Source: Mantamonas sphyraenae STR306 (Eukaryota > Protista > CRuMs). From it: a DNA stretch of 64,000 nt. Below are positions 1 to 64,000 of the stretch, piece by piece. The stretch is taken from the NCBI GenBank assembly GCA_026936335.1, contig JAPMXV010000074.1:158408-222407 (forward strand), in the 5' to 3' direction. The translations under genes and the position numbers were made by a program. How positions within the stretch are numbered: the stretch's first letter is position 1; the number at the start of each line of letters is the position of its first letter. The notes beneath the pieces were generated by a model. It saw only the letters and a program-made list of their open reading frames with translations. It did not search any database and was not told the DNA's origin.

Positions 1-3000
1 TTTCCATGACTTGCCCAGCCGCCGTTCCATGCTTCCGACACGCTCCTCCATGTCTTTCATCCTCGTTTGCAGTTCCATCAGTGCATCGTTGTCATCCAGC
101 ACACGTCCATACAGCAGCGCTTGTGTATGCAGGTTGACTTTGTGCACCCTGCATGACCCGCACTTCTCCTTCTTCACCTCTGCCAACTCATGCACATCCA
201 CACGCAGCCCATGCATCCCCCAGTCCATCCGCAACACCTCATCCACCTCTCCACTTGCCAAACACCGGTGACAGAGCGGATAGCACCTCAGTCCACTGCC
301 CAGTCCATCACACAGCCCACTCTCCTCGGCCACACTCCGCACAAGGGCCTCCACTTTGCCCATCGTCTCCACCGCATCAGCCCATCCATCACTCGCCACC
401 ACAACGTCCACATACCGTGTGTGTGGCTCATGCACAGCCACAATGTGCGGTGCATCCCTGGGCCACACGTGCATCCAGTTCACATGCACCTGCTCTGGCT
501 CCTCCACCCCGTCTGGGAATGCCTCAATCAGCCGCACTTGCACCAGATTGAAGAGAGCAGGAGGCAGCATGTGCCACTTCTCTGCCTGCCATGCCTCATC
601 CTGCTCCTGCTCCTGCTCCTCCTCCCCATCATCTCCTTCCCCTCCCTCCACCACCCACACAAACCGCCGTCCAATCCGACACCCGTTCCCTGCCATCCAC
701 TCCCCGGGCAGCTCCATCTCCACCGTCCGCAGAAACGGAAACACAAGTGTGTCTGTTCCCACACGTGCACACATCTCCACCTCACACAGCAGCTCCAGAA
801 GCACATCCGCCACCCCATCCTCACCACCATCTCCTCCTCCTTCCCACAGCTCCCCATGCAGCCTCCCCACCTGCTTCCGCAATCCATCATCCCATTGCAC
901 GAGCCCGTGATGCTTCCCCTCCGCAATCTGCTTCCCTTTGTCCAACCCCTGAACCTCTGCACCACTCACAAACCCACCCATCAGCTTCGCCAGCCACACA
1001 GGGTCCACCACAACCACCCCTGCCCCTCTGTGCCACACCACCTCCTGCATGTGATGCAGTTCTTCCAGCGATGAATGAAAGATCCGCCCGCGCCTGCTCG
1101 GAAAGTGCTCCCGGATCTCCTCATTCCCCTTCACCATCGCCTCTAGTTCCTCCTCACGCATCCACGGCTGCTCCATCCCACCACTCTCCCGCAGTCCTTG
1201 CACGAACCTCTGCAGTTCCACCGTCCCGCGTGGCACCATCCTGTCCTCTGCCAGTGCCACACTCGCTTCCTCCAGACTGCCCAACAGCCCATCCACGTTG
1301 CCCTTCCACACATCCCCATCCACAACAAACACTCCCTTCTCCCTGTCCATCCGCAGCTGCTCGTACCTCTTGCTCTCCTTCCACCCTTCCACCCACCCTT
1401 GCACCATCCCACGTGCATCCTCCCGATCCATCCTCTCCCCCACCTTCACCTTCTCTCCCAGATCTGCATGCGTCAGCACAAACCACATCTGCGGTTTCTT
1501 CTTCCCTGCCACCTTGGATGCCACCTTGCTCGCCACCATGTCCAGCCACACCTCCAGCTCCCCACGCGCCGCCTCCATGTCCAACCTGTGCCCACCTGCC
1601 ACTGCATCCCACGCCACCATCGATGCCACCAGCACAAACACCCCGCCCTGGCCCATCAACAGGTACTGGTGGCCCACCCAGTACTCTGCCTGTCCGCCAT
1701 AGTCACTAATACGCACACGCACATCCCCATCCCTCAGATCAAACTCATACACATCCATGCTGTGTGTCGCATCCGTCGTCCTCTCCTCCTTGTCCAGTTT
1801 CTGCTTCCGTCTCCTCCGTCTGAAAACCACTCGCCTCCTCTCCTTCCACGAGCTATTCCGCTTCATCGTGTCAATCAACGTCGTCTTGCCCTGTCCACCA
1901 TGTCCCAGCACCATCCAGTTGACCCATTCCCATGCCGTGTCCATCCGTCGCAGATACTCTACCACCGCCTTCCCTCCCTTCTTCACCACAAACCCAGGCA
2001 CATCATCCAACGCCTCGTCATGCTCCAGTCGGAGCCACTGAAGCTCTTTCAAGCTGGCCATTGTCTGCCTGGGCAACACGCTAATGCCTGATCTGCGCAG
2101 ATCCAGGACACGCAGCTCCACGCACAGGCCAATCTCCTCAGGCAGTTCTGTCACACCACTGTCACTCCCAGCAACCAGACACAGCGCCTGAGCTTGGATG
2201 CAACGATCAGAGGAAAGCTCAGCAGCCAACTGCTGCGATGTGGAGAATGACACAAGGCCATCCCGCTCAGCCCAGGCACCCAGCATGGCCAGATGTGTCG
2301 ACGAGTGCCTGCTTGCTGCGATGTCGAGTGGGGATTCTCCATTCATGTTTCTGACAGTGGCATCTGCACCACGAGCGATGAGAAGCGTCGCCGTCTCTGT
2401 GTGTCCGCTGTGTGCTGCTAGGTGCAACGGTGTCCGTCCGTCCCCATCCGTCTTGTCCACCTCTGCTCCCTTGTCCAGCAGAGATGCCGCCGTCTCAGTG
2501 TGCCCGTTTGATACTGCAATGTACAACGGGGTCCATCCGACCCCATCCGTCTTGTTCACCTCAGCTCCCCTGTCCAGCAGCATCGTCGAAGTCTCTGTGT
2601 ACCCGTTCTGTGCTGCTCTGTGCAACGGTGTCCGTCCATCCCCATCCGTCTTGTCCACCTCTGCTCCCCTTTCCAGCAGCATTGACGCCGTCTCTGTGCG
2701 CCCGTTCTGTGCTGCTTTGTGCAACGGTGTCCGTCCGTACACATCCGTCTTGTCCTCTGCTCCCCTTTCCAGCAGCATTGACGCCGTCTCTGTGTGTCCG
2801 TTGTGTGCTGCAATGTGCAACGGTGTCCGTCCGTACACATCCGTCTTGTCCACCTCTGCTCCACTGTCCAGCAGCATTGTAACTATCCCCAGGGGACCCT
2901 TGAATACTGCAAAGTGCAAAGGTGTCGACCCGTCCCTCTCCGTCTTGTCCACCTCTGCTCCCCTGTCCAGCAGCAGCTTCGCCGCGTTGGTTTTCCCCTC

Positions 3001-3132
3001 CCACACCGCGTGGTGCAACGCTGTCCACCGATCCTCATCCTGTTCGTTCACATCTGCACCCCCATCAATCAAATTCTCCATTGCACTCATATCCTCCCTC
3101 CTCACTGCTCTCATCAGCTCTGTGTCCCTCAT
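1..3132 (-). CDS. Roco protein copy A: ankyrin repeats (7 full + caps), short LRR, Roc GTPase, COR; 3' end lies beyond the window start
   Basis: ATG at 3132 (MRDTELMRAV...). The frame stays open to base 1, so it is missing from the ORF track (no stop in the window). P-loop LGHGGQGKTT near 1880-1910. Colinear with 5780-9682. Confidence 0.9.
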   Translation of the reverse strand, partial: MRDTELMRAVRREDMSAMENLIDGGADVNEQDEDRWTALHHAVWEGKTNAAKLLLDRGAEVDKTERDGSTPLHFAVFKGPLGIVTMLLDSGAEVDKTDVYGRTPLHIAAHNGHTETASMLLERGAEDKTDVYGRTPLHKAAQNGRTETASMLLERGAEVDKTDGDGRTPLHRAAQNGYTETSTMLLDRGAEVNKTDGVGWTPLYIAVSNGHTETAASLLDKGAEVDKTDGDGRTPLHLAAHSGHTETATLLIARGADATVRNMNGESPLDIAASRHSSTHLAMLGAWAERDGLVSFSTSQQLAAELSSDRCIQAQALCLVAGSDSGVTELPEEIGLCVELRVLDLRRSGISVLPRQTMASLKELQWLRLEHDEALDDVPGFVVKKGGKAVVEYLRRMDTAWEWVNWMVLGHGGQGKTTLIDTMKRNSSWKERRRVVFRRRRRKQKLDKEERTTDATHSMDVYEFDLRDGDVRVRISDYGGQAEYWVGHQYLLMGQGGVFVLVASMVAWDAVAGGHRLDMEAARGELEVWLDMVASKVASKVAGKKKPQMWFVLTHADLGEKVKVGERMDREDARGMVQGWVEGWKESKRYEQLRMDREKGVFVVDGDVWKGNVDGLLGSLEEASVALAEDRMVPRGTVELQRFVQGLRESGGMEQPWMREEELEAMVKGNEEIREHFPSRRGRIFHSSLEELHHMQEVVWHRGAGVVVVDPVWLAKLMGGFVSGAEVQGLDKGKQIAEGKHHGLVQWDDGLRKQVGRLHGELWEGGGDGGEDGVADVLLELLCEVEMCARVGTDTLVFPFLRTVEMELPGEWMAGNGCRIGRRFVWVVEGGEGDDGEEEQEQEQDEAWQAEKWHMLPPALFNLVQVRLIEAFPDGVEEPEQVHVNWMHVWPRDAPHIVAVHEPHTRYVDVVVASDGWADAVETMGKVEALVRSVAEESGLCDGLGSGLRCYPLCHRCLASGEVDEVLRMDWGMHGLRVDVHELAEVKKEKCGSCRVHKVNLHTQALLYGRVLDDNDALMELQTRMKDMEERVGSMERRLGKSWK
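2325..3132 (-). repeat. 99-bp ankyrin-coding tandem repeat array, copy A
   Basis: Recurring cttgtccacctctgctcccct(g/t)tccagcagcat...gtctctgtgt...caacggtgtcc unit, encoding G(R/W)TPLHxAAxxGHTETAxMLLxRGAEVDK. Confidence 0.9.
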
Positions 3133-4115
3133 TCTTTCTCGCTTGCTGCCCCCGACGTCAGCAGTCCAATTTCTCTCCCCAACGCCCACACTCACACTCA
3201 CCCTCTCCTCCCCACCATCACATTGCACATTCTTCCCACTCACCTTCCACAATCCAATTGCCCCTCCCTGCGCACCTTGCATCCATTCCCCTCCTCTCTG
3301 TTCCTCCGTCTCCTCCCACTCCCAATCACCCCATTGCCACCCAAACCCCACCAGCCCCTTCCCTCTTTCGTTGTTCACTCCTTCCCGTTCTGCTTCTCCT
3401 ACCCCGGCCGTGTCTCCATTTCAAGCTACACCCACCCAGCAACTGCCAGCATCCCCCTCACAGCCTTCCTGACTGACATTGGATTCCCACACACTAAACC
3501 ACGCTATTTCATCTTGAAAAACCCTTCATCCACCCCTGCGGATGTCACGAGTCAACGGCGAAGTGTGTTTCGATCTGCTCCGATCTGGCAATGTTGATCA
3601 ACATCCCACCCAACCTCATCTGCCTCATGACCTGCCCCAACGTGCTTCCACTGCCATCATAATCACCCAGTGTGTCCACCTCGCCGGACAAGCACACAAA
3701 CGGAAGCAGCAGTGAACATGGAGCAGCACCTGCCACTGCCTCGATCCCAAACAGCTCCACCATGCACTTGCTGCACATTCAGTTGAGAGCCACAATCTCA
3801 CCTTTGCACACAATCCTCACATCACACCGTACCACTGCCCCAGCCGTCCCTCACATGTCAGCACACACGATCCCTCTTCCCACCCTCACCCCCACACCCA
3901 CCCCACCCATCTCCCCCATCCCCCCACCCAACCCCCCCAATCAACTCCATGCCAAACCAACACACTCTCCACACCTCAAGCGCGTGGATCAATCTCAAAC
4001 TACGGCAGAAAGTGGGGGGCAATCTTTGTTCTTGCTCTCTCCCTCGGTCTCTCTCTCTCTGCCCACACTGGATACAAGCAGCAGCAGCAGCTTCACAGCT
4101 TCACAGCTGTTCCAC

Positions 4116-4601
4116 TTACTCCTCCCACTCATCAACAGAGTCCTCCTCCTCCTCATCGGAGCTGGAGCCCTCAGAGTAGTCATCCACATCCTCAATGTCC
4201 GACTGCAGCAGACGCGGGCTGAACACAGCTGCCGTGGCCACGGGCATACCGCCACCGTACTGAGTGCGGAACGTACCGTCGGCCTTCTGGTGCGGCCACA
4301 CGCCAGCCTTCTCCATTGTGTAGCGCACGTTGCGGAACTTCTCGCGGAAGTTGTAGTACGCCTGGCCCACCTTGGTCTGCGAGAACTTCTTGCCAAACTC
4401 AGCACCCAGCTTCTGGCGCAGCGCCGTCTTGGCCTTGTCACCGTACTTCATCACCTGCTTCTTCAGGAAGTCGCGGGCGTCAAAGTTCTCCTTGGCCACA
4501 ATCTTGTTGACCGAGTTCATCACCTCACCGTACTTCTGCGAGATCATCTGGAAGGTCTTGCTCTTGGACAGCGACTCACGGATGCGGCCCAGCACACCGT
4601 T
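4116..4601 (-). pseudogene. 5'-truncated duplicate of the last exon of the secreted cationic protein gene (10659-12239)
   Basis: Translates NGVLGRIRESLSK...DEWEE*, near-identical to 10659-11144. It lacks the signal peptide and the upstream exons. Confidence 0.8.
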
Positions 4602-4650
4602 GGTCACACAGTCGACGGTGGTGGACCTGAGGGCATTCTGTGGGCTTTTG

Positions 4651-5130
4651 TCACCCCTTGAGGAGGGTCAAACGGGCAGTGACCCACACGTTGCTGTCCA
4701 TGGTGAGATCCTTCTGATTGTGTGGTACGCCACCAAACATGTACAGCGAGTCCTTGGCCAGGGCCATGGCGTGGCCGTCGCGTGAACCAGGCTGAAGCAA
4801 CGAGTGCGACGGCAGCTGTTGCACATCCACCACCAGCGGGTCGGTGCTCGACGACGACACACTTCCACTGCTGCTTCCTCTGCTGGTGCTGGTGGTGGTG
4901 CTGTGGAAGCGTCGGAATGTCGACGGTGACGACGGTGACGACGGTTGGAGGCGAAAGGAAGAGGCACGGGCTGACGAGGGCGAGCCCAGGCCAGGCGAAC
5001 GGTAGGAAGAGGCACGTGGGGAGGCAGGCGAGGCTGAACGTGAGCTTGGTGATCGGCGTATACTGGGACTGGAGGGTGTGGATGACGATGATGATGCCAG
5101 CCACGACCAGTTGGAGGACGACGATGACAT
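4651..5130 (-). pseudogene. Fragment of a kelch-repeat gene (Ser-rich N-terminus plus one kelch blade)
   Basis: MSSSSSNWSW...PGSRDGHAMALAKDSLYMFGG is a typical kelch blade. The ORF stops after one blade, next to the duplication breakpoint. Confidence 0.5.
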
Positions 5131-5473
5131 CCTCGCTGGGTTTTGGTTGGCAGCGCGGGTGGTGTGCCTGTTGTGGGCGGCAGTGCACAATGGTGTCCAC
5201 TGCCTTGCTTGGTTGTGTCCACGTGTGTGTGTGTGTGTGTGACTGTGTGCAGCAGCATCGACAGTGAGTCTGTGTGGCCATGGAGTGTGCTCCTGTCCGG
5301 AGGAGTGATGGGGTGTTGGTGTGTGACACCATTACACAATGCAGCAATCAACCGGCATGTGGCTTTGTTGTTGGGTGTTCGCCCTGTCCACTCCTCTGTC
5401 CAATGGTCCAGCAGCATCGTAGCCCAACTTATCTTCATTCTCCCATCCCTGCACACACATCCTCCAACACTCT

Positions 5474-8400
5474 TCACACCCCTTCATCATCTTCATCTTC
5501 ATCCTCCTCCTCTGCCACTTCTCCGGATTCCTCCGTCCCTGCTCTCTCCCCTCGCAGCTCTTCCAGATGCAGCTGCAGATCCACAACCACCACACGCAGT
5601 TCTTCCAACTCCTTGCCAGATGACGACGATGACCCCATCCCGTCCATCTCCTCCAGCGTCTGTGCCACCATCGATCGCACTGCGTCCATGTCTGCTGTGC
5701 CCCCGGCCCTGTGCTTCACCTGCAGCTCTGTCACCCAGCCAAGCAGCTGTGGATACTGCTTTGCCACTTTCTTGATCGCTTTCCATGACTTGCCCAGCCG
5801 CCGTTCCATGCTCCCAACACGCTCCTCCATGTCTTTCATCCTTGTTTGCAGTTCCATCAGTGCATCTTTGTCATCCAACACACGTCCATACAGCAGCGCC
5901 TGTGTATGCAGGTTGACTTTGTGCACCCTGCATGAACCACACTTCTCTTTCTCCACCTCTGCCAACTCCTGCACATCCACACGCAGCCCGTGCATCCCCC
6001 AGTCCATCCGCAGCACCTCATCCACCTCTCCACTTGCCAAACACCGGTGACAGAGCGGATAGCACCTCAGTCCACTGCCCAGTCCATCACACAGCCCACT
6101 CTCCTCGGCCACACTCCGCACAAGGGCCTCCAATTTGCCCATCGTCTCCACCACATCCGCCCATCCAGCACTCGCCACCACAACGTCCACATACCGTGTG
6201 TGTGGCTCATGCACAGCCACAATGTGCGGTGCATCCACAGGCCACACGTGCATCCAGTTCACATGCACCTGCTCGGGCTCCTCCACCCCGTCTGGGAATG
6301 CTTCAATCAGTCGCACCTGCACCAGATTGAAGAGAGCAGGAGGCAGCATGTGCCACTTCTCTGCCTGCCATGCCTCGTCCTGCTCCTCCTGCTCCTCATT
6401 CCCTTCCTGATCAGTCACCACCCACACAAACCGCCGTCCAATCCGACACCCGTTCTCTGCCATCCACTCCCCGGGCAGTTCCATCTTCACCGTCCGCAGA
6501 AATGGAAACACAAGCGTATCTGTCCCCACACGTGCACACATCTCCACCTCACACAGCAGCTCCAGCAGCACATCCGCCACCCCATCCTCACTCGTACATC
6601 CCCACAGCCCCCCATGCAACCTCCCCACCTGCTTCCTCAATCCATCATCCCACTGCACCAGCCCATGGTGTTTCCCCTCCCCAATCTGCTTCCCTTTGTT
6701 CAGCCCTTGCACATGTTCTCCGCTCACAAACCCTCCCATCAGCTTCGCCAGCCACACAGGATCAAGTACAACCACCCCTGCTCCCCTGTGCCACACCACC
6801 TCTTGCATGTGGTGCAGTTCCTCCAGCGATGAATGAAAGATCCGCCCTGAACTGCTCGGAAAGTGCTCTTTCGTCACCCAATACCTCTTGACCAGTTGCA
6901 TCAGCCTCTCATCCCGAATCCAAGGTTTGGCAAGCATGCTACTCTCCCGCAGTCCCTGCACATACTTCTGCAGCTCCACCGTCCCGCGTGGCACCATCCT
7001 CTCCTCTGCCAGTGCCACACTCGCATCCTCCAAACTGCCCAACAACCCATCCACGTTGTCCTTCCACACATCCCCATCTACCACAAACACTCCCTTCTCT
7101 GCATCCATCCGCAGCTGCTCGTACCTCTTGCTCTCCTTCCACCCTTCCACCCACCCTTTCAACATCCCACATGCATCCTCCCGATCCATCCTCTCCCCCA
7201 CCTTCACCTTCTCTCCCAGATCTGCATGTGTCACCACAAACCACATCTGCGGCTTCTTCTTCCCTGCCACCTTGGGTGCCACCTTGCTCGCCACCATGTC
7301 CAGCCACACCTCCAGCTCCCCACGTGCTGCCTCCATGTCCACCCTGTGTCCACCTTCCACTGCATCCCACGCCACCATCGATGCCACCAGCACAAACACC
7401 CCGCCCTGGCCCATCAACAGGTACTGGTGGCCCACCCAGTACTCTGCCTGTCCACCATAGTCACTGATACGCACACGCACATCTCCACCCTTCAGATCAA
7501 ACTCATACACATCCATGCTGTGTGTCGCATCCGTCGTCCTCTCCTCCTTGTCCAGCTTGAGTTTGGCTGTGCGCCACCTGAAGAACACCTTGCCCCACTC
7601 TTCCCACGAGCTATTCCGCTTCATCGTGTCAATCAGTGTCGTTTTGCCCTGTCCACCATGTCCCAGCACCATCCAGTTCACCCACTCCCACGCAGTATCC
7701 ATCCGTGCCAGATATTCCACCACCGCCTTCCCTCCTTTCTTCACCACAAACCCAGGCACATCATCCAACGCCTCATCATGCTCCAGCAACAAGTGCTCCA
7801 ACTTCCCGAGATTCTCCATTGCCTGCCTGGGCAACACGCTGATGCCCGATCTGCGCAGATCCAGGACACGCAGCTCCACACACATGCCAATCTCTTCAGG
7901 AAGCTCTGACACATCGCTTTCACTCTCAGCAACCAAACACAGCGCCTGAGGTTGGATACAACGAGCAGACGACAGCTCAGCAGCCAACTGCTGCGATGTG
8001 GAGAACGACACAAGGCCATCGCGCTCAGCCCAGGCACCCAGCATGGCCAAATGTGTCGACGGGTGCCTGGTTGCTGCGATGTTGAGTGCAGACCCTCCAA
8101 ACGGGGTTGTGACAGTGACATCTGCACCACGAGCGATGAGAAGCGTCACCGTCTCTGTCTGTCCGTTCGCTACCGCAATGTGCAACGGTGTCCGTCCGTT
8201 CTCATCCGCCTTGTCCACCTGTGCTCCCCTGTCCAGCAGCATCGTCGCAGTCTCTGTGTACCCTTTCTCTGCTGCAACGTACAAAGGTGTCCGTCCGTTC
8301 TCATCCGCCTTGTCCACCTGTGCTCCCCTGTCCAGCAGCATCATCACCATCTCTGTGTTTCCTTTCTTTGCTGCTGTGTACAACGGTGTCCACCCAATGC

Positions 8401-9682
8401 TGTCCGCCTTGTCCACCTCTGCTCCCCTGTCCAGCAGCATCGTCGCCGTCTCTGTGTACCCTTTCTCTGCTGCAACGTACAACGGTGTCCATCCCTTCCC
8501 CCACGCCTTGTCCACCTCTGCTCCCCCGTCCAGCAGCATCGTCGCCGTCTCTGTGTACCCTTTCTCTGCTGCTTTGTACAACGGTGTCCACGTCCCCCCC
8601 ACCTTTTTCACCTGTGCTCCCCTGTCCAGCAGCATCATCACCGTCTTTGTGTGCCCGTGCTCTGCTGCAATGTACAAAGGTGTCCGTCCGAAATCATCCC
8701 TCTTGTCCACCTCTGCTCCCCTGTCCAGCAGCATCGTCGCCGTCTCGGTGTGCCCGTGCTGTGCTGCTTTGTACAACGGTGTCCACCCGTTCATATTCGC
8801 CTTGTCCACATCTGCTCCCCTGTTCAGCAGCATCGTCGCCGTCTCTGTGTGCCCGTTCTCTGCTGCGATGTACAACGGTGTCCTCCCGTTCTCATCAATC
8901 TTGTCCAACGCTGTTCCCCTTTCCAGCAGCACTGTCACCGTCTCTGTGTGCCCCTCCTGTGCTGCCATGTGCAACGGTGTCCTCCCGTCCTTCTCCACCT
9001 CGTCCATCTCTGCTCCCCTGTCCAGCAGCATCATCACAGTCTCTGTGTGTCCGTACCATGCTGCAATGTGCAACGGTGTCCACCCGTCCGTCCCCGCCTT
9101 GTCCACATCTGCACCCCTGTCCAGCAGCATCGCCGCAGTCTCCGTGTGCCCGTTCGATGCTGCACTGAATAGAGGTGTCCGTCCGTCCCTATCCATCTTG
9201 TCCACCTCTGCTCCCCTGTTCAGCAGCATCGTCGCCGTCTCTGTGTGCCCTTCCTGAGCTGCAATGTGTAACGGTATGGCTCCGTACTTCGTCGGCATGT
9301 CCACTTCTGCTCCCCTGTCCAGCAGCATCATCACCGACTCTGTGTGCCCGTTCTGTGCTGCCATGTACAACGGTGTCCTCCCGCTCCTCTCCGCCTTGTC
9401 CAACGCTGTTCCTCTTTCCAGCAGCATCGTCACTATCCCCGTGTGACCCTTCAATGCTGCAAAGTGCAACGGTGTCCTCCCGTTCCTCTCCGTCTTGTCC
9501 ACCTCTGTTCCCCTGTCCAGCAGCAACTTTGCCGCGTTTGTTTTCCCCTCCCACCCCGCGTGGTGCAACGCTGTCCACCCATCCTCATCCTGTTCGTTCA
9601 CATCTGCACCCCCATCAATCAACTCCTCCATTACACGATTATCACCCCACCTCACTGCTTTCATCAGCTCTGCGTCGCTCAT
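5474..9682 (-). CDS. Roco protein copy B: ankyrin repeats (15 full + caps), short LRR, Roc GTPase, COR, Cys motifs, coiled coil; no kinase domain
   Basis: First ATG at 9682 (MSDAELMKAV). LRR-like ELPEEIGMCVELRVLDLRRSGISVLP. G1 GHGGQGKTT, G3 DYGGQAEY, G4 VTHAD. COR-like VVVLDPVWL and LPPALFNLVQVRL. CHRC...CGSC motifs and an acidic tail. Confidence 0.92.
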   Translation of the reverse strand: MSDAELMKAVRWGDNRVMEELIDGGADVNEQDEDGWTALHHAGWEGKTNAAKLLLDRGTEVDKTERNGRTPLHFAALKGHTGIVTMLLERGTALDKAERSGRTPLYMAAQNGHTESVMMLLDRGAEVDMPTKYGAIPLHIAAQEGHTETATMLLNRGAEVDKMDRDGRTPLFSAASNGHTETAAMLLDRGADVDKAGTDGWTPLHIAAWYGHTETVMMLLDRGAEMDEVEKDGRTPLHMAAQEGHTETVTVLLERGTALDKIDENGRTPLYIAAENGHTETATMLLNRGADVDKANMNGWTPLYKAAQHGHTETATMLLDRGAEVDKRDDFGRTPLYIAAEHGHTKTVMMLLDRGAQVKKVGGTWTPLYKAAEKGYTETATMLLDGGAEVDKAWGKGWTPLYVAAEKGYTETATMLLDRGAEVDKADSIGWTPLYTAAKKGNTEMVMMLLDRGAQVDKADENGRTPLYVAAEKGYTETATMLLDRGAQVDKADENGRTPLHIAVANGQTETVTLLIARGADVTVTTPFGGSALNIAATRHPSTHLAMLGAWAERDGLVSFSTSQQLAAELSSARCIQPQALCLVAESESDVSELPEEIGMCVELRVLDLRRSGISVLPRQAMENLGKLEHLLLEHDEALDDVPGFVVKKGGKAVVEYLARMDTAWEWVNWMVLGHGGQGKTTLIDTMKRNSSWEEWGKVFFRWRTAKLKLDKEERTTDATHSMDVYEFDLKGGDVRVRISDYGGQAEYWVGHQYLLMGQGGVFVLVASMVAWDAVEGGHRVDMEAARGELEVWLDMVASKVAPKVAGKKKPQMWFVVTHADLGEKVKVGERMDREDACGMLKGWVEGWKESKRYEQLRMDAEKGVFVVDGDVWKDNVDGLLGSLEDASVALAEERMVPRGTVELQKYVQGLRESSMLAKPWIRDERLMQLVKRYWVTKEHFPSSSGRIFHSSLEELHHMQEVVWHRGAGVVVLDPVWLAKLMGGFVSGEHVQGLNKGKQIGEGKHHGLVQWDDGLRKQVGRLHGGLWGCTSEDGVADVLLELLCEVEMCARVGTDTLVFPFLRTVKMELPGEWMAENGCRIGRRFVWVVTDQEGNEEQEEQDEAWQAEKWHMLPPALFNLVQVRLIEAFPDGVEEPEQVHVNWMHVWPVDAPHIVAVHEPHTRYVDVVVASAGWADVVETMGKLEALVRSVAEESGLCDGLGSGLRCYPLCHRCLASGEVDEVLRMDWGMHGLRVDVQELAEVEKEKCGSCRVHKVNLHTQALLYGRVLDDKDALMELQTRMKDMEERVGSMERRLGKSWKAIKKVAKQYPQLLGWVTELQVKHRAGGTADMDAVRSMVAQTLEEMDGMGSSSSSGKELEELRVVVVDLQLHLEELRGERAGTEESGEVAEEEDEDEDDEGV
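8085..9682 (-). repeat. 99-bp ankyrin-coding tandem repeat array, copy B
   Basis: 15 full ~33-aa units with a nucleotide-level conserved scaffold. Confidence 0.92.
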
Positions 9683-10658
9683 CCTCCAGTTCTGCCCCAC
9701 ACGTCAGCCCCTCCAATCTCCCTCCCCAACGCCCACTCTCACACCCTCTCCCCCTCACCAACACATTCCACATTCTTCCCACTCACCTTCCACAATCCAA
9801 TTGTCCCTCCCTGCGCACCTTGCATCCATTCCCCTCCTCTCTGCTCCTCCGTTGCCTCCCACTCCCAATCACCCCATTGCCATCCAACCCCCACCCACCA
9901 GCCCCTTCCTTCTCTCATTCTTCACTCCTTCCCATTCTGCTTCCCCTACCCCCGCCGTGTCTCCATCGCAACAGCCACCCGCACCGGCAACTGCCAGCAT
10001 CCCTCACAGCCTTCGTCATTGACATCGGGCACCCACGCAAGAAACCAAGCAATAACGTCTTGCAACACGCTTCATCCACCCCTGGCGATGTCACGTGTCA
10101 ACGGCGACGTGTTTCGATCTGCTCAGAGCTGGCAATGTTGATCAACATTTCCAAACACCCCCATCAGCCTCATGACCTGCCACAACGTGCTGCCACTGCC
10201 ATCATACTCAACCAGTGTGTCCACCTCGCCGGACAAGCACACAAACTGATACAGCAATGCAACGGGGAACAGGGACAGCAGCGGCCACTGCCGCGACCCC
10301 AACACCTCCACCATGCACTTGATGCACATTCAGTCAAGTGCCACAATCTCACCTTTGCACACAATCCTCTCATCACACCGTACCACTGCCCCAGCCGTCC
10401 CTCCCATCTCAGCACACACAATCCCTATTCCCACCCTCACCACCCCACCCATCTCCCCAACCCCCCAACCCCCCCACCATATCAACTCCATGCCAACCCA
10501 ACACACTCTCCACACCTCACGCGCGTGAATCAATCTCAAACCACGGCAGAAAGCAGGGGGCAATCTTTGTTCTTGCTCTCTCCCTCGGTCTCTCTCTCTC
10601 TCTGACCATACTGGATACAAGCAGCAGCAGCAGCTTCACAGCTTCACAGCTGATCCAC

Positions 10659-12239
10659 TTACTCCTCCCACTCATCAGCAGAGTCCTCCTCCTCCTCATC
10701 GGAGCTGGAGCCCTCAGAGTAGTCATCCACATCCTCAATGTCCGACTGCAGCAGACGCGGGCTGAACCCAGCTGCCGTGGCCACGGGCATACCGCCACCG
10801 TACTGAGTGCGGAACGTACCGTCGGCCTTCTGGTGCGGCCACACGCCAGCCTTCTCCATTGTGTAGCGCACGTTGCGGAACTTCTCGCGGAAGTTGTAGT
10901 ACGCCTGGCCCACCTTGGTCTGCGAGAACTTCTTGCCAAACTCAGCACCCAGCTTCTGGCGCAGCGCCGTCTTGGCCTTGTCACCGTACTTCATCACCTG
11001 CTTCTTCAGGAAGTCGCGGGCGTCAAAGTTCTCCTTGGCCACAATCTTGTTGACCGAGTTCATCACCTCACCGTACTTCTGCGAGATCATCTGGAAGGTC
11101 TTGCTCTTGGACAGCGACTCACGGATGCGGCCCAGCACACCGTTCTTCAGAGAGTCGAACTTGTACTTGAGGGCGCCGGTGATCTTGCCCTTGATGTTGT
11201 TGAACGTGGAGATACCCTTGTTCAGCAGCTGGCCAACCTTGCCGCGGAGCAGGTTCTGGCCGGCCTTGAACTTGCCGATGGCACCCTTGATGAAGCCGAA
11301 CACGTTGCCGCTCTTCACCTTGTCGTACACAGCCTTGGCCTTGCGCACAAAGCCGATGGCAGTCTTGACAAACGGGCTGCTGGCGATCTTGCCAAAGATG
11401 GACGAGCCCTTGATGGCGCCCATCACAACACCACCGATGCCCGTGAAGGACAGAGCAGTGGTCACGATGCCAAACAGCGGCGAGTTCATCACCTTCTTGG
11501 CCACCTGTACAAGACGAGAACAGCACGCCACAGTGTGCACATGGTGTGTTAGCGCCGCAAACACGCAAACGTGTGCTGGACCCCTTTTTTTTTCCCTCGC
11601 ATCCACATGCTCGTTTTCCCCGCCACACACAACTTACCGAGATGACCTTGCCGGCGACACGGCCGATGCCACGAGCGACACGGCCCACGAAGCGACCAAC
11701 ACGGCGGAACGCACTGCAGAGGGCACACAGCGAGGTGGGGCGTCAGCAACAACGGCGGAAAAGGGGTGCGGCGAAAGAGGGCCAAAGAAAAAAACCGAGC
11801 CGAAAGAAAAACCACGGCGCACGTTTGGGGCTGGCACAGACGTGTGGCTGCCCTGCCACACTCTGGCATGCAAGGGCTGTCTAGACAGGGATGCAACCTA
11901 CCGTCCAATGCGGCGGAAGAACTGATCGTTGTCCTCCACATCGTCCGAGTCGTCGTTGTCGCTGCGCTCCTCTTCCTCCGACTGCTCCTCGGCCTCGCTG
12001 GCCTCGGAGAGGTTGTCGTCGGTAAAGTCGGCGTCAGCCTTGGTCTCGTCCATCAGACCGGTGTCCCAGTCCGACTCGTCCGAAGAGTCCTGTGTGGGTG
12101 GTGATGGAGAAAACGAGGCGTGTGTGTGTGAGTGAGAGCGGCCCTTCAGATTCCGCACCCTCCCGTTGTCACAACGTACGACGGCAGCCAGGGCAGCGCC
12201 AAGAATGCAGAGAATCACAAACGCAAACTTCAACTGCAT
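10659..12239 (-). CDS. Secreted prepro-protein, ~389 aa: signal peptide, acidic pro-region, cationic amphipathic Gly/Lys/Arg-rich domain, acidic tail. Exons 12239-12180, 12089-11902, 11713-11638, 11504-10659
   Basis: Signal peptide MQLKFAFVILCILGAALAAV. Three GT-AG introns (GTACGT, GTAGGT, GTAAGT) splice in consistent phase to give ...DVEDNDQFFRRIGRAFRRVGRFVGRVARGIGRVAGKVISVAKKVMNSPLFG... Confidence 0.85.
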
Positions 12240-12362
12240 GTTGAGGAAAGGGGGGGGTTGTTTTTTTGGGGGGTTTTGTGTGCTTGCGCCAGGGCATCCA
12301 CACAAGCACTCCACAAGAGGGATCCGAAAGCATACCGGGGTGGGGGAATCCTTGCTTGGATC

Positions 12363-13556
12363 ATGTCACGTGCAGGAAAAGGGGCAGGACGTGTGATTGT
12401 GGCGATGTCGGGAGGAGTGGATTCGTCGTTGGTGGCCAAGCTGATGGTGGAGAAGTACGGGCGGGAGGCAGTGCGAGGGTTGTACATGCGCAATTGGGAA
12501 GAAGACGAGGCAGACGTGTGTCCAGCAGATGCGGATTGGGAGGATGTGCAGCAAGTGTGTGGGCAGCTGGGGATCGAAGCACATCACGTCAACTTTGTGC
12601 AAGAGTACTGGACACACGTGTTTGCCGACTTTCTGGAAGGCCTGCAAGCAGGCATGACGCCAAACCCGGACGTGTGGTGCAACCAACACATCAAGTTCAA
12701 ACACATGCTTGCTCACGCGACGCAGACGCTGGGAGGCGACGTCCTTGCCACAGGACACTACGTACGCACAGAGCGAGACACAGAGACGGGAATCACGCGG
12801 CTACTGAGTGGTGTGGACCCAGGCAAGGACCAGGCGTACTTTCTGTCGCTAGTGCAAGGCCAAGCGCTTGGGTCGGTGGAATTTCCGCTGGGGGCCATGC
12901 ACAAGACGGCCGTGAAGCAGATGGCGGCAGAGTCTGGACTAGCAACGGCCCACAAGCGAGAGAGCATGGGCATTTGCTTTGTGGGCAAGCGCAACTTTGG
13001 TGCGTTTGTGCAAGAGTACATCCCGGTGACGCCCGGACCGTTTGTGGACCTGGAAACTGGCCGGGAACTGGGCCAACACAAGGGCCTGGCCCTGTATACG
13101 CTGGGCCAACGTGCAGGCATCTCTGGCATCAGCACCAAAATGTATGTGTGTGGCAAGGATGCAGAGCAGAACGTGCTGTACGTGGTCGACGAACGCGATC
13201 ACCCGGCTTTGTACAGCGACCGCCTCGTGCTTGCCGATCTGCATTGGATCAACGACCACGACCCGTTGCTCGACATGAGTGGCGACGGAGCAGCTGGTGA
13301 GACCGGTGAGGATGGTGGGGTGCACTCGCAGTCTCCACCCGCGCGTCATCATCCTCGTCGTCGTCGTCTGCACTTGCTTGGTGAGACACGGTACCATGAA
13401 CCAAAGGTGCCTCTGGTGTTGGACACACACAGCAAACAGGTGTTTTTGGAACAGCCTCAGCGTGCAGTGACCCCCGGTCAGTTTCTATGTTTGTACAGCG
13501 CCCAGCGGCCCGAGGTGTGTCTCGGAGCAGGGCAAATCGCAGAAACGATCATGTAA
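12363..13556 (+). CDS. TRMU: tRNA-specific 2-thiouridylase MnmA/TRMU (mitochondrial type)
   Basis: Motifs AMSGGVDSS, TPNPDVWCN, ATGHY, KDQAYFL, ESMGICFVG, YTLGQRAG, PQRAVTPGQ. Confidence 0.95.
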   Translation: MSRAGKGAGRVIVAMSGGVDSSLVAKLMVEKYGREAVRGLYMRNWEEDEADVCPADADWEDVQQVCGQLGIEAHHVNFVQEYWTHVFADFLEGLQAGMTPNPDVWCNQHIKFKHMLAHATQTLGGDVLATGHYVRTERDTETGITRLLSGVDPGKDQAYFLSLVQGQALGSVEFPLGAMHKTAVKQMAAESGLATAHKRESMGICFVGKRNFGAFVQEYIPVTPGPFVDLETGRELGQHKGLALYTLGQRAGISGISTKMYVCGKDAEQNVLYVVDERDHPALYSDRLVLADLHWINDHDPLLDMSGDGAAGETGEDGGVHSQSPPARHHPRRRRLHLLGETRYHEPKVPLVLDTHSKQVFLEQPQRAVTPGQFLCLYSAQRPEVCLGAGQIAETIM

Positions 13557-13699
13557 AGTACAGGTGGAAAGGGTGTGTGGTGGCACCGAGTGGCAAAGAC
13601 GTGTGATTCACTCGCACGCCGAACAGAGTGCCCAAGACCCCCGTTGACGTCCATCAATCACCCCACCACCTTCACCACTACCCAATGAAACCATTTCCA

Positions 13700-14479
13700 T
13701 TAGCACTGTTTGGTGCTGACGTCCCCCACGCCCTTGTAGGCCTTGAGATCGGCAATGATTTTCTTGACGCGCTCCTCGTTCACGCCAAAGTCGCCTCGAC
13801 CAAGCCTGGACTGGCTCTGGACCCACAGCTTCTGGCAGCCGATGGCCACGTAGACATCGTCGGGATAGCCCATGACCTGAGTCAGGATCCTGGCATGCAC
13901 AAAATCCTTGCGGTTTGTGATGAGCTCGGCCGTCGAGGGCAGGTTGGAGAGGATGGACACCACGGCGTCGTGCACCTTGTCGACGGTGGCGTTAAACACA
14001 GGTGGAGACAGGCCCTGGCCACGCATGGGATTGGTGGGTGCCACACGTGTGCAGTCGTAGGGCGCTTCCGCCTTGCGCAGACATTCCGAGGGAAAGCTGG
14101 TGACGCCTGCAGGGTCCGGTGCCAACAGGGGCACCAGGAAGAGAAGGGTGGTGAAGAGGAACATCACAATGGACAATGTGACCAGGCCACACGCTGCCTT
14201 GTCGTGTGTCTGTGTCTTGGACCAGCGACGCGTGGCCAGCAGCAGCATCGTCGTGGCAATCAGACTTCCTGCAGCCCATCCAATGCCAAACCAGTGCTCC
14301 CATTGGCTGGCCACCACCAACAACCCCACAGACACAATCACCTTGAGTGCCAATGTGACCAGAAGCACACGCTGCCTTCCGGTGCGCCGGGAAAAGAAGT
14401 TGCCATCACGATCGGCGTCGGCAAACAAGTCGGTGGCGCTGTCGCCATGCAATCCACGGTATGGTGCCCCTTTGCTCAT
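13700..14479 (-). CDS. Membrane protein with C-terminal DUF1499-like domain
   Basis: About three hydrophobic helices, then GYPDDV...VQSQSRLGRGDFGVNEERVKKI, which matches the DUF1499 pattern from memory. Confidence 0.75.
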   Translation of the reverse strand: MSKGAPYRGLHGDSATDLFADADRDGNFFSRRTGRQRVLLVTLALKVIVSVGLLVVASQWEHWFGIGWAAGSLIATTMLLLATRRWSKTQTHDKAACGLVTLSIVMFLFTTLLFLVPLLAPDPAGVTSFPSECLRKAEAPYDCTRVAPTNPMRGQGLSPPVFNATVDKVHDAVVSILSNLPSTAELITNRKDFVHARILTQVMGYPDDVYVAIGCQKLWVQSQSRLGRGDFGVNEERVKKIIADLKAYKGVGDVSTKQC

Positions 14480-14565
14480 TCTTCTCGAATCCTATCCACA
14501 ACTCACACAACACCACACAAGTTGCACCGGCGAGCGCTTGGCCAGCAAACGCAAGTGAGAGAGAG

Positions 14566-17500
14566 ATGTTCACCCGCACCCGTTCGTTGGCACAGACGGG
14601 ACGACGGACCATCCGGCCCTCTCTGCTGGCCCAAATGGCTCATGCAGACCCGAAGCGTGCATTGGTGGCCACACTGCAAGGTAGGAAGCGTGTGGGCAGG
14701 CAGGAGCGAAACAAAAAAAGTCGAAAAATCCGCTGACGCCCGTCGCCCCTTGCAATTTTCGGCACCCCGACGCGCAGGCGCCCTGTTCCGTCTTGGGGCA
14801 GGCCGACGGGAAGTCAACGAGGTGTTGAGTGTGGAGGAGATGGAGGCGCAGGGGGTCGATGTGCCTCTGGAGTTGCGTGTGTCGCCAGCACCGCCAGCAC
14901 ACGGGTTTATGGGCCTTGCGTCCGCGTTGGGGGCGGACGGCGAGGAAGGGGCGTCGAGAGCCGCCGCCGGCGTGGTTGCACGGGGCTCGTTGGGATCGAT
15001 GCAGCAAAGCAATGGGACGTCTGGCACGGCCAAGGATGCATACAAGGTGGGATACAAGGTGTGCAAGAATGCCACCTGTGGCGAATTCATCCCAGCTGCG
15101 TCGCGTCAGTGTCCGCACTGCGCAGTCATGCAGCCGATGAAACGCAGGGCCACCACCGCCGCCCCCAAGCACCCTCCACTCGACCCCAGCGGCGCAGGGG
15201 CACCGCAGGCGGAAATGAGCCATGCCAGCATGGATGCACTGGAGTCTCACCTCAATGTGGGCAATCTGAGGGCCCAACTGGACAATCCCGAGTACGTGGA
15301 GTTGCTGCAGCAACAACCGGCGACGACCCTGGAAACCAGCAGCAGCAGCAGCAGCAGCAGCACACACACCAGCACCCTGGAGGAGGGCAACACACAGGCA
15401 CATGCGTCGTCAGGCATAGTGGAGGACAGTAGTGCAACACAAACACAGACACACACGCCTGCGTCGGAACTACTGGCAACCCCGCATAGTGCGTTCCGGC
15501 AGCAGCTGCGGTATGAAACCACGGCGGTGGAACTTGCGGTGGAACGGTACCGCAATGCCATCAAGGGGGCGGTGGAACGTGGCCAGGGGGCAGCCATGGG
15601 ACCGTCGCAACAAATCATGCTGCAGTGGTTTGAGCCGTTGGAGCAGGCCATTTACGAAGAGCAGCTGCGCATCAGCCGCGACGAGTCCGGCGTCGACCGA
15701 CGTGTCTACGGACCCCACCTCCAACAATTGCACTCGGACAAATTGGCCGTCATCACTCTCCACGAGATGCTCTCCATGGTCCTCAACGACCCCGTGGGCA
15801 TCAAGTTTGTCGAGGCCGCCCTGGCCATCGGCAAGGCCGTCCAAGCCGAAGTCAACCTGACCAGGCTGCGCAAGGTGATTCGACAGCGCAACGCCCAACG
15901 CGTGTCCGAGGCTGAAGCTGCCGCTGCGGCTGCAGGTGTCACCCTGGATCCTGAACAGAGGCAAGCCATGATGATGGACAACATGGACAACATGGACCAG
16001 CAGAACCAGGACCTGGACCAGGACCTGGACCTGGACGTGGATGCACAGGAGGATGCGGCTGCCCTGAGTCCCATCCCACCGCCGCCGGCAAGGGTGCGCA
16101 AGGAGAAGCTCAAGGTGAAGCAGCTGAATGTGAGCAAGGTCAACTCGTCGGCGGCTCGGGAGTTTGAAGATGCCAATTGGAGTCGCAGTGTGCAGGCCAA
16201 GGTGGGGGCGGCGTTGATCCACACGCTGTTGAACACGGTGGAGCTGAGCATGGCCGATCCGGTGGATCCCAGCCACGAACTCACCTTTCCCGCGTTCAAG
16301 CACGGCTACCACTTTGAGGGCACCAAACGCCGCACGGGCATCATCCAATGCCACCCGGACGTGGTGGAGATGATTGAGAACGGCCACCTGTTGCGTGAGA
16401 GCCTTCATCCGCGTCACATGCCCATGGTGGTGCAGCCCAAGGAGTGGAGCGACGTCGCCGTCGGTGGCTATCTGTCCCTCAGCACACAAGTCATGCGCAC
16501 GTTCAGCAAGCTGCAAACCGCAGCCTTGCGTCAGGCGACCCTGGACGATGTCTTTCGCGGACTCAACGTCCTCGGTCAGACCCGTTGGCGCATCAACGAA
16601 CGCGTGTACAAGCACATGAGTGAGGCGTGGGAACGGGGTGGCGACCTGGCCGGTTTGGTGACCCGTGTGGATGCCGTGCATCCGGAACCGCCCGCAGACG
16701 TGGAAACCAGCGCCGCCGCACGCAAGCGCTTCTACTACGAACGCTCCAAGATCCGCAAGTTGAACCGGGAGTACCACGCCCTGCGTTGTGACATGGTCTA
16801 CAAACTGGCCGTGGCCAAGGAGTTTGTGGACAAGGACTTTTACCTGCCCCACAACGTGGACTTTCGCGGACGCGCCTACCCCATCCCGCAGCACCTGAAC
16901 CACCTGGGCTCGGATGTGTGCCGTGGTCTCATGATGTTTGCCGAGGGCAAGGAGCTCGGCGAACGAGGCTTGGAGTGGATGAAGGTGCACATGGCCAACC
17001 TGTACGGCATGGACAAGCTCAACTTTGACGGCCGCGTGGCCTTTACGGAAGCACACATGGACGACATCATCCGCAGCGCAGAGGATCCCATGGGCGGTGA
17101 CGATCGCTTCTGGCTGCGTGCCGAAGATCCCTGGCAATGTCTGGCTCTGTGTTTCGAGCTGAAGGAGGCGCTCTCGCTGCCGGATCCCAGCAAGTTTGTG
17201 TCCCACATCCCCGTGCACCAGGACGGCAGCTGCAACGGATTGCAACACTATGCGGCGCTGGGCAGGGACAAGTTTGGTGGCATGCAGGTGAATCTGATGG
17301 CCAGCGAGAAGCCCGGGGACGTGTACATGGCCGTGGCCAACAAGCTCATCGACACCGTGCACAAGGAGGCCCAGGCGGGCAATCCGCTGGCTGGCATGCT
17401 GGACGGACGCATCACGCGCAAGATTGTCAAGCAGACGGTGATGACCAGTGTGTACGGCGTGACGTTTGTGGGCGCACGCAAGCAGATCCAGAACAGGCTC

Positions 17501-18106
17501 AAGGAAATCGATCTGCCCGAGGATTCGCTGTACAAGCTGGCCACCTACTTGGCACGCCACACGCTCAACGCACTGGGCGAGACCTTTGTGGGTGCACGCG
17601 ACATCATGGCCTTTCTCAAGCAGTGCGCACAGGTCATTTCCAAGGATGGTCAGCCTGTGAGCTGGTTGACCCCGCTGGGCCTGCCTGTGGTCCAGCCGTA
17701 CCGTCGTGTGGCCTCGTATCGGGTGCGCACCCTTGTGCAGAACGTGATCATTGCCGATCACAACGAGGCGTTGCCCGTGAGTGTCACCAAGCAGAAGAGC
17801 GCCTTTCCGCCCAACTACGTCCACAGTCTGGACAGCACACACATGCTCATGACTGCGCTGGGCATGGAGAAGCACGGCCTGACCTTTGCCAGCGTCCACG
17901 ACTCCTTCTGGTCCCACGCCGGTTCCATCGACCAGATGAACATCCTCCTGCGTGAGGCCTTTATCGAATTGCACTCGCAGCCCCTCCTCCACGACCTGCT
18001 GGAGTCGTTCAAACAGCGCTACCCGCACCTGGAGTTCCCAGACCTGCCCGAGGTGGGTGATCTGGACATCGAAGCCGTGCGTGATGCGCCCTATTTCTTT
18101 GATTGA
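14566..18106 (+). CDS. POLRMT: Mitochondrial single-subunit (T3/T7 phage-type) RNA polymerase; intron 14681-14777
   Basis: Motifs DFRGRAY, PVHQDGSCNGLQHY, RKIVKQTVMTSVYG, SVHDSFW and C-terminal YFFD. Exon 1 (MFTRTRSLAQTGRRTIRPSLL...) is presequence-like and joins in phase through GTAGGA...GCTGAC...CGCAG. Confidence 0.95.
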
Positions 18107-18169
18107 TGAACCTGTGTGCAGAATGGAAAACAATGGATGCATTTTGTGCCTTTGACCAGAGTCTCAGTC

Positions 18170-21100
18170 TCAGTAGCCTCCCTGTCGACCATAACCACCG
18201 TCCTGGTGGTCATCCCAGGCACCTTCCTCCTCGTCGTACTCTTCGTCGTCCTCGTCGTACTCCTCATCGTCGTCGTAGTAGTCGTCTTCATCGTCCTCAT
18301 CATAATACCCATCGTCCGCAGCACCTCCTCCCAGGGCAGGTGCTGTGTGGTTGGCCCTTTCCCATTCTTCGTCGTCGTGGTCGCCACTCTGGGTGCTGCT
18401 GAGGTTGAGCCGTGGCACAGGTGCAGTGCTGCCCAGCTTGGGCACCGACGCCACACTTGCCTCAAACGGTTCCTGGTACTCGTTGAGAAGGGCCGCATGC
18501 ACTCCCTTTTCCAGATTGATCAACGCCGTGGTGCTGCGCAACTCCTGTCTGCTCTTGTCCTGCAGTCCCTCGTACATGATCGGATTGACCCCACGCACAC
18601 GCGGCACCAACGAAATGATGGCTTCCGCACGCCGTGCCCTGTCCTCCGGATCCTGCACCCGTTTGCGCTCCCGCATGAGATCGTACATCTGTGCGTTCAC
18701 GCCGCCGTTGGCCCTGTCCGCACTGCGGCAGTAATCCAAAAAGGCCTCGCTCAGTGCCGGCGGCCCACCCTGGCTCCCGCTCACAGGCTGCAACGGTGCC
18801 AATCCTGCCATGCGCGGTCCCATGGCCTTGCGGAAGCGCGAACGTGCAGGCACACGGCCGCGTGGTGGGCCTCCACCGGCCGCCACCGACCCAAAGGTGA
18901 CACTGCTGCGGTTGCTGTCCTGCTGCGTGCGCATTTCAATGCGTTCGGCCTCGACGCGACTGTCGCCGCCGGAGCCCAGCGAGCGCAGGTTGAGCTTGGG
19001 CAACATGGTGCGCTGGCCACGTGCGCTCTCCAAAGCCAAATCCTCCTCGAGACTGCGTGGGGTGGCCACGCCGCGGTCGTTGGCCATCGTACGTGGCGTG
19101 CGTGGACTCTTGCGTCCGTTGGCAGCGGCCTCGGCCTGCTTTTGCTGCTTGGGGGTGCGGAAGTGCACGTTGCCCATGGGATCGACGCGTCCCTCTTGCC
19201 AGCGGTGCACCCAGGGCATGATGGCAAAGAGGATGGCCACCACCAGCACAAACAGGATCATGAAGCCGGCGAGCACACGCACCAGATCCACGTCGGCCTG
19301 GAAGTGCTCGTGCGCCACAAAGTTGATCACGGCCATGACAAAGCCCACACTGAACGCGGCACTGTACAACGGGTTCAGGTAGCGGGTCTCAAAGGGCTGC
19401 ACAATGGCCAACACAATGACCATGGTGGCCAACACGGCGTTGGTGAGGAGGAAGCGAAACTCGGGATTGCGAATGAACACCACCGAGGCAAAGGCAAGCA
19501 GAAACTCGGCCAGCAGCAACAGGCAGACAAACCAGTAGGCGGGCTGAGTCATGCGTTCGTACAACACACCAAAGGTGTTGCGCACGTGGGTGTTGGCCAG
19601 CGTGGACGAGCCCATCAGCAGGTTCTGCGAGTTTTTCGTCACCAGAAAGATGGTGAGGAAGAGCGGGTAGAACAGCACCAGGGCAATCATGATGATCCAA
19701 GCCATGGCGGCCACGTCGTGATCCTGGCTGTAGCACTCCACGCTGAGTTCCACCAGCAGGAAGGAGCTGTTGCTGAAAAAGGCAAACGGCGCGGTGCAGT
19801 GCAGCGCCTGCATCGTGCGCACCGCCCACATGGGATACGCCAGCGTGACGTAGATGAGCAGGGTGCGGAAGAAGCGATTGGCAAACGTTTCGCTGAGCGG
19901 GGCCGTGTTGCGTTGGGTGTTGCTCATGGCCACAAAGCCCACCAGCATCACCACCAGATTGATGGCCAGGATGGCCGTGTTGCCCCAGAACAGCGAGGAA
20001 AACGTGGCCAGCGACGAATCCACCCCGCAGCCGGGGCGCAAAAAGTCGTAGTCCATGTCCAGGAGACCCATGGTGTGGTAGAACAGACGCAGAAACTCGG
20101 GGGCGTTGGCCGGCGACGAGTGGCCAATCACACGCAGCATCTGCAGGGGCACCAGTGCAAACAGAACATACGTTTGCACCCACGGTTCGGCGGCAAACAG
20201 GAGCCACCACATGGTCAGCCACGCCACCACATACACAATCCACGTCAGCCACAACCAGGCCTCGTGGCCACACGACACACAATACTCGTCGCTGCGGTAG
20301 TAGCCATCGGTACAGGAGCCACAAAACAGACCCTTGTAGCCTGCTCCACACGTGCCATTGCCAGCGCAGCGTGCACGCGGCACACACTCAAACACAAAGC
20401 CCGACGTGGGCCCACTGTTCCAGTAGCCCGCGCGTGCGTTGATGATGGAGCCTCCGGGACACTGGCCACCCGCGGGACAGGGTTGGCACTGCAGGGCGTC
20501 GGTGGCATACTGACCCGTGGTGGGGCAGGCATCGACGTAGCGCAGCACGGGGCCGGCGTCCACGGAGCCATTGTCCGGGTTGCGCAGCACCAGGCGTGCG
20601 GTGGTGGCACCCACAGTCGACACGGGGGCGGCAAAGCTGAGTGAGGCGCTGTCGTACCGAGTGACATTGGCCACGGCGACGCCGTCGAGCTCGACACGGA
20701 TGCCCGGCACAAAGTCGGCACCGTCGACGTGGACGCGCATGCCACCGGCGACGGTGACCACCGACGGATCAATGGAGGCGAAACGAGGCACGACAATGGC
20801 ACGGTTGACAAAGCTGAGTGAGCTGAGTTGGACGCCGTTGTAGCTGGGGTCGCCACTCACACTGCGTGCAAACGTGACCAGGTACGTCACGTCGGGGTCG
20901 GTGACGCCGTCGGCCAGGCCACGGATGCGCACACGGCGTGGGGTGGCCCAATCGGACGGGGTGAAGACGACGGGCGAGGAACCGGGCACCACCTCGGCCT
21001 CGGCGGTGTTGCTCACCGACACGGCCACACTCACGTCGGCACTGGGTTGCGAGGTGAGACGCATGTCAAAGCCGCCCTCAAAGCCATTCTCGTTGGTTTC

Positions 21101-24100
21101 CGGCTGCACGTTTTCCACGACAATGGAGGCGGTGTCGCCGAGGTCGAGATTGCGCAGGGGCAGGTTGTACGGCGTGGCAGGCGTGTACCCAGCAGGCGGC
21201 GACAGCACAAGGGCATAGGCCACGGTGCCATCCACCACGGTGTCGTCCACCCCTTGCACCGTCACCGATTGGAGCACATTCCAGTTGGCGGTGGTGAAGC
21301 GCAGCGTGGCGGTGCTGTTGACCAGCGTGCCCTCGGTGGGATCGCTCACCACTGCCGACACGTCAAAGGGCGACACGGAGGGCGGTTCCACAAGCTGCAC
21401 CTGCACCACAATGGCAGCACCGCCCTCGCTCGTGGCATCGTTGCTCGCATGGGCCACAATCACACTGTCGCCCGATGGCACCACCTTGCGCACCTCCACC
21501 GTCTCGGCTGCCAATCCGCCGTACCGCGGGTCGGTGCTCACCACGGGCCCAATCGTCACACTGCCAAACGCAATGCCACCCACCACCGCACGCGGGCGGA
21601 TGGCGCTGCTTCTGGTGGACGTGGTCGTGTCCACCAACGCATGGTACAGCGTCTGCCGAGGGGATGAGGTTGAGGACGAGGTTGTTGTTCCCTGATGCCC
21701 GAGTGGCACGTTGACACTCTGTGCGGGGCCACTGGTCGCCGTGAGGGTGACGAGCACGGGCACGTTCCAGTTGGCAAGGGTAAAGTCGTGGCTGGTGACG
21801 GAGGAGGTGACCACGTTGACATTGGCCACACTGATGGGCACACGCACCGTGGCCGTGGGCTGCGACGTAAGCACCATCAGAAACTGGGCCGGACGCGTGG
21901 GTGTGGCAAACTGCGGCGTGAGCCAGGTGATGTTCAGGGCCGAGGCATCCTGGTCGCTGTTGATCACCTGCACACGACGCATCTTGAGGTTGTACTTGGG
22001 ATCCGTGGTGAGACAGGGCCCAAACAGCACGTGGACCACCACGGCGCCATCGTTGAGCGTGTCCGGCACCGAGTTGAGCACAACGGCCTGGGTCACGTTC
22101 CAATTGGCGGCGGTAAAGGTGAGCTCGGCCCTGTCCACCGCAAGTTCGCTGGGGTCGTAGTTGATGACGGGCATGCGCACGTCGGCCACAGGCTCACTCT
22201 CCAGCCGCACGTACATCTCCAGGGTGGTGCCCGACTCGCTGGTGCGCATGTTGGCCAACGATCCGTTGCGGCTGAGCAGAAAGATGCCCGCGGTGTCGTC
22301 GTCCTCGTTGACCATGCGGATGGGAGGCACACTGAGCTGGTGGTACGGCGTGCTTGTGCTCGACGTGCTCACCTGCAGCCGGTAGTACTGCGAGCCGTCG
22401 TCCACCCAATCGTTGACCCCACGCACGGCAATGCTCTTGTACGTGTTCCAATCCGCCGGACTGAAGGTCATGCTGCCCGGTGCCACCACCATGCCCTCGT
22501 TCACGTTGTCGCTGCTCATCGACACCGTCACGCCACTCTGCGGGGCACTGATCAGCCGGCAGCGCACGTAGGCAATCTCGCCCGTCTCGCTGGTGGGATT
22601 CGTCGGATCAAGGCACGTCAGTCCCGCGGGGTCGTTGTCCAGGTTGATCATGGCCACGCTGGCACTGATGCCCTGGTACGCGGCGTCCGACGAGGCGGCG
22701 GCGCCCAACACCACGCTGTAGGTGATGTTGCCATCGGTGATCTGGTCGTCCACACCCGTGACCGTCACACTCTGGCGCACGTCCCAGTTGGCTGGCGTAA
22801 ACACCAGCGAGGAGGGCGACACACTGCCCTCGGCCGGGTTGGACGAGCGCACAGGCAGCGTCACGTCGTGGGTGGGCCGCGAGCGCAACGAGGCCTGAAA
22901 GGTTTGCGCGCGGCCGTTTTCGTCGGTAACGCCCGGGGCGGTGTTGAAGAAGAGGACGCCCGGGACGTCGTTGTCCATGGCGGCCATGTTGACACTCTGT
23001 GTGAGGGTGGCATACTCGTGCCCCGTGCCGTTGGCCGGGCCGACCACGGCGGTGGTGAGGATGGTGCCGTCGGCGACGAGATCGTCGACGGCAATGGCCT
23101 CCACGTGTTGCGGCGTGGCCCAGTTGGCCGTGGTGAACACGAGGGTGTCGGGCGACAGGGCCACTTGGTTGGGTGCCTGGCTGGCCACACGCACCCACAG
23201 CGGCGACACCGTGGGTTGTGTGAGCAGGGACACCTGGAACGATCCGTTGGCGCCGCCCTCGGTCATGTTCAAGGAACGGGTGACGGTGACGTTGTAGCCC
23301 GCGGTGTCGTCGTCGGTGTTGATCACGTACACGGGTGTGCTCTGCATGTCGCGAAAGTTTGCGTCGGTGCTGTTGAGCGGTGCAAACTGCAGGGTGTACG
23401 CCACGTCGCCGTCGTCCATGGGGTCATCCACGCCCGTGAGGGTCACCGTGCGTGTGGTGCCAATGGCTTCGGCGGGCACAAAGCGTACGCCTCCCTCGGG
23501 TGCCACGCGGCCTTCGGTGGCGTCGCTCACCGTGTAGGCCACCACCACGTCGGCCACAGCGGCCACAGGCGACACCAGGCGCACCGTGAACGACGCCGAG
23601 CCGCCGGCTTCCGTGGTGGACAGTGCCGTGGCCGGGGTTTGGCCACCCGAGACGACAAAGTGAGGGCAGCCCGGCAGCTGGGTCTTGGTCCAGCCTGTGG
23701 CGCAGGCAATGCCCTGGAAGTACGGGTGGGTGGAGTTGCCCTGTGCACACTGGCGCGTGGTGGGACACCATCCACACTCTGGGTTTGCGGTGCAATTCCA
23801 GCACGACGTGCGTTGCCTGCAGTCGGTGCACGCCGTGTTGTTCCACACGGGACACGTCACCTCCAGCAGGGAGAACGGCCCGTTGGCGTCGCCCTGGTAG
23901 CATTTGCGTGTGCTCTCGCACCACCCACAGCCCTCGGTGGCATTGGCCAGGCATCCGCCGCAGGTGGTGTAATTGCACTTGGGCCCGCGGCCCCAGTTGC
24001 CCTCGAGCAACGGCGATTGCGAGCGCGACGGAAAGCTGGTTTCCGCCTTGTCCAGCAGGTTGCCCGTGACATTGACGTGCCACACGCCAATCTGAGGCGG

Positions 24101-26408
24101 GGTGGCAGCTGTGGCAACAATGGTGATGTCCAACGCAGAGTCGCTGAACCAGCTGCCCCTGTAGTCGGCGCCGGGGGGTGTCAGGAACGACAGCAGGGCG
24201 TCGAGTTCGGCCTTGGTGGTTGCCGGCGGACGGTTGGTGGCCTCGGAAAAGGTGACACGGATGACGTCGTGCTTGCCGTACACGGAATCGAGGTCGTACA
24301 GATCCATGGCGGTGAGTCGCAGGATGGTGGGGCCTGCCTTGTTGCCCCAGGTGCCTGTGACCGGAGCCGACGTGAACGCCGAGGGCGACGTGGTGCCCGA
24401 CGGGTCTGTCAGCCCGCCACTGGCCTTGGATGTCACTGTGAGGGTGCCCACCACGGGCGGAGCGGCGCCAGCCACATTGACCATGGTGATGCGCAGCACG
24501 CTGTCGCTGATCCAGTTGCCCGTGTAATCTGTGCCCAACGATTGCGAAAAGGTAAACAGGGCGTCCAGTTGCGCCTTGGTGGCCGCCGGTCGTCGGTTGG
24601 TGACCATGTTGAAGGACAGCGTGAGGGTGTCGCCTGCGTCAAACTTGACGCTGCTGTCGTCGGGATCGGCGGCCACGACGCTGACAAAGTTGGGGCCCGG
24701 CTTGACGCCCCAGTTGCCCAGGAGGACACCACTCTGGGTGATGGCCGGCTGCGAGGTGAGGGCCTGGTTGAGAATGCCCCCGGCAAACTTGGGGGTCATG
24801 GTGAAGGAGCCGATGGGTGGGGTGCCTGCGCCGGCAATGTTGGTGATGGTGATGCGCAGGTGGGAGGCGGTGACCCACACGCCCGTGTAGTCTGTGCCTA
24901 GGTTGGCGCTGAAGGAGAACAGAGTGTCCAGGTCGCCCTTGGTGGAGGCTGTCTTTTGGTTGGTGGCCTCGCTCCAGTACACGTCGATGACGTCGCCGTT
25001 GTCGTAGTTCACATTGCCGTTGTCCGGGTCGCTGGCCGTGATGTTGCTGATCAGCGGGCCCGGCTTGGTCCACTGGTAGCTCCACAGTTCGTTGTCCACG
25101 GCCTCATTGCTCAGGCGGCCACCGTGCAGGTAAAGGAACATGCCATTGCGAATAAAGGTGAAGCGGTGGCGTGCCGAGGGCCGTGCGGTGGTGGACGGTT
25201 CCAGGTACTCCCAGACCACGGTGTCGAGATTGAGGCGCCACAGATCGTTGAACACCAGGCTGGCACTGGCGTTGGTGTACTTGCCGCCATACATGTACAT
25301 GTAGTTGCCTGCCCAGGGTGGCCTTGTGGCCGAAGCGTGCGTGGGGCCAGGTGCCGGTGACGTTGTGTCGGATGAATGCGTTGGATGTCTTTTCGTAGTG
25401 CCACACCTCATTGTCGGGTCGCACCAGGTCCTTGCGGAAGCCCCCAAACAGCCAGGGCTTCTGGTTGTACACCACCAGGGCGCAGTCGTACCTTCGCTCG
25501 GGCCACGGATCCGTCAGTGGGCGGTCGATGTACGTAAAGGCGTCGTTGAGCGAGGTGACGTCGTCGCCAATGGTAAAGTCGTAGGTGTAAAGGTCGTCCT
25601 TGGCGTCGCCCTGCGGAGTTTGGCCGCCAAAGATCCAGACAACCGTCCCGCCTTCCTCGGCGTACGAACACGACGACGTCCAGGCCATTTTGCTGGGTCG
25701 CTTCTGGGCCCACGAATTGCTGGCAATGTCGTAGTGATACACTGTGGTGGAACCCGACCCCAATTCCGTCACAAACATCTTGCCGTTGACCACGTGGGCG
25801 ATGTGGTCGCGGGTGGCCGTCGGCACCGTTCCCGCCGCGGTGGCCTGCTTGAAGAAGCGGTCGGGGCTCGTGGTGATTGTGTATGCGTACATGTCCGAAC
25901 TGGCGGTGGCCGTGCCTCCAAAGTAGTACAGGACGTCGTTGTGGACGGCCACGGTGCCGGAGGAGAGCGACGGAAGCGCAGCCAGCGGGCCTGGCGTCAG
26001 TTGCGTCCATCCCTTGAACACTGCGCGGAATTTGGGGCATGCAGGGGCGTGGCGTGTGTGTACCACAGGTGTTGGTGGTGGTGTACACCGTGGGCCATGG
26101 TGACGGGTGTGGGGACAACGTGTGAGCGTACGGGGAGCGTCGGTGCATTCCGGAGCCGGAGCTGCAACGGTTTTGCGCGCGCCGGAGCCGAGCGCGCCAA
26201 AGGACAACGACACCGCATGGGCGACGGCACTTGGAACGACACGGCCTCAACCAGAAAGTGGGCAATGGCAGTGGGCGGACACCAAAGAGATGAAACACGT
26301 ACCTGCATGTGTGCAAGGGAGGAGGCCGAGAAGGAGGAGCAGCCAAGCAAAATGGACGGATTTCGCACTTCGGCTTGAGCGACAAGCGGATGTGTGCGGT
26401 CGCAGCAT
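18170..26408 (-). CDS. Giant surface protein, ~2650 aa: signal peptide, kelch propeller, 3 Ig-like repeats, 2 PSI, ~8 Calx-beta/cadherin-like repeats, IPT/TIG, Cys-rich region, ~9 TM, acidic tail. Intron 26302-26021; one apparent frameshift near 25312
   Basis: Exon 1 MLRP...WLLLLLGLLPCTHA. Kelch motifs YYFGG/WIFGG/WLFGG/YMYGG/YLHGG. PSI motifs CGGC...CGWC and CWNC...CGWC. Repeated FTxxNWxxxQxVTVxGVDD. TM region with FGVLYE...YWF and QPF. Confidence 0.85.
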
Positions 26409-26475
26409 GGCAAAGCAAATGGATGAGAGTTGGCGAGCGGGTTGTGGATAAGATAGATAAGAGGGAGAGGGTGCG

Positions 26476-27723
26476 ATGGGAGGAGAGTGCAATTGCCAGT
26501 GCCGTCCGGGGGGGTTTCAGGTAGAGTTGCGCGGGTCGGGGCAGGGGCAGATGACAACACGGCCTGGCTCGTCGAAGCCTGCAGGTGGAGGGGAGCAAGA
26601 GACAGTGGAGGAAAAGGCAGAGATGTGGATGCAGCAACACGAATGGGTGCACAGGGAAACATGGACGTGTGCGTTTGGGGACAAGTGTGTGGTGTGTGGG
26701 TACAAGCTGCTGGTGGAACGCAGCGACGGCATGCCCGCGAACCGGCGACCGGAACAGTGTGTGCGAGTGGCACGTGAGGCGGCGCGGGAGGCGGAGGAGA
26801 ACGAGGTCCACAGGGTGGTTGAGGCGGAGGAAACGAGTGGAAGGGAGTGGTTGGGTGCATACGAGGCCGGGCAGCGGATCCTGACGGTGGGCGAAGGCAA
26901 CTTTTCGTTCTCGCTGAGCCTGGCGAAACGACTGTTTGGGCGCAAGAAGGCAGGTGGGCGATTGGTGGCAACGTCGTACGAGACGAGGGAGAGTGTGTGC
27001 AGTGTGTACCCGGATGGGGAGGAGATCCTGAGGGAGTTGGAGGAGTATGGGGTGTGTGTGGTGCATGGGATCGACGCACACGATCTGGAGAGCCAACGGG
27101 AACTTGTGGACGCGGAAGCACGCGGGTTCCATCGCATTGTGTTTAACTTTCCGTGCATTGCACGGGGAGGAAACATCCAACCGGGCCAGGATGGGCAGGT
27201 GGACGAGCTGGAAGTGAATCGAGAGCTGGTGCGGAGTTTGCTGGCACGTGGACAGGCGCTGTTGTGTCGAGGCGGTGAGATACACGTGAGCCACAAGTCG
27301 ATTGCGCCGTTTTCGTTCTGGGGCATCCATGGACTTGCGGATGAGGCTGCGACAGACCTACGCTGGGTGGGACGGCTGGTGTTTGATCGCACCTGCTTCC
27401 CGGGCTATGTCAACAAGAAGGCACTGGACAAAAAGTCGTTCCCGGCCAGCGACGCACGCGTGCACGTGTTTGCGCTGCCGTGGGTGGTCGACGTGGCGGA
27501 AAGCCATGACGACGGGGTCAGCAACACGTTGGCAGATTGGTGGAGGGAGGCAGCAGAGGAGGAGGAGGAGGAAGGTGAGGAGCAGCAGCAACCGTTGTGT
27601 GTGCGTGTAACGGATGGGATGCGCAGGGCGTTGAGGGAGCAGATGGTGGGGTTGGCTGTGCGAGGCGGGAAGCAAAACAACCGCAGGCGGGACAGGCGGG
27701 ACCATGGCGGACGACGAGGATGA
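26476..27723 (+). CDS. DUF2431 / BMT5-like rRNA uridine-N3 methyltransferase-domain protein
   Basis: Motifs RILTVGEGNFSFSLSL, LVATSYE, VHGIDA, FHRIVFNFP. Exact start codon uncertain. Confidence 0.85.
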   Translation: MGGECNCQCRPGGFQVELRGSGQGQMTTRPGSSKPAGGGEQETVEEKAEMWMQQHEWVHRETWTCAFGDKCVVCGYKLLVERSDGMPANRRPEQCVRVAREAAREAEENEVHRVVEAEETSGREWLGAYEAGQRILTVGEGNFSFSLSLAKRLFGRKKAGGRLVATSYETRESVCSVYPDGEEILRELEEYGVCVVHGIDAHDLESQRELVDAEARGFHRIVFNFPCIARGGNIQPGQDGQVDELEVNRELVRSLLARGQALLCRGGEIHVSHKSIAPFSFWGIHGLADEAATDLRWVGRLVFDRTCFPGYVNKKALDKKSFPASDARVHVFALPWVVDVAESHDDGVSNTLADWWREAAEEEEEEGEEQQQPLCVRVTDGMRRALREQMVGLAVRGGKQNNRRRDRRDHGGRRG

Positions 27724-29440
27724 GTGGGTGCAGGAGGTGGACGAGTGGGAAGATGACGCCCTGTTGGACGACGGCGTGGAGGAGATTGGATGGTCTGTGT
27801 CGAGTTTCCATCAGCAGGAAGAGGCAAAGGGCAAGCAGCAGCGGGCAAGCAGCAGCAGCAGCAGCCGCAGCCACAGCGCAAGGTTAGGCGGGCGACCGGC
27901 GTCCTCGGGAGGATTCCGAGGCCGAAAGGGGGTTCCGTCGCATTTTGCACGGAACAAAGCAATGTCGAGCGTGAGCAACAGGCAATGGGCAGAGCGACGT
28001 GGGCCACACGGGAGCACCAAGGTGGGGGCGGGCTCGATGGCGGGAAAACGGCCGCAAACGGCCGCGGGCATACGTCCGCCACGTGCAGACGGGAGGCAAA
28101 GTGGGTCGGGCACAGCAGGTGGGCAGCGATGGACGAGCATGGGTGAGGAATCAGGCGTGGGGAGCAGTGGGATGAGCAAAGAGCGGCCTGGAAGCGCATC
28201 GTTGGCGGCAAGGCTCAGCAGCAGTGGCCGGCAGCGGCCGCAGAGTGCAAGTGTGGGCTCGTCACGGCGTCGCATGAGCAGAGAATGGGTGTCTGTTGCA
28301 GAGATGAACGCAGTGATTGGGCAGTGTCTGCAAGGGAGGCAGGGGTGGAGCGAAGTTGGGGCGCTGGCCAAGTTGTTTGTGGCTCAGGAAGGGGCAGGTG
28401 CCATGCAAGGGTACGGCGCGGGTGGCGATGAGAGGGACATGGAGGCATTGGAGGAAGAGGAGGACGACCTGAGTGGACTGGTGCAGATGTTGTTTGTGAA
28501 AGAGTTGCGAGAGGACGACCAGGCCGGCCTGATGTTGGCTGTGCTTCGTACGCTGAAACTGTTGTTGCGCAAGGAGAGCAATCGGAACCAGTTTGGCGAC
28601 CTGGGATTTGTGGGTGTGTTAAGTTATATGCGCAAGAGCCAAACGGAGGTTGGTGACGAGGAGGAGACGGAGACGGTGGTGGAACTGGACCGGAGGTTCG
28701 CACGGGAGTGTGCCGGGGTGCTGTTGAATGTGTGCCACAGCCACCGGAGGAATGTGGAGATTGCGGTGGAAGCTGGAGCGTTGGGCTGTCTGGTGGCCAT
28801 GCTGGGGTGGCAGGGCCAGACAGAGGCGCAAGGCTGCGCTGCGGGAGCGTTACAAAGCATGTTTGTGCATAAAATGGCGCGACAAGAGCTGTTGAGCAAG
28901 GACGAGGTGGCAGACGAGGCAGTGAGCCAGTTGGTGAGGCTGATGACACAGGACGATGTGGAGGTGGTGGGGCTGCGTGCAGCAGGTGCGGTGCACAATC
29001 TGTCCGTGGAGCCGTCGAGCATCCGAGTGCTGCGTAGAGCGGGTGCGATTGTGCCGCTGTTGGGACAGGTGCATGGAAGAGGTGACGACAGCGGTGTGAA
29101 CGAGGAACTGGTGACCTATGTGGCGGGCACGCTGCAAAACATGTCCCGTGAGGCAGAGAGCGCCGAGGAAATGCGTGCACATCACGGACAGAGCTTGCTG
29201 GCAGATGTGTTGATGGGCCCGTACGTGGAGGCACAGGTGTGTGCCACGGGGGCGCTTTTGAATCTGCTGGAGGAGGTGGTTGGGGAGGAGGTGGACGGCG
29301 GAGCGCGTGCGGCGTTGCGGTCGTTGTTGGTGTCTGCGTTGACGCTGGGCACTGTGTACCAAGGTCTGTGGGGCGACGATGGAGGTGAGGGTGGTGAGGG
29401 AGAGGATGGCAAAGGGTTGGGACATGACGACAGGGAATGA
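27704..29440 (+). CDS. Armadillo-repeat protein with a low-complexity N-terminus
   Basis: Repeated ARM helices CAGVLLNV, AAGALQSM, AAGAVHNLS, VAGTLQNMS, ATGALLNL. Confidence 0.8.
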   Translation: MADDEDEWVQEVDEWEDDALLDDGVEEIGWSVSSFHQQEEAKGKQQRASSSSSSRSHSARLGGRPASSGGFRGRKGVPSHFARNKAMSSVSNRQWAERRGPHGSTKVGAGSMAGKRPQTAAGIRPPRADGRQSGSGTAGGQRWTSMGEESGVGSSGMSKERPGSASLAARLSSSGRQRPQSASVGSSRRRMSREWVSVAEMNAVIGQCLQGRQGWSEVGALAKLFVAQEGAGAMQGYGAGGDERDMEALEEEEDDLSGLVQMLFVKELREDDQAGLMLAVLRTLKLLLRKESNRNQFGDLGFVGVLSYMRKSQTEVGDEEETETVVELDRRFARECAGVLLNVCHSHRRNVEIAVEAGALGCLVAMLGWQGQTEAQGCAAGALQSMFVHKMARQELLSKDEVADEAVSQLVRLMTQDDVEVVGLRAAGAVHNLSVEPSSIRVLRRAGAIVPLLGQVHGRGDDSGVNEELVTYVAGTLQNMSREAESAEEMRAHHGQSLLADVLMGPYVEAQVCATGALLNLLEEVVGEEVDGGARAALRSLLVSALTLGTVYQGLWGDDGGEGGEGEDGKGLGHDDRE

Positions 29441-29471
29441 ACGAATCGAGACTGCGCGGCCTCAGCCAGAG

Positions 29472-30029
29472 ATGGGCAAACACCGGAGCAAGGGCAAGGC
29501 GTCGCGACAGAAGCGAGCAGAAATGCTTGCACCGTACCGAAAGGTGACACAGGCGGAGCGGGAGGCGGCAGAGAGGCGTCTGCAAGAGCTAGAGAGCGGA
29601 GATGGTGAGGCGGCCATGCAGGAAGATGTGTTTGGGGACGAGGAGGAGGAAGAAGAGGCAGAGGCGATGATGGACCTGGATGGGATTGGTCTCAAGGTGT
29701 CAGTGGAGGAGGGTGAGACACTGGGCAAGATGAAAAGGCGGCATGTGTGGGAGAAGAAGGAGCTGAAGCGGCTGGCCAAGGATTTGTCGCAGGCCAAAAC
29801 GAAATTGAGCAAGCACAAGACAGAAGAGAAGGCAGAGAGGAAGAACCTGACAAAAGCAATCCAGCGGCTGCAGACAGAGCTGCGTTTGCGGCAGGAGGCC
29901 GAGCTGGAGGCGTTGAAACGAGCCGCCGAGGCAGAGGGACTGGAACAAGGCAGGGGAGAGGGTCATGAGGAAGATGGGAACGCGAATGGGTCTGAGGAAC
30001 CGCAGGAGGAGATCGTGGTTGAGTTGTGA
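29472..30029 (+). CDS. Small basic/acidic coiled-coil protein (resembles the N-terminal coiled coil of Otu2/OTUD6)
   Basis: MGKHRSKGK...ETLGKMKRRHVWEKKELK...QEAELEAL, with gene-like codon usage. Confidence 0.6.
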   Translation: MGKHRSKGKASRQKRAEMLAPYRKVTQAEREAAERRLQELESGDGEAAMQEDVFGDEEEEEEAEAMMDLDGIGLKVSVEEGETLGKMKRRHVWEKKELKRLAKDLSQAKTKLSKHKTEEKAERKNLTKAIQRLQTELRLRQEAELEALKRAAEAEGLEQGRGEGHEEDGNANGSEEPQEEIVVEL

Positions 30030-30398
30030 GGGTGCACGTGTGAATGCAGGAGCCGATTTTGGATCGTGTTTCGGTGAAGTTTTGGACGTTTGGGGAGCCG
30101 GGAGGTGCAAGAGGAAGGTTTGCAACAGGGCTGCGATTGCAAGCAGATGATGCTCAGGACGGGTGGGTGGGCGCATTGGTGTGATGTGAGGGTGGAGGAT
30201 GGATTGGATGTCCCGTAGGGGTTGAAGCCGGCACGGAAACGTTTTCGGTTGTCTCCTGACACCACGGGAGGAAAAACACTTGTTTCGCACCTTCTCCACC
30301 AACGCATCCCGTTTTCCGCAGAAAGCCACGAGTTTGCGTAGCACAACACCGAGAGCGACTTTTTCCTTTATAGCTACTCGGAGGAAGTGCGGAGAACG

Positions 30399-31742
30399 AT
30401 GTCGAGCTCCTCACAAGCAAGTGAAGAGGTCGGGAGCGAAAAACGTGGGCGGTCGCGCATCCGAAGAAGGCGAACAGCCCACGAAATCAACAGACTGTTC
30501 CCATGTCCGTATCCGGGGTGTCAGAAATCGTAAGTAGAGCGGTGCGGATGGGTGGAGCTTTTTCAGCAAGGGAAAAGACGGCCTGGGAGTTGTGTGGAAC
30601 CCCGGGAAGTCAGGGTGATCTTTCGCAGTCTAGAAAAAGACGTTTCTCCTGCGCCAAAGAAGGGCCACGCGGTGGATGTGTGCGCTGACACCAAAGGGTA
30701 CAGGTACGGTGCGGAATCGAGCATGAAGAAACACTGCCGATTGAAGCACCCAGACTTCGATGTGAACACAATGAGCATGGTAGACGAAGAGGAGGACGGG
30801 AAGTTGCACACAGGCCCCACATACTCCTCATTCCACGGAACCAGGTTCATTTCAACGGTACCCACACCAGGTAAGAACAGTGGAGGGTGGGTGGAGGTGG
30901 GCGCCGGGCCATGAGTGTTTGCATGTAGAGAATCGGAAGCTATGGAACCAGGAGTCGGCAATCCCTCCGCGAAAGTTGCGTGGAAGTTTACGGAGGGCGT
31001 TCGTACACAAGAACACGTGTCGAAACCACAGGCAGAATGGTTGGGGGAATGTGGATGTGCTCGGGGGAAGCAAATGGGGCCAGTTCGATGTCATCGGATG
31101 TTGTTGTTGAGGTGACACCAAAGAAGGAAATGGCTGACATTCGTTCTTCCTGCGTGCGCGTTACAGGGATAGAGTTTCATACAGACGGCAGTGCGACACT
31201 GGGCAAGCTGCACACAGACACAGCAAGGCTTCTGAATTCGCTGTTGCCGAACCTGGCACTGCATAAGGATCTGCCAAAGGCAGTGCCTAGGGAGAAGGTG
31301 AGAAACTTTTCCACAATTCGCGGTCCGCCTTTTGGGGACGAGTGGGACGCTAACTCTGTGTGGGGGACGCCAGACACCATCACAGAGACCGCGAAAGAGC
31401 TATCCCGGCCCTTTGTTGGACTGGGAGGACATCCAGACAGTGCATGTTCTGTCCACATTGATTGGAGAGCAAGTGGAAAAAGGCGTGTTCGAGATTCAAG
31501 CGTCCAACACGAACGGGCACGCGAGCAAGCAGGAAGAGGACACGTGGCCGCAAGAAGATACAAAAGACGGGGCCAGTGGGAAAGGGAAGGAGACTGAGGA
31601 AGAAGGCGATGGTGAGGGAGACGAATCCGAGGAGGGGGAGAGCAGCTCGGAGGGAGAATCGAGGCGGAAGACGCACTTGTCGAAACGACGCATATCGCGG
31701 GAGGCGACACAAGATGTGAAACGTCAACGGAATGAGGAGTGA
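30399..31742 (+). CDS. Multi-exon C2H2 zinc-finger protein (Con7-like finger), probable transcription factor
   Basis: Removing intron 30530-30703 (GTAAGT...GCTGAC...TACAG) rebuilds RRRRTAHEINRLFPCPYPGCQKSYGAESSMKKHCRLKHP. Further GT-AG introns (e.g. at 30871) lead to an acidic/basic last exon. Internal exon boundaries are less certain. Confidence 0.7.
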
Positions 31743-32324
31743 GATATTGAAGAAAAGGGAATGTTTAGTGCTGTAGACGGTCGGTCTGGGTGGGCCAGAA
31801 AAAGAGGGAACGCCGGGAGGGTGCGGCACAGCAAGCCGACCGGCTGAATCGGACTCGGAAATCATGACGACAGGGTGTGTGGATAGCCGTGCAGTCGTGG
31901 TGGGACGCAGTGGACTTGTGAAACCTGTAGGCGCAGAAATAGAAACGAACTTTGGCGAGGACATTTTCGAAAATAGAAGAACTTGCCGGCGGGTTGCTGA
32001 GCATAGTTGAGCAGCTGACACCAAATGGGTGTGCTGGACATGTGTTCGGACACCATGTACAACTATTGTGGGCATTGTTTGACTCTGCGGTGGATACTGG
32101 TGCACAGACAGGGAACGAACGACGCGCAGGAAAATTCCTCTGATTGTGTTTGTGGGGGTTTCCTGCGTGGTTCTGGTGCGCAATCGTGCCCTTGGTGCTC
32201 AGGAAAGGGAGAGAATGTGCAGTGCGATGGAACTAAATGTGTCGTGGCTGCAAGCGATCATTGTGCTTGACTGGAAATGAATGGGGAAGCTCTGGTGTGT
32301 TTGTTCGGTTTGGGCTGTCCCAGA

Positions 32325-33506
32325 CTACGGGGATGCCATGGACACATCGCTGTTGCTTCCATCGTTGTCGCAGCCATAGGCAGTGGTGTCTGTGCAGTGA
32401 AACTTCATCTCGAACCACTGATCCTTGCCCAGATCGACATCCGACGGCCCTTCCGTGCGGAACCCAACGCTCTGGTACAAAGGCAGCAGCTGCTCCTTGG
32501 CAATCAATGCCATGTCCTCAATCTGCAGCTCATCCACGGCCCGATGCAAGTAGTGCTTCAGCATCTTGGTCGCAATCCCCTTGCGACGATGTTTCGGTGA
32601 CACAGCCACGCTGTGGACACACAGAATCTTGCCTCCTTCCTTCTGCGGCACGTGGTGGTGCATCGCCTCCTCCGTCAACACGTCTTGGTCCGTCATGCCT
32701 CCGTTGATGAAACCCACCACCTCGCCATCGATGGTGGCCCACATAAAGTGTTCGGGTGCCTCCTCCAGGCGGTCCTGGACCATCTCACGAGTGGCTGCTT
32801 CGTCTGACGGAAACGCTGTGGTTTCCAGGTCGTGGAGGTCGTCCAGAACCTCCTCGGTGGGGTTGAATGAGACCTTGTCGGCGAAATGAAACTCGATGGC
32901 CGGTGTCATGTGTTGATCTCCGCTACTGCTGCTGCTGCTGGCTTCGCTGGACTCGCTTGTGTCGCTGGAGTCGCTTGTGTTGCCGTCTGTGTGGTGAAAC
33001 TTCATCTCGAACCACTGATCCTTGCCCAGATCGACATCCGACGGCCCTTCCGTGCGGAACCCAACGCTCTGGTACAAAGGCAGCAGCTGCTCCTTGGCAA
33101 TCAATGCCATGTCCTCAATCTGCAGCTCATCCACTGCCCGATGCAAGTAGTGCTTCAGCATCTTGGTCGCAATCCCCTTGCGACGATGTTTCGGTGACAC
33201 AGCCACGCTGTGGACACACAGAATCTTGCCTCCTTCCTTCTGCGGCACGTGGTGGTGCATCGCCTCCTCCGTCAACACGTCCTGGTCCGTCATGCCTCCG
33301 TTGATGAAACCCACCACCTCGCCATCGATGGTGGCCCACATAAAGTGTTCGGGTGCCTCCTCCAGGCGGTCCTGGACCATCTCCCGGGTGGCTGCCTCGT
33401 CCGACGGAAACGCTGTGGTTTCCAGGTCGTGGAGGTCGTCCAGAACCTCCTCGGTGGGGTTGAATGATACCATGTCGGCAAAATAGAACTGAATATCGCT
33501 TGTCAT
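32325..33506 (-). CDS. Tandem double-GNAT N-acetyltransferase (arylalkylamine/polyamine Paa1-like)
   Basis: Two copies of LETTAFPSDEAAT...VVGFING...LCVHSVAVSPKHRRKGIATKML...LLPLYQSVGF. Confidence 0.9.
   Translation of the reverse strand: MTSDIQFYFADMVSFNPTEEVLDDLHDLETTAFPSDEAATREMVQDRLEEAPEHFMWATIDGEVVGFINGGMTDQDVLTEEAMHHHVPQKEGGKILCVHSVAVSPKHRRKGIATKMLKHYLHRAVDELQIEDMALIAKEQLLPLYQSVGFRTEGPSDVDLGKDQWFEMKFHHTDGNTSDSSDTSESSEASSSSSSGDQHMTPAIEFHFADKVSFNPTEEVLDDLHDLETTAFPSDEAATREMVQDRLEEAPEHFMWATIDGEVVGFINGGMTDQDVLTEEAMHHHVPQKEGGKILCVHSVAVSPKHRRKGIATKMLKHYLHRAVDELQIEDMALIAKEQLLPLYQSVGFRTEGPSDVDLGKDQWFEMKFHCTDTTAYGCDNDGSNSDVSMASP
32398..33484. repeat. Near-identical in-frame internal duplication, 597-bp period
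   Basis: 32398-32887 matches 32995-33484 with only a handful of substitutions. Confidence 0.9.
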
Positions 33507-33678
33507 TGTGATTGTGTGGGCCGGAATAGAAATAAAAACGCGGGCTAGAAAACTCTGGGCCGCCCAGCGCAACAGAAGTCACCCGCTTTTCAAGCCTTCG
33601 CTCCAATCCACTTTCGGCACAAACTCGCACAGCGGCTTCGCAGGACCATTCCGAGGGAAAGTTGGAATTCGTTGCAGA

Positions 33679-34888
33679 ATGGTGACGGTGGTCGAGGTTG
33701 CGGTGCTCGGGGTCTCGGCGTTCACAGCCTCGTTTGTGACGGGCCTGACCTCGTTTGGTAGGTGTGGCGCATGTGTGGAGTGGTGGTATGAGCGCTCCGG
33801 TGATCGGGGAGAGGCTATGGGACGCCAGGACAACGTGTGGTGGCCGTTTTTTGGGCAGCAGCTGACACGGGCGCCGGCGGCAACGTACATGGATCACGCA
33901 CACAGGCAATGCCATCTTGTTTCAGCTTTGCATGCAGGTGGCGTGGCTGTGGGTGCCGAATGCACCTCACAAGCATGACCTGCTGGGTGTGGTGATCCTG
34001 TTCCGGGCCATCGATTTGAGCAGCACGGTGCCGCTTCTTGTTTCGGAGCGGCGCAATGTGCGCTGGAAGCCACTGCTCCTTCTGATGCCTCCCATGATTG
34101 CGGGAGGGTATTTGGGAGTGCATCTGCTGCTGTCGACGCCCCCACACATCCTGGAGCTTGTGCTGGGGTTCATCTTTTTGGCGTTTGGCGCGTACAAGGT
34201 GGGCGAAGAGGTGTACAACCTCGTGCACACGTTGCAGACGGCACGCACGCACCACCCGTACTCGCTGATGGTCAACAGTGAGCATGGCGAAGGCGTGGCG
34301 ACGTCGGCAGTGACAACAGGTGTCCACGGGCGCGAGGAGCGGTCCGCGGTGAACGGAGAGACATCGGAGGGTTCGGAGACTTTGACAAGGTACACGGGCG
34401 CCACGGGAGTGCTTGCTGCCGTGTCTGCAGGTGTGTTGGACGGACTGTTTGGCACAGCAGGACCGCCTCTGATGATTTGGTCCACGCTCAGTCGCCTGAA
34501 CAAGGCGCTGTTGCGAGCGACCATGCTGGCCATGTTCGGACTCAACAGCATCGTGCTGGCCGTGTACATGTTTGTGCCCATCAGTCCCCCGTTTCTGGGC
34601 AAGTTTGGGTACGTCAATCCCTGGGAGTATCTCATGGTGGTGGCTGGGGCGCTGACAGGGGCGGGTCTCGGCGGATTGCTAAGCCGCTTCATCGGCACGC
34701 GCCTCTTTACACGCCTGATCATCCTCCTGTTGATTCTCGCCTCCACAGCCATGCTGCAGCCAGCCACATGGGTATTGGTCACTGTGTGTGGCGGACTCGT
34801 CCTCCTCCTCGGCATTTTCCTCTGGCTCGATCGTCAGATCGCGCAAGCCGAAGGAAGTGGTGACAGTGTGCAAGAGAGCAAGCCGTGA
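33679..34888 (+). CDS. TauE/SafE (sulfite exporter family) membrane protein; intron 33758-33905
   Basis: Spliced N-terminus ASFVTGLTSFGNAIL, second-half motif GVLDGLFGTAGPP, and multiple TM helices. Confidence 0.8.
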
Positions 34889-34930
34889 TGCAACAATAAA
34901 GCAAAAGGGGATCCATCGTTCAAGCAATCA

Positions 34931-36625
34931 TCACGCCTTGGCCAACATGCTGGACATCTCCTGAGCGTGGCGAGTGAGAGGAGACAACAAACCGTGAGTC
35001 ATGAGCAGATGGTAGGCTGCAAGCTTAAAGGCTTCCCTGGCATCGCGTAGGTTCTTGAGCTGGAGGTGGTCCATGGCCAGGAGGAGATGGGCCACAGACT
35101 TGTCCGGGTGTACCTCGGGCAGGAACATGCCCATGGTCTGCAACAGTGTGGATGACAGGCGCACAGCCGGCTCGTTGATCTGCAGCGCACGATAGCGCGT
35201 GATAAGGGAGGCAGACACGGAGTAAACTCGCGTGTGGAACGGACACAGTACATCCTTGAGGGCGTCGTAGGCCTTGTGCAGATTCTCCACCTCCTCTTTT
35301 GTGTCCAGGCTTGCTTCGGCGTCCTCCACAGCCGCCATCGCCTGTGCCTCGAGCTCCACCAGGTCTTGTTGGGCAGAACTGTTGTCCAGTGCAGCCGCTT
35401 CGTGTGCAGCGACGGTGTCGAACACGACATGGTCGCAGATGACGCAGAGCCAGGCGGCCCCCTGCGGCAGCTCGACGTCTGAGCGTCGCCAGGCCTTGGG
35501 CAGGTCGGCAGGCACGAGGACACCCTTGCAGCGCTTGGAGGCGGTGGCAATGGAGGGACACAACCTGGCTGTGAGCAACATGTCCATGCTGATGCGTGGA
35601 CCGCGTTCCTCGACGTCGTCGGCATCAAACACAGCCAGAGGCTCTGTGCATCGGTTGCAATCGCACGCAAAGCCATACACGTCGGCCAGGAAGCGTGTGC
35701 GGTCAGCACGTGAGTCGCTCAGATCCACGTAGCTGATGGTCAGCGGCTCGCCCTTTTTGATGGCTGTGCAGGCGTGGATTTCCATGCGGGTGCCATGGAA
35801 CACGGGCGCACAATTGGGTTCGCACGAGTGGTTCAGTACCGCCGCAGCCATGTACACAGCCAGTCCCACAGCGGTGCCGTTATGCACCACGGTGAACCCG
35901 TTGGCCCGGTATCGCAAATAGACCCACTTGAGGTCCTCCTCGGTGGCAGGCTGCACCACACCTGCACTCTTCTTGCCCTTTGGAGGCAGCATGAGGCAGT
36001 TGATGGCATCGAGCTGGGCCAAGGTGTCACGCAGTCCGCCCTCGCGCACCTTGGCCCCCTGTGCTTCGTCCAGCTGCTCCAGACGAGAGTATAGGTCTGC
36101 CTCGTTCGTCTCCTTGCCCTTGCCGCTGTCCTCACTCTTTTCCTTCTCAGCATCCTGCTTCTGCTTGAGGCGCAGCAGCCGCGCAAGGAGCATGTCCACA
36201 CTCAGGGCGTTTTCTTGCCGCCACGCCACGTATTCCTGTGCCTCCTGCTCGGATTTGCCCAGAGTTTTCACCGCGTATGCGTGCAGGGCCTCCATGGCGC
36301 CCTGGCATTCGTACTTGTGGCCAGCCCGCCAGGCCTTGACCTGGCAATCGCGATTGCAGTACCGCGCATAGCGACAGGCCGAGCAGGAGTGGGTGGAGCC
36401 TCCGCTGCTGCTGCTGGAGGAGGAGGAGGAGGAGGAGGAGGAGGAGGAGGAGGGCTTGATGTCGTTCAAGTCGGCCAGGCAGTGGTGACAGCAGGAGGTG
36501 AAACAATCCTGGTCTGGGACGACGGCGTCGGGCTGGCCAGCAACAAGGATGTCGCCGAGACTGATGTCCTGTCCAGCAAATGCACCATTGCCTTTGTTTC
36601 CGTCGGTTTGGACTTGCACAAGCAT
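34931..36625 (-). CDS. SMYD-family SET + MYND lysine methyltransferase
   Basis: Motifs KGNGAFA, CHHC...CSACRYARYCNRDCQ...HKYEC, NHSCEPN, LTISY, YGFACDCNRC, and a helical C-terminus. Confidence 0.92.
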   Translation of the reverse strand: MLVQVQTDGNKGNGAFAGQDISLGDILVAGQPDAVVPDQDCFTSCCHHCLADLNDIKPSSSSSSSSSSSSSSSSGGSTHSCSACRYARYCNRDCQVKAWRAGHKYECQGAMEALHAYAVKTLGKSEQEAQEYVAWRQENALSVDMLLARLLRLKQKQDAEKEKSEDSGKGKETNEADLYSRLEQLDEAQGAKVREGGLRDTLAQLDAINCLMLPPKGKKSAGVVQPATEEDLKWVYLRYRANGFTVVHNGTAVGLAVYMAAAVLNHSCEPNCAPVFHGTRMEIHACTAIKKGEPLTISYVDLSDSRADRTRFLADVYGFACDCNRCTEPLAVFDADDVEERGPRISMDMLLTARLCPSIATASKRCKGVLVPADLPKAWRRSDVELPQGAAWLCVICDHVVFDTVAAHEAAALDNSSAQQDLVELEAQAMAAVEDAEASLDTKEEVENLHKAYDALKDVLCPFHTRVYSVSASLITRYRALQINEPAVRLSSTLLQTMGMFLPEVHPDKSVAHLLLAMDHLQLKNLRDAREAFKLAAYHLLMTHGLLSPLTRHAQEMSSMLAKA

Positions 36626-36722
36626 GCTGTGTGTGTGTGTGGGGGGGTTTTGGGCGGGGCAGGGGACGAGTTGGGACGGGGGCGGCGGCGGCGGCGGCGT
36701 CGACGAGTGCAAGGCAAAGTCG

Positions 36723-38264
36723 ATGAGCACACAGGGAACGACGGGTAAAAAGGCAAAGGGAAAGAGTGGAGGTGGGAAGGAAGGAAGCAGCAACAGCAGC
36801 AGCAGCAATGGGAAAAATGGGAAAGGGAAAAAGAAGAACAACATCGTGCTGACGGAGTTTGAGGACTTTGAAGACGACGGATTTACGGTGCTGACGAACA
36901 AGGGGGCGGAGAAGGACACGTCGCCGCCGAAGCAGTGGCTGGTGTTTGTGGTGCACGGCATTGGGCAGCAGGACAGGAAGCCGGGAGAGTTGAAAGTGGC
37001 CAAGCGTGCAGCGGCGTTGCGGAACGAGATGGAGGCGTTGCTGGCAGGGCGATTCCAAGGGACGCAGAAGCTGGAGATCACGGTGGTGCCTGTGGAGTGG
37101 CACAGTGCGGCGCACACCAACAATCCCATGATGGATCAGGTGAAGAGATGCCAGCCTCAGAGGGGAAAACACTTTCGGGATGCGCTCAACACGCGTATCC
37201 TGGACGTGCAGCTGTACCAGATGCCGCTGTACGCACAGAGGATCGTGGACACGGTGACGGAACAGATGAACGAGGGGTTTCTGCGCGTGCGTGCAGCCCA
37301 CAACGGCGAGTGGACGGGAAAGGTGGCTGTGGTTGCCCACTCGCTGGGCTCTGTGGTGACGTGGGACATCCTGTCGCACCAACAGCGTGTGGACCCCAAG
37401 CGGCCGCGGCGTGACGTCGCTGTGGACGACACAGAATTGGGGTTGTCGTTTGCGCCGCTGGAGTTTGAGGTGGACTCGTACTTTCTGCTGGGCTCGCCCG
37501 TGGCGCTGTTTATGGCGTTCCGTGGCAAGCAGTTTGGCAAATCACTGCCATTCATGCGTGCTCAGGTGTCGGAGGAGGGGGAAGAGGAGGAGGTGGTGGG
37601 CGAGGGCGAGGGCGAGGCTGGCAGCGACGTCGAGAGCGAAAGCGGGCCTGAGTGGCAGCAGCAAACTCTGAAGCCTGCGTTGCCAACGACACACCATCTG
37701 TACAATGTGTTCCATCCAGCAGACCCTGTGGCACACCGTTTGGAGCCCATCATCGACGGGTTTGAGGATGGGGAGGAGAGCGTGGTGATGGACCACGTCG
37801 GACGGGGCCACAAAGGCACGCAGAGGATGCATGTGGTGGCAGGCAAGAAGCTGCGTGAAGGATACGAGGCGCTGTCGGACATGAAGGGGTCGCTGAGTGA
37901 CCTGCGGGACAAATGGGGCCTGCATCGCGGGAAAAAGGCGGTGGAGGAGGGTGAGGAGGGCGGAGTGCAGGAGGAGGTGGAGAAGGAGGAGGAGGTGGAG
38001 CAGGAGACGATAGTGAAGGAGGAGGAGGTGGTGGAGGAGGAGGGTGGCGAGGAGGGGGAGGAGGTGTTGCATCGCGGAAGCTTCCAGCAACACGAACGTC
38101 GTGTCCGATATGACTATGAGCTGCAGCAAAACATGCTTCAGGACGTGGTGTCGGACCACGTGTTTGCACTGAAAGCGCACAACGAGTATTTTCAGCACCG
38201 GGACGTGGCGCTGTTTGTGCTGCAGAGGCTGCAGATGAGCGACGGACAAGAGGAGGCGGTTTGA
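36723..38264 (+). CDS. DDHD-domain intracellular phospholipase A1
   Basis: Motifs LVFVVHGIG, VEWH, AHSLGS, FLLGSP, YNVFHPADPVAHRLEP, RYDYELQ, AHNEYF. Confidence 0.9.
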   Translation: MSTQGTTGKKAKGKSGGGKEGSSNSSSSNGKNGKGKKKNNIVLTEFEDFEDDGFTVLTNKGAEKDTSPPKQWLVFVVHGIGQQDRKPGELKVAKRAAALRNEMEALLAGRFQGTQKLEITVVPVEWHSAAHTNNPMMDQVKRCQPQRGKHFRDALNTRILDVQLYQMPLYAQRIVDTVTEQMNEGFLRVRAAHNGEWTGKVAVVAHSLGSVVTWDILSHQQRVDPKRPRRDVAVDDTELGLSFAPLEFEVDSYFLLGSPVALFMAFRGKQFGKSLPFMRAQVSEEGEEEEVVGEGEGEAGSDVESESGPEWQQQTLKPALPTTHHLYNVFHPADPVAHRLEPIIDGFEDGEESVVMDHVGRGHKGTQRMHVVAGKKLREGYEALSDMKGSLSDLRDKWGLHRGKKAVEEGEEGGVQEEVEKEEEVEQETIVKEEEVVEEEGGEEGEEVLHRGSFQQHERRVRYDYELQQNMLQDVVSDHVFALKAHNEYFQHRDVALFVLQRLQMSDGQEEAV

Positions 38265-38337
38265 AGGGTGGCATTGTGGCACATTGCTTGATTTTGGCAA
38301 AATGGAGAGCGTGCGTGTGTGGATTGTGCGGACTAAA

Positions 38338-38351
38338 TCACTCGCGGCGGC

Positions 38352-38382
<31 letters not shown>

Positions 38383-40238
38383 CTTGCCACGGCGCTTGCT
38401 GCGCGCCTTCTTGATCTCCTTCTTGCGCTTGAGGACCATGGAGTAGATCTTGTCGCGGTAGTCGACGACGCTGTACTTGACATCGTCGTCAATGAGGATC
38501 TGGATCTCCTTGGTGATTTCGGGCTCATCGTCCTCATTGTGGAATTGGGAGACGTATTCGTGCTCCAGGGACTCGTAGGCAGTCAGGCGCTTCTCCGGGT
38601 TGAATTGGAGAAGGCACTCGAGGAGATCGAGGGCTTCTTCCGAGGCACGGGGAAACATGTGCTTGAAGGAACGCTTCTTGGGGTCCGGGAGGGACTCGAG
38701 CATGGTGGAGGCAAACGGGGAGTTGATGGCCTCGATGTCCTCGTCGCTGGGTTTGCCCGTGAGCTCGATGATGCGGTCGAGCTGGTTCATGGTGGATGTT
38801 CCGGGAAAGATGGGCTTGCCATTGATGAGTTCACCGAGAATGCAGCCGACAGACCACATGTCCACGGCCTTTGTGTACGAGGTGGAGCCGAGGAGGATCT
38901 CTGGGGCGCGGTACCAACGTGTGGCGACGTAATCGGTGAGTGCGCTGCTGGACGTTTTGTCGTTCTCAAGGGCAGCAACAGAGCGGGCAAGGCCGAAATC
39001 GGCAAGTTTGCAGTGGCTGTGTGAAGCGTGTGCGGGCGTGCGGGGCGTTAGTTTGCAAGGCGCGAGAAGGTTGCGAGGGACCCGAGGCAAGCGATCGTAC
39101 CAGTCACTGTTGAGGAGGAGATTGGAGGGTTTGATGTCACTGTACGGGGCAGAGTGTGTGTGAAATGAGGGAGGAGGAGGAGGACGGGGGGGGGGGGGGG
39201 GGGGAAGGGCGTGAGCGGACGCTTCGCAGAAAGGCATGTGAGTTGGGTTTGGAGCGCGTACCGGTGGATGAGGTCGCCCGAATGCATGTACTTGAGGCCC
39301 TTGAGCAGCTGGTAAATGATGTACTGTTTGTGGATTTCCTCGAGGATGTTTGCACGGATGACGGCGTGCAGATCGGTTTCTGTGCAGTGTGGCAGGCGGG
39401 CGGGTTAGGTTCGTCGGTGTTCGGCGGAACGCGGCGGGGCGAGAGCGGAGGAGCCCGGTGCACTGCAGCTGCAGGAGGGAGCACTGGCAACCACATACCC
39501 ATGTATTCGAAAATGAGGTAGATGTCCTGTGGAGAGGTGGCAAATGGGAGAAGGGTCGGGTGAGTGGAGGGTGGGTGCAGGAGGAAAGCGGTGGAAAAAA
39601 GGCAGGTGGAAAAGTTCCTTGTGCCCTCTCGCGCTGCGTACCTTGTCGTTGTCGGCCTTGAGGACGTTCAGGAGACGAATGACGTGGTCGTGGCCGTAGA
39701 GCTCCTGTAGGTACATGATTTCGCGAAAGGTTCGCTGCGCATCGGTGGCATTCTACAGTGGGGGGCCGGTGCGAACAAGGAGCGGGTGTGTGAGTTGCTA
39801 CACATCTTCGCTGGGGGACAGGCAACAAGGACGCAGGGAGACGAGAAGCACGTACGGAGAAGGCATCAAAGATTTTCTTCAAGGCGATCTGGTGGCGGAG
39901 GAGCAGGCGAGGGTTTGTGAGCGGGGTGAGGGGGGTTTGGGCGGGAAGCTGAGCTGGCAAAATTCGGGTTGAGCACAAAACGCACTGTTTCGCGGGAGCG
40001 CTTCTCGATGGCCTTCCACACGATGCCGTAGGCACCTTTGCCGATCTTTTGGATGATCTCGTACTTGCGGGTCACGTGGCGGTCGATCTCTGTGGAAATG
40101 GATGGACGGGCGGGAGAGGTGGGTGGTGGTCAGCAGGAGTGGGGAAGGACGCGGGGGGTGGATGAAGGGGGGGGTCGGGTGTGGGTGCATGCACGTTGCT
40201 GGGTTGGAGAGAGATGGCGTTGTGGTACCTTCAGACAT
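38338..40238 (-). CDS. MAPK15: Atypical MAP kinase MAPK15/ERK7; 8 exons
   Basis: Spliced product [30 protein letters not shown]...[18 protein letters not shown]...HRDIKPSN...DFGLAR...[14 protein letters not shown]. Seven GT-AG introns, all phase-consistent. Confidence 0.93.
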
Positions 40239-40304
40239 GGTGCTTGGGGTCTATGCGAGGTGGTGGGTCGGGCGGCGCACGGCACAGAGGCGGCCAACAA
40301 GAAA

Positions 40305-42630
40305 ATGTCGGGATTGCTGGGCAAGTTCAAGAGCTACCTGCGGCATAGGGCGCGGCATAGGTATGTATGGGTTGAGGTGGGAGGGGGACGGAGGATGGAG
40401 GACGGAGTGGTTGTATTGACACGAGGGCACGGCACCTCAGCGATCTTGGGTTGGACGACATTGAACAGATGACGACGGAGAAGCGGTTGAGCTATTTATT
40501 GCACACACCCGGTGCGCAGGAGCCAGTGGACAAGGCAAGCACGGGCATGTATGAAAGGTGGGTGTGTGGAGGCGTCGCGCTGCAGAGCGGGAACGGGTTG
40601 CAGGGCAAGGGCTGACGCGCGTGAGAGACGGGACGCAGCTTTTGTGTTGTCGGGCACGACCACACGCGCAACACCTACAAGGACGCAGAGGGGCGGACAC
40701 GGTACCCGCCAAAACTGTTGTACAAATATCCAAGCGAGGGGTGAGTGGAGGGAACGCGTGCGTGTGGGAGCGTGGCGAGACGGCGGGAGGGCGTGGGCAG
40801 CAGCTGACGCAGGCTTGGACAAACGGCGGTGGCAGCGGATGCAACATTCCGGAGCTGGCGGCGTTCTGTTTTCCCGACGGAGTGGCGGTGCGTGTGGAGC
40901 AGAGGAGCAAGTCGGGCACAAACCTGCTGGAGTATCTGTTTCGGCCGCCGTTTGTGGACGAAGACCAGTGCCACGTGTTTATGTTGAGCGGCATGGATGG
41001 AGTGTACTACGGCGTGTGCGTGACGACCGAGGGTTTGATGCAAGACGTGCCTGGGTTTGTGAATCCGGAGCGGTCGTACGATAACATGATGCGTAGTCCG
41101 TATGCGACGGTGACGCAGAGATGCTTCTGCTTGCTGACGCGGTTCCCCGCGTTTGGCATGCACTACGACGTTCTGGTCAACATCCTATCCTTGGACCACC
41201 TGGACCGAGTGTCGAGTGCCGCCGTACAGGAGCTGACGACGACCATGGCTGGTGGTGGGGCAGGCGCCAGTGGTTATGCGGCCATCGAAAGCGAGGAGGA
41301 GGAGCAAGGGAGTGAGGCAGAGACGTCTGGCACAGGGGTACGTGTGCACTACGAGGCAAGAGTGGAGGATTCGCAATCGATGGGATCGTCGTCGGAGTTT
41401 GTGCTTGTGCCGAGAGAGGAGGGGATGATGAGCAGGCGGAGCAAGTCTGTGCGGCTGGTGAAGCAGACCACGACCACGAACCTGGGTACGGTGGTGCATC
41501 AAGATGAGGAGATGGTGGTGACGGAGGAGGAAGATGCAGTGATTTTGTCGTCGACGACAGGGGGTGAGGTGGAGTGGATGGGGAAGGAGGAGGGGAAGGA
41601 GGAGGGGAAGGAGGAGGGGAAGGAGGAGGGGAAGGAGGGGAAGGAGGAGGGAGAGGAGGATGAGGACGTGGTGGTGGACGTGGCGGTGGCCGAGTCGATG
41701 AATCGGAGCGACTTGAGCGAGGCGAGCGTGCAAGGAGACGGAAAGACGTACGCGGAACTGGTGCTGGAGCTGTTGGCAAAGTATAAGGAGCAGCGAATGC
41801 CCGAGGCTGGTGGGAAGCTAAGCTTCCGGCCAGAGATTGCGAGCGCAGACATCCCGTTGATGGAGTTGACGGTGCCGTCGGAGGATGAAGAGGCGACGTT
41901 GTTGGGCCAGTGGGCTGTGATCCTGCTGTTCCAGTACCTGTCGCTGGACACCATTCTGCAGTATTTGAGTGCGGTGCTGCTGGAGAAGCAGGTGGTTGTG
42001 ATTTGTGGGGACTTGAGGAAGCTGTCGGGAGTGATTCTTGCGCTGATACCGCTGCTGCGACCGTTTGAGTGGCAGGGGGCGATGATTCCTGTCCTCCCTG
42101 GGTCGCTACATGACGTACTGGATGCACCGACACCGTACGTGGTGGGCGTGACGGGCTTGGAGAGCAAGGCCAGGCTAAAGGCGCTGCGGGAATCGTGCTG
42201 TGTGCTGGACGTGGAGAGCAATAACTTCCGGTCGAACGAGGTGCTGCCGCCATTGCCACAGGTGAAATCGCTGGCGAGCAAGCTGCAGCTGTACCACAAC
42301 GAAGTGCACACACAGGAGATGGACGAGGCGGCGTGTGCGATGCTGTGCAGTGGGATTGCAAGCGAACTGAGCATGTACTGGGGCGAGATCCTACACGACT
42401 TTCACAGCTACACGGTGACCGACCGAAGCGATATTGACAAGCCGATTACGGTGTTTCTGCACGCGATGTGGGTGGAGAACCAGGCCGACGCCGGTGACGC
42501 CGACTTTCTGGAAGCGTTTGGGAACACGCAGCTGTTCCACGTGCACGCAGACAAGCTGTTGCACGCGCACAATGCGAGCGAACAAGAGCAGAGTGGAGAG
42601 GACGAGGACGAGGACCAGGGGACGGAATAG
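40305..42630 (+). CDS. DENN-domain protein (putative Rab GEF); 5' introns
   Basis: Motifs FCFPDGV, YYGVCV, RCFCLLTRFP, VLLEKQVVV, LLRPFEWQG, IPVLP, LDAPTPYVVG, FGNTQLF. 5' exons inferred from GT-AG sites. Confidence 0.88.
41581..41652 (+). repeat. 12-bp coding minisatellite (GKEE)n
   Basis: gggaaggaggag repeated about 5-6 times. Confidence 0.8.
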
Positions 42631-42637
42631 ACGCGGA

Positions 42638-44656
42638 TTATAGGGAGTTTGTTGTCTGGAGGCTCTCTGAGGAGGCAGCCTCCAAGTCGACGCTGCGGGA
42701 GAGTCGTAGAGCCTGGACGTCTTCTTCAACGAGCTCGAGGATATGTAGGTGGATGAGCTCTTGGATGTGGGGCCGTGTGGCAAGGGCGTTGTCGAGCTTC
42801 GACTCGAGGTTGTGCTTGCGGATCTGGTTTTGCTGGGCGCGGACCATGGGGCCGATGCGTGCGTGTGTGGGAGAATGCATGATGCCGCGATGGACGAGCT
42901 GCTCCTGGTCAGGCCTGTGCTCGAGCTTGGCCTCGAGTGAGTCTTCGAGGAGGTGGCGCTTGAGGCTGGCTTGGGCGTCGTGGAGGGTGCTTGCGACGGC
43001 GCGGTCCGACTGGAGGATGTTGCGTTGCTGCAGGTGTTGTATACGCGGCCTGTGATTGAGTTTTGTTTCCAGGGAGCGCTCGATGCTGTCCCAGTTGAGA
43101 TGGATGCTCTCGTCGAGGACTTCGGCGACAGGCATGTCGTTGAGGCGGTCGTCGTCCCATTGGTCGGGCACAAGGACGACAAGGTCGTCGTGTTGGTCAG
43201 CATCGTGTGTGGATGGAGAGTGTGCGTCGGAGTCCGAGTCGGAATGGACGTGGTCGTTTTCGTTGTGGCCAGTCTCGGCGAGGCGTTTTTCGAGCATGCT
43301 GGAGAGGACGAGCTCGACGCTGTGCTTGCGCAGCTTCTCTTGGGTTGTGCGGACGTTGTTTTGTACACGGTCGCCCTTCATGATGTTTTGGCGGACGAGG
43401 TCTGTGCGCGAGCGGCGCTTGTCCATGTTGTGTTGAAGCATGTTTTCGAGGATCCTGCGGTTGAGTTCAGACTGGGCAGCCTGGAGCTTGGGTGCGTTGA
43501 CGCTCTTCATGATGTTGCGGTTGACGAGGTTTGCACGCGAGGAACGGGCCTCCAACTGTGCGTCGAGATAGACGCGGAGCTGGCGCATGGACGGGGAGGT
43601 GCTGCTGTCGCTGCTGCTGCCGCTGCATTGTTCGCTGTCGCGGTCGTAGTCGTGGGATGACTCTGATGCTGGGAGGATGTGTCGCAGCTTGAGCTCGGTC
43701 TGGGACGGCCTGTTCTCGAGGCCCTTTTCGAGCTTGGCCTCAATGCGAGCACGCTCGAGTGAGTTGAGGGCCTCCTGCATGCCTGGACCACACTGGGAGT
43801 TGCTCTTGATGATGTTGTTGCCGATGAGGGAGTCCACAGAGGGCCTGTTTTCGAGGCGCTGGTTCAGCGTTCGTTCGAGGCGCTGGCGCTTGAGGTTGGC
43901 CTGGACGTTGTGAAGGCTGGGGGCGACCATGTGGGACTCTTTGAGGATGTTTTGGTCGAGAAGCTGGGTTTCGGATGGGCGTGTGGAGAGCCAACTCTGG
44001 AGCTGCTGCGCGGCAAGCTGGTGCTGATCAAAGACGGAGCGGGCGTATGTAGATTGGTTGGGGGAATGCTGTGCACAATCACTGTCTACAGTGTCGTCTT
44101 CCGAGTCGAACCAATTTGCGCGCTCCCACACGCTGCTGTGCGGGTTTGCGTTTGTGGAAAGGAAGGCCGGTGCAGAAGCCTGGTCGAGGTCGTCGTCGTC
44201 CGCGTCGACGTCGATGCGGTTGCGCATGCGCAAGTTTTCAAGATCCTCCTCTGTGGGGGTGATGCCGTAGTAGTCGAGGTAGGCGTCCATGTATCTGCGG
44301 GGAAGAAGGTCGGGGGCGTGAGCGGCGTGTTCTGGATTTTTTTTGGAATTTTCGCCAGGAAGGAACAGGCAGGGTGAACGGGGCGCGGACGGGCGAGGGA
44401 GGCGTGCAGAGGGCACGTACAGATGGTACACGCGTTCGATCTCTTCGCCCGAAAGCAATTCTGCAAGTGTTTGGTCGATACCGGCATCCTCCCAGTCGTA
44501 CACGTCGTCGTCTGCGACCTTCATCCGGACTTCATCACCTGCATCGCCTTCCGAGAGTGTGGAAGGAGAGGAGGTGCCGAGCTGCTTGGTCTCACCCGGG
44601 TCACTGTGGTAACCCTCGTCGTCGGAAGATATTCCGTCGTCGGAAAAGAGGCTCAT
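42638..44656 (-). CDS. Multi-RPEL-repeat protein (G-actin-binding motifs); one probable in-frame intron
   Basis: Eight RPxxxxLxxxxI(L/M)-type motifs, e.g. RPSETQLLDQNIL, RPSQTELKLRHIL, RPDQEQLVHRGIM. Confidence 0.85.
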   Translation of the reverse strand: MSLFSDDGISSDDEGYHSDPGETKQLGTSSPSTLSEGDAGDEVRMKVADDDVYDWEDAGIDQTLAELLSGEEIERVYHLYVPSARLPRPSAPRSPCLFLPGENSKKNPEHAAHAPDLLPRRYMDAYLDYYGITPTEEDLENLRMRNRIDVDADDDDLDQASAPAFLSTNANPHSSVWERANWFDSEDDTVDSDCAQHSPNQSTYARSVFDQHQLAAQQLQSWLSTRPSETQLLDQNILKESHMVAPSLHNVQANLKRQRLERTLNQRLENRPSVDSLIGNNIIKSNSQCGPGMQEALNSLERARIEAKLEKGLENRPSQTELKLRHILPASESSHDYDRDSEQCSGSSSDSSTSPSMRQLRVYLDAQLEARSSRANLVNRNIMKSVNAPKLQAAQSELNRRILENMLQHNMDKRRSRTDLVRQNIMKGDRVQNNVRTTQEKLRKHSVELVLSSMLEKRLAETGHNENDHVHSDSDSDAHSPSTHDADQHDDLVVLVPDQWDDDRLNDMPVAEVLDESIHLNWDSIERSLETKLNHRPRIQHLQQRNILQSDRAVASTLHDAQASLKRHLLEDSLEAKLEHRPDQEQLVHRGIMHSPTHARIGPMVRAQQNQIRKHNLESKLDNALATRPHIQELIHLHILELVEEDVQALRLSRSVDLEAASSESLQTTNSL

Positions 44657-44866
44657 GCAGAGGGGTGTGTGTGCGTGTGTGTGTGCGTGTTTGTGTTTCG
44701 TGTTGGGCGGTCCGGGGCAGGGTGGAGCAATGTTGGAAAGGATGAGGTGGTGGGGAATGGGTGGAGAGACAGGTGGGGGTGGTGGGGGTGGGGGATTTGG
44801 GTGTGGAGAGTGTGGGTGTGGGTGATTGGGAAGGGTGCGCAGGGCGGACAGACTCAACACGCAACC

Positions 44867-45867
44867 ATGGTGGGTGGAGGGAGAAGGGAAGGAAGGGAGA
44901 GAGGGAGAGGGAGAGGGAGAGGGAGAGATGTGTGAAGGGGACTGACGTGGCGTGTACAGGGACTGCTGAACTTGCTGAGGAAGCTGAAGAAGAAGGACGC
45001 GGAGATGCGCATCCTGATGCTGGGCCTGGACAACGCAGGCAAGACGACGATCCTGAAGTCGCTGGCTGACGAGGAGGTAAGCGAGTGAATGGGAGGAAAG
45101 GGGAGGGGGGGAGGGGGTGGGGGGGGTGAGGGGTTGGGGAGTAGGGGTTGGGGGGTAGGGTGGGGGGCGGCTGGGGTGAGATCAGTGCAACGGCTGGCTC
45201 GCTTGGAAGGCTTACGCGAGCGCGGGGGGGGCACGCGGGGGACGGCGTGGAGTACAGATCCAACACATCATGCCCACGCAAGGATTCAACATCAAGAGCA
45301 TCAACCGCGAGTCGTTCAACTTGAACGTGTGGGACATCGGAGGTGGGTGGACGGAGCGAGGAGGGCGGGAGGAGCTTTTTTGGCGCGGGGACGGAAAACG
45401 CTGACGGCAGGGGCGGTACGGATGCACAGGGCAAAAGACGATCCGACCGTACTGGAGGCAGTACTTTGACAACACGGACGCGCTGGTGTATGTGATTGAC
45501 AGTGCAGACAGCAAACGTCTGGAGGAGACGGGCGACGAGCTGAACGAGATCCTGGAGGAGGACCAGCTGGCAGGCGTGCCTGTTCTGATCTATGCCAACA
45601 AACAGGACCTGCTGGACGCAGAGTCCCCAGAGGAGGTGAGGATAGGGAGGGGACGGAGTGAGACGGGAAGAAGACCGCGGGGGAGCGTGGAGACGCATGC
45701 TGACACAGGGCGTGGGGTCGCAGATTGCCGAGGCGCTGAACCTGCAGGAGATCCGGGACCGTGTGTGGCAGATCCAGCCGTGCTCAGCCAAGAGTGGAGA
45801 GGGATTGGAGGATGGTCTGGAGTGGCTGATGTCAAACTCGCAGGGGAGTGGCTCCAACTCAAAGTGA
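44867..45867 (+). CDS. ARL3: ADP-ribosylation factor-like 3 (ciliary GTPase); 4 introns, first coding exon is ATG only
   Basis: Spliced product [12 protein letters not shown]...GLDNAGKTT...PTQGFNIK...[13 protein letters not shown]...ANKQD...PCSAKSGEG. Confidence 0.93.
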
Positions 45868-45944
45868 CGGGATGGGGGTTTGTGGAATGGAGGGCAATTC
45901 TTGTCAATGTGCAATGGAATGATGATTGGTTTTGGAAGGGGAGG

Positions 45945-47297
45945 TCATTGGGAGGTGGTGGACGAGGCGTCGGGGAGGTCGATGGGAGTCACGATGCCGC
46001 CGAGGTGGTCGACGTAGTCACGGAGGGAGGCGGAAGCCCAGTCAAAGTCTGTGTGGGCGACAGATTGGGTTGCCAGAGGGTTTGCGAGGAGGGTGTGGAC
46101 ACACTCGACGATGGCGGCGTGGCAGCGGTGCATCTCAAAGAGAAAGGTGCTGACGTGGCCGGCATCCATCCAGCGGAGGGAGGAGCCGGGCCACATGTGA
46201 TGGAGGCGGGTGGGGCTGTAGGCAGGCACGTAGCCATCGTCCTTGCCAGCGAGGAAGATGACGGCGTCTGGGAGTTTGGGCGGGCTGAAGCGGGAGACGT
46301 CTGTGCAGTCGGTGAAGAACTTGAAGATGGAACGACACTCTCGTTGGCTGAGAGAGTGTGTGCGGAGCTCACGGGAGCGGCGGTTTGCGCTTGGGCGGGG
46401 CCGTGTGGTGCGGAAGGAGGCGACGCTTTTGGCGTCGTCGAATGTGGCCTGGTGCTCGACGCCAAAGATGCGCTTGATGGAGGGGTCGCGCTGGAGGGCG
46501 GCCCATGTGACGGTGTGTTGCATGCAGCCCTCGAGAAAGACAACGGTGCCAGCGTGCTGTGGAAGGACAGAGACGAGGCCGACGGGGAGGCGCGTGGTGG
46601 CGGCGGTCAGCTGGGAGGAGGAGCCGCCCATGCTCATGCCAGAGACGACAATGGGGCCGAGGCCGCGGCTGACGAGCCACTCGGTGAGAAAGCGGGCCTC
46701 GAGGATGCAGGACATGCCCATTCGCATGAGGTCGGCGACGGTGCGGATTTGCGTGCCGACCTGGCCCGGGGGCGCCCTATGGCCATAGTAGGCTATCTCG
46801 AGAACGCAGGAGGCGATGCCCTGACGGGCAAGCGGGAGGGCAAGGGTTTGTACACGGCGTTCAAAGCCTGCATCGCCTGTGCCCGGGAGGAGAAGGACGC
46901 AGGGGCGGTGGGGGTCGTACGGGGAGGCACGCGGGATGAGGACGCGAAAGTGGACGACAGCAACGTTGCCCGAGAGGTGTTCGAGAGGCGACTGGAACTC
47001 GCCGTGGAGCATTTCGATGTTGTCGGAGAGGGTTTGGACGTGCGAAAGGTACACTCGTCGGTCTTTGCACAGCTCCTCGCTGGACATGGCCTTTTTCTCC
47101 TCGGAGAGACGCGCATAGTCGGCAAGGAAGGAGTGCGACGGGTCTGCACTCCAGCCGTCGGCAAAGTAGAGGTAGAAGCGGGAGTAGAGGTGGAAGTAGA
47201 AAAAGTCGAGCCAGTGCATGCCACAGATGGCGTTTAGGTAGGGAGTGATGAGTTGGTAGAGCCACCAGAGGCAGGTTGTGATGAATGGAGGGAGCAT
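45945..47297 (-). CDS. ABHD18: ABHD18 / DUF2048-like alpha/beta hydrolase
   Basis: Motifs FQSPL, LPGTGD, YYGHRAP, GMSMGG, DDGYVP, WPGS...AGHVS. Confidence 0.85.
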
Positions 47298-47375
47298 GGT
47301 GGGTGAGGGAGGAGGGGGGGGGGAGAGGTGGTTTTGGTTGGGGAGGTTGGGGAGGATGGGGGGTTTCCATTTGGG

Positions 47376-48565
47376 TCACATGTCCTCCACAACGTCCCAG
47401 TCGAGGATGCCGTCGATGTGGTTGGCAACAAGCTCAAAGACAGAGAGGGAGATGGCGTTGGCAGGGATGACGCGGAGGATGTTTGTAAAAAGGCCCTTGT
47501 AGAGGCCACGGTAGCCCTCGCGCTGGACAATGGTGGAGACGACGGGGCGGATGCGCTGTTCGGTGGCACCGGATATCTGCATGTTTGCGCGTACGACCTC
47601 GTAGGGGTAGGTGAGGGCCTGGGCGACAATGACGGCGGCAATGCTGTCGAGAAAGAGGATGTGTGCAGGGAGATCGTCCATGTGGTCGACGTCGTGGAGG
47701 CGGCGGACATGGTAGAGCTTGAGGTGTTCGTAGAGCGGGTACTGGATCATGACCATAAAGGCGCCGAGGAGCTGTGCATTGAGGCCGTGGAAGAGGGAGG
47801 AAGGACCTTCGTGGCGCCACATGTGGCGGAGGCAGTCGAGAGAGTTTTTGTACATGTATGCAGGAGGGCGGCCCATGCGTGCGAGGCCATGCTGTGTCTG
47901 CATGCGTGTCTTGATGACGTAGATGGGCGAGGTGACGGCGGCGGTGCTGACCCATGCAGAGCCGACCGAGGCGGCGAGGATGGGGACGTCAAGCTGGTTG
48001 CGGCCTGTGTGTGTGGCAATGGTGTTGCGCAAATAATGATACTGGGCGAGAAAGAGACCCCAAGAGGGCACGAGGGCAAAGAGAGTCGGGCCGAGGCCGC
48101 GATAGAGGCCGACGAGGCCGTCTTCGGCAAGGACGACCTTCATGGTGCCAAAGGTGCCCTTGTAGCGAACGTTGGAGGAGCTGCCGGTGTGCTGCACCTG
48201 CTGAAGGACCTTGACGACGTCTGCGTGATGGGAGGCTGTGTGAGCGGGTGGGGCAGGCAAATGCTCCGAAAGGCGGACGAAACGCACCAAACGGGTGAGA
48301 TACAGAGGCGGAGGTGAAGGAAGCGACGACTGTGGGGTAGAGAGAGAGCGTGGGGATTGTGTGAGACAGGTTTGGGGCGGGAGCGGAGGGGTGAGCATGC
48401 GTGGGTGGGCGTGTACCTGATGCGCCGGCATATTGGGCGAGGGAGGCGCTGTGATGGGCGTCGAGGGAGGGGGTGGGGGGTGTGAGCGGAGGGACTGAGC
48501 GGGGGGGGGAATGTGGAGGTGGGCAGCACGTACACGACGGACGAGGGAGGATCGTCGGATGGCAT
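47376..48565 (-). CDS. Mitochondrial carrier (SLC25; NAD/folate/pyrimidine-nucleotide carrier-like); 3 short 5' introns
   Basis: Spliced N-terminus MPSDDPPSSVV|ASLAQYAGAS|VVASFTSASVSHPF|DVVK restores the first Px(D/E)xx(K/R) motif. Further repeats PIYVIKTRMQ and PYEVVRANMQ, plus GLYRG/GLYKG. Confidence 0.88.
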
Positions 48566-48612
48566 CGATTGGGTTGGAGAGGCGCGAGAGGAGGCAACTG
48601 CAGGGCAGGTCG

Positions 48613-51126
48613 ATGTCGATGGAACTGGACGACGCCGTGGCAGAGTGGGATGCGGCGTTTGCGACGCCGCAGGATGTGGATGAGGATGATGGATCGCAAA
48701 GGGAGCCGTACGCGTACGTGGACAACCAGCGGGAGGAGCTGGAAGAGCTTGTGGATGCGTGGGAGGCGCTGGATGGGGAACAAGAGGAGCGAGGGGCGAC
48801 GCGTGTGTTGTTGGGGGAGATGGGGGGCGAGGCAGAGGAACGCGTGGTGTCGTTTGTGCGGCGTGAGCTGCCAGGGTGGAGGGGACCGAGCGAGGCGGAG
48901 CGCAAACGGAAGGAGCGGGAGGAGATGGCAGAAAGCATGCGGTCTCAGGGTCGTAAGCGTCGCAACCACGCTCGAGAGCGGCTGGAACGGCGAGCAAATG
49001 CGTCTGTGAGCTGGGCGTTGCCAGGTAAGGGTGCGGTTGTGTTTTTTTGGTGGGAGTTTGGCGCGCTTTTTTGGCTGGACGCTGACGTGTGGGCACACGC
49101 AGAGGGGGCGAGCGTGTCGTTGACAGGGGTCAATGGAGAGCGAGTGTACATCAAGAAGCGTGACATGGCGAGCGAGGAGGCGGAACGGAGGACGAGAGAG
49201 GCGGGTGCGGAACGTGGGGTGTTGCTGGGGCGGCCGTTTGGGCAGGTGTTGCAGGAGGCATACGACTGCGCGGTGGCACGGCGGCTGCAACGAGAGGAGG
49301 GGTCGTCGAGGGAAGGCATGGGCGAGGAGGATGAGATGGAGGGGAGGGATGAGGAGGCGCAGGTGCAGACGCAGAATCTGTGGGTGCACAAGTACGCAGC
49401 GCGGTCGTACGTGGAGCTGCTGAGCAACGAAGAGGCAAACCGGACGGTGCTGGGTTGGGTCAAGGCGTGGGATGAGGTTGTGTTTCGGGGCGCAAAGGAG
49501 GGTGGGCCGGAGGAGAAGTTGTTGCTGTTGGCTGGGCCGCCTGGGTACGGCAAGACGACGCTGGCGCACGTGGTGGCGGAGCATGCGGGATACAAGGCGC
49601 TGGAGTTGAATGCAAGCGACGAGCGAACGGCAAGCAAGCTGGTGGAGCGTGTGGAGAACGCGTCGAGCACAAACACGCTGCTGGGGTCTGAGAAGCCTGC
49701 GCTGTTGATTCTGGATGAGATCGATGGAGCAATGGGCGGGAGCGAGGGACGCGGGGCAGTGAACGCGTTGGTGGCGTATGTGGAGAAGAAAGGCCTGCGG
49801 CGTCCTGTGGTGTGCATCTGCAACGAGCTGTACTCTGCGTCGCTGCGGCCGCTGCGGGCGGTGGCAAAGGTGGTGGAGATGAAGAAACCGCGAAAGGAGA
49901 GCGTGATGGGGCGGCTGCAGCAGGTGTGTCGTGAAGAAGAACTGGAGGCGGACGTCGGGGCGCTGGCGAAGCTGGTGGAGCTGAGCGACAACGACATACG
50001 GGCGTGTGTGAACGCGCTGCAGTTTGTTTCCCGGCGTTCGGGGCGGTTTACGCGTGGGATGATCACGCCGGAGCTGATGGGTCAGAAGGATGTGAAGCTG
50101 GGCTACTTTGCGGTGCTGCAGAAGATCTATCAGCGAAAGCGGAGGGGTGGGGACGGGCGAGAGCTCGCGCGAATGCTGGAACGGACGAGCGAGCAGGAGC
50201 GGCTGGCGCAAGGAGTGTTTGAAAGCATGCCGACGGCACGTCCGGGAGACCCCGAGATGGTGCGGAGCGACAAGGCGCTGGAGTGGCTGGGGTTCTATGA
50301 CATGATGCAGGCGGGAGCGGTTCGGGAGCAGGCGTACACGCTGATGCGGTACCAGAACGTGGCTCTGGAAGGAGTGCACGTTGTGCAGGGGAAGGAGGGG
50401 TACACGCGGGTGTCGTGGCCATTTGCATACGCAGAGGCAGAAAAGACGCGGCGGCGTGTGCGTGAAGAGGTGCACCGTGTGTGGCGAGGGGTGGATGCGC
50501 GTGTGTGTGCGTACGTGTCGCAGCGTGTGCTTGTTCAGGAGATCGTAGGGTCGCTGGTGGACGTGTTGTCGCCAAAGATGCGCGAGGTGAGCGTTCATCT
50601 GCTAACGAACGAGGAAAAGGACAGGCTGAGCGAGCTTGCGTGGCTGCTGGTGGAGTACGGCCTGAGGATGTCGAGCCAGAGCGACGAGGAGGGCAAGCTG
50701 AAGGTGCAGTTTACGCCGGATGTGGCAGGGCTGCTGCCGATGGAAGGCAGGGCGCGTGCAAGGGGCCAGCTGAGCGCGGCAGGAGTGCAAGAGGTTGCGC
50801 GAGAGTTGCGGCGTGTGGCGTCGACGCGAGAGAACGGACAGGTGAGCGGGGCAATGGCGATGGATGCGCTGCGAGAGCAGAAGGAGCGGGAGGAAAAGGC
50901 GAGGGAGGCAGGAAACAGCCAGGTGGCGGAGACGGTGGTGCGACGGGATTTCTTTGGGCGTGTGATCAAGGAGGAGGGCAAGAGGCGGGATGGGGCGGGA
51001 GGCGGTGGAGAAAGCGGAGAGGGCGGCGGGGGCGTGGACGGAGATGGGAAAGCGGTGCGGTACCATTTTCAGAGCGGGTTTACGAATGCGGTGAAGCGGA
51101 GGATTGTGGTGGGAGACCTGCTGTAG
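48613..51126 (+). CDS. CHTF18: Chromosome transmission fidelity protein 18 (RFC-like AAA+); one in-frame intron near 49025-49102
   Basis: Motifs LWVHKY, GPPGYGKTT, ELNASDER, LILDEIDG, RRPVVCICN, DIRAC, RDFFGR, and C-terminal GFTNAVKR. Confidence 0.95.
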   Translation: MSMELDDAVAEWDAAFATPQDVDEDDGSQREPYAYVDNQREELEELVDAWEALDGEQEERGATRVLLGEMGGEAEERVVSFVRRELPGWRGPSEAERKRKEREEMAESMRSQGRKRRNHARERLERRANASVSWALPGKGAVVFFWWEFGALFWLDADVWAHAEGASVSLTGVNGERVYIKKRDMASEEAERRTREAGAERGVLLGRPFGQVLQEAYDCAVARRLQREEGSSREGMGEEDEMEGRDEEAQVQTQNLWVHKYAARSYVELLSNEEANRTVLGWVKAWDEVVFRGAKEGGPEEKLLLLAGPPGYGKTTLAHVVAEHAGYKALELNASDERTASKLVERVENASSTNTLLGSEKPALLILDEIDGAMGGSEGRGAVNALVAYVEKKGLRRPVVCICNELYSASLRPLRAVAKVVEMKKPRKESVMGRLQQVCREEELEADVGALAKLVELSDNDIRACVNALQFVSRRSGRFTRGMITPELMGQKDVKLGYFAVLQKIYQRKRRGGDGRELARMLERTSEQERLAQGVFESMPTARPGDPEMVRSDKALEWLGFYDMMQAGAVREQAYTLMRYQNVALEGVHVVQGKEGYTRVSWPFAYAEAEKTRRRVREEVHRVWRGVDARVCAYVSQRVLVQEIVGSLVDVLSPKMREVSVHLLTNEEKDRLSELAWLLVEYGLRMSSQSDEEGKLKVQFTPDVAGLLPMEGRARARGQLSAAGVQEVARELRRVASTRENGQVSGAMAMDALREQKEREEKAREAGNSQVAETVVRRDFFGRVIKEEGKRRDGAGGGGESGEGGGGVDGDGKAVRYHFQSGFTNAVKRRIVVGDLL

Positions 51127-51153
51127 GGAGGAAAGAATGCAAGGGAGGATTGA

Positions 51154-52239
51154 TTACACGGGGGTGTGCTGCCAGCCCCAGACCATGACGTACTGGGAGA
51201 TGAGGTTGCCGATGACGAGGATGACAAAGGCGACGAGGATGACGGCTGTGTCGATGCGGATGCGCTTTTGCTCGTCGTCGGTGTCGAGAAGGTCGCTGTT
51301 GAAACTCTTGTACATCTTGAGCTGCTGGCCATTGATTTCGGGGTCGTCGCCACGGCCCTGGCCGACGATGGTGACGAAGCTGAGGCGGAGAGAGTCCCAC
51401 ATGGGCAGGCTGTTGTACATGTGGAAGTGGATCATGAGGATGGTCTCAAAGAGCATAAAGGCAACGCCCCAGGTCATCCAGGAGAAGAGGTTCATGACGT
51501 CGTTGGGCGGGAAGGACAGGGCGGGGTCCATGGCGAGGACGATGTAGCCGAGGACGATCTGGACGATGTTGTCGACAAAGGTCATGAACTGCGGGGCACG
51601 GGTGTTGTAAAAGTGGAGGAGAATGCCAAGGAGGGCGCCGACGGTGGTCTGGCCCATGGTGTGGAAGCCGAGAGCCATGCGTTCCATGTTGACGAGGACG
51701 ATGATAACGAGGCCGAGGATGCGGGAGCCGACGGGAAAGATGGGTGCAACGTCGAGGAAGAGGGAGGCAAAGATGGCACCGGACATGGCGTCGCCGCTGG
51801 GCATGCCGTAGATGGAGCCGACCTGGACAAAGGGACCGCCATCGGTGCTGCACTCGCAAGGGCGGTGCTGGCGGAAGACGGCGTAGAGGGCGACGTCGAG
51901 GACGAGGGCATAGCCGATGCGGTGGATAAAGTTGAGGAGGGTGAGCATGATTTGGGCATAGCGTGTGTTGTTCTCGTCCGAGTCACGCTTGAAGAGAATG
52001 GGAAGGAGGAGGATGAGGCAGACGGGCACTTGTGCGAGGAAGCGAGGATTGATCCAGCTCTGGACAAGCTGGCTTTGCTGAGTGAGGTAGCCCGGCGGGT
52101 TGTCGATGCGGCACTTGTTGAAGAAGGAGTCGTCGAGGGTGTTTCGGCAGACGCGGTCCGCGTGTACTGTGGAGGCGAGGGCCAAGGAGACGAGGAGGGT
52201 GGCGAGGAGGGTAGAGATGGAGAGGGAAGAAGAACGCAT
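51154..52239 (-). CDS. PAP2-superfamily (DOLPP1-like) membrane protein with signal peptide and altered catalytic motifs
   Basis: Motifs RQHRP, YGMPSGD, ERMALGFHTMGQ, and multiple TM helices. Confidence 0.75.
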   Translation of the reverse strand: MRSSSLSISTLLATLLVSLALASTVHADRVCRNTLDDSFFNKCRIDNPPGYLTQQSQLVQSWINPRFLAQVPVCLILLLPILFKRDSDENNTRYAQIMLTLLNFIHRIGYALVLDVALYAVFRQHRPCECSTDGGPFVQVGSIYGMPSGDAMSGAIFASLFLDVAPIFPVGSRILGLVIIVLVNMERMALGFHTMGQTTVGALLGILLHFYNTRAPQFMTFVDNIVQIVLGYIVLAMDPALSFPPNDVMNLFSWMTWGVAFMLFETILMIHFHMYNSLPMWDSLRLSFVTIVGQGRGDDPEINGQQLKMYKSFNSDLLDTDDEQKRIRIDTAVILVAFVILVIGNLISQYVMVWGWQHTPV

Positions 52240-52334
52240 GGTGAGGAAGGGGGGGTGGGGGGGGAGGGGGAAGGGTCGATGGATGGGTTGGGGTTGGGAG
52301 GGCGGGTGGGGAGGCACAGAATATTAGTAGCAAC

Positions 52335-53982
52335 ATGAGCGAAAGCGTGGCATCGTCACATAGAGCATTTGCAGAAGCGGTGGCTGAGGGACGCGCAGCT
52401 CAGGAGGAGGAAGTGCGTGGGAAGGACGTGCGGTTCGAGGCGCCCGAGGTGCCGGTGAACATTGGTCGGGAGCGGCATGTGCTGGTGACCGGGGGCGGAG
52501 GGTATGTGGGACGCAGCATGGTGCAGCTGCTGGTGCGTGCAGGCGTGGCAAAGGTGACGGTGTTTGATCTGCGAGTGCAGAAGGAGCTGCTGCCGAAGGA
52601 GATGCTTGTGGCGTGCAAAGAGGGAAACGAGTGGAACAACACGCAGCTGAGGTTCGTGGAGGGCAACCTGCTGAACGAGGAGGACCTGGCGCGGGCAATG
52701 GACGGGGTCACAGACGTGTTTCACACGGCGGCGATGCTGCGGTTCTACGGACCGTGGGAGTAAGTGGCAGCGGAGAGGGGGTGAAACGGGAATCGAGAGA
52801 GGGTTTCTGACACGTGGGCGGGGCAGACCGGTGATGGCGGTGAATTACACGGGCACGCAGAGGCTGCTTCGTGCAGTGAAAGAGTCGGAGACGTGCGAGA
52901 CGGTGGTGTACCTGTCGTCAAACAACTGCTGCTGGATGGGGAACCACATTGTGGACGCGACGGAGGAGAGCGAAGGGTACAAGAAGCAGGAGGAGTACCT
53001 GGACGCATACAGCGCGTCGAAAGCCAAGACGGAACCAGAGGTGCTTGCGCTGAACGGGGCGACCAACGCGAGCGGGGCGACGATCCGGACGTGCAGCTTG
53101 CGGCCGGGAGGGATCTACGGCCCTGCAGACACGACGCACTTTCCGCGGATCCTGAAGATGCTGGACGGCGGGCTGATGGCGGTGCGTATCGGAGACCCGT
53201 CGCGGCTGCAGGACTGCACGTACATCGACAATCTGCTGTTTGGGATGACCGAGTCGATGGCGGCGCTGCAGCAGGGGAACGAGCGCGTGGGCGGGGAGGC
53301 CTTCTACGTGACGGACGAGTTTCCGTACAATTACTACGACTTTTTCCTGTTGATCATCGAGGAGATGGGCTACACGGCGCCGTCGTTGCGTGTGCCGGGG
53401 CCAGTGATGGAGGCGGTGGGGTGGGTTTCGGACGGCCTGTATGCGCTGTGCGGGATCACGCCTGTGATGAGCTACATGGAGGTGCTGAAGATCACACGCA
53501 GCCACTACTTTCGGATCGACAAGGCACGGGAGGCGTTTGGGTACGAGCCGCTGGTGAGCGGGAAGGAGGGAGTGACACGGACCGCGCAGTATCACAAGGA
53601 GCAAGGAAACGGGCCGGTGCCGTTCAATAGCGTGCCGGCAGTGGGGTCTGGCGTGAGTGTGTTGAGCACACTGTTGCTGGTGGGGCTGATTGCCGGGGTG
53701 TTGTTTGGGGCGGTGCCGAGCGCGTGGAAGGCGTGGGCGTGGTGGGGCGTGGGGCTGCTGATGCTGGAGAGGGTGATGGCGAGCGTGGCGTGTGGCCTGC
53801 TGGCGTATGATGTGTTGGTGGATCATCGTGATAGTTTCCGGCGCGCGACGCGGGCGGGGGATTCCGAGGCAGCTGGAAAGGTGCGGTTTGAGGAGATGGG
53901 CGGGTGGGCGTTGCACGGGTTGGTGTGGGGGTTGGGAGGGTTGGGTGTGTTGGAGGGGAGGAGGATGGTGAGGTATGCTTGA
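52335..53982 (+). CDS. 3-beta-hydroxysteroid dehydrogenase-family extended SDR (NSDHL/SDR42E-like); intron 52760-52827
   Basis: Motifs VLVTGGGGYVG, VFHTAA, YSASK, LRPGGIYGP, and C-terminal TM helices. Confidence 0.9.
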
Positions 53983-54028
53983 GGGGGGGAGTGAGGAGGG
54001 GGTGCGGGGCGGCCGGGAAGGCAAGGAA

Positions 54029-55327
54029 ATGGACATGGAGCGGATTGTGCAGTTGCGACAGCCGGTGTTTTTGGGATTCGTCGCTCTGGTTCATTTGGCG
54101 TTTGGCATCCTCTGCTCGTTGCCGTATCTGCTCACGACGGCGGTTGGGGCGTGCATTGAGTTTGCGTGCTTTTTCGTTTGCGTGTTTGCGTGTGTCAAGC
54201 ACGCGGATCGTCGTGCTGTCCTCGTGAGTTTCTGGGCGGTGATGGGGCTGCAGGTGGCGATGTTGTTGCGCGTGGTTGTGGGAACTGCAGGCACAGATCC
54301 TGTTGGGATCGTGTTTTTGTGGAGGATTGTGGGGTCGGGCATTTGCTTGTTTTTGCAGATTGCGTGGTGGGCACTTTACGGCGGGTTCAAAGGGGTGCAA
54401 GGGAAGGCGGTGGTGAAAGAGCAGTACTGGAAACCCGTGACTGTGTTGGTGTTATTGGTGTCGCTGTTTGCAGGCTTCATGGCCATGGAGGGCCTGCTGA
54501 ACGTGAGGAACACGCAAGCGTATCAGCTGGACACGGGGGACTTTGTGTGGATGGGACCGACGGAGAACGAGCTGCGCACCGAGTATGGTTTTTTTTGGAA
54601 GAATCGCTACTCGGCGGCTGCCATTGATGCGCTGTTGACGGCGCAGCTGGTCGCGGCTGTGTGCTCGCTGCTTCTGACGGCGTTTGCGGCGTACCGGATG
54701 AAGGTGGATGGCGAGGGAAAGGTGTGGTGGACACAGTTGCTCTTTTTGGTGCTGTTTGTGATGGCGTTCTCTTTGGATGTGGCTGTTTTGGCTGAGCAGC
54801 CGGTGATGTGCAATCGGCCGAAGCCGGCGTGCAGAGACCAGGAACGGCTGTACGATGTGCCGTTTGTACACAATCTCCCGTCACCCCCGTGGCAGGATGT
54901 TCTGTACGATTCCAGCTCGTTGACGGCGCGCTACACGGTGGCGGACACGGAGGAAAATTTCAACTTTTTCAATCCGGCCAATGCGTCGCGTCCAATCCCA
55001 AAGTACAGGTCGTCGTCGAACGTGGTGTATCTGTGGAGGACTGTTCCAGGATGTGGGGCGAAGTATGGGAGTGGGAACTACACCGTGGTGCAGTACGAGA
55101 AGTACGGGACGGTGTCGAACCAGACGTGCACCAAGCACCCGTGGGATGTGCTGTTGGTTGAGGAGGACACGTCTTTTGAGTACTATACTACGTACGGTGT
55201 TATCCAGTGGATCGTGGCGGCGTTTGTGGGTGTGGTGTGGATTGTGAGTGTCGGGGTGTACTTTCGGGCGGTGGGAGCGGAAGGGGAGTACGTGGGCATC
55301 CATGACGATGGGGTGTGGGAGGGATGA
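54029..55327 (+). CDS. 8-TM membrane protein, paralog 1 (family not recognised)
   Basis: Eight hydrophobic segments. Large loop with Cys residues and N-glycosylation sites between TM7 and TM8. Tandem paralog downstream. Confidence 0.8.
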   Translation: MDMERIVQLRQPVFLGFVALVHLAFGILCSLPYLLTTAVGACIEFACFFVCVFACVKHADRRAVLVSFWAVMGLQVAMLLRVVVGTAGTDPVGIVFLWRIVGSGICLFLQIAWWALYGGFKGVQGKAVVKEQYWKPVTVLVLLVSLFAGFMAMEGLLNVRNTQAYQLDTGDFVWMGPTENELRTEYGFFWKNRYSAAAIDALLTAQLVAAVCSLLLTAFAAYRMKVDGEGKVWWTQLLFLVLFVMAFSLDVAVLAEQPVMCNRPKPACRDQERLYDVPFVHNLPSPPWQDVLYDSSSLTARYTVADTEENFNFFNPANASRPIPKYRSSSNVVYLWRTVPGCGAKYGSGNYTVVQYEKYGTVSNQTCTKHPWDVLLVEEDTSFEYYTTYGVIQWIVAAFVGVVWIVSVGVYFRAVGAEGEYVGIHDDGVWEG

Positions 55328-55415
55328 AGGGGAAGTGAAGGGTGGGCGTTCACGATGATGGTGTGTGGGGAGGGATGAAGGGGAAATGAACGGCGGCGAT
55401 GATTGAGGCAAGGGA

Positions 55416-56717
55416 ATGAACATGGAGGAGATTGTTCGGAATAGACACACGATCTTTTTGGGATTCGTTGCTGTGGTACACTTGGCGTTTGGCTTCCTCT
55501 GCTCGATGCTGTACGTCATGAAAACGGCGGTCGGCGCATGCATTGAGTTTGCGTGCTTTTTCGTTTGCGTGTTTGCGTGTGTCAAGTACGCGGATCGTCG
55601 TGCTGTCCTCGTGAGTTTCTGGGCAGTGATGGGGCTGCAGGTGGCGATGTTGTTGCGCGTGCTTGTGGGAACTGCAGGCACAGATGTGCCTGAGGTTCGA
55701 AGGGGAATTGGATCTGGCATGTGCTTGATTTTGCAGATTGCGTGGTGGGCGCTTTACGGCGGGTTCAAAGGGGTGCAAGGGAAGGCGGTGGTAAAAGAGC
55801 AGCACTGGAAACCCGTGGCTGTGTTGGTGATCTTGGTGTCGCTGTTTGCAGGCTTCATGGCCATGGAGGGCCTGCTAAACGTGCGGAACACGCAAGCCTA
55901 CCAACTCTCGACGGGTGAGTTTGTCTGGATGGGACCGACGGAAAACGAGTACGTGGACTCTCGCTCGACAACCTTTCCCTTCTCGGCGGCTGCCATTGAA
56001 GCGCTGTTGACGGCGCAGCTGGTCGCGGCTGTGTGCTCGCTGCTTCTGACGGCGTTTGCGGCGTACCGGATGAAGGTGGATGGCGAGGGAAAGGTGTGGT
56101 GGACACAGTTGCTCTTTTTGGTGCTGTTTGTGATGGCGTTCTCTTTGGATGTGGCTGTTTTGGCTGAGCAGCCGGTGATGTGCAATCGGCCGAAGCCGGT
56201 GTGCAAACCGATTTACCTGCGTCACGCGAGCATGTCGGAAAAGTTTGCGGACGGATACATCCCCTCGTCTCCTCCGTGGCAGGTCTCCCTGTACAAGAAC
56301 TACGTTGTGATGGCCCGCTTTACGGTGGCCGACACGGAGGCCAACTTCCTCTCCTTGAATCCGGCAAACCACTCACGTCCCCTTCCAGGAAAACGGGTGT
56401 ACGCAACTCTCTGGAGAACGGTTCCAGGATGCTGGGCGCAGTCTGGGACTGGGAGTGGAAACTATACAGTGGTTCGTTACAGCAGTAGCGAGGTTTATCC
56501 CGTGGTGAACCAGACGTGCATCCAGCAACGGTGGGATTTTTTCTTTGTGGAGGAGTTGAGCTCTTTTGAGTACTTTGCGCCGTATGGCGTCATCCAGTGG
56601 ATCGTGGCGGTGTTTGTGGGTGTGGTGTGGATTGTGAGTGTCGGGGTGTACTTTCGGGCGGTGGGAGCCGAGGGGGAGTACGTGGGCGTTCACGACGATG
56701 GGGTGTGGGAGGGATGA
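55416..56717 (+). CDS. 8-TM membrane protein, paralog 2
   Basis: Colinear with 54029-55327 and shares the C-terminus HDDGVWEG*. Confidence 0.8.
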   Translation: MNMEEIVRNRHTIFLGFVAVVHLAFGFLCSMLYVMKTAVGACIEFACFFVCVFACVKYADRRAVLVSFWAVMGLQVAMLLRVLVGTAGTDVPEVRRGIGSGMCLILQIAWWALYGGFKGVQGKAVVKEQHWKPVAVLVILVSLFAGFMAMEGLLNVRNTQAYQLSTGEFVWMGPTENEYVDSRSTTFPFSAAAIEALLTAQLVAAVCSLLLTAFAAYRMKVDGEGKVWWTQLLFLVLFVMAFSLDVAVLAEQPVMCNRPKPVCKPIYLRHASMSEKFADGYIPSSPPWQVSLYKNYVVMARFTVADTEANFLSLNPANHSRPLPGKRVYATLWRTVPGCWAQSGTGSGNYTVVRYSSSEVYPVVNQTCIQQRWDFFFVEELSSFEYFAPYGVIQWIVAVFVGVVWIVSVGVYFRAVGAEGEYVGVHDDGVWEG

Positions 56718-56815
56718 AGGGGAAATGAAGGGTAGGCGTTCACGATGATGGTGTGTGGGAGGGATGAGGGGGAAATTGAAAAGTGGGCGTTCACGATGAT
56801 GGTGTGCGGGATGAA
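56677..56815 (+). repeat. ~50-bp tandem repeat spanning the stop codon (about 3 units; about 2 units at 55287-55390)
   Basis: gtgggcgttcacgatgatggtgtgtgggagggatgaaggggaaatgaa is reiterated. Confidence 0.75.
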
Positions 56816-56950
56816 GGAGATGTTGAAGGGCAACTGCATCAACCCGGCTAAACCCCGTATGCGGCCTGGAGAGCCAGACACCGTCTGGAACTATGATGAT
56901 ACCACGGAAATGCATGTGAGCAAAAAGAAACCAAAAAGGTACTCCTTTTT

Positions 56951-57550
56951 CTACAGGTTGGCGTTCTGGTTGATTTCCGCGAGGACCGTTTGGATCAACA
57001 CCTTGTTGTTCCTCCGCGTCCAAGCCACACCAACAGATATCCCAACCAATAGGGTCGCACCAGCAACGTTGTAATCTTCCCAGAGCTCTTGAATGGTTTG
57101 GTTGCGTGTATCTTTCCTCTGGACGTGAGCGCGCACCTCGCGGTATTGCACGAACCCAGTCGATGAGTCCTTGGACGAATCCGCTCTTGTCATGTAAACG
57201 AGATCTGTACCCATCCGGTTCAGGATGAATCCATCCATCTTGTCGGGGAAGTACGTGTTTTGGTGGCCGTCAATCTCTTCCACGAAATCCTCGCAAATCT
57301 TCTCCATCTTGTACCGTGCCAAGTCAGCGCTCGATCGTACGGCGTTCAGCACATTGGAAAAATCACACTTCTCAGTGGTGCACGTGTACTCCGCGTGCAG
57401 CAGTGCGTCCGGTTTTTCGCGCATTGTCGCGGTTTGTGTGTTCACCATCGCTGCATTCCAGATCTCGTGCTGATCTTCAACAGGAAGACTCTCCAAAGCG
57501 GTGGTGATAACATCCAAACCTTGGTTCTTCTTCTGGTCCCTGAGAAACAT
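56951..57550 (-). CDS. Hypothetical protein
   Basis: A 199-aa ATG-initiated ORF with globular-protein composition and no competing gene on the other strand. No motif recognised. Confidence 0.5.
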   Translation of the reverse strand: MFLRDQKKNQGLDVITTALESLPVEDQHEIWNAAMVNTQTATMREKPDALLHAEYTCTTEKCDFSNVLNAVRSSADLARYKMEKICEDFVEEIDGHQNTYFPDKMDGFILNRMGTDLVYMTRADSSKDSSTGFVQYREVRAHVQRKDTRNQTIQELWEDYNVAGATLLVGISVGVAWTRRNNKVLIQTVLAEINQNANL

Positions 57551-57733
57551 TGTGTTGGATGTAGAGGCGCCGTGCGGAGACAGTGGAGCAGCGAGGATCA
57601 AACTGCTGGGGAGGAAGTACGGAGAGGGTGAAGGAGCTGCAGGTGGATTCAGGTCCAGGAGCGATGGCACAGGCGGAGGTGGTGGAGCTGAGGAAGTGAG
57701 ACGAGGCTCTCCCTCCGCCACAAAATTCCACAA

Positions 57734-59507
57734 ATGTCCAAATGGCAACTTGCAACTCTCGTGATCCCAACGACTGCACTAGCGATGCTCATTGCGCTAG
57801 CTTTGTACCCCTCTGATCCTGTCATCACTCTTCCGGTCGTTGTCGAAAACTTCAACAACGGGCAGGCCACCTTTCAGGCCAAGCTGCCCGATGGAGGTAT
57901 GTTGAGTCGGCAGATCTCACATGCTCTGTGTGTAGAAAGTCTGGGCGCTCGCTCACACCTTGCAGAACATGGCAAGCTCGTATTCCGGCGCGGGGGCCAG
58001 ATCGGCTCCTTTTCCGCAGAGCGCACGCACGTCAGCGTGCTTGTCAACAGCACGGAGGTTTGCAGCATTTGGAGCAACAAAACTGCTCAAACCTCTGTCG
58101 ATAGTGTGCTCCTGGAGTGCTGCATGCCGAAGTACGGGCAGGAAGCCGGCAGCGGCAAGCCCGCACCTGCTACCGTCACTGTGCGTGCTCGTGCGGTCGC
58201 ATCGGCGTCCTTGACGACATCAAACCCGCCGTCAACACTCGAATACGTGGCCATGCCCGCCGTGCGTACAGTGTTTGTCAACGAGGTGTTCGCTTCGGTG
58301 CGTTCTTGCTCGCTGTTGTGTTTTGAGAAGATTCTTCGCGCTGCTGACACTTCTCCTCCCTCTTCTCCCATGCTGACAGCATCATGCCAAGTTCTCTACC
58401 TCACGCCCCACCCAAAGCACCGCCCGACTTGCAGAGGTGATCATGCTTCAGGTGAACCAGAGCCGCAGGATCTTTGGTCCGTTTGTGGGCGACCCTGTTT
58501 GCAGCGGGAACCTGACACTTCAAACAGGGATGTGGAAAACACCCGCGGCACGTGCATCCGGGACCATTTCCGCACACCCTGGGAAGTATGCCTTCCAGAC
58601 GGGCGAAGTTGGGGCTGTTTTTGGCGATTTTGACGAGGCAAACAGCGCCACGGTGTCAGCCCTGGTTGTCTCTGCTGCACTGACAGCTTTGTTGCACTTG
58701 GCTGTCATCTACGTGGCCCATCGAGGAGGCGACTTGGCTGCAGCTCCGTCGATGGCGCTCTCGTGGCGAGGGGGCCGCATGGCTTTCTTGTCGGTCCTGG
58801 CCCTTGTCACTTCCGTTTCCGGGTTTTTCGAACAGGCAAGACGGCTGTCGGAGTTTCTCAACATCCTCCACCTGCTTCTGAGCCTGTTGCTGGTGGACAC
58901 CGGGCGCGGGTGCCCCAATTCCACGCGCGTCTTCAAGGTGGCGCGCGTGGTACTGATGCTCGGCACCGTGGCACAGCTTGTGGCTTGCATTGTTGCATGG
59001 AGCACCATACAAGCTGCGCTGGTTGTCAATGTGTGGCCGGCAACACCCCTTAACGCAGTGGTCGCTATGTTGCCATTGGCCGCCCTGGTGGCCGATGCAG
59101 CATCGTTGTTTTCCCCCTTCATTCGTGTCGAGGACCTCGACATCGACGAGGAGGGGGTGCACTATGATGAACTTGCCAACCGCGTTCCGCCGGGCAGCAA
59201 AGGCACTCGCTTTCCCGTGGTGCTCTTCGGCGGCGCCGACCTGGTGTGGATTGTCATTGTTGTCCTCTACGGTCTGTGGTCTCCAGTGCTGACGTTCAGG
59301 CTCGAATGGTACGTTTACGCAGTAGTCGTCATTGCACCCGTTGTGAAAGGTTCCGTCCTTCTGGGTACCAGCTGCTCGGGGTTGTTCACGGGGCTCGGCT
59401 GCGCCAACGACTCCAAGGTTGGGCAGGCAGTCTTTGTTGTGTTCGCGTCGCTGCTGCCTCTGGCTGGTCCTGTAGCCCTGGTTCGTTGCTGCATGGGTAC
59501 GCGCTGA
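57734..59507 (+). CDS. Membrane protein: N-terminal hydrophobic signal/anchor, extracellular domain, ~7 TM; introns 57897-57965 and 58298-58379
   Basis: Phase-consistent GTATGT...TGCAG and GTGCGT...GACAG introns join the two listed ORFs. Confidence 0.65.
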
Positions 59508-59944
59508 TGACTACCGGAGGTTTGTTGCACGGGCAACATTGCAAAAACAAGTCGTTTGGCGTTTGGCCTTCACATGCTCACCGTCTCCCCACTCTGTTTC
59601 CACACTGCGATGCCCTATTCAACCTCCTCACGAGTGCGCACGGTAGCCTGTCCTCTCGCCTTCGACAGCACACACGCTTCTCCCTCCTCCTCCGAAGCCA
59701 TCTGCTCGTCTGTGGCCTCTGCAGAATCATCTTGGCGTGGCATTGGATTGGTTGGGATGTGGAGGTGGATGAGGCAAAGGAGACGGCGTTGATGATGAAT
59801 GGTGAGGAGAGGGAGGCGATGTGATTGTGGTGGGATGGAGGCGTATGTGGAGGAGAGGGGTTGGGTTGGGTGACACTGCCGGTTGAGGTGATGGAGAGGG
59901 TGATTGGGTGGGTGAGTGTGAGGGTGTGAGAATGAAAGGGTGGT

Positions 59945-62900
59945 TCATTCGAGGCGTTGGTGTTTGGAGGAGGAGGAGGAGGAGGAAGGGTCTTTGCGCT
60001 TGGGAAGGGTGAAGGAGGGGATGGGGTAGGCGTTGACGAGTGCGGTGGTAGTGGGACGGGTGGTGATGTGGGGTGTGATGCGGTCGATGAGGGTGTGGAG
60101 GAGGGTGTGCAGTGTTGCGTCGTTGGAGTCGGGGTTGTCGAGCCAGGCGATCTTGAGGGAGAGGGACGTGACGCCGCGGGTGAGTGTGTTCTTGATGGTA
60201 CCTTGCACCTGCTGATAGGTGAGTCGTGGCCTGAGGAGGCGGACAAAGAAGGCCAGGTCGACAGGCGGCACGCCAACGTTGCCCAGCGCCAGGATGATGT
60301 GTCGCACCAGGGAGTTCAGGCTGCCGTTGTTGATCAGCTCACGCAGTGCATGGTGCTCGTGTGCGTGCTGATGGTGAGGGTGCTTGGCTGCGCGTGCCTT
60401 CATGTGTGCCAGCAGCGTCTGGAACTCCCGCGCCGTGCAGCTGCCACGCTCGTCGCTGAGACCGTTGGTCCAGCCACTCTGCACAGACTCAGGATGCCAC
60501 TTTTCCACCTCGGTGGTAGCGAGATGGTGGTCGTAGTCGCATTGTGTCCAGTGTGGGTCGCTGTTGTTGTCAGCAGGGCGTCGTGCTTCCTGCAGCAATA
60601 GCTGGGTCTGCTCGTGCTGCTTCCAAGTGGTGGGATGGGCTCTGTCGCCGAGAGTGTCCATCTCTGCCATGAGCAGGTGGAGGAGGGCGTAGTTGGGGTC
60701 GCCGTGGTCGTGTGGCTCCTCCAACCAACACACCTTCAACCCAGCCTTTGTCACACCCATGGCCAGACCAGCGTTACTGATGGATTTTCTGCACGCCTGT
60801 TGATCCAAATCATGGCCGAGAAGGGTGAGGAAGAAGGCCATGTCGCCCTGGGAGAGGGGAATGTTGCCCAGAGCGAGCTGAATCTGTCGGACCAGCGTGT
60901 TCAGGGTGCCATGGCAGACCACGACACGCGCCTGCAGTGTCATGAGGTCTGGGATGTCGTCGAGGGGATGCTCATTGGCCAGAGCGTGCATGTGGTTCAG
61001 CAGTGCCGTGTGCTCCTTCTTGTTGCTGTGCATGCGCTCGCTCTTGCGCCAGAACGTCCAGCCACTGCGCACAACGCCATCTGGCAGTTCATCCTCCATG
61101 GCCACCCCTTCCTCTGTTGGCTCGGGCAGAACAAGCTTGGGGATGCGGAGGGTGTAAACGAGTGCGGTGGTAGTGGGACGGGTGGTGATGTGGGGTGTGA
61201 TGCGGTCGATGAGGGTGTGGAGGAGGGTGTGCAGTGTGGCGTCGCTGGGTTGGGGGTTGTCGACCCAGGCGATCTTGAGGGAGAGGGGGGTGACGCCGCG
61301 GGTGAGGGTGGCGCTGATGGCACCTTGAATCTGCTTGTAGGCGAGTCGTGGCCTGAGGAGGCGGACAAAGAAGGCCAGGTCGACAGGCGGCACGCCAACG
61401 TTGCCCAGCGCCAGGATGATGTGTCGCACAAGGGACATCAGGCTACCATTGTTGATCAGCTCACGCAGTGCCTGGTTCTCATTTGCGTGCTGATGGTGAG
61501 GGTGCTTGGCTGCGCGTGCCTTCATGTGTGCCAGCAGCGTCTGGAACTCCCGCGCCGTGCAGCTGCCACGCTCGTCGCTGAGACCGTTGGTCCAGCCACT
61601 CTGCACAGACTCAGGATGCCACTTTTCCACCTCGGTGGTAGCGAGATGGTGGTCGTAGTCGCATTGTGTCCAGTGTGGGTCGCTGTTGTTGTCAGCAGGG
61701 CGTCGTGCTTCCTGCAGCAATAGCTGGGTCTGCTCGTGCTGCTTCCAAGTGGTGGGATGGGCTCTGTCGCCGAGAGTGTCCATCTCTGCCATGAGCAGGT
61801 GGAGGAGGGCGTAGTTGGGGTCGCCGTGGTCGTGTGGCTCCTCCAACCAACACACCTTCAACCCAGCCTTTGTCACACCCATGGCCAGACCAGCGTCACG
61901 GATGGCAAAGCTGCACGCCTGTTGATCCAAATCATGGCCGAGAAGGGTGAGGCAGAAGGCCATGTCGCCCTGGGATATGGGTGTGTTGCCCAGAGCGAGC
62001 TGAATCTGTCGGACCAGCGTGGCCAGGGTGCCATGGCAGACCACGACACGCGCCTGCAGTGTCATGAGGTCTGGGATGTCGTCGATGGGATGCTCATTGG
62101 CCAGGCTGTGCATGTGCTTCAGCAGTGCCGTGTGCTCCTTCTTGTTGCTGTAGCTGCGCTCGTCGCTACGCCAGTTCCGCGACCACCCTTTGCACACAAC
62201 GCCATCTGGCAACTTGCTCGTCTTGTCATCGCCTGCTTTCTTCCCTGCGCCGGTGTCTCCGTTCACTGCCATCCTTGCCAGTGTGCTCGACGTTCCTGTC
62301 TCTGTGCCACTGCCAGCCGTGCGCCTGCGCTGTCCGCGGCCATTCATCGTTTGTGGACCATTACGTCGGCTGTGGTGGTCTCTGCCTCGTCTGTGGCTTG
62401 TACTTGTGCGTCTTGGCAGCCATTCGTCCGTGTCCTCCTGCTCCATGTCGTCTGTGTCGTCGTCGCTGTCGTCTTGCGGCGTGTACTCCTCATCCATGGC
62501 ATCACCAGTGTCTGCGAAGCCAAGTGTGCCCTGAGTTTCCGACTCGTCATCCACGTGCTGCTGGGTTGCGTCGTTGGCCTCGCCGTCTCTATCGTACGCC
62601 TCCATCCCTGAGCTGGACATCCAATCTGAGTTGCTGGAGGGTGACCGTGGTTCACGGTGGCCGAAGTTCAGGAACATCAGGTCCTCCACGTCGCCGGTGT
62701 CTTGTGTGTGTGTGTCTTGGTGTGCGTCGTTGTCGTCGCTGTCTCCAGTCTGCCGTGTGGCCTGGTGGGAGGAGGACGACGATGTGGTGGTGGATGTGGT
62801 CCGTGTGATGCCCACAAAGGCAGGGCTGACGCGTTTGGGGACGCGGTTGTGGTTTTGGTGCGTTGAGCAGGCGGAGGGTGGAACGGAGTCTGAGCGAAGT

Positions 62901-63501
62901 GCATCTGGGCGGTTTGTCGCGGCTGAGGAGGCGGCGGAGGAGGGTAGGCGTAGTATGGGTGGCCCTGATGAGCATATGCGTAGTGCTGCTGGGCATGGAT
63001 GTTGACAGGGACCCAGATGATGGGTGGCTGTGGGTGCTTGTACGGGTTTTGTACGCCTTGGACGGGCAGCATGTTCGGAAACGGCTGGGCAGCCATGGGA
63101 GGGACCATGTACCCGTAGCTGTGTGGGAGACGGGGAGGGGCAAGGCGGGGTGGGAACGGTGAGCGAAAGGCGGCATGGACGCCGTCATTGCAGAAGCGGG
63201 GGTGAAGGGAGGCTGGAGCGAGCAGAGAGGGAAAACGGAGGAGATCGGCAGACGGGGAAACTGGCAACGGGGAGGGCAGTGACAGGGGGGAGGGGATCGG
63301 AGAAGGGCAGAGAAGACAGCAGCGGTGGTGATGGGGAAGTGGAGATGCAGGGGAGGAGAGCAGCGAAGCGACGGAGGCATGGAGGGGGCAAGGAAACGGG
63401 AGAAGCGGGCAGTCAGAAAACGGAGTGGAAGGCAGAACGCACGCTGGGTAGGTGTTGGGTGTGTGTTGTTGCTTTCGAGTGCTTGAGTAGTCGTTGTCCA
63501 T
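59945..63501 (-). CDS. Telomere-proximal gene: P/Q/Y-rich N-terminus, acidic linker, four copies (A-B-A-B) of an unrecognised helical domain; one intron and an apparent frameshift near 62800-62870
   Basis: 956-codon ORF at 59945-62815. Upstream exons MDNDYSS...TYP|AYGYMVPPMAAQP join via GTGCGT...CACAG but lie in a different frame. Confidence 0.65.
60035..62212. repeat. Intragenic tandem duplication, 1122-bp period
   Basis: The 60614 region matches the 61736 region, with long identical stretches. Confidence 0.9.
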
Positions 63502-63773
63502 GGTGGTTGTGGTGGAACTGGAATGTATGTGGATTGTGTTGGACTGGTGGAGGGTGTTGTGGGTGTTGCTGATAATTTGGGTGAAGGCGGACGGGCAGTG
63601 CCGACTGCGCGGCGTTGCAAACGACGGCCACTCACCAGCGACATTTCCACTCCCACCCATTGCCCAATGCACCATGTCACCACCCAACTCAGCCACCCAC
63701 CAGCAGACACAAGCACAGCTCAATCAACCTAGACCGGACTCATCACATATCTTACGTTAACAACACCATAGAT

Positions 63774-64000
63774 TTAGAGTTAGGATTAGGGTTAAGGTTA
63801 GGGTTAAGGTTAAGGTTAGAGTTAGGATCAGGGTTAGGGTTAGGGTTAGGGTTAGGGTTAGGGTTAGGGTTAGGGTTAGGGTTAGGGTTAGGGTTAGGGT
63901 TAGGGTTAGGGTTAGGGTTAGGGTTAGGGTTAGGGTTAGGGTTAGGGTTAGGGTTAGGGTTAGGGTTAGGGTTAGGGTTAGGGTTAGGGTTAGGGTTAGG
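63774..64000 (+). repeat. Telomere: 10 mixed/variant hexamers, then perfect (TTAGGG)n from 63834
   Basis: Directly visible, G-rich strand oriented toward the end of the sequence. Confidence 0.98.

What the first reader, a model, noticed from the sequence alone, without database searches (positions are those of the whole stretch)
1..9682. Tandem Roco GTPases with shuffling, DARPin-like variable ankyrin arrays: candidate protist immune/sensor receptor family
Seen: two intact ANK-LRR-Roc-COR paralogs carry 7 and 15 full 99-bp repeats. The scaffold GHTETATMLLDRGAEVDK is conserved down to the DNA, within and between genes. Variation concentrates in the beta-hairpin (ERN, TKY, DRD, GTD, NMN, DDF, WGK, DSI, DVY, DGV), the R/W before TPL, the residue after TPL(H/Y), and the AAxx pair (LK, QN, QE, SN, WY, QH, EK, KK). 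Non-adjacent units share private motifs (LLERGTALDK appears twice, five units apart), and two adjacent units end identically (GAQVDKADENG). Known: these are largely the concave-surface positions randomised in DARPins. Internally homogenised, number-variable repeats drive specificity changes in fungal NLRs, and brown algal Roco LRRs are shuffled. Inference: recombination between repeats generates new binding specificities on a GTPase switch (kinase-less in the complete copy).
Basis: partly seen in the sequence, partly recalled or inferred. Interest (0 to 1): 0.82.

Follow-up and report, generated by a model that had tools for sequence, protein, structure and literature searches.

The report
Fast-evolving ankyrin arrays on ROCO GTPases
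Two neighbouring genes of the protist Mantamonas join an ankyrin-repeat binding surface of very different length (15 versus 7 repeats) to an LRRK2-type GTPase switch. The predicted ligand-contact positions change faster than silent sites, as in fast-diversifying receptor families, but no function has been tested.

Summary
Window 5474-9682(-) is a complete 1402-codon gene. Window 1-3132(-) is its paralogue: it runs off the window but is intact in the contig. A third copy lies just upstream. All three are intronless.

Layout: ankyrin array, about 3 LRRs, Roc GTPase, COR, Cys-rich knuckle, coiled coil, acidic tail. There is no kinase. Pfam misses Roc and COR, but a family profile hits LRRK2 (E=4e-14) and the AlphaFold model matches LRRK1, LRRK2 and C. 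tepidum Roco (E down to 1e-21).

Variation sits at repeat positions 33/1/2/3/5/9/10/13/14, where nucleotide identity is about 58% against about 87% in the scaffold. A likelihood test gives omega 3.6-3.9 at these sites in the window's arrays (p=0.0007-0.003). Per codon, only hairpin position 2 is significant alone. Paralogue cores are gene-conversion mosaics (68-100% identity per 180 nt). The shuffling signal between units is modest.

The family has at least 12 members, some with other sensor or effector domains. ANK-only gene clusters use the same unit.

This scan already noted a similar array elsewhere in this genome (s1-596485, s1-596414).

An immune role is plausible but untested. I class it as a new variant of a known kind.

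The parts
5474..9682 (-). Gene A: complete intronless CDS, 1402 codons plus stop. ANK-LRR-Roc-COR-coiled coil, no kinase.
   Evidence: Single open frame. Pfam finds ANK at E=1e-129 and a weak LRR. Profile and fold match LRRK1, LRRK2 and CtRoco.
9590..9682 (-). N-terminal capping helix pair of the ankyrin solenoid.
   Evidence: AF2 model m50c79e47747f has helices 3-12 and 15-23 at pLDDT above 85. The same cap heads the ANK-only genes on C51 and C67.
8012..9592 (-). Ankyrin array of gene A: 16 units of 33 codons (15 full plus a degenerate C-cap). Unit 11 lacks one codon.
   Evidence: AF2 predicts a continuous solenoid of 17 helix pairs with mean pLDDT 88.
7739..7951 (-). Short LRR segment, about 3 repeats, just before Roc (approximate limits).
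   Evidence: Pfam LRR_14/LRR_8 give weak hits. PDB LRR proteins and LRRK2 residues 1254 onward match. The model shows beta strands here.
7049..7687 (-). Roc GTPase (approximate limits). P-loop GHGGQGKT at 7640-7663, switch II DYGGQ, G4-like THAD.
   Evidence: These motifs are invariant across 11 paralogues. The profile aligns collinearly with LRRK2 residues 1254-1610, E=4e-14. Foldseek finds Roco and Ras-like folds.
5879..7048 (-). COR domain, followed by a Cys-rich knuckle (CxxC ... C) (approximate limits).
   Evidence: Foldseek: C. tepidum COR (3dpt_B, TM-score by the target 0.70), LRR-Roc-COR (6hlu_A, E=1e-17), LRRK1 and LRRK2. C664, C667 and C704 are invariant.
5477..5878 (-). C-terminal long helices (coiled-coil-like) and an acidic tail. 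No recognisable effector domain.
   Evidence: The AF2 model has helices 724-838 here at low confidence. Pfam gives only a sub-threshold Dynamitin hit. PADLOC finds nothing and NCBIfam only weak LRR/GTPase matches in the N-terminal part.
1..3132 (-). Gene B: paralogue of A, cut by the window start. It is intact in the contig, and its core is 90% identical to A at protein level.
   Evidence: Core dN 0.063, dS 0.242 against A.
2254..3042 (-). Ankyrin array of gene B: 8 units (7 full plus the C-cap). Unit 3 lacks one codon.
   Evidence: B1 and B2 are orthologous to A1 and A2 (94% and 84% nt). B7 and B8 are orthologous to A15 and A16 (86% and 85%). The inner units show no positional orthology.
3133..5473 (.). 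Spacer of the tandem duplication unit. It carries a truncated passenger copy (4119-4667, minus strand) of the gene at 10659-11630.
   Evidence: The spacers between the three tandem genes are 90-95% identical. The passenger ORF is 97% identical over 165 residues.

Best explanation
The window holds two of three tandem copies of a family of kinase-less ROCO proteins that I found only in this genome. The genome is almost certainly Mantamonas sphyraenae.

Shown:
- Each protein is an ankyrin solenoid of variable length, a short LRR, a Roc GTPase with intact P-loop, switch II and G4 motifs, a COR domain, a small Cys-rich element and a coiled-coil tail.
- The array changes length through gain and loss of whole 99-bp units in its middle, while the capping units stay in place.
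- Family members, including ones on different contigs, have exchanged segments by gene conversion.
- The core is under purifying selection.
- The hairpin and inner-helix positions of the repeats have diverged 2 to 4.5 times faster than silent sites.

Inferred:
- The ankyrin groove is a ligand-binding surface under diversifying or at least unconstrained evolution.
- It holds or releases the Roc-COR switch on binding, as the N-terminal repeats do in LRRK2-type proteins.
- Output goes through COR or coiled-coil oligomerisation. In other family members it goes through a CHAT protease.
- The most likely biological role is recognition of variable non-self or prey-derived proteins. This is an analogy, not a result.
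For: Architecture:
- Pfam ANK.
- Profile A1 against LRRK2 residues 1254-1610, E=4e-14.
- Foldseek of the AF2 core model (pLDDT 70.5): LRRK1 2.6e-21, LRRK2 1.8e-19, CtRoco LRR-Roc-COR 1.2e-17, COR domain TM-score by the target 0.70.
- G motifs invariant in 11 paralogues.

Family:
- At least 12 close paralogues plus fragments.
- Sensor swaps to RNI-type LRR arrays on the same core.
- A CHAT domain in a distant member.

Evolution:
- Entropy peaks at contact positions.
- Within A, dN at the variable sites is 0.70, against scaffold dS of 0.16-0.32.
- ML omega is 3.6-3.9 at variable sites and 0.5-0.6 in the scaffold. Omega=1 is rejected at p=0.0007-0.003 for A+B.
- Control: 175 units of ANK-only genes of the same genome give omega of about 1.0 at the same sites.
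- Core dN/dS is 0.25-0.37, and identity in 60-codon windows swings between 68% and 100%.
- End units are orthologous while the middle is not.
Against: - Per codon, only position 2 is significant (p=0.0009). Position 0 is borderline, and 3, 10 and 14 fit neutrality.
- With all six genes and the six pre-chosen sites, omega is 1.6 and not significant.
- Pairwise counting inside the variable codons gives only 1.2-2.4.
- Recombination, which is present, inflates such likelihood tests. The tree rests on 99 nt.
- Concentration of variation at these positions is a general property of ankyrin repeats.
- There are no recent exchange tracts (57 nt at most).
- No data exist on expression, ligands, strains or GTPase activity.
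- No recognisable effector domain in A or B.
Confidence: 0.6

Rival explanations
1. These are ordinary ROCO scaffold or signalling paralogues. The variable positions are simply the unconstrained surface residues of any ankyrin repeat. The arrays drift in length by replication slippage or unequal exchange, with no adaptive diversification and no receptor role.
For: - The same positions are the variable ones in all ankyrin repeats. The arrays match ankyrin-R/B and DARPins equally well.
- Most variable codons individually fit omega of 1 to 2.5.
- ANK-only genes with the same unit show omega of about 1.
- All-gene omega at the pre-chosen sites is 1.6, not significant.
- A and B carry no effector domain.
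Against: - In the window's arrays omega=1 is rejected for the pre-chosen site set (p=0.003).
- dN at variable sites exceeds silent divergence 2 to 4.5-fold.
- Position 2 is significant after correction for 24 tests.
- Tandem clustering, sensor and effector swapping, gene-conversion mosaics and pseudogene fragments are unusual for housekeeping signalling genes.
Confidence: 0.25
2. This is a recognition family, but not for defence. The arrays would bind variable endogenous or conspecific targets (mating or allorecognition) or prey surface or effector proteins during phagotrophy.
For: It shares the diversification signals of the main explanation. Fungal ANK, WD and TPR NLRs with the same evolutionary regime act in allorecognition (PMC4986451). 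Mantamonas is described among free-living heterotrophic flagellates (PMC10492846).
Against: Nothing here separates this from the immune reading. The proteins have no signal peptide or membrane segment in the N-terminal cap, so they would act inside the cell.
Confidence: 0.1
3. This is a decaying or selfishly amplified segmental duplication. The copies are young duplicates on their way to pseudogenes, and the pattern reflects relaxed selection after duplication.
For: - A tandem unit of gene plus a 2.3-kb spacer with a truncated passenger gene.
- Family fragments and one copy with an in-frame stop (L011, L013, L015, L026).
- A frameshift inside the C3 array.
Against: A, B and C keep open frames of 1113-1409 codons. 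Core dN/dS is 0.25-0.37 at dS of 0.24-0.40, and all GTPase motifs are invariant.
Confidence: 0.05

Closest known systems
LRRK1 / LRRK2 (animal ROCO kinases)
   Same: The domain order ANK-LRR-Roc-COR is the same. The profile aligns collinearly with LRRK2 residues 1254-1610. These are the best fold matches, at E of 1e-19 to 1e-21. The G4 motif is T-H-x-D rather than N-K-x-D; from my own memory, LRRK2 has this too.
   Different: No kinase, WD40 or ARM domain. The ankyrin array is longer and varies in number. The family is multi-copy and mosaic. Sequence identity is only about 15%.
Kinase-less LRR-Roc-COR proteins (Chlorobium tepidum Roco, MASL1-type)
   Same: LRR-Roc-COR without a kinase. The fold match to 6hlu_A has E=1.2e-17 and TM-scores of 0.49 (by the query) and 0.47 (by the target).
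   Different: Here the LRR is reduced to about 3 repeats and a long ankyrin array is the large N-terminal repeat domain. A Cys-rich knuckle and a coiled coil follow COR.
Brown-algal LRR-ROCO candidate immune receptors (PMC3341825, PMC11378527)
   Same: A kinase-less ROCO family, expanded within one lineage. Repeat number varies, and there are signs of diversifying selection on the concave face of the repeats.
   Different: In the algae the variable module is the LRR, with one exon per repeat shuffled as exons and alternatively spliced. Here it is an intronless ankyrin array altered by unit gain and loss and by gene conversion.
Fungal NLRs with highly conserved ANK, TPR or WD repeats (Podospora; PMC4986451)
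   Same: 33-residue ANK units, variable repeat number, and variable or positively selected sites in the hairpin and inner helix. Sensor and effector domains are swapped combinatorially within the family.
   Different: The switch is Roc-COR, not NACHT or NB-ARC. The repeat array is N-terminal to the switch rather than at the C-terminal end. The window's arrays do not reach the 85% internal identity criterion (63-64% residues).
DARPins (designed consensus ankyrin libraries)
   Same: A consensus-like scaffold. The variable positions include those randomised in DARPins (2, 3, 5, 13, 14, 33; from my own memory). PDB DARPins are among the best sequence matches.
   Different: These are natural proteins. 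Positions 1, 9 and 10 and parts of helix 2 also vary. The arrays are much longer and are joined to a GTPase.

Membership tests
ROCO proteins | Roc: a Ras-like GTPase domain with G1, G3 and G4 motifs | tested here: met
   GHGGQGKT, DYGGQ and THAD are invariant in 11 paralogues. The profile hits LRRK2 across Roc at E=4e-14. Foldseek finds Roco and Ras folds. Note that the Pfam Roc model PF08477 does not hit at E<0.01.
ROCO proteins | A COR domain directly after Roc (the Roc-COR tandem) | tested here: met
   The profile alignment runs into LRRK2 COR-A, residues 1511-1610. Fold matches: 3dpt_B COR (TM-score by the target 0.70), 3dpu_A RocCOR, 6hlu_A. Pfam COR-A does not hit. The model has medium confidence (pLDDT 70.5).
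ROCO proteins | GTP binding and hydrolysis, and nucleotide-dependent dimerisation | not testable with these tools
   This needs purified protein.
Ankyrin repeat proteins | Tandem 33-residue helix-turn-helix-hairpin units forming a solenoid | tested here: met
   Pfam Ank at E=1.5e-129 with 14-15 stretches. AF2 predicts 17 helix pairs at pLDDT 88.
Fungal-NLR-type highly conserved (HiC) repeat arrays | At least 85% identity between repeats over at least 100 residues (PMC4986451) | tested here: not met
   Mean residue identity between inner units is 63% in A and 64% in B. Paralogue D on C56 reaches 81%. Mean nucleotide identity is 79%.
Fungal-NLR-type highly conserved (HiC) repeat arrays | Repeat-number polymorphism between strains | not testable with these tools
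   Only one haploid assembly is reachable. Paralogues carry 5 to about 25 units.
Fungal-NLR-type highly conserved (HiC) repeat arrays | Positive selection at binding-face positions | tested here: inconclusive
   As a site class, omega is 3.6-3.9 with p of 0.003 or less in A+B. Per codon, only position 2 is significant. The all-gene test with pre-chosen sites is not significant. Recombination confounds these tests.
NLR / STAND receptors | A central NACHT or NB-ARC STAND NTPase | tested here: not met
   The central module is Roc-COR. Pfam finds no NACHT or NB-ARC.
Brown-algal LRR-ROCO receptors | A variable LRR array with one exon per repeat, shuffled as exons | tested here: not met
   The genes are single open frames with about 3 LRRs. 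The variable array is ANK.
Immune or non-self receptors (functional class) | Ligand-dependent activation and a protective phenotype | not testable with these tools
   There are no expression, ligand or knockout data. PADLOC finds nothing.

The most novel reading that the evidence does not exclude
Mantamonas, a deep-branching relative of animals, fungi and amoebae, would run an intracellular non-self recognition system built on ROCO GTPases instead of STAND NTPases. One conserved Roc-COR core takes interchangeable sensors (ANK arrays, RNI-type LRR arrays) and outputs (coiled coil, CHAT protease). It draws on a genome-wide pool of more than 250 related ANK units, including tandem ANK-only genes that could serve as decoys, adaptors or a conversion reservoir.
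Probability: 0.25. Interest if true: 0.8.

Novelty: new variant of a known kind. Interest (0 to 1): 0.55.

Why it matters
ROCO proteins are best known from LRRK2 and Parkinson's disease, and the role of their N-terminal repeats is still being worked out. A family in which the same Roc-COR core carries fast-evolving ankyrin arrays of 5 to about 25 units would be a natural experiment on how a repeat domain controls the ROCO switch.

It would also add a third, independent case in which eukaryotes build variable intracellular receptors from repeat arrays on an NTPase. The first two are brown-algal LRR-ROCOs and fungal ANK/WD/TPR NLRs. This case uses ANK on a GTPase, in a lineage near the base of Amorphea.

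The consensus-like arrays could also serve as a natural library of stable ankyrin binders. None of this is established until expression, polymorphism and ligands are shown.

Tried and rejected
- The search for homologous proteins on the core (residues 560-1300) returned nothing at E<=1e-3. The exact protein is not in the 15-billion collection.
- The exhaustive profile search returned only LRR-Roc proteins, matched over profile positions up to about 360. No relative of the COR or tail part was listed.
- Two metagenome scans gave no orthologue. The only hit was 32% identical over Roc.
- PADLOC added nothing, and NCBIfam gave only weak LRR and small-GTPase matches.
- A full codon-model tree search timed out, so the codon models were fitted on a fixed nucleotide tree.
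- Background jobs did not survive between calls.
- Donor-cassette idea (ANK-only genes feeding the Roco arrays): the longest exact shared tract is 52 nt and best unit identities are 77-87%. There is therefore no sign of recent transfer into A or B.
- Assembly artefact: rejected, because the units differ by about 20% and the open frames are intact.
- I could not map sites onto model coordinates, since the tools do not give coordinates. Positions were assigned from the model's secondary structure and the standard ANK/DARPin numbering.


Full report
**Source.** The window is C74:158408-222407 of a 25,061,354-base, 78-contig genome. These figures and the GC content of about 59% match the published FALCON assembly of Mantamonas sphyraenae: 25.06 Mb, 78 contigs, GC 59.19%, GCA_026936335.1 (PMC10492846). 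Earlier notes of this scan gave me that name as a lead. The match of the assembly statistics is my own check.

**What is there.**
- Window 5474-9700(-) is one open frame. From its first Met (9682) it encodes 1402 residues.
- Window 1-3132(-) is a paralogue that runs off the window start. In the contig its frame is intact, at 1243 codons between stops.
- A third paralogue, 1113 codons between stops, lies a further 5.7 kb upstream.
- The three genes are head-to-tail. They are separated by 2.3-kb spacers that are 90-95% identical.
- Each spacer carries a truncated copy of the gene at 10659-11630, 97% identical over 165 residues.

**Repeats.**
- TRF reports 99-bp arrays at 8144-9525 (14.0 copies, 79% matches) and 2389-2975 (6.0 copies, 82%).
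- One unit in each gene lacks one codon.
- AlphaFold2 predicts residues 1-560 of A as one uninterrupted solenoid of 17 helix pairs, with mean pLDDT 88.

**Is it a ROCO?**
- Pfam sees ankyrin repeats (E=1e-129) and a weak LRR. It sees no Roc, COR or kinase at E<0.01, so the label had to be tested.
- An alignment of 11 paralogue cores (A1) has invariant GHGGQGKT, DYGGQ and T-H-x-D motifs.
- As a profile it matches LRRK2 in one collinear stretch, residues 1254-1610: the last LRRs, Roc and the start of COR, at E=4e-14.
- The AlphaFold2 model of the core (pLDDT 70.5, pTM 0.69) finds LRRK1 (E=2.6e-21), LRRK2 (1.8e-19), C. tepidum LRR-Roc-COR (1.2e-17) and the isolated COR domain 3dpt_B (TM-score by the target 0.70).
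- The best remote hits in 1.8 billion representatives are LRR-Roc(-COR) proteins by Pfam.
- The Roc-COR tandem, which defines the family (PMC11378527), is therefore present.
- After COR come a small Cys-rich element, long helices and an acidic tail. No effector domain is recognisable.

**The family.**
- The genome holds at least 12 close paralogues on eight contigs, plus fragments and one copy with an in-frame stop.
- Array length ranges from 5 units to about 25. The 25-unit array is on C3, and there it contains a frameshift that may be an assembly error.
- Two members (L009, L012) carry long RNI-type LRR arrays in front of the same core.
- A distant member (L017) ends in a CHAT domain (Pfam E=6.9e-6, above the curated cut-off).
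- This scan had already noted the C3 gene and a CHAT-bearing member (s1-596485, s1-596414).

**Where the variation lies.** I number the unit so that G of G-x-TPL is position 4, which is the DARPin numbering with position 0 equal to 33.
- Entropy is 1.2-2.9 bits at positions 0, 1, 2, 3, 5, 9, 10, 13 and 14. It is mostly below 1 bit elsewhere.
- In the model these positions are the hairpin and loop (0-5) and the first, inner helix (7-14).
- This pattern is the general one for ankyrin repeats, so on its own it proves nothing.

**Rates.**
- Within A, the nine variable codons have dN=0.70 and dS=0.38. Scaffold codons have dS=0.32 in the 5' half of the unit and 0.16 in the 3' half.
- Variable-site replacement divergence is thus 1.9 to 4.5 times the silent divergence, depending on the yardstick.
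- On a fixed nucleotide tree, a two-partition Goldman-Yang model gives the following for the A+B units.
  - For the six DARPin positions chosen in advance: omega 3.9 at those sites and 0.63 at the other codons, with omega=1 rejected at p=0.003.
- With units of all six ANK-rich paralogues:
  - The nine-site class gives omega 2.0. Twice the log-likelihood difference is about 10, but that null also fixed kappa.
  - The six-site class gives omega 1.6 and is not significant (p=0.10).
- A per-codon likelihood scan finds only position 2 significant alone (best omega 15 or more, p=0.0009).
  - Position 0 is borderline (p=0.06).
  - Positions 1, 5, 9 and 13 are best at 2.5 but not significant.
  - Positions 3, 10 and 14 are best at 1.
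  - Scaffold positions 7, 8, 19, 20 and 22 are significantly below 1.
- A useful internal control is the set of 175 units from ANK-only genes of the same genome. They show dN=0.60 at the same sites with dS=0.5-0.7, so omega is about 1.
- The Roco arrays have thus reached the same near-saturated replacement divergence at about half the silent divergence or less.
- All these tests assume one tree and no recombination. Both assumptions are violated here, so I treat the class-level result as suggestive and the position-2 result as the firmest.

**Homogenisation and shuffling.**
- The arrays of A and B are not internally homogenised.
  - Inner units share 79% of nucleotides and 63-64% of residues. 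The criterion used for fungal NLR repeats is 85% (PMC4986451).
  - Units of A are on average closer to units of the C56 paralogue (81%) than to each other (79%). Their best matches in other Roco genes (81-89%) and in ANK-only genes (77-87%) are close to their best matches in their own gene (81-93%).
- A few young duplicates exist: A11/A12/A14 at 91-93% and B3/B4 at 95%.
- The first two and last two units of A and B are positional orthologues (94, 84, 86 and 85%). The inner units show no diagonal at all. The middle of the array has therefore been rebuilt since the genes duplicated.
- The PHI test for mosaic units is modest: p=0.003 for scaffold sites of A+B, 0.02 for A, and not significant for all six genes.
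- The longest exact tract shared at different offsets is 57 nt, so I see no recent event.

**Exchange between genes.**
- The non-repeat cores are clear mosaics. In 60-codon windows:
  - A-C identity runs from 100% (in Roc) to 68%.
  - A-B runs from 75% to 99%.
  - B-D and A-E (different contigs) reach 95% and 93% exactly where A-B drops to 75-77%.
- Overall core dN/dS is 0.25-0.37 at dS 0.24-0.40. That indicates purifying selection, and so functional genes.

**Reading.** I take these genes as fast-evolving binding modules on a conserved GTPase switch, in a family that evolves by birth and death and swaps its domains. That is the evolutionary signature of recognition receptors.
- The mechanism is inferred from LRRK2-type proteins and NLRs and is not shown: ligand binding in the ankyrin groove, release of Roc-COR, then oligomerisation or protease output.
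- The immune role is an analogy.
- The main rival is that the variable sites are merely unconstrained. It cannot be excluded with one genome and short alignments.

**Novelty.**
- ANK-LRR-Roc-COR is the N-terminal half of LRRK1 and LRRK2.
- Kinase-less ROCOs, variable-repeat ROCOs (brown algae; PMC3341825, PMC11378527) and variable ANK arrays on NTPases (fungi; PMC4986451) are all described.
- I found no paper joining Mantamonas to ROCO or ankyrin families among the top-ranked results of a loose search.
- I found no relative of this particular core in the protein or metagenome collections.
- It is a new variant of a known kind.

**Limits.**
- No coordinates of the models were available for surface mapping.
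- Ancestral-state counting was not available and was left out.
- No strain, haplotig, expression or biochemical data could be reached.

Noticed in passing
L034+L035 (G000:C51:207792-222647) and L036+L037 (G000:C67:249183-260020): Two tandem clusters of ANK-only genes (6 and 3 genes, all on the minus strand). They have the same N-terminal cap and the same 33-residue unit type as the Roco genes, but no Roc-COR. By in-register count they hold 5 to 34 units per gene, about 184 units in all. Omega at the contact positions is about 1.
   Followed up: partly
L008+L033 (G000:C3:~341100-347500, minus strand): A family member with about 25 ankyrin units, the most homogenised array seen. A frameshift inside the array splits it into two overlapping frames; this may be real or a long-read error. 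Its C-terminal extension has a His...Cys pattern that Pfam does not call as CHAT.
   Followed up: partly
L009 (G000:C77) and L012 (G000:C34): These have the same LRR-Roc-COR core, but the N-terminus is a long array of 28-residue RNI/NLRC-type LRRs followed by only 2-3 ankyrin repeats. That is a sensor-domain swap within the family.
   Followed up: no
L017 (G000:C68:~140500-143060) and L019, L021-L023 (G000:C68:200-233 kb): A distant branch of the family, 31-38% identical in Roc-COR. One member has a Pfam CHAT domain at its C-terminus. Four tandem genes of 1800-2000 codons have LRRs at the N-terminus.
   Followed up: partly
window 3133-5473, 4119-4667(-), 10659-11630(-): Each tandem unit carries a truncated copy of the neighbouring 323-residue gene of unknown function (basic middle, acidic tail). 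The copy is 97% identical in protein, while the Roco cores are mosaics of 68-100% identity.
   Followed up: partly
window 5474-8041 against paralogues (core codons 330-390 and 600-690): There are sharp switches of nearest paralogue along the core. For example, B matches the C56 gene at 95% where it matches its neighbour A at 75-77%. This points to ectopic gene conversion between contigs.
   Followed up: partly
window 8012-9592, unit positions 17-22: Within gene A the 3' half of the unit has dN about equal to dS (0.15 and 0.16). Helix 2 comes in a few alternative versions (T-E-T-A-T, T-E-T-V-M, T-G-I-V-T) rather than one fixed scaffold.
   Followed up: no
P0001, P0125 (remote hits of the core profile): The best remote relatives are very long LRR-Roc proteins (COR-A weakly detected in P0001, none listed for P0125) ending in a 'GT4-conflict' glycosyltransferase domain. 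These are ROCO architectures of the conflict-system type.
   Followed up: no
window 12132-13553(+), 13628-18103(+): The housekeeping neighbours on the other strand are an MnmA-type tRNA 2-thiouridylase and a single-subunit (phage/mitochondrial-type) RNA polymerase. GC skew flips sign at about 12 kb together with the coding strand.
   Followed up: no
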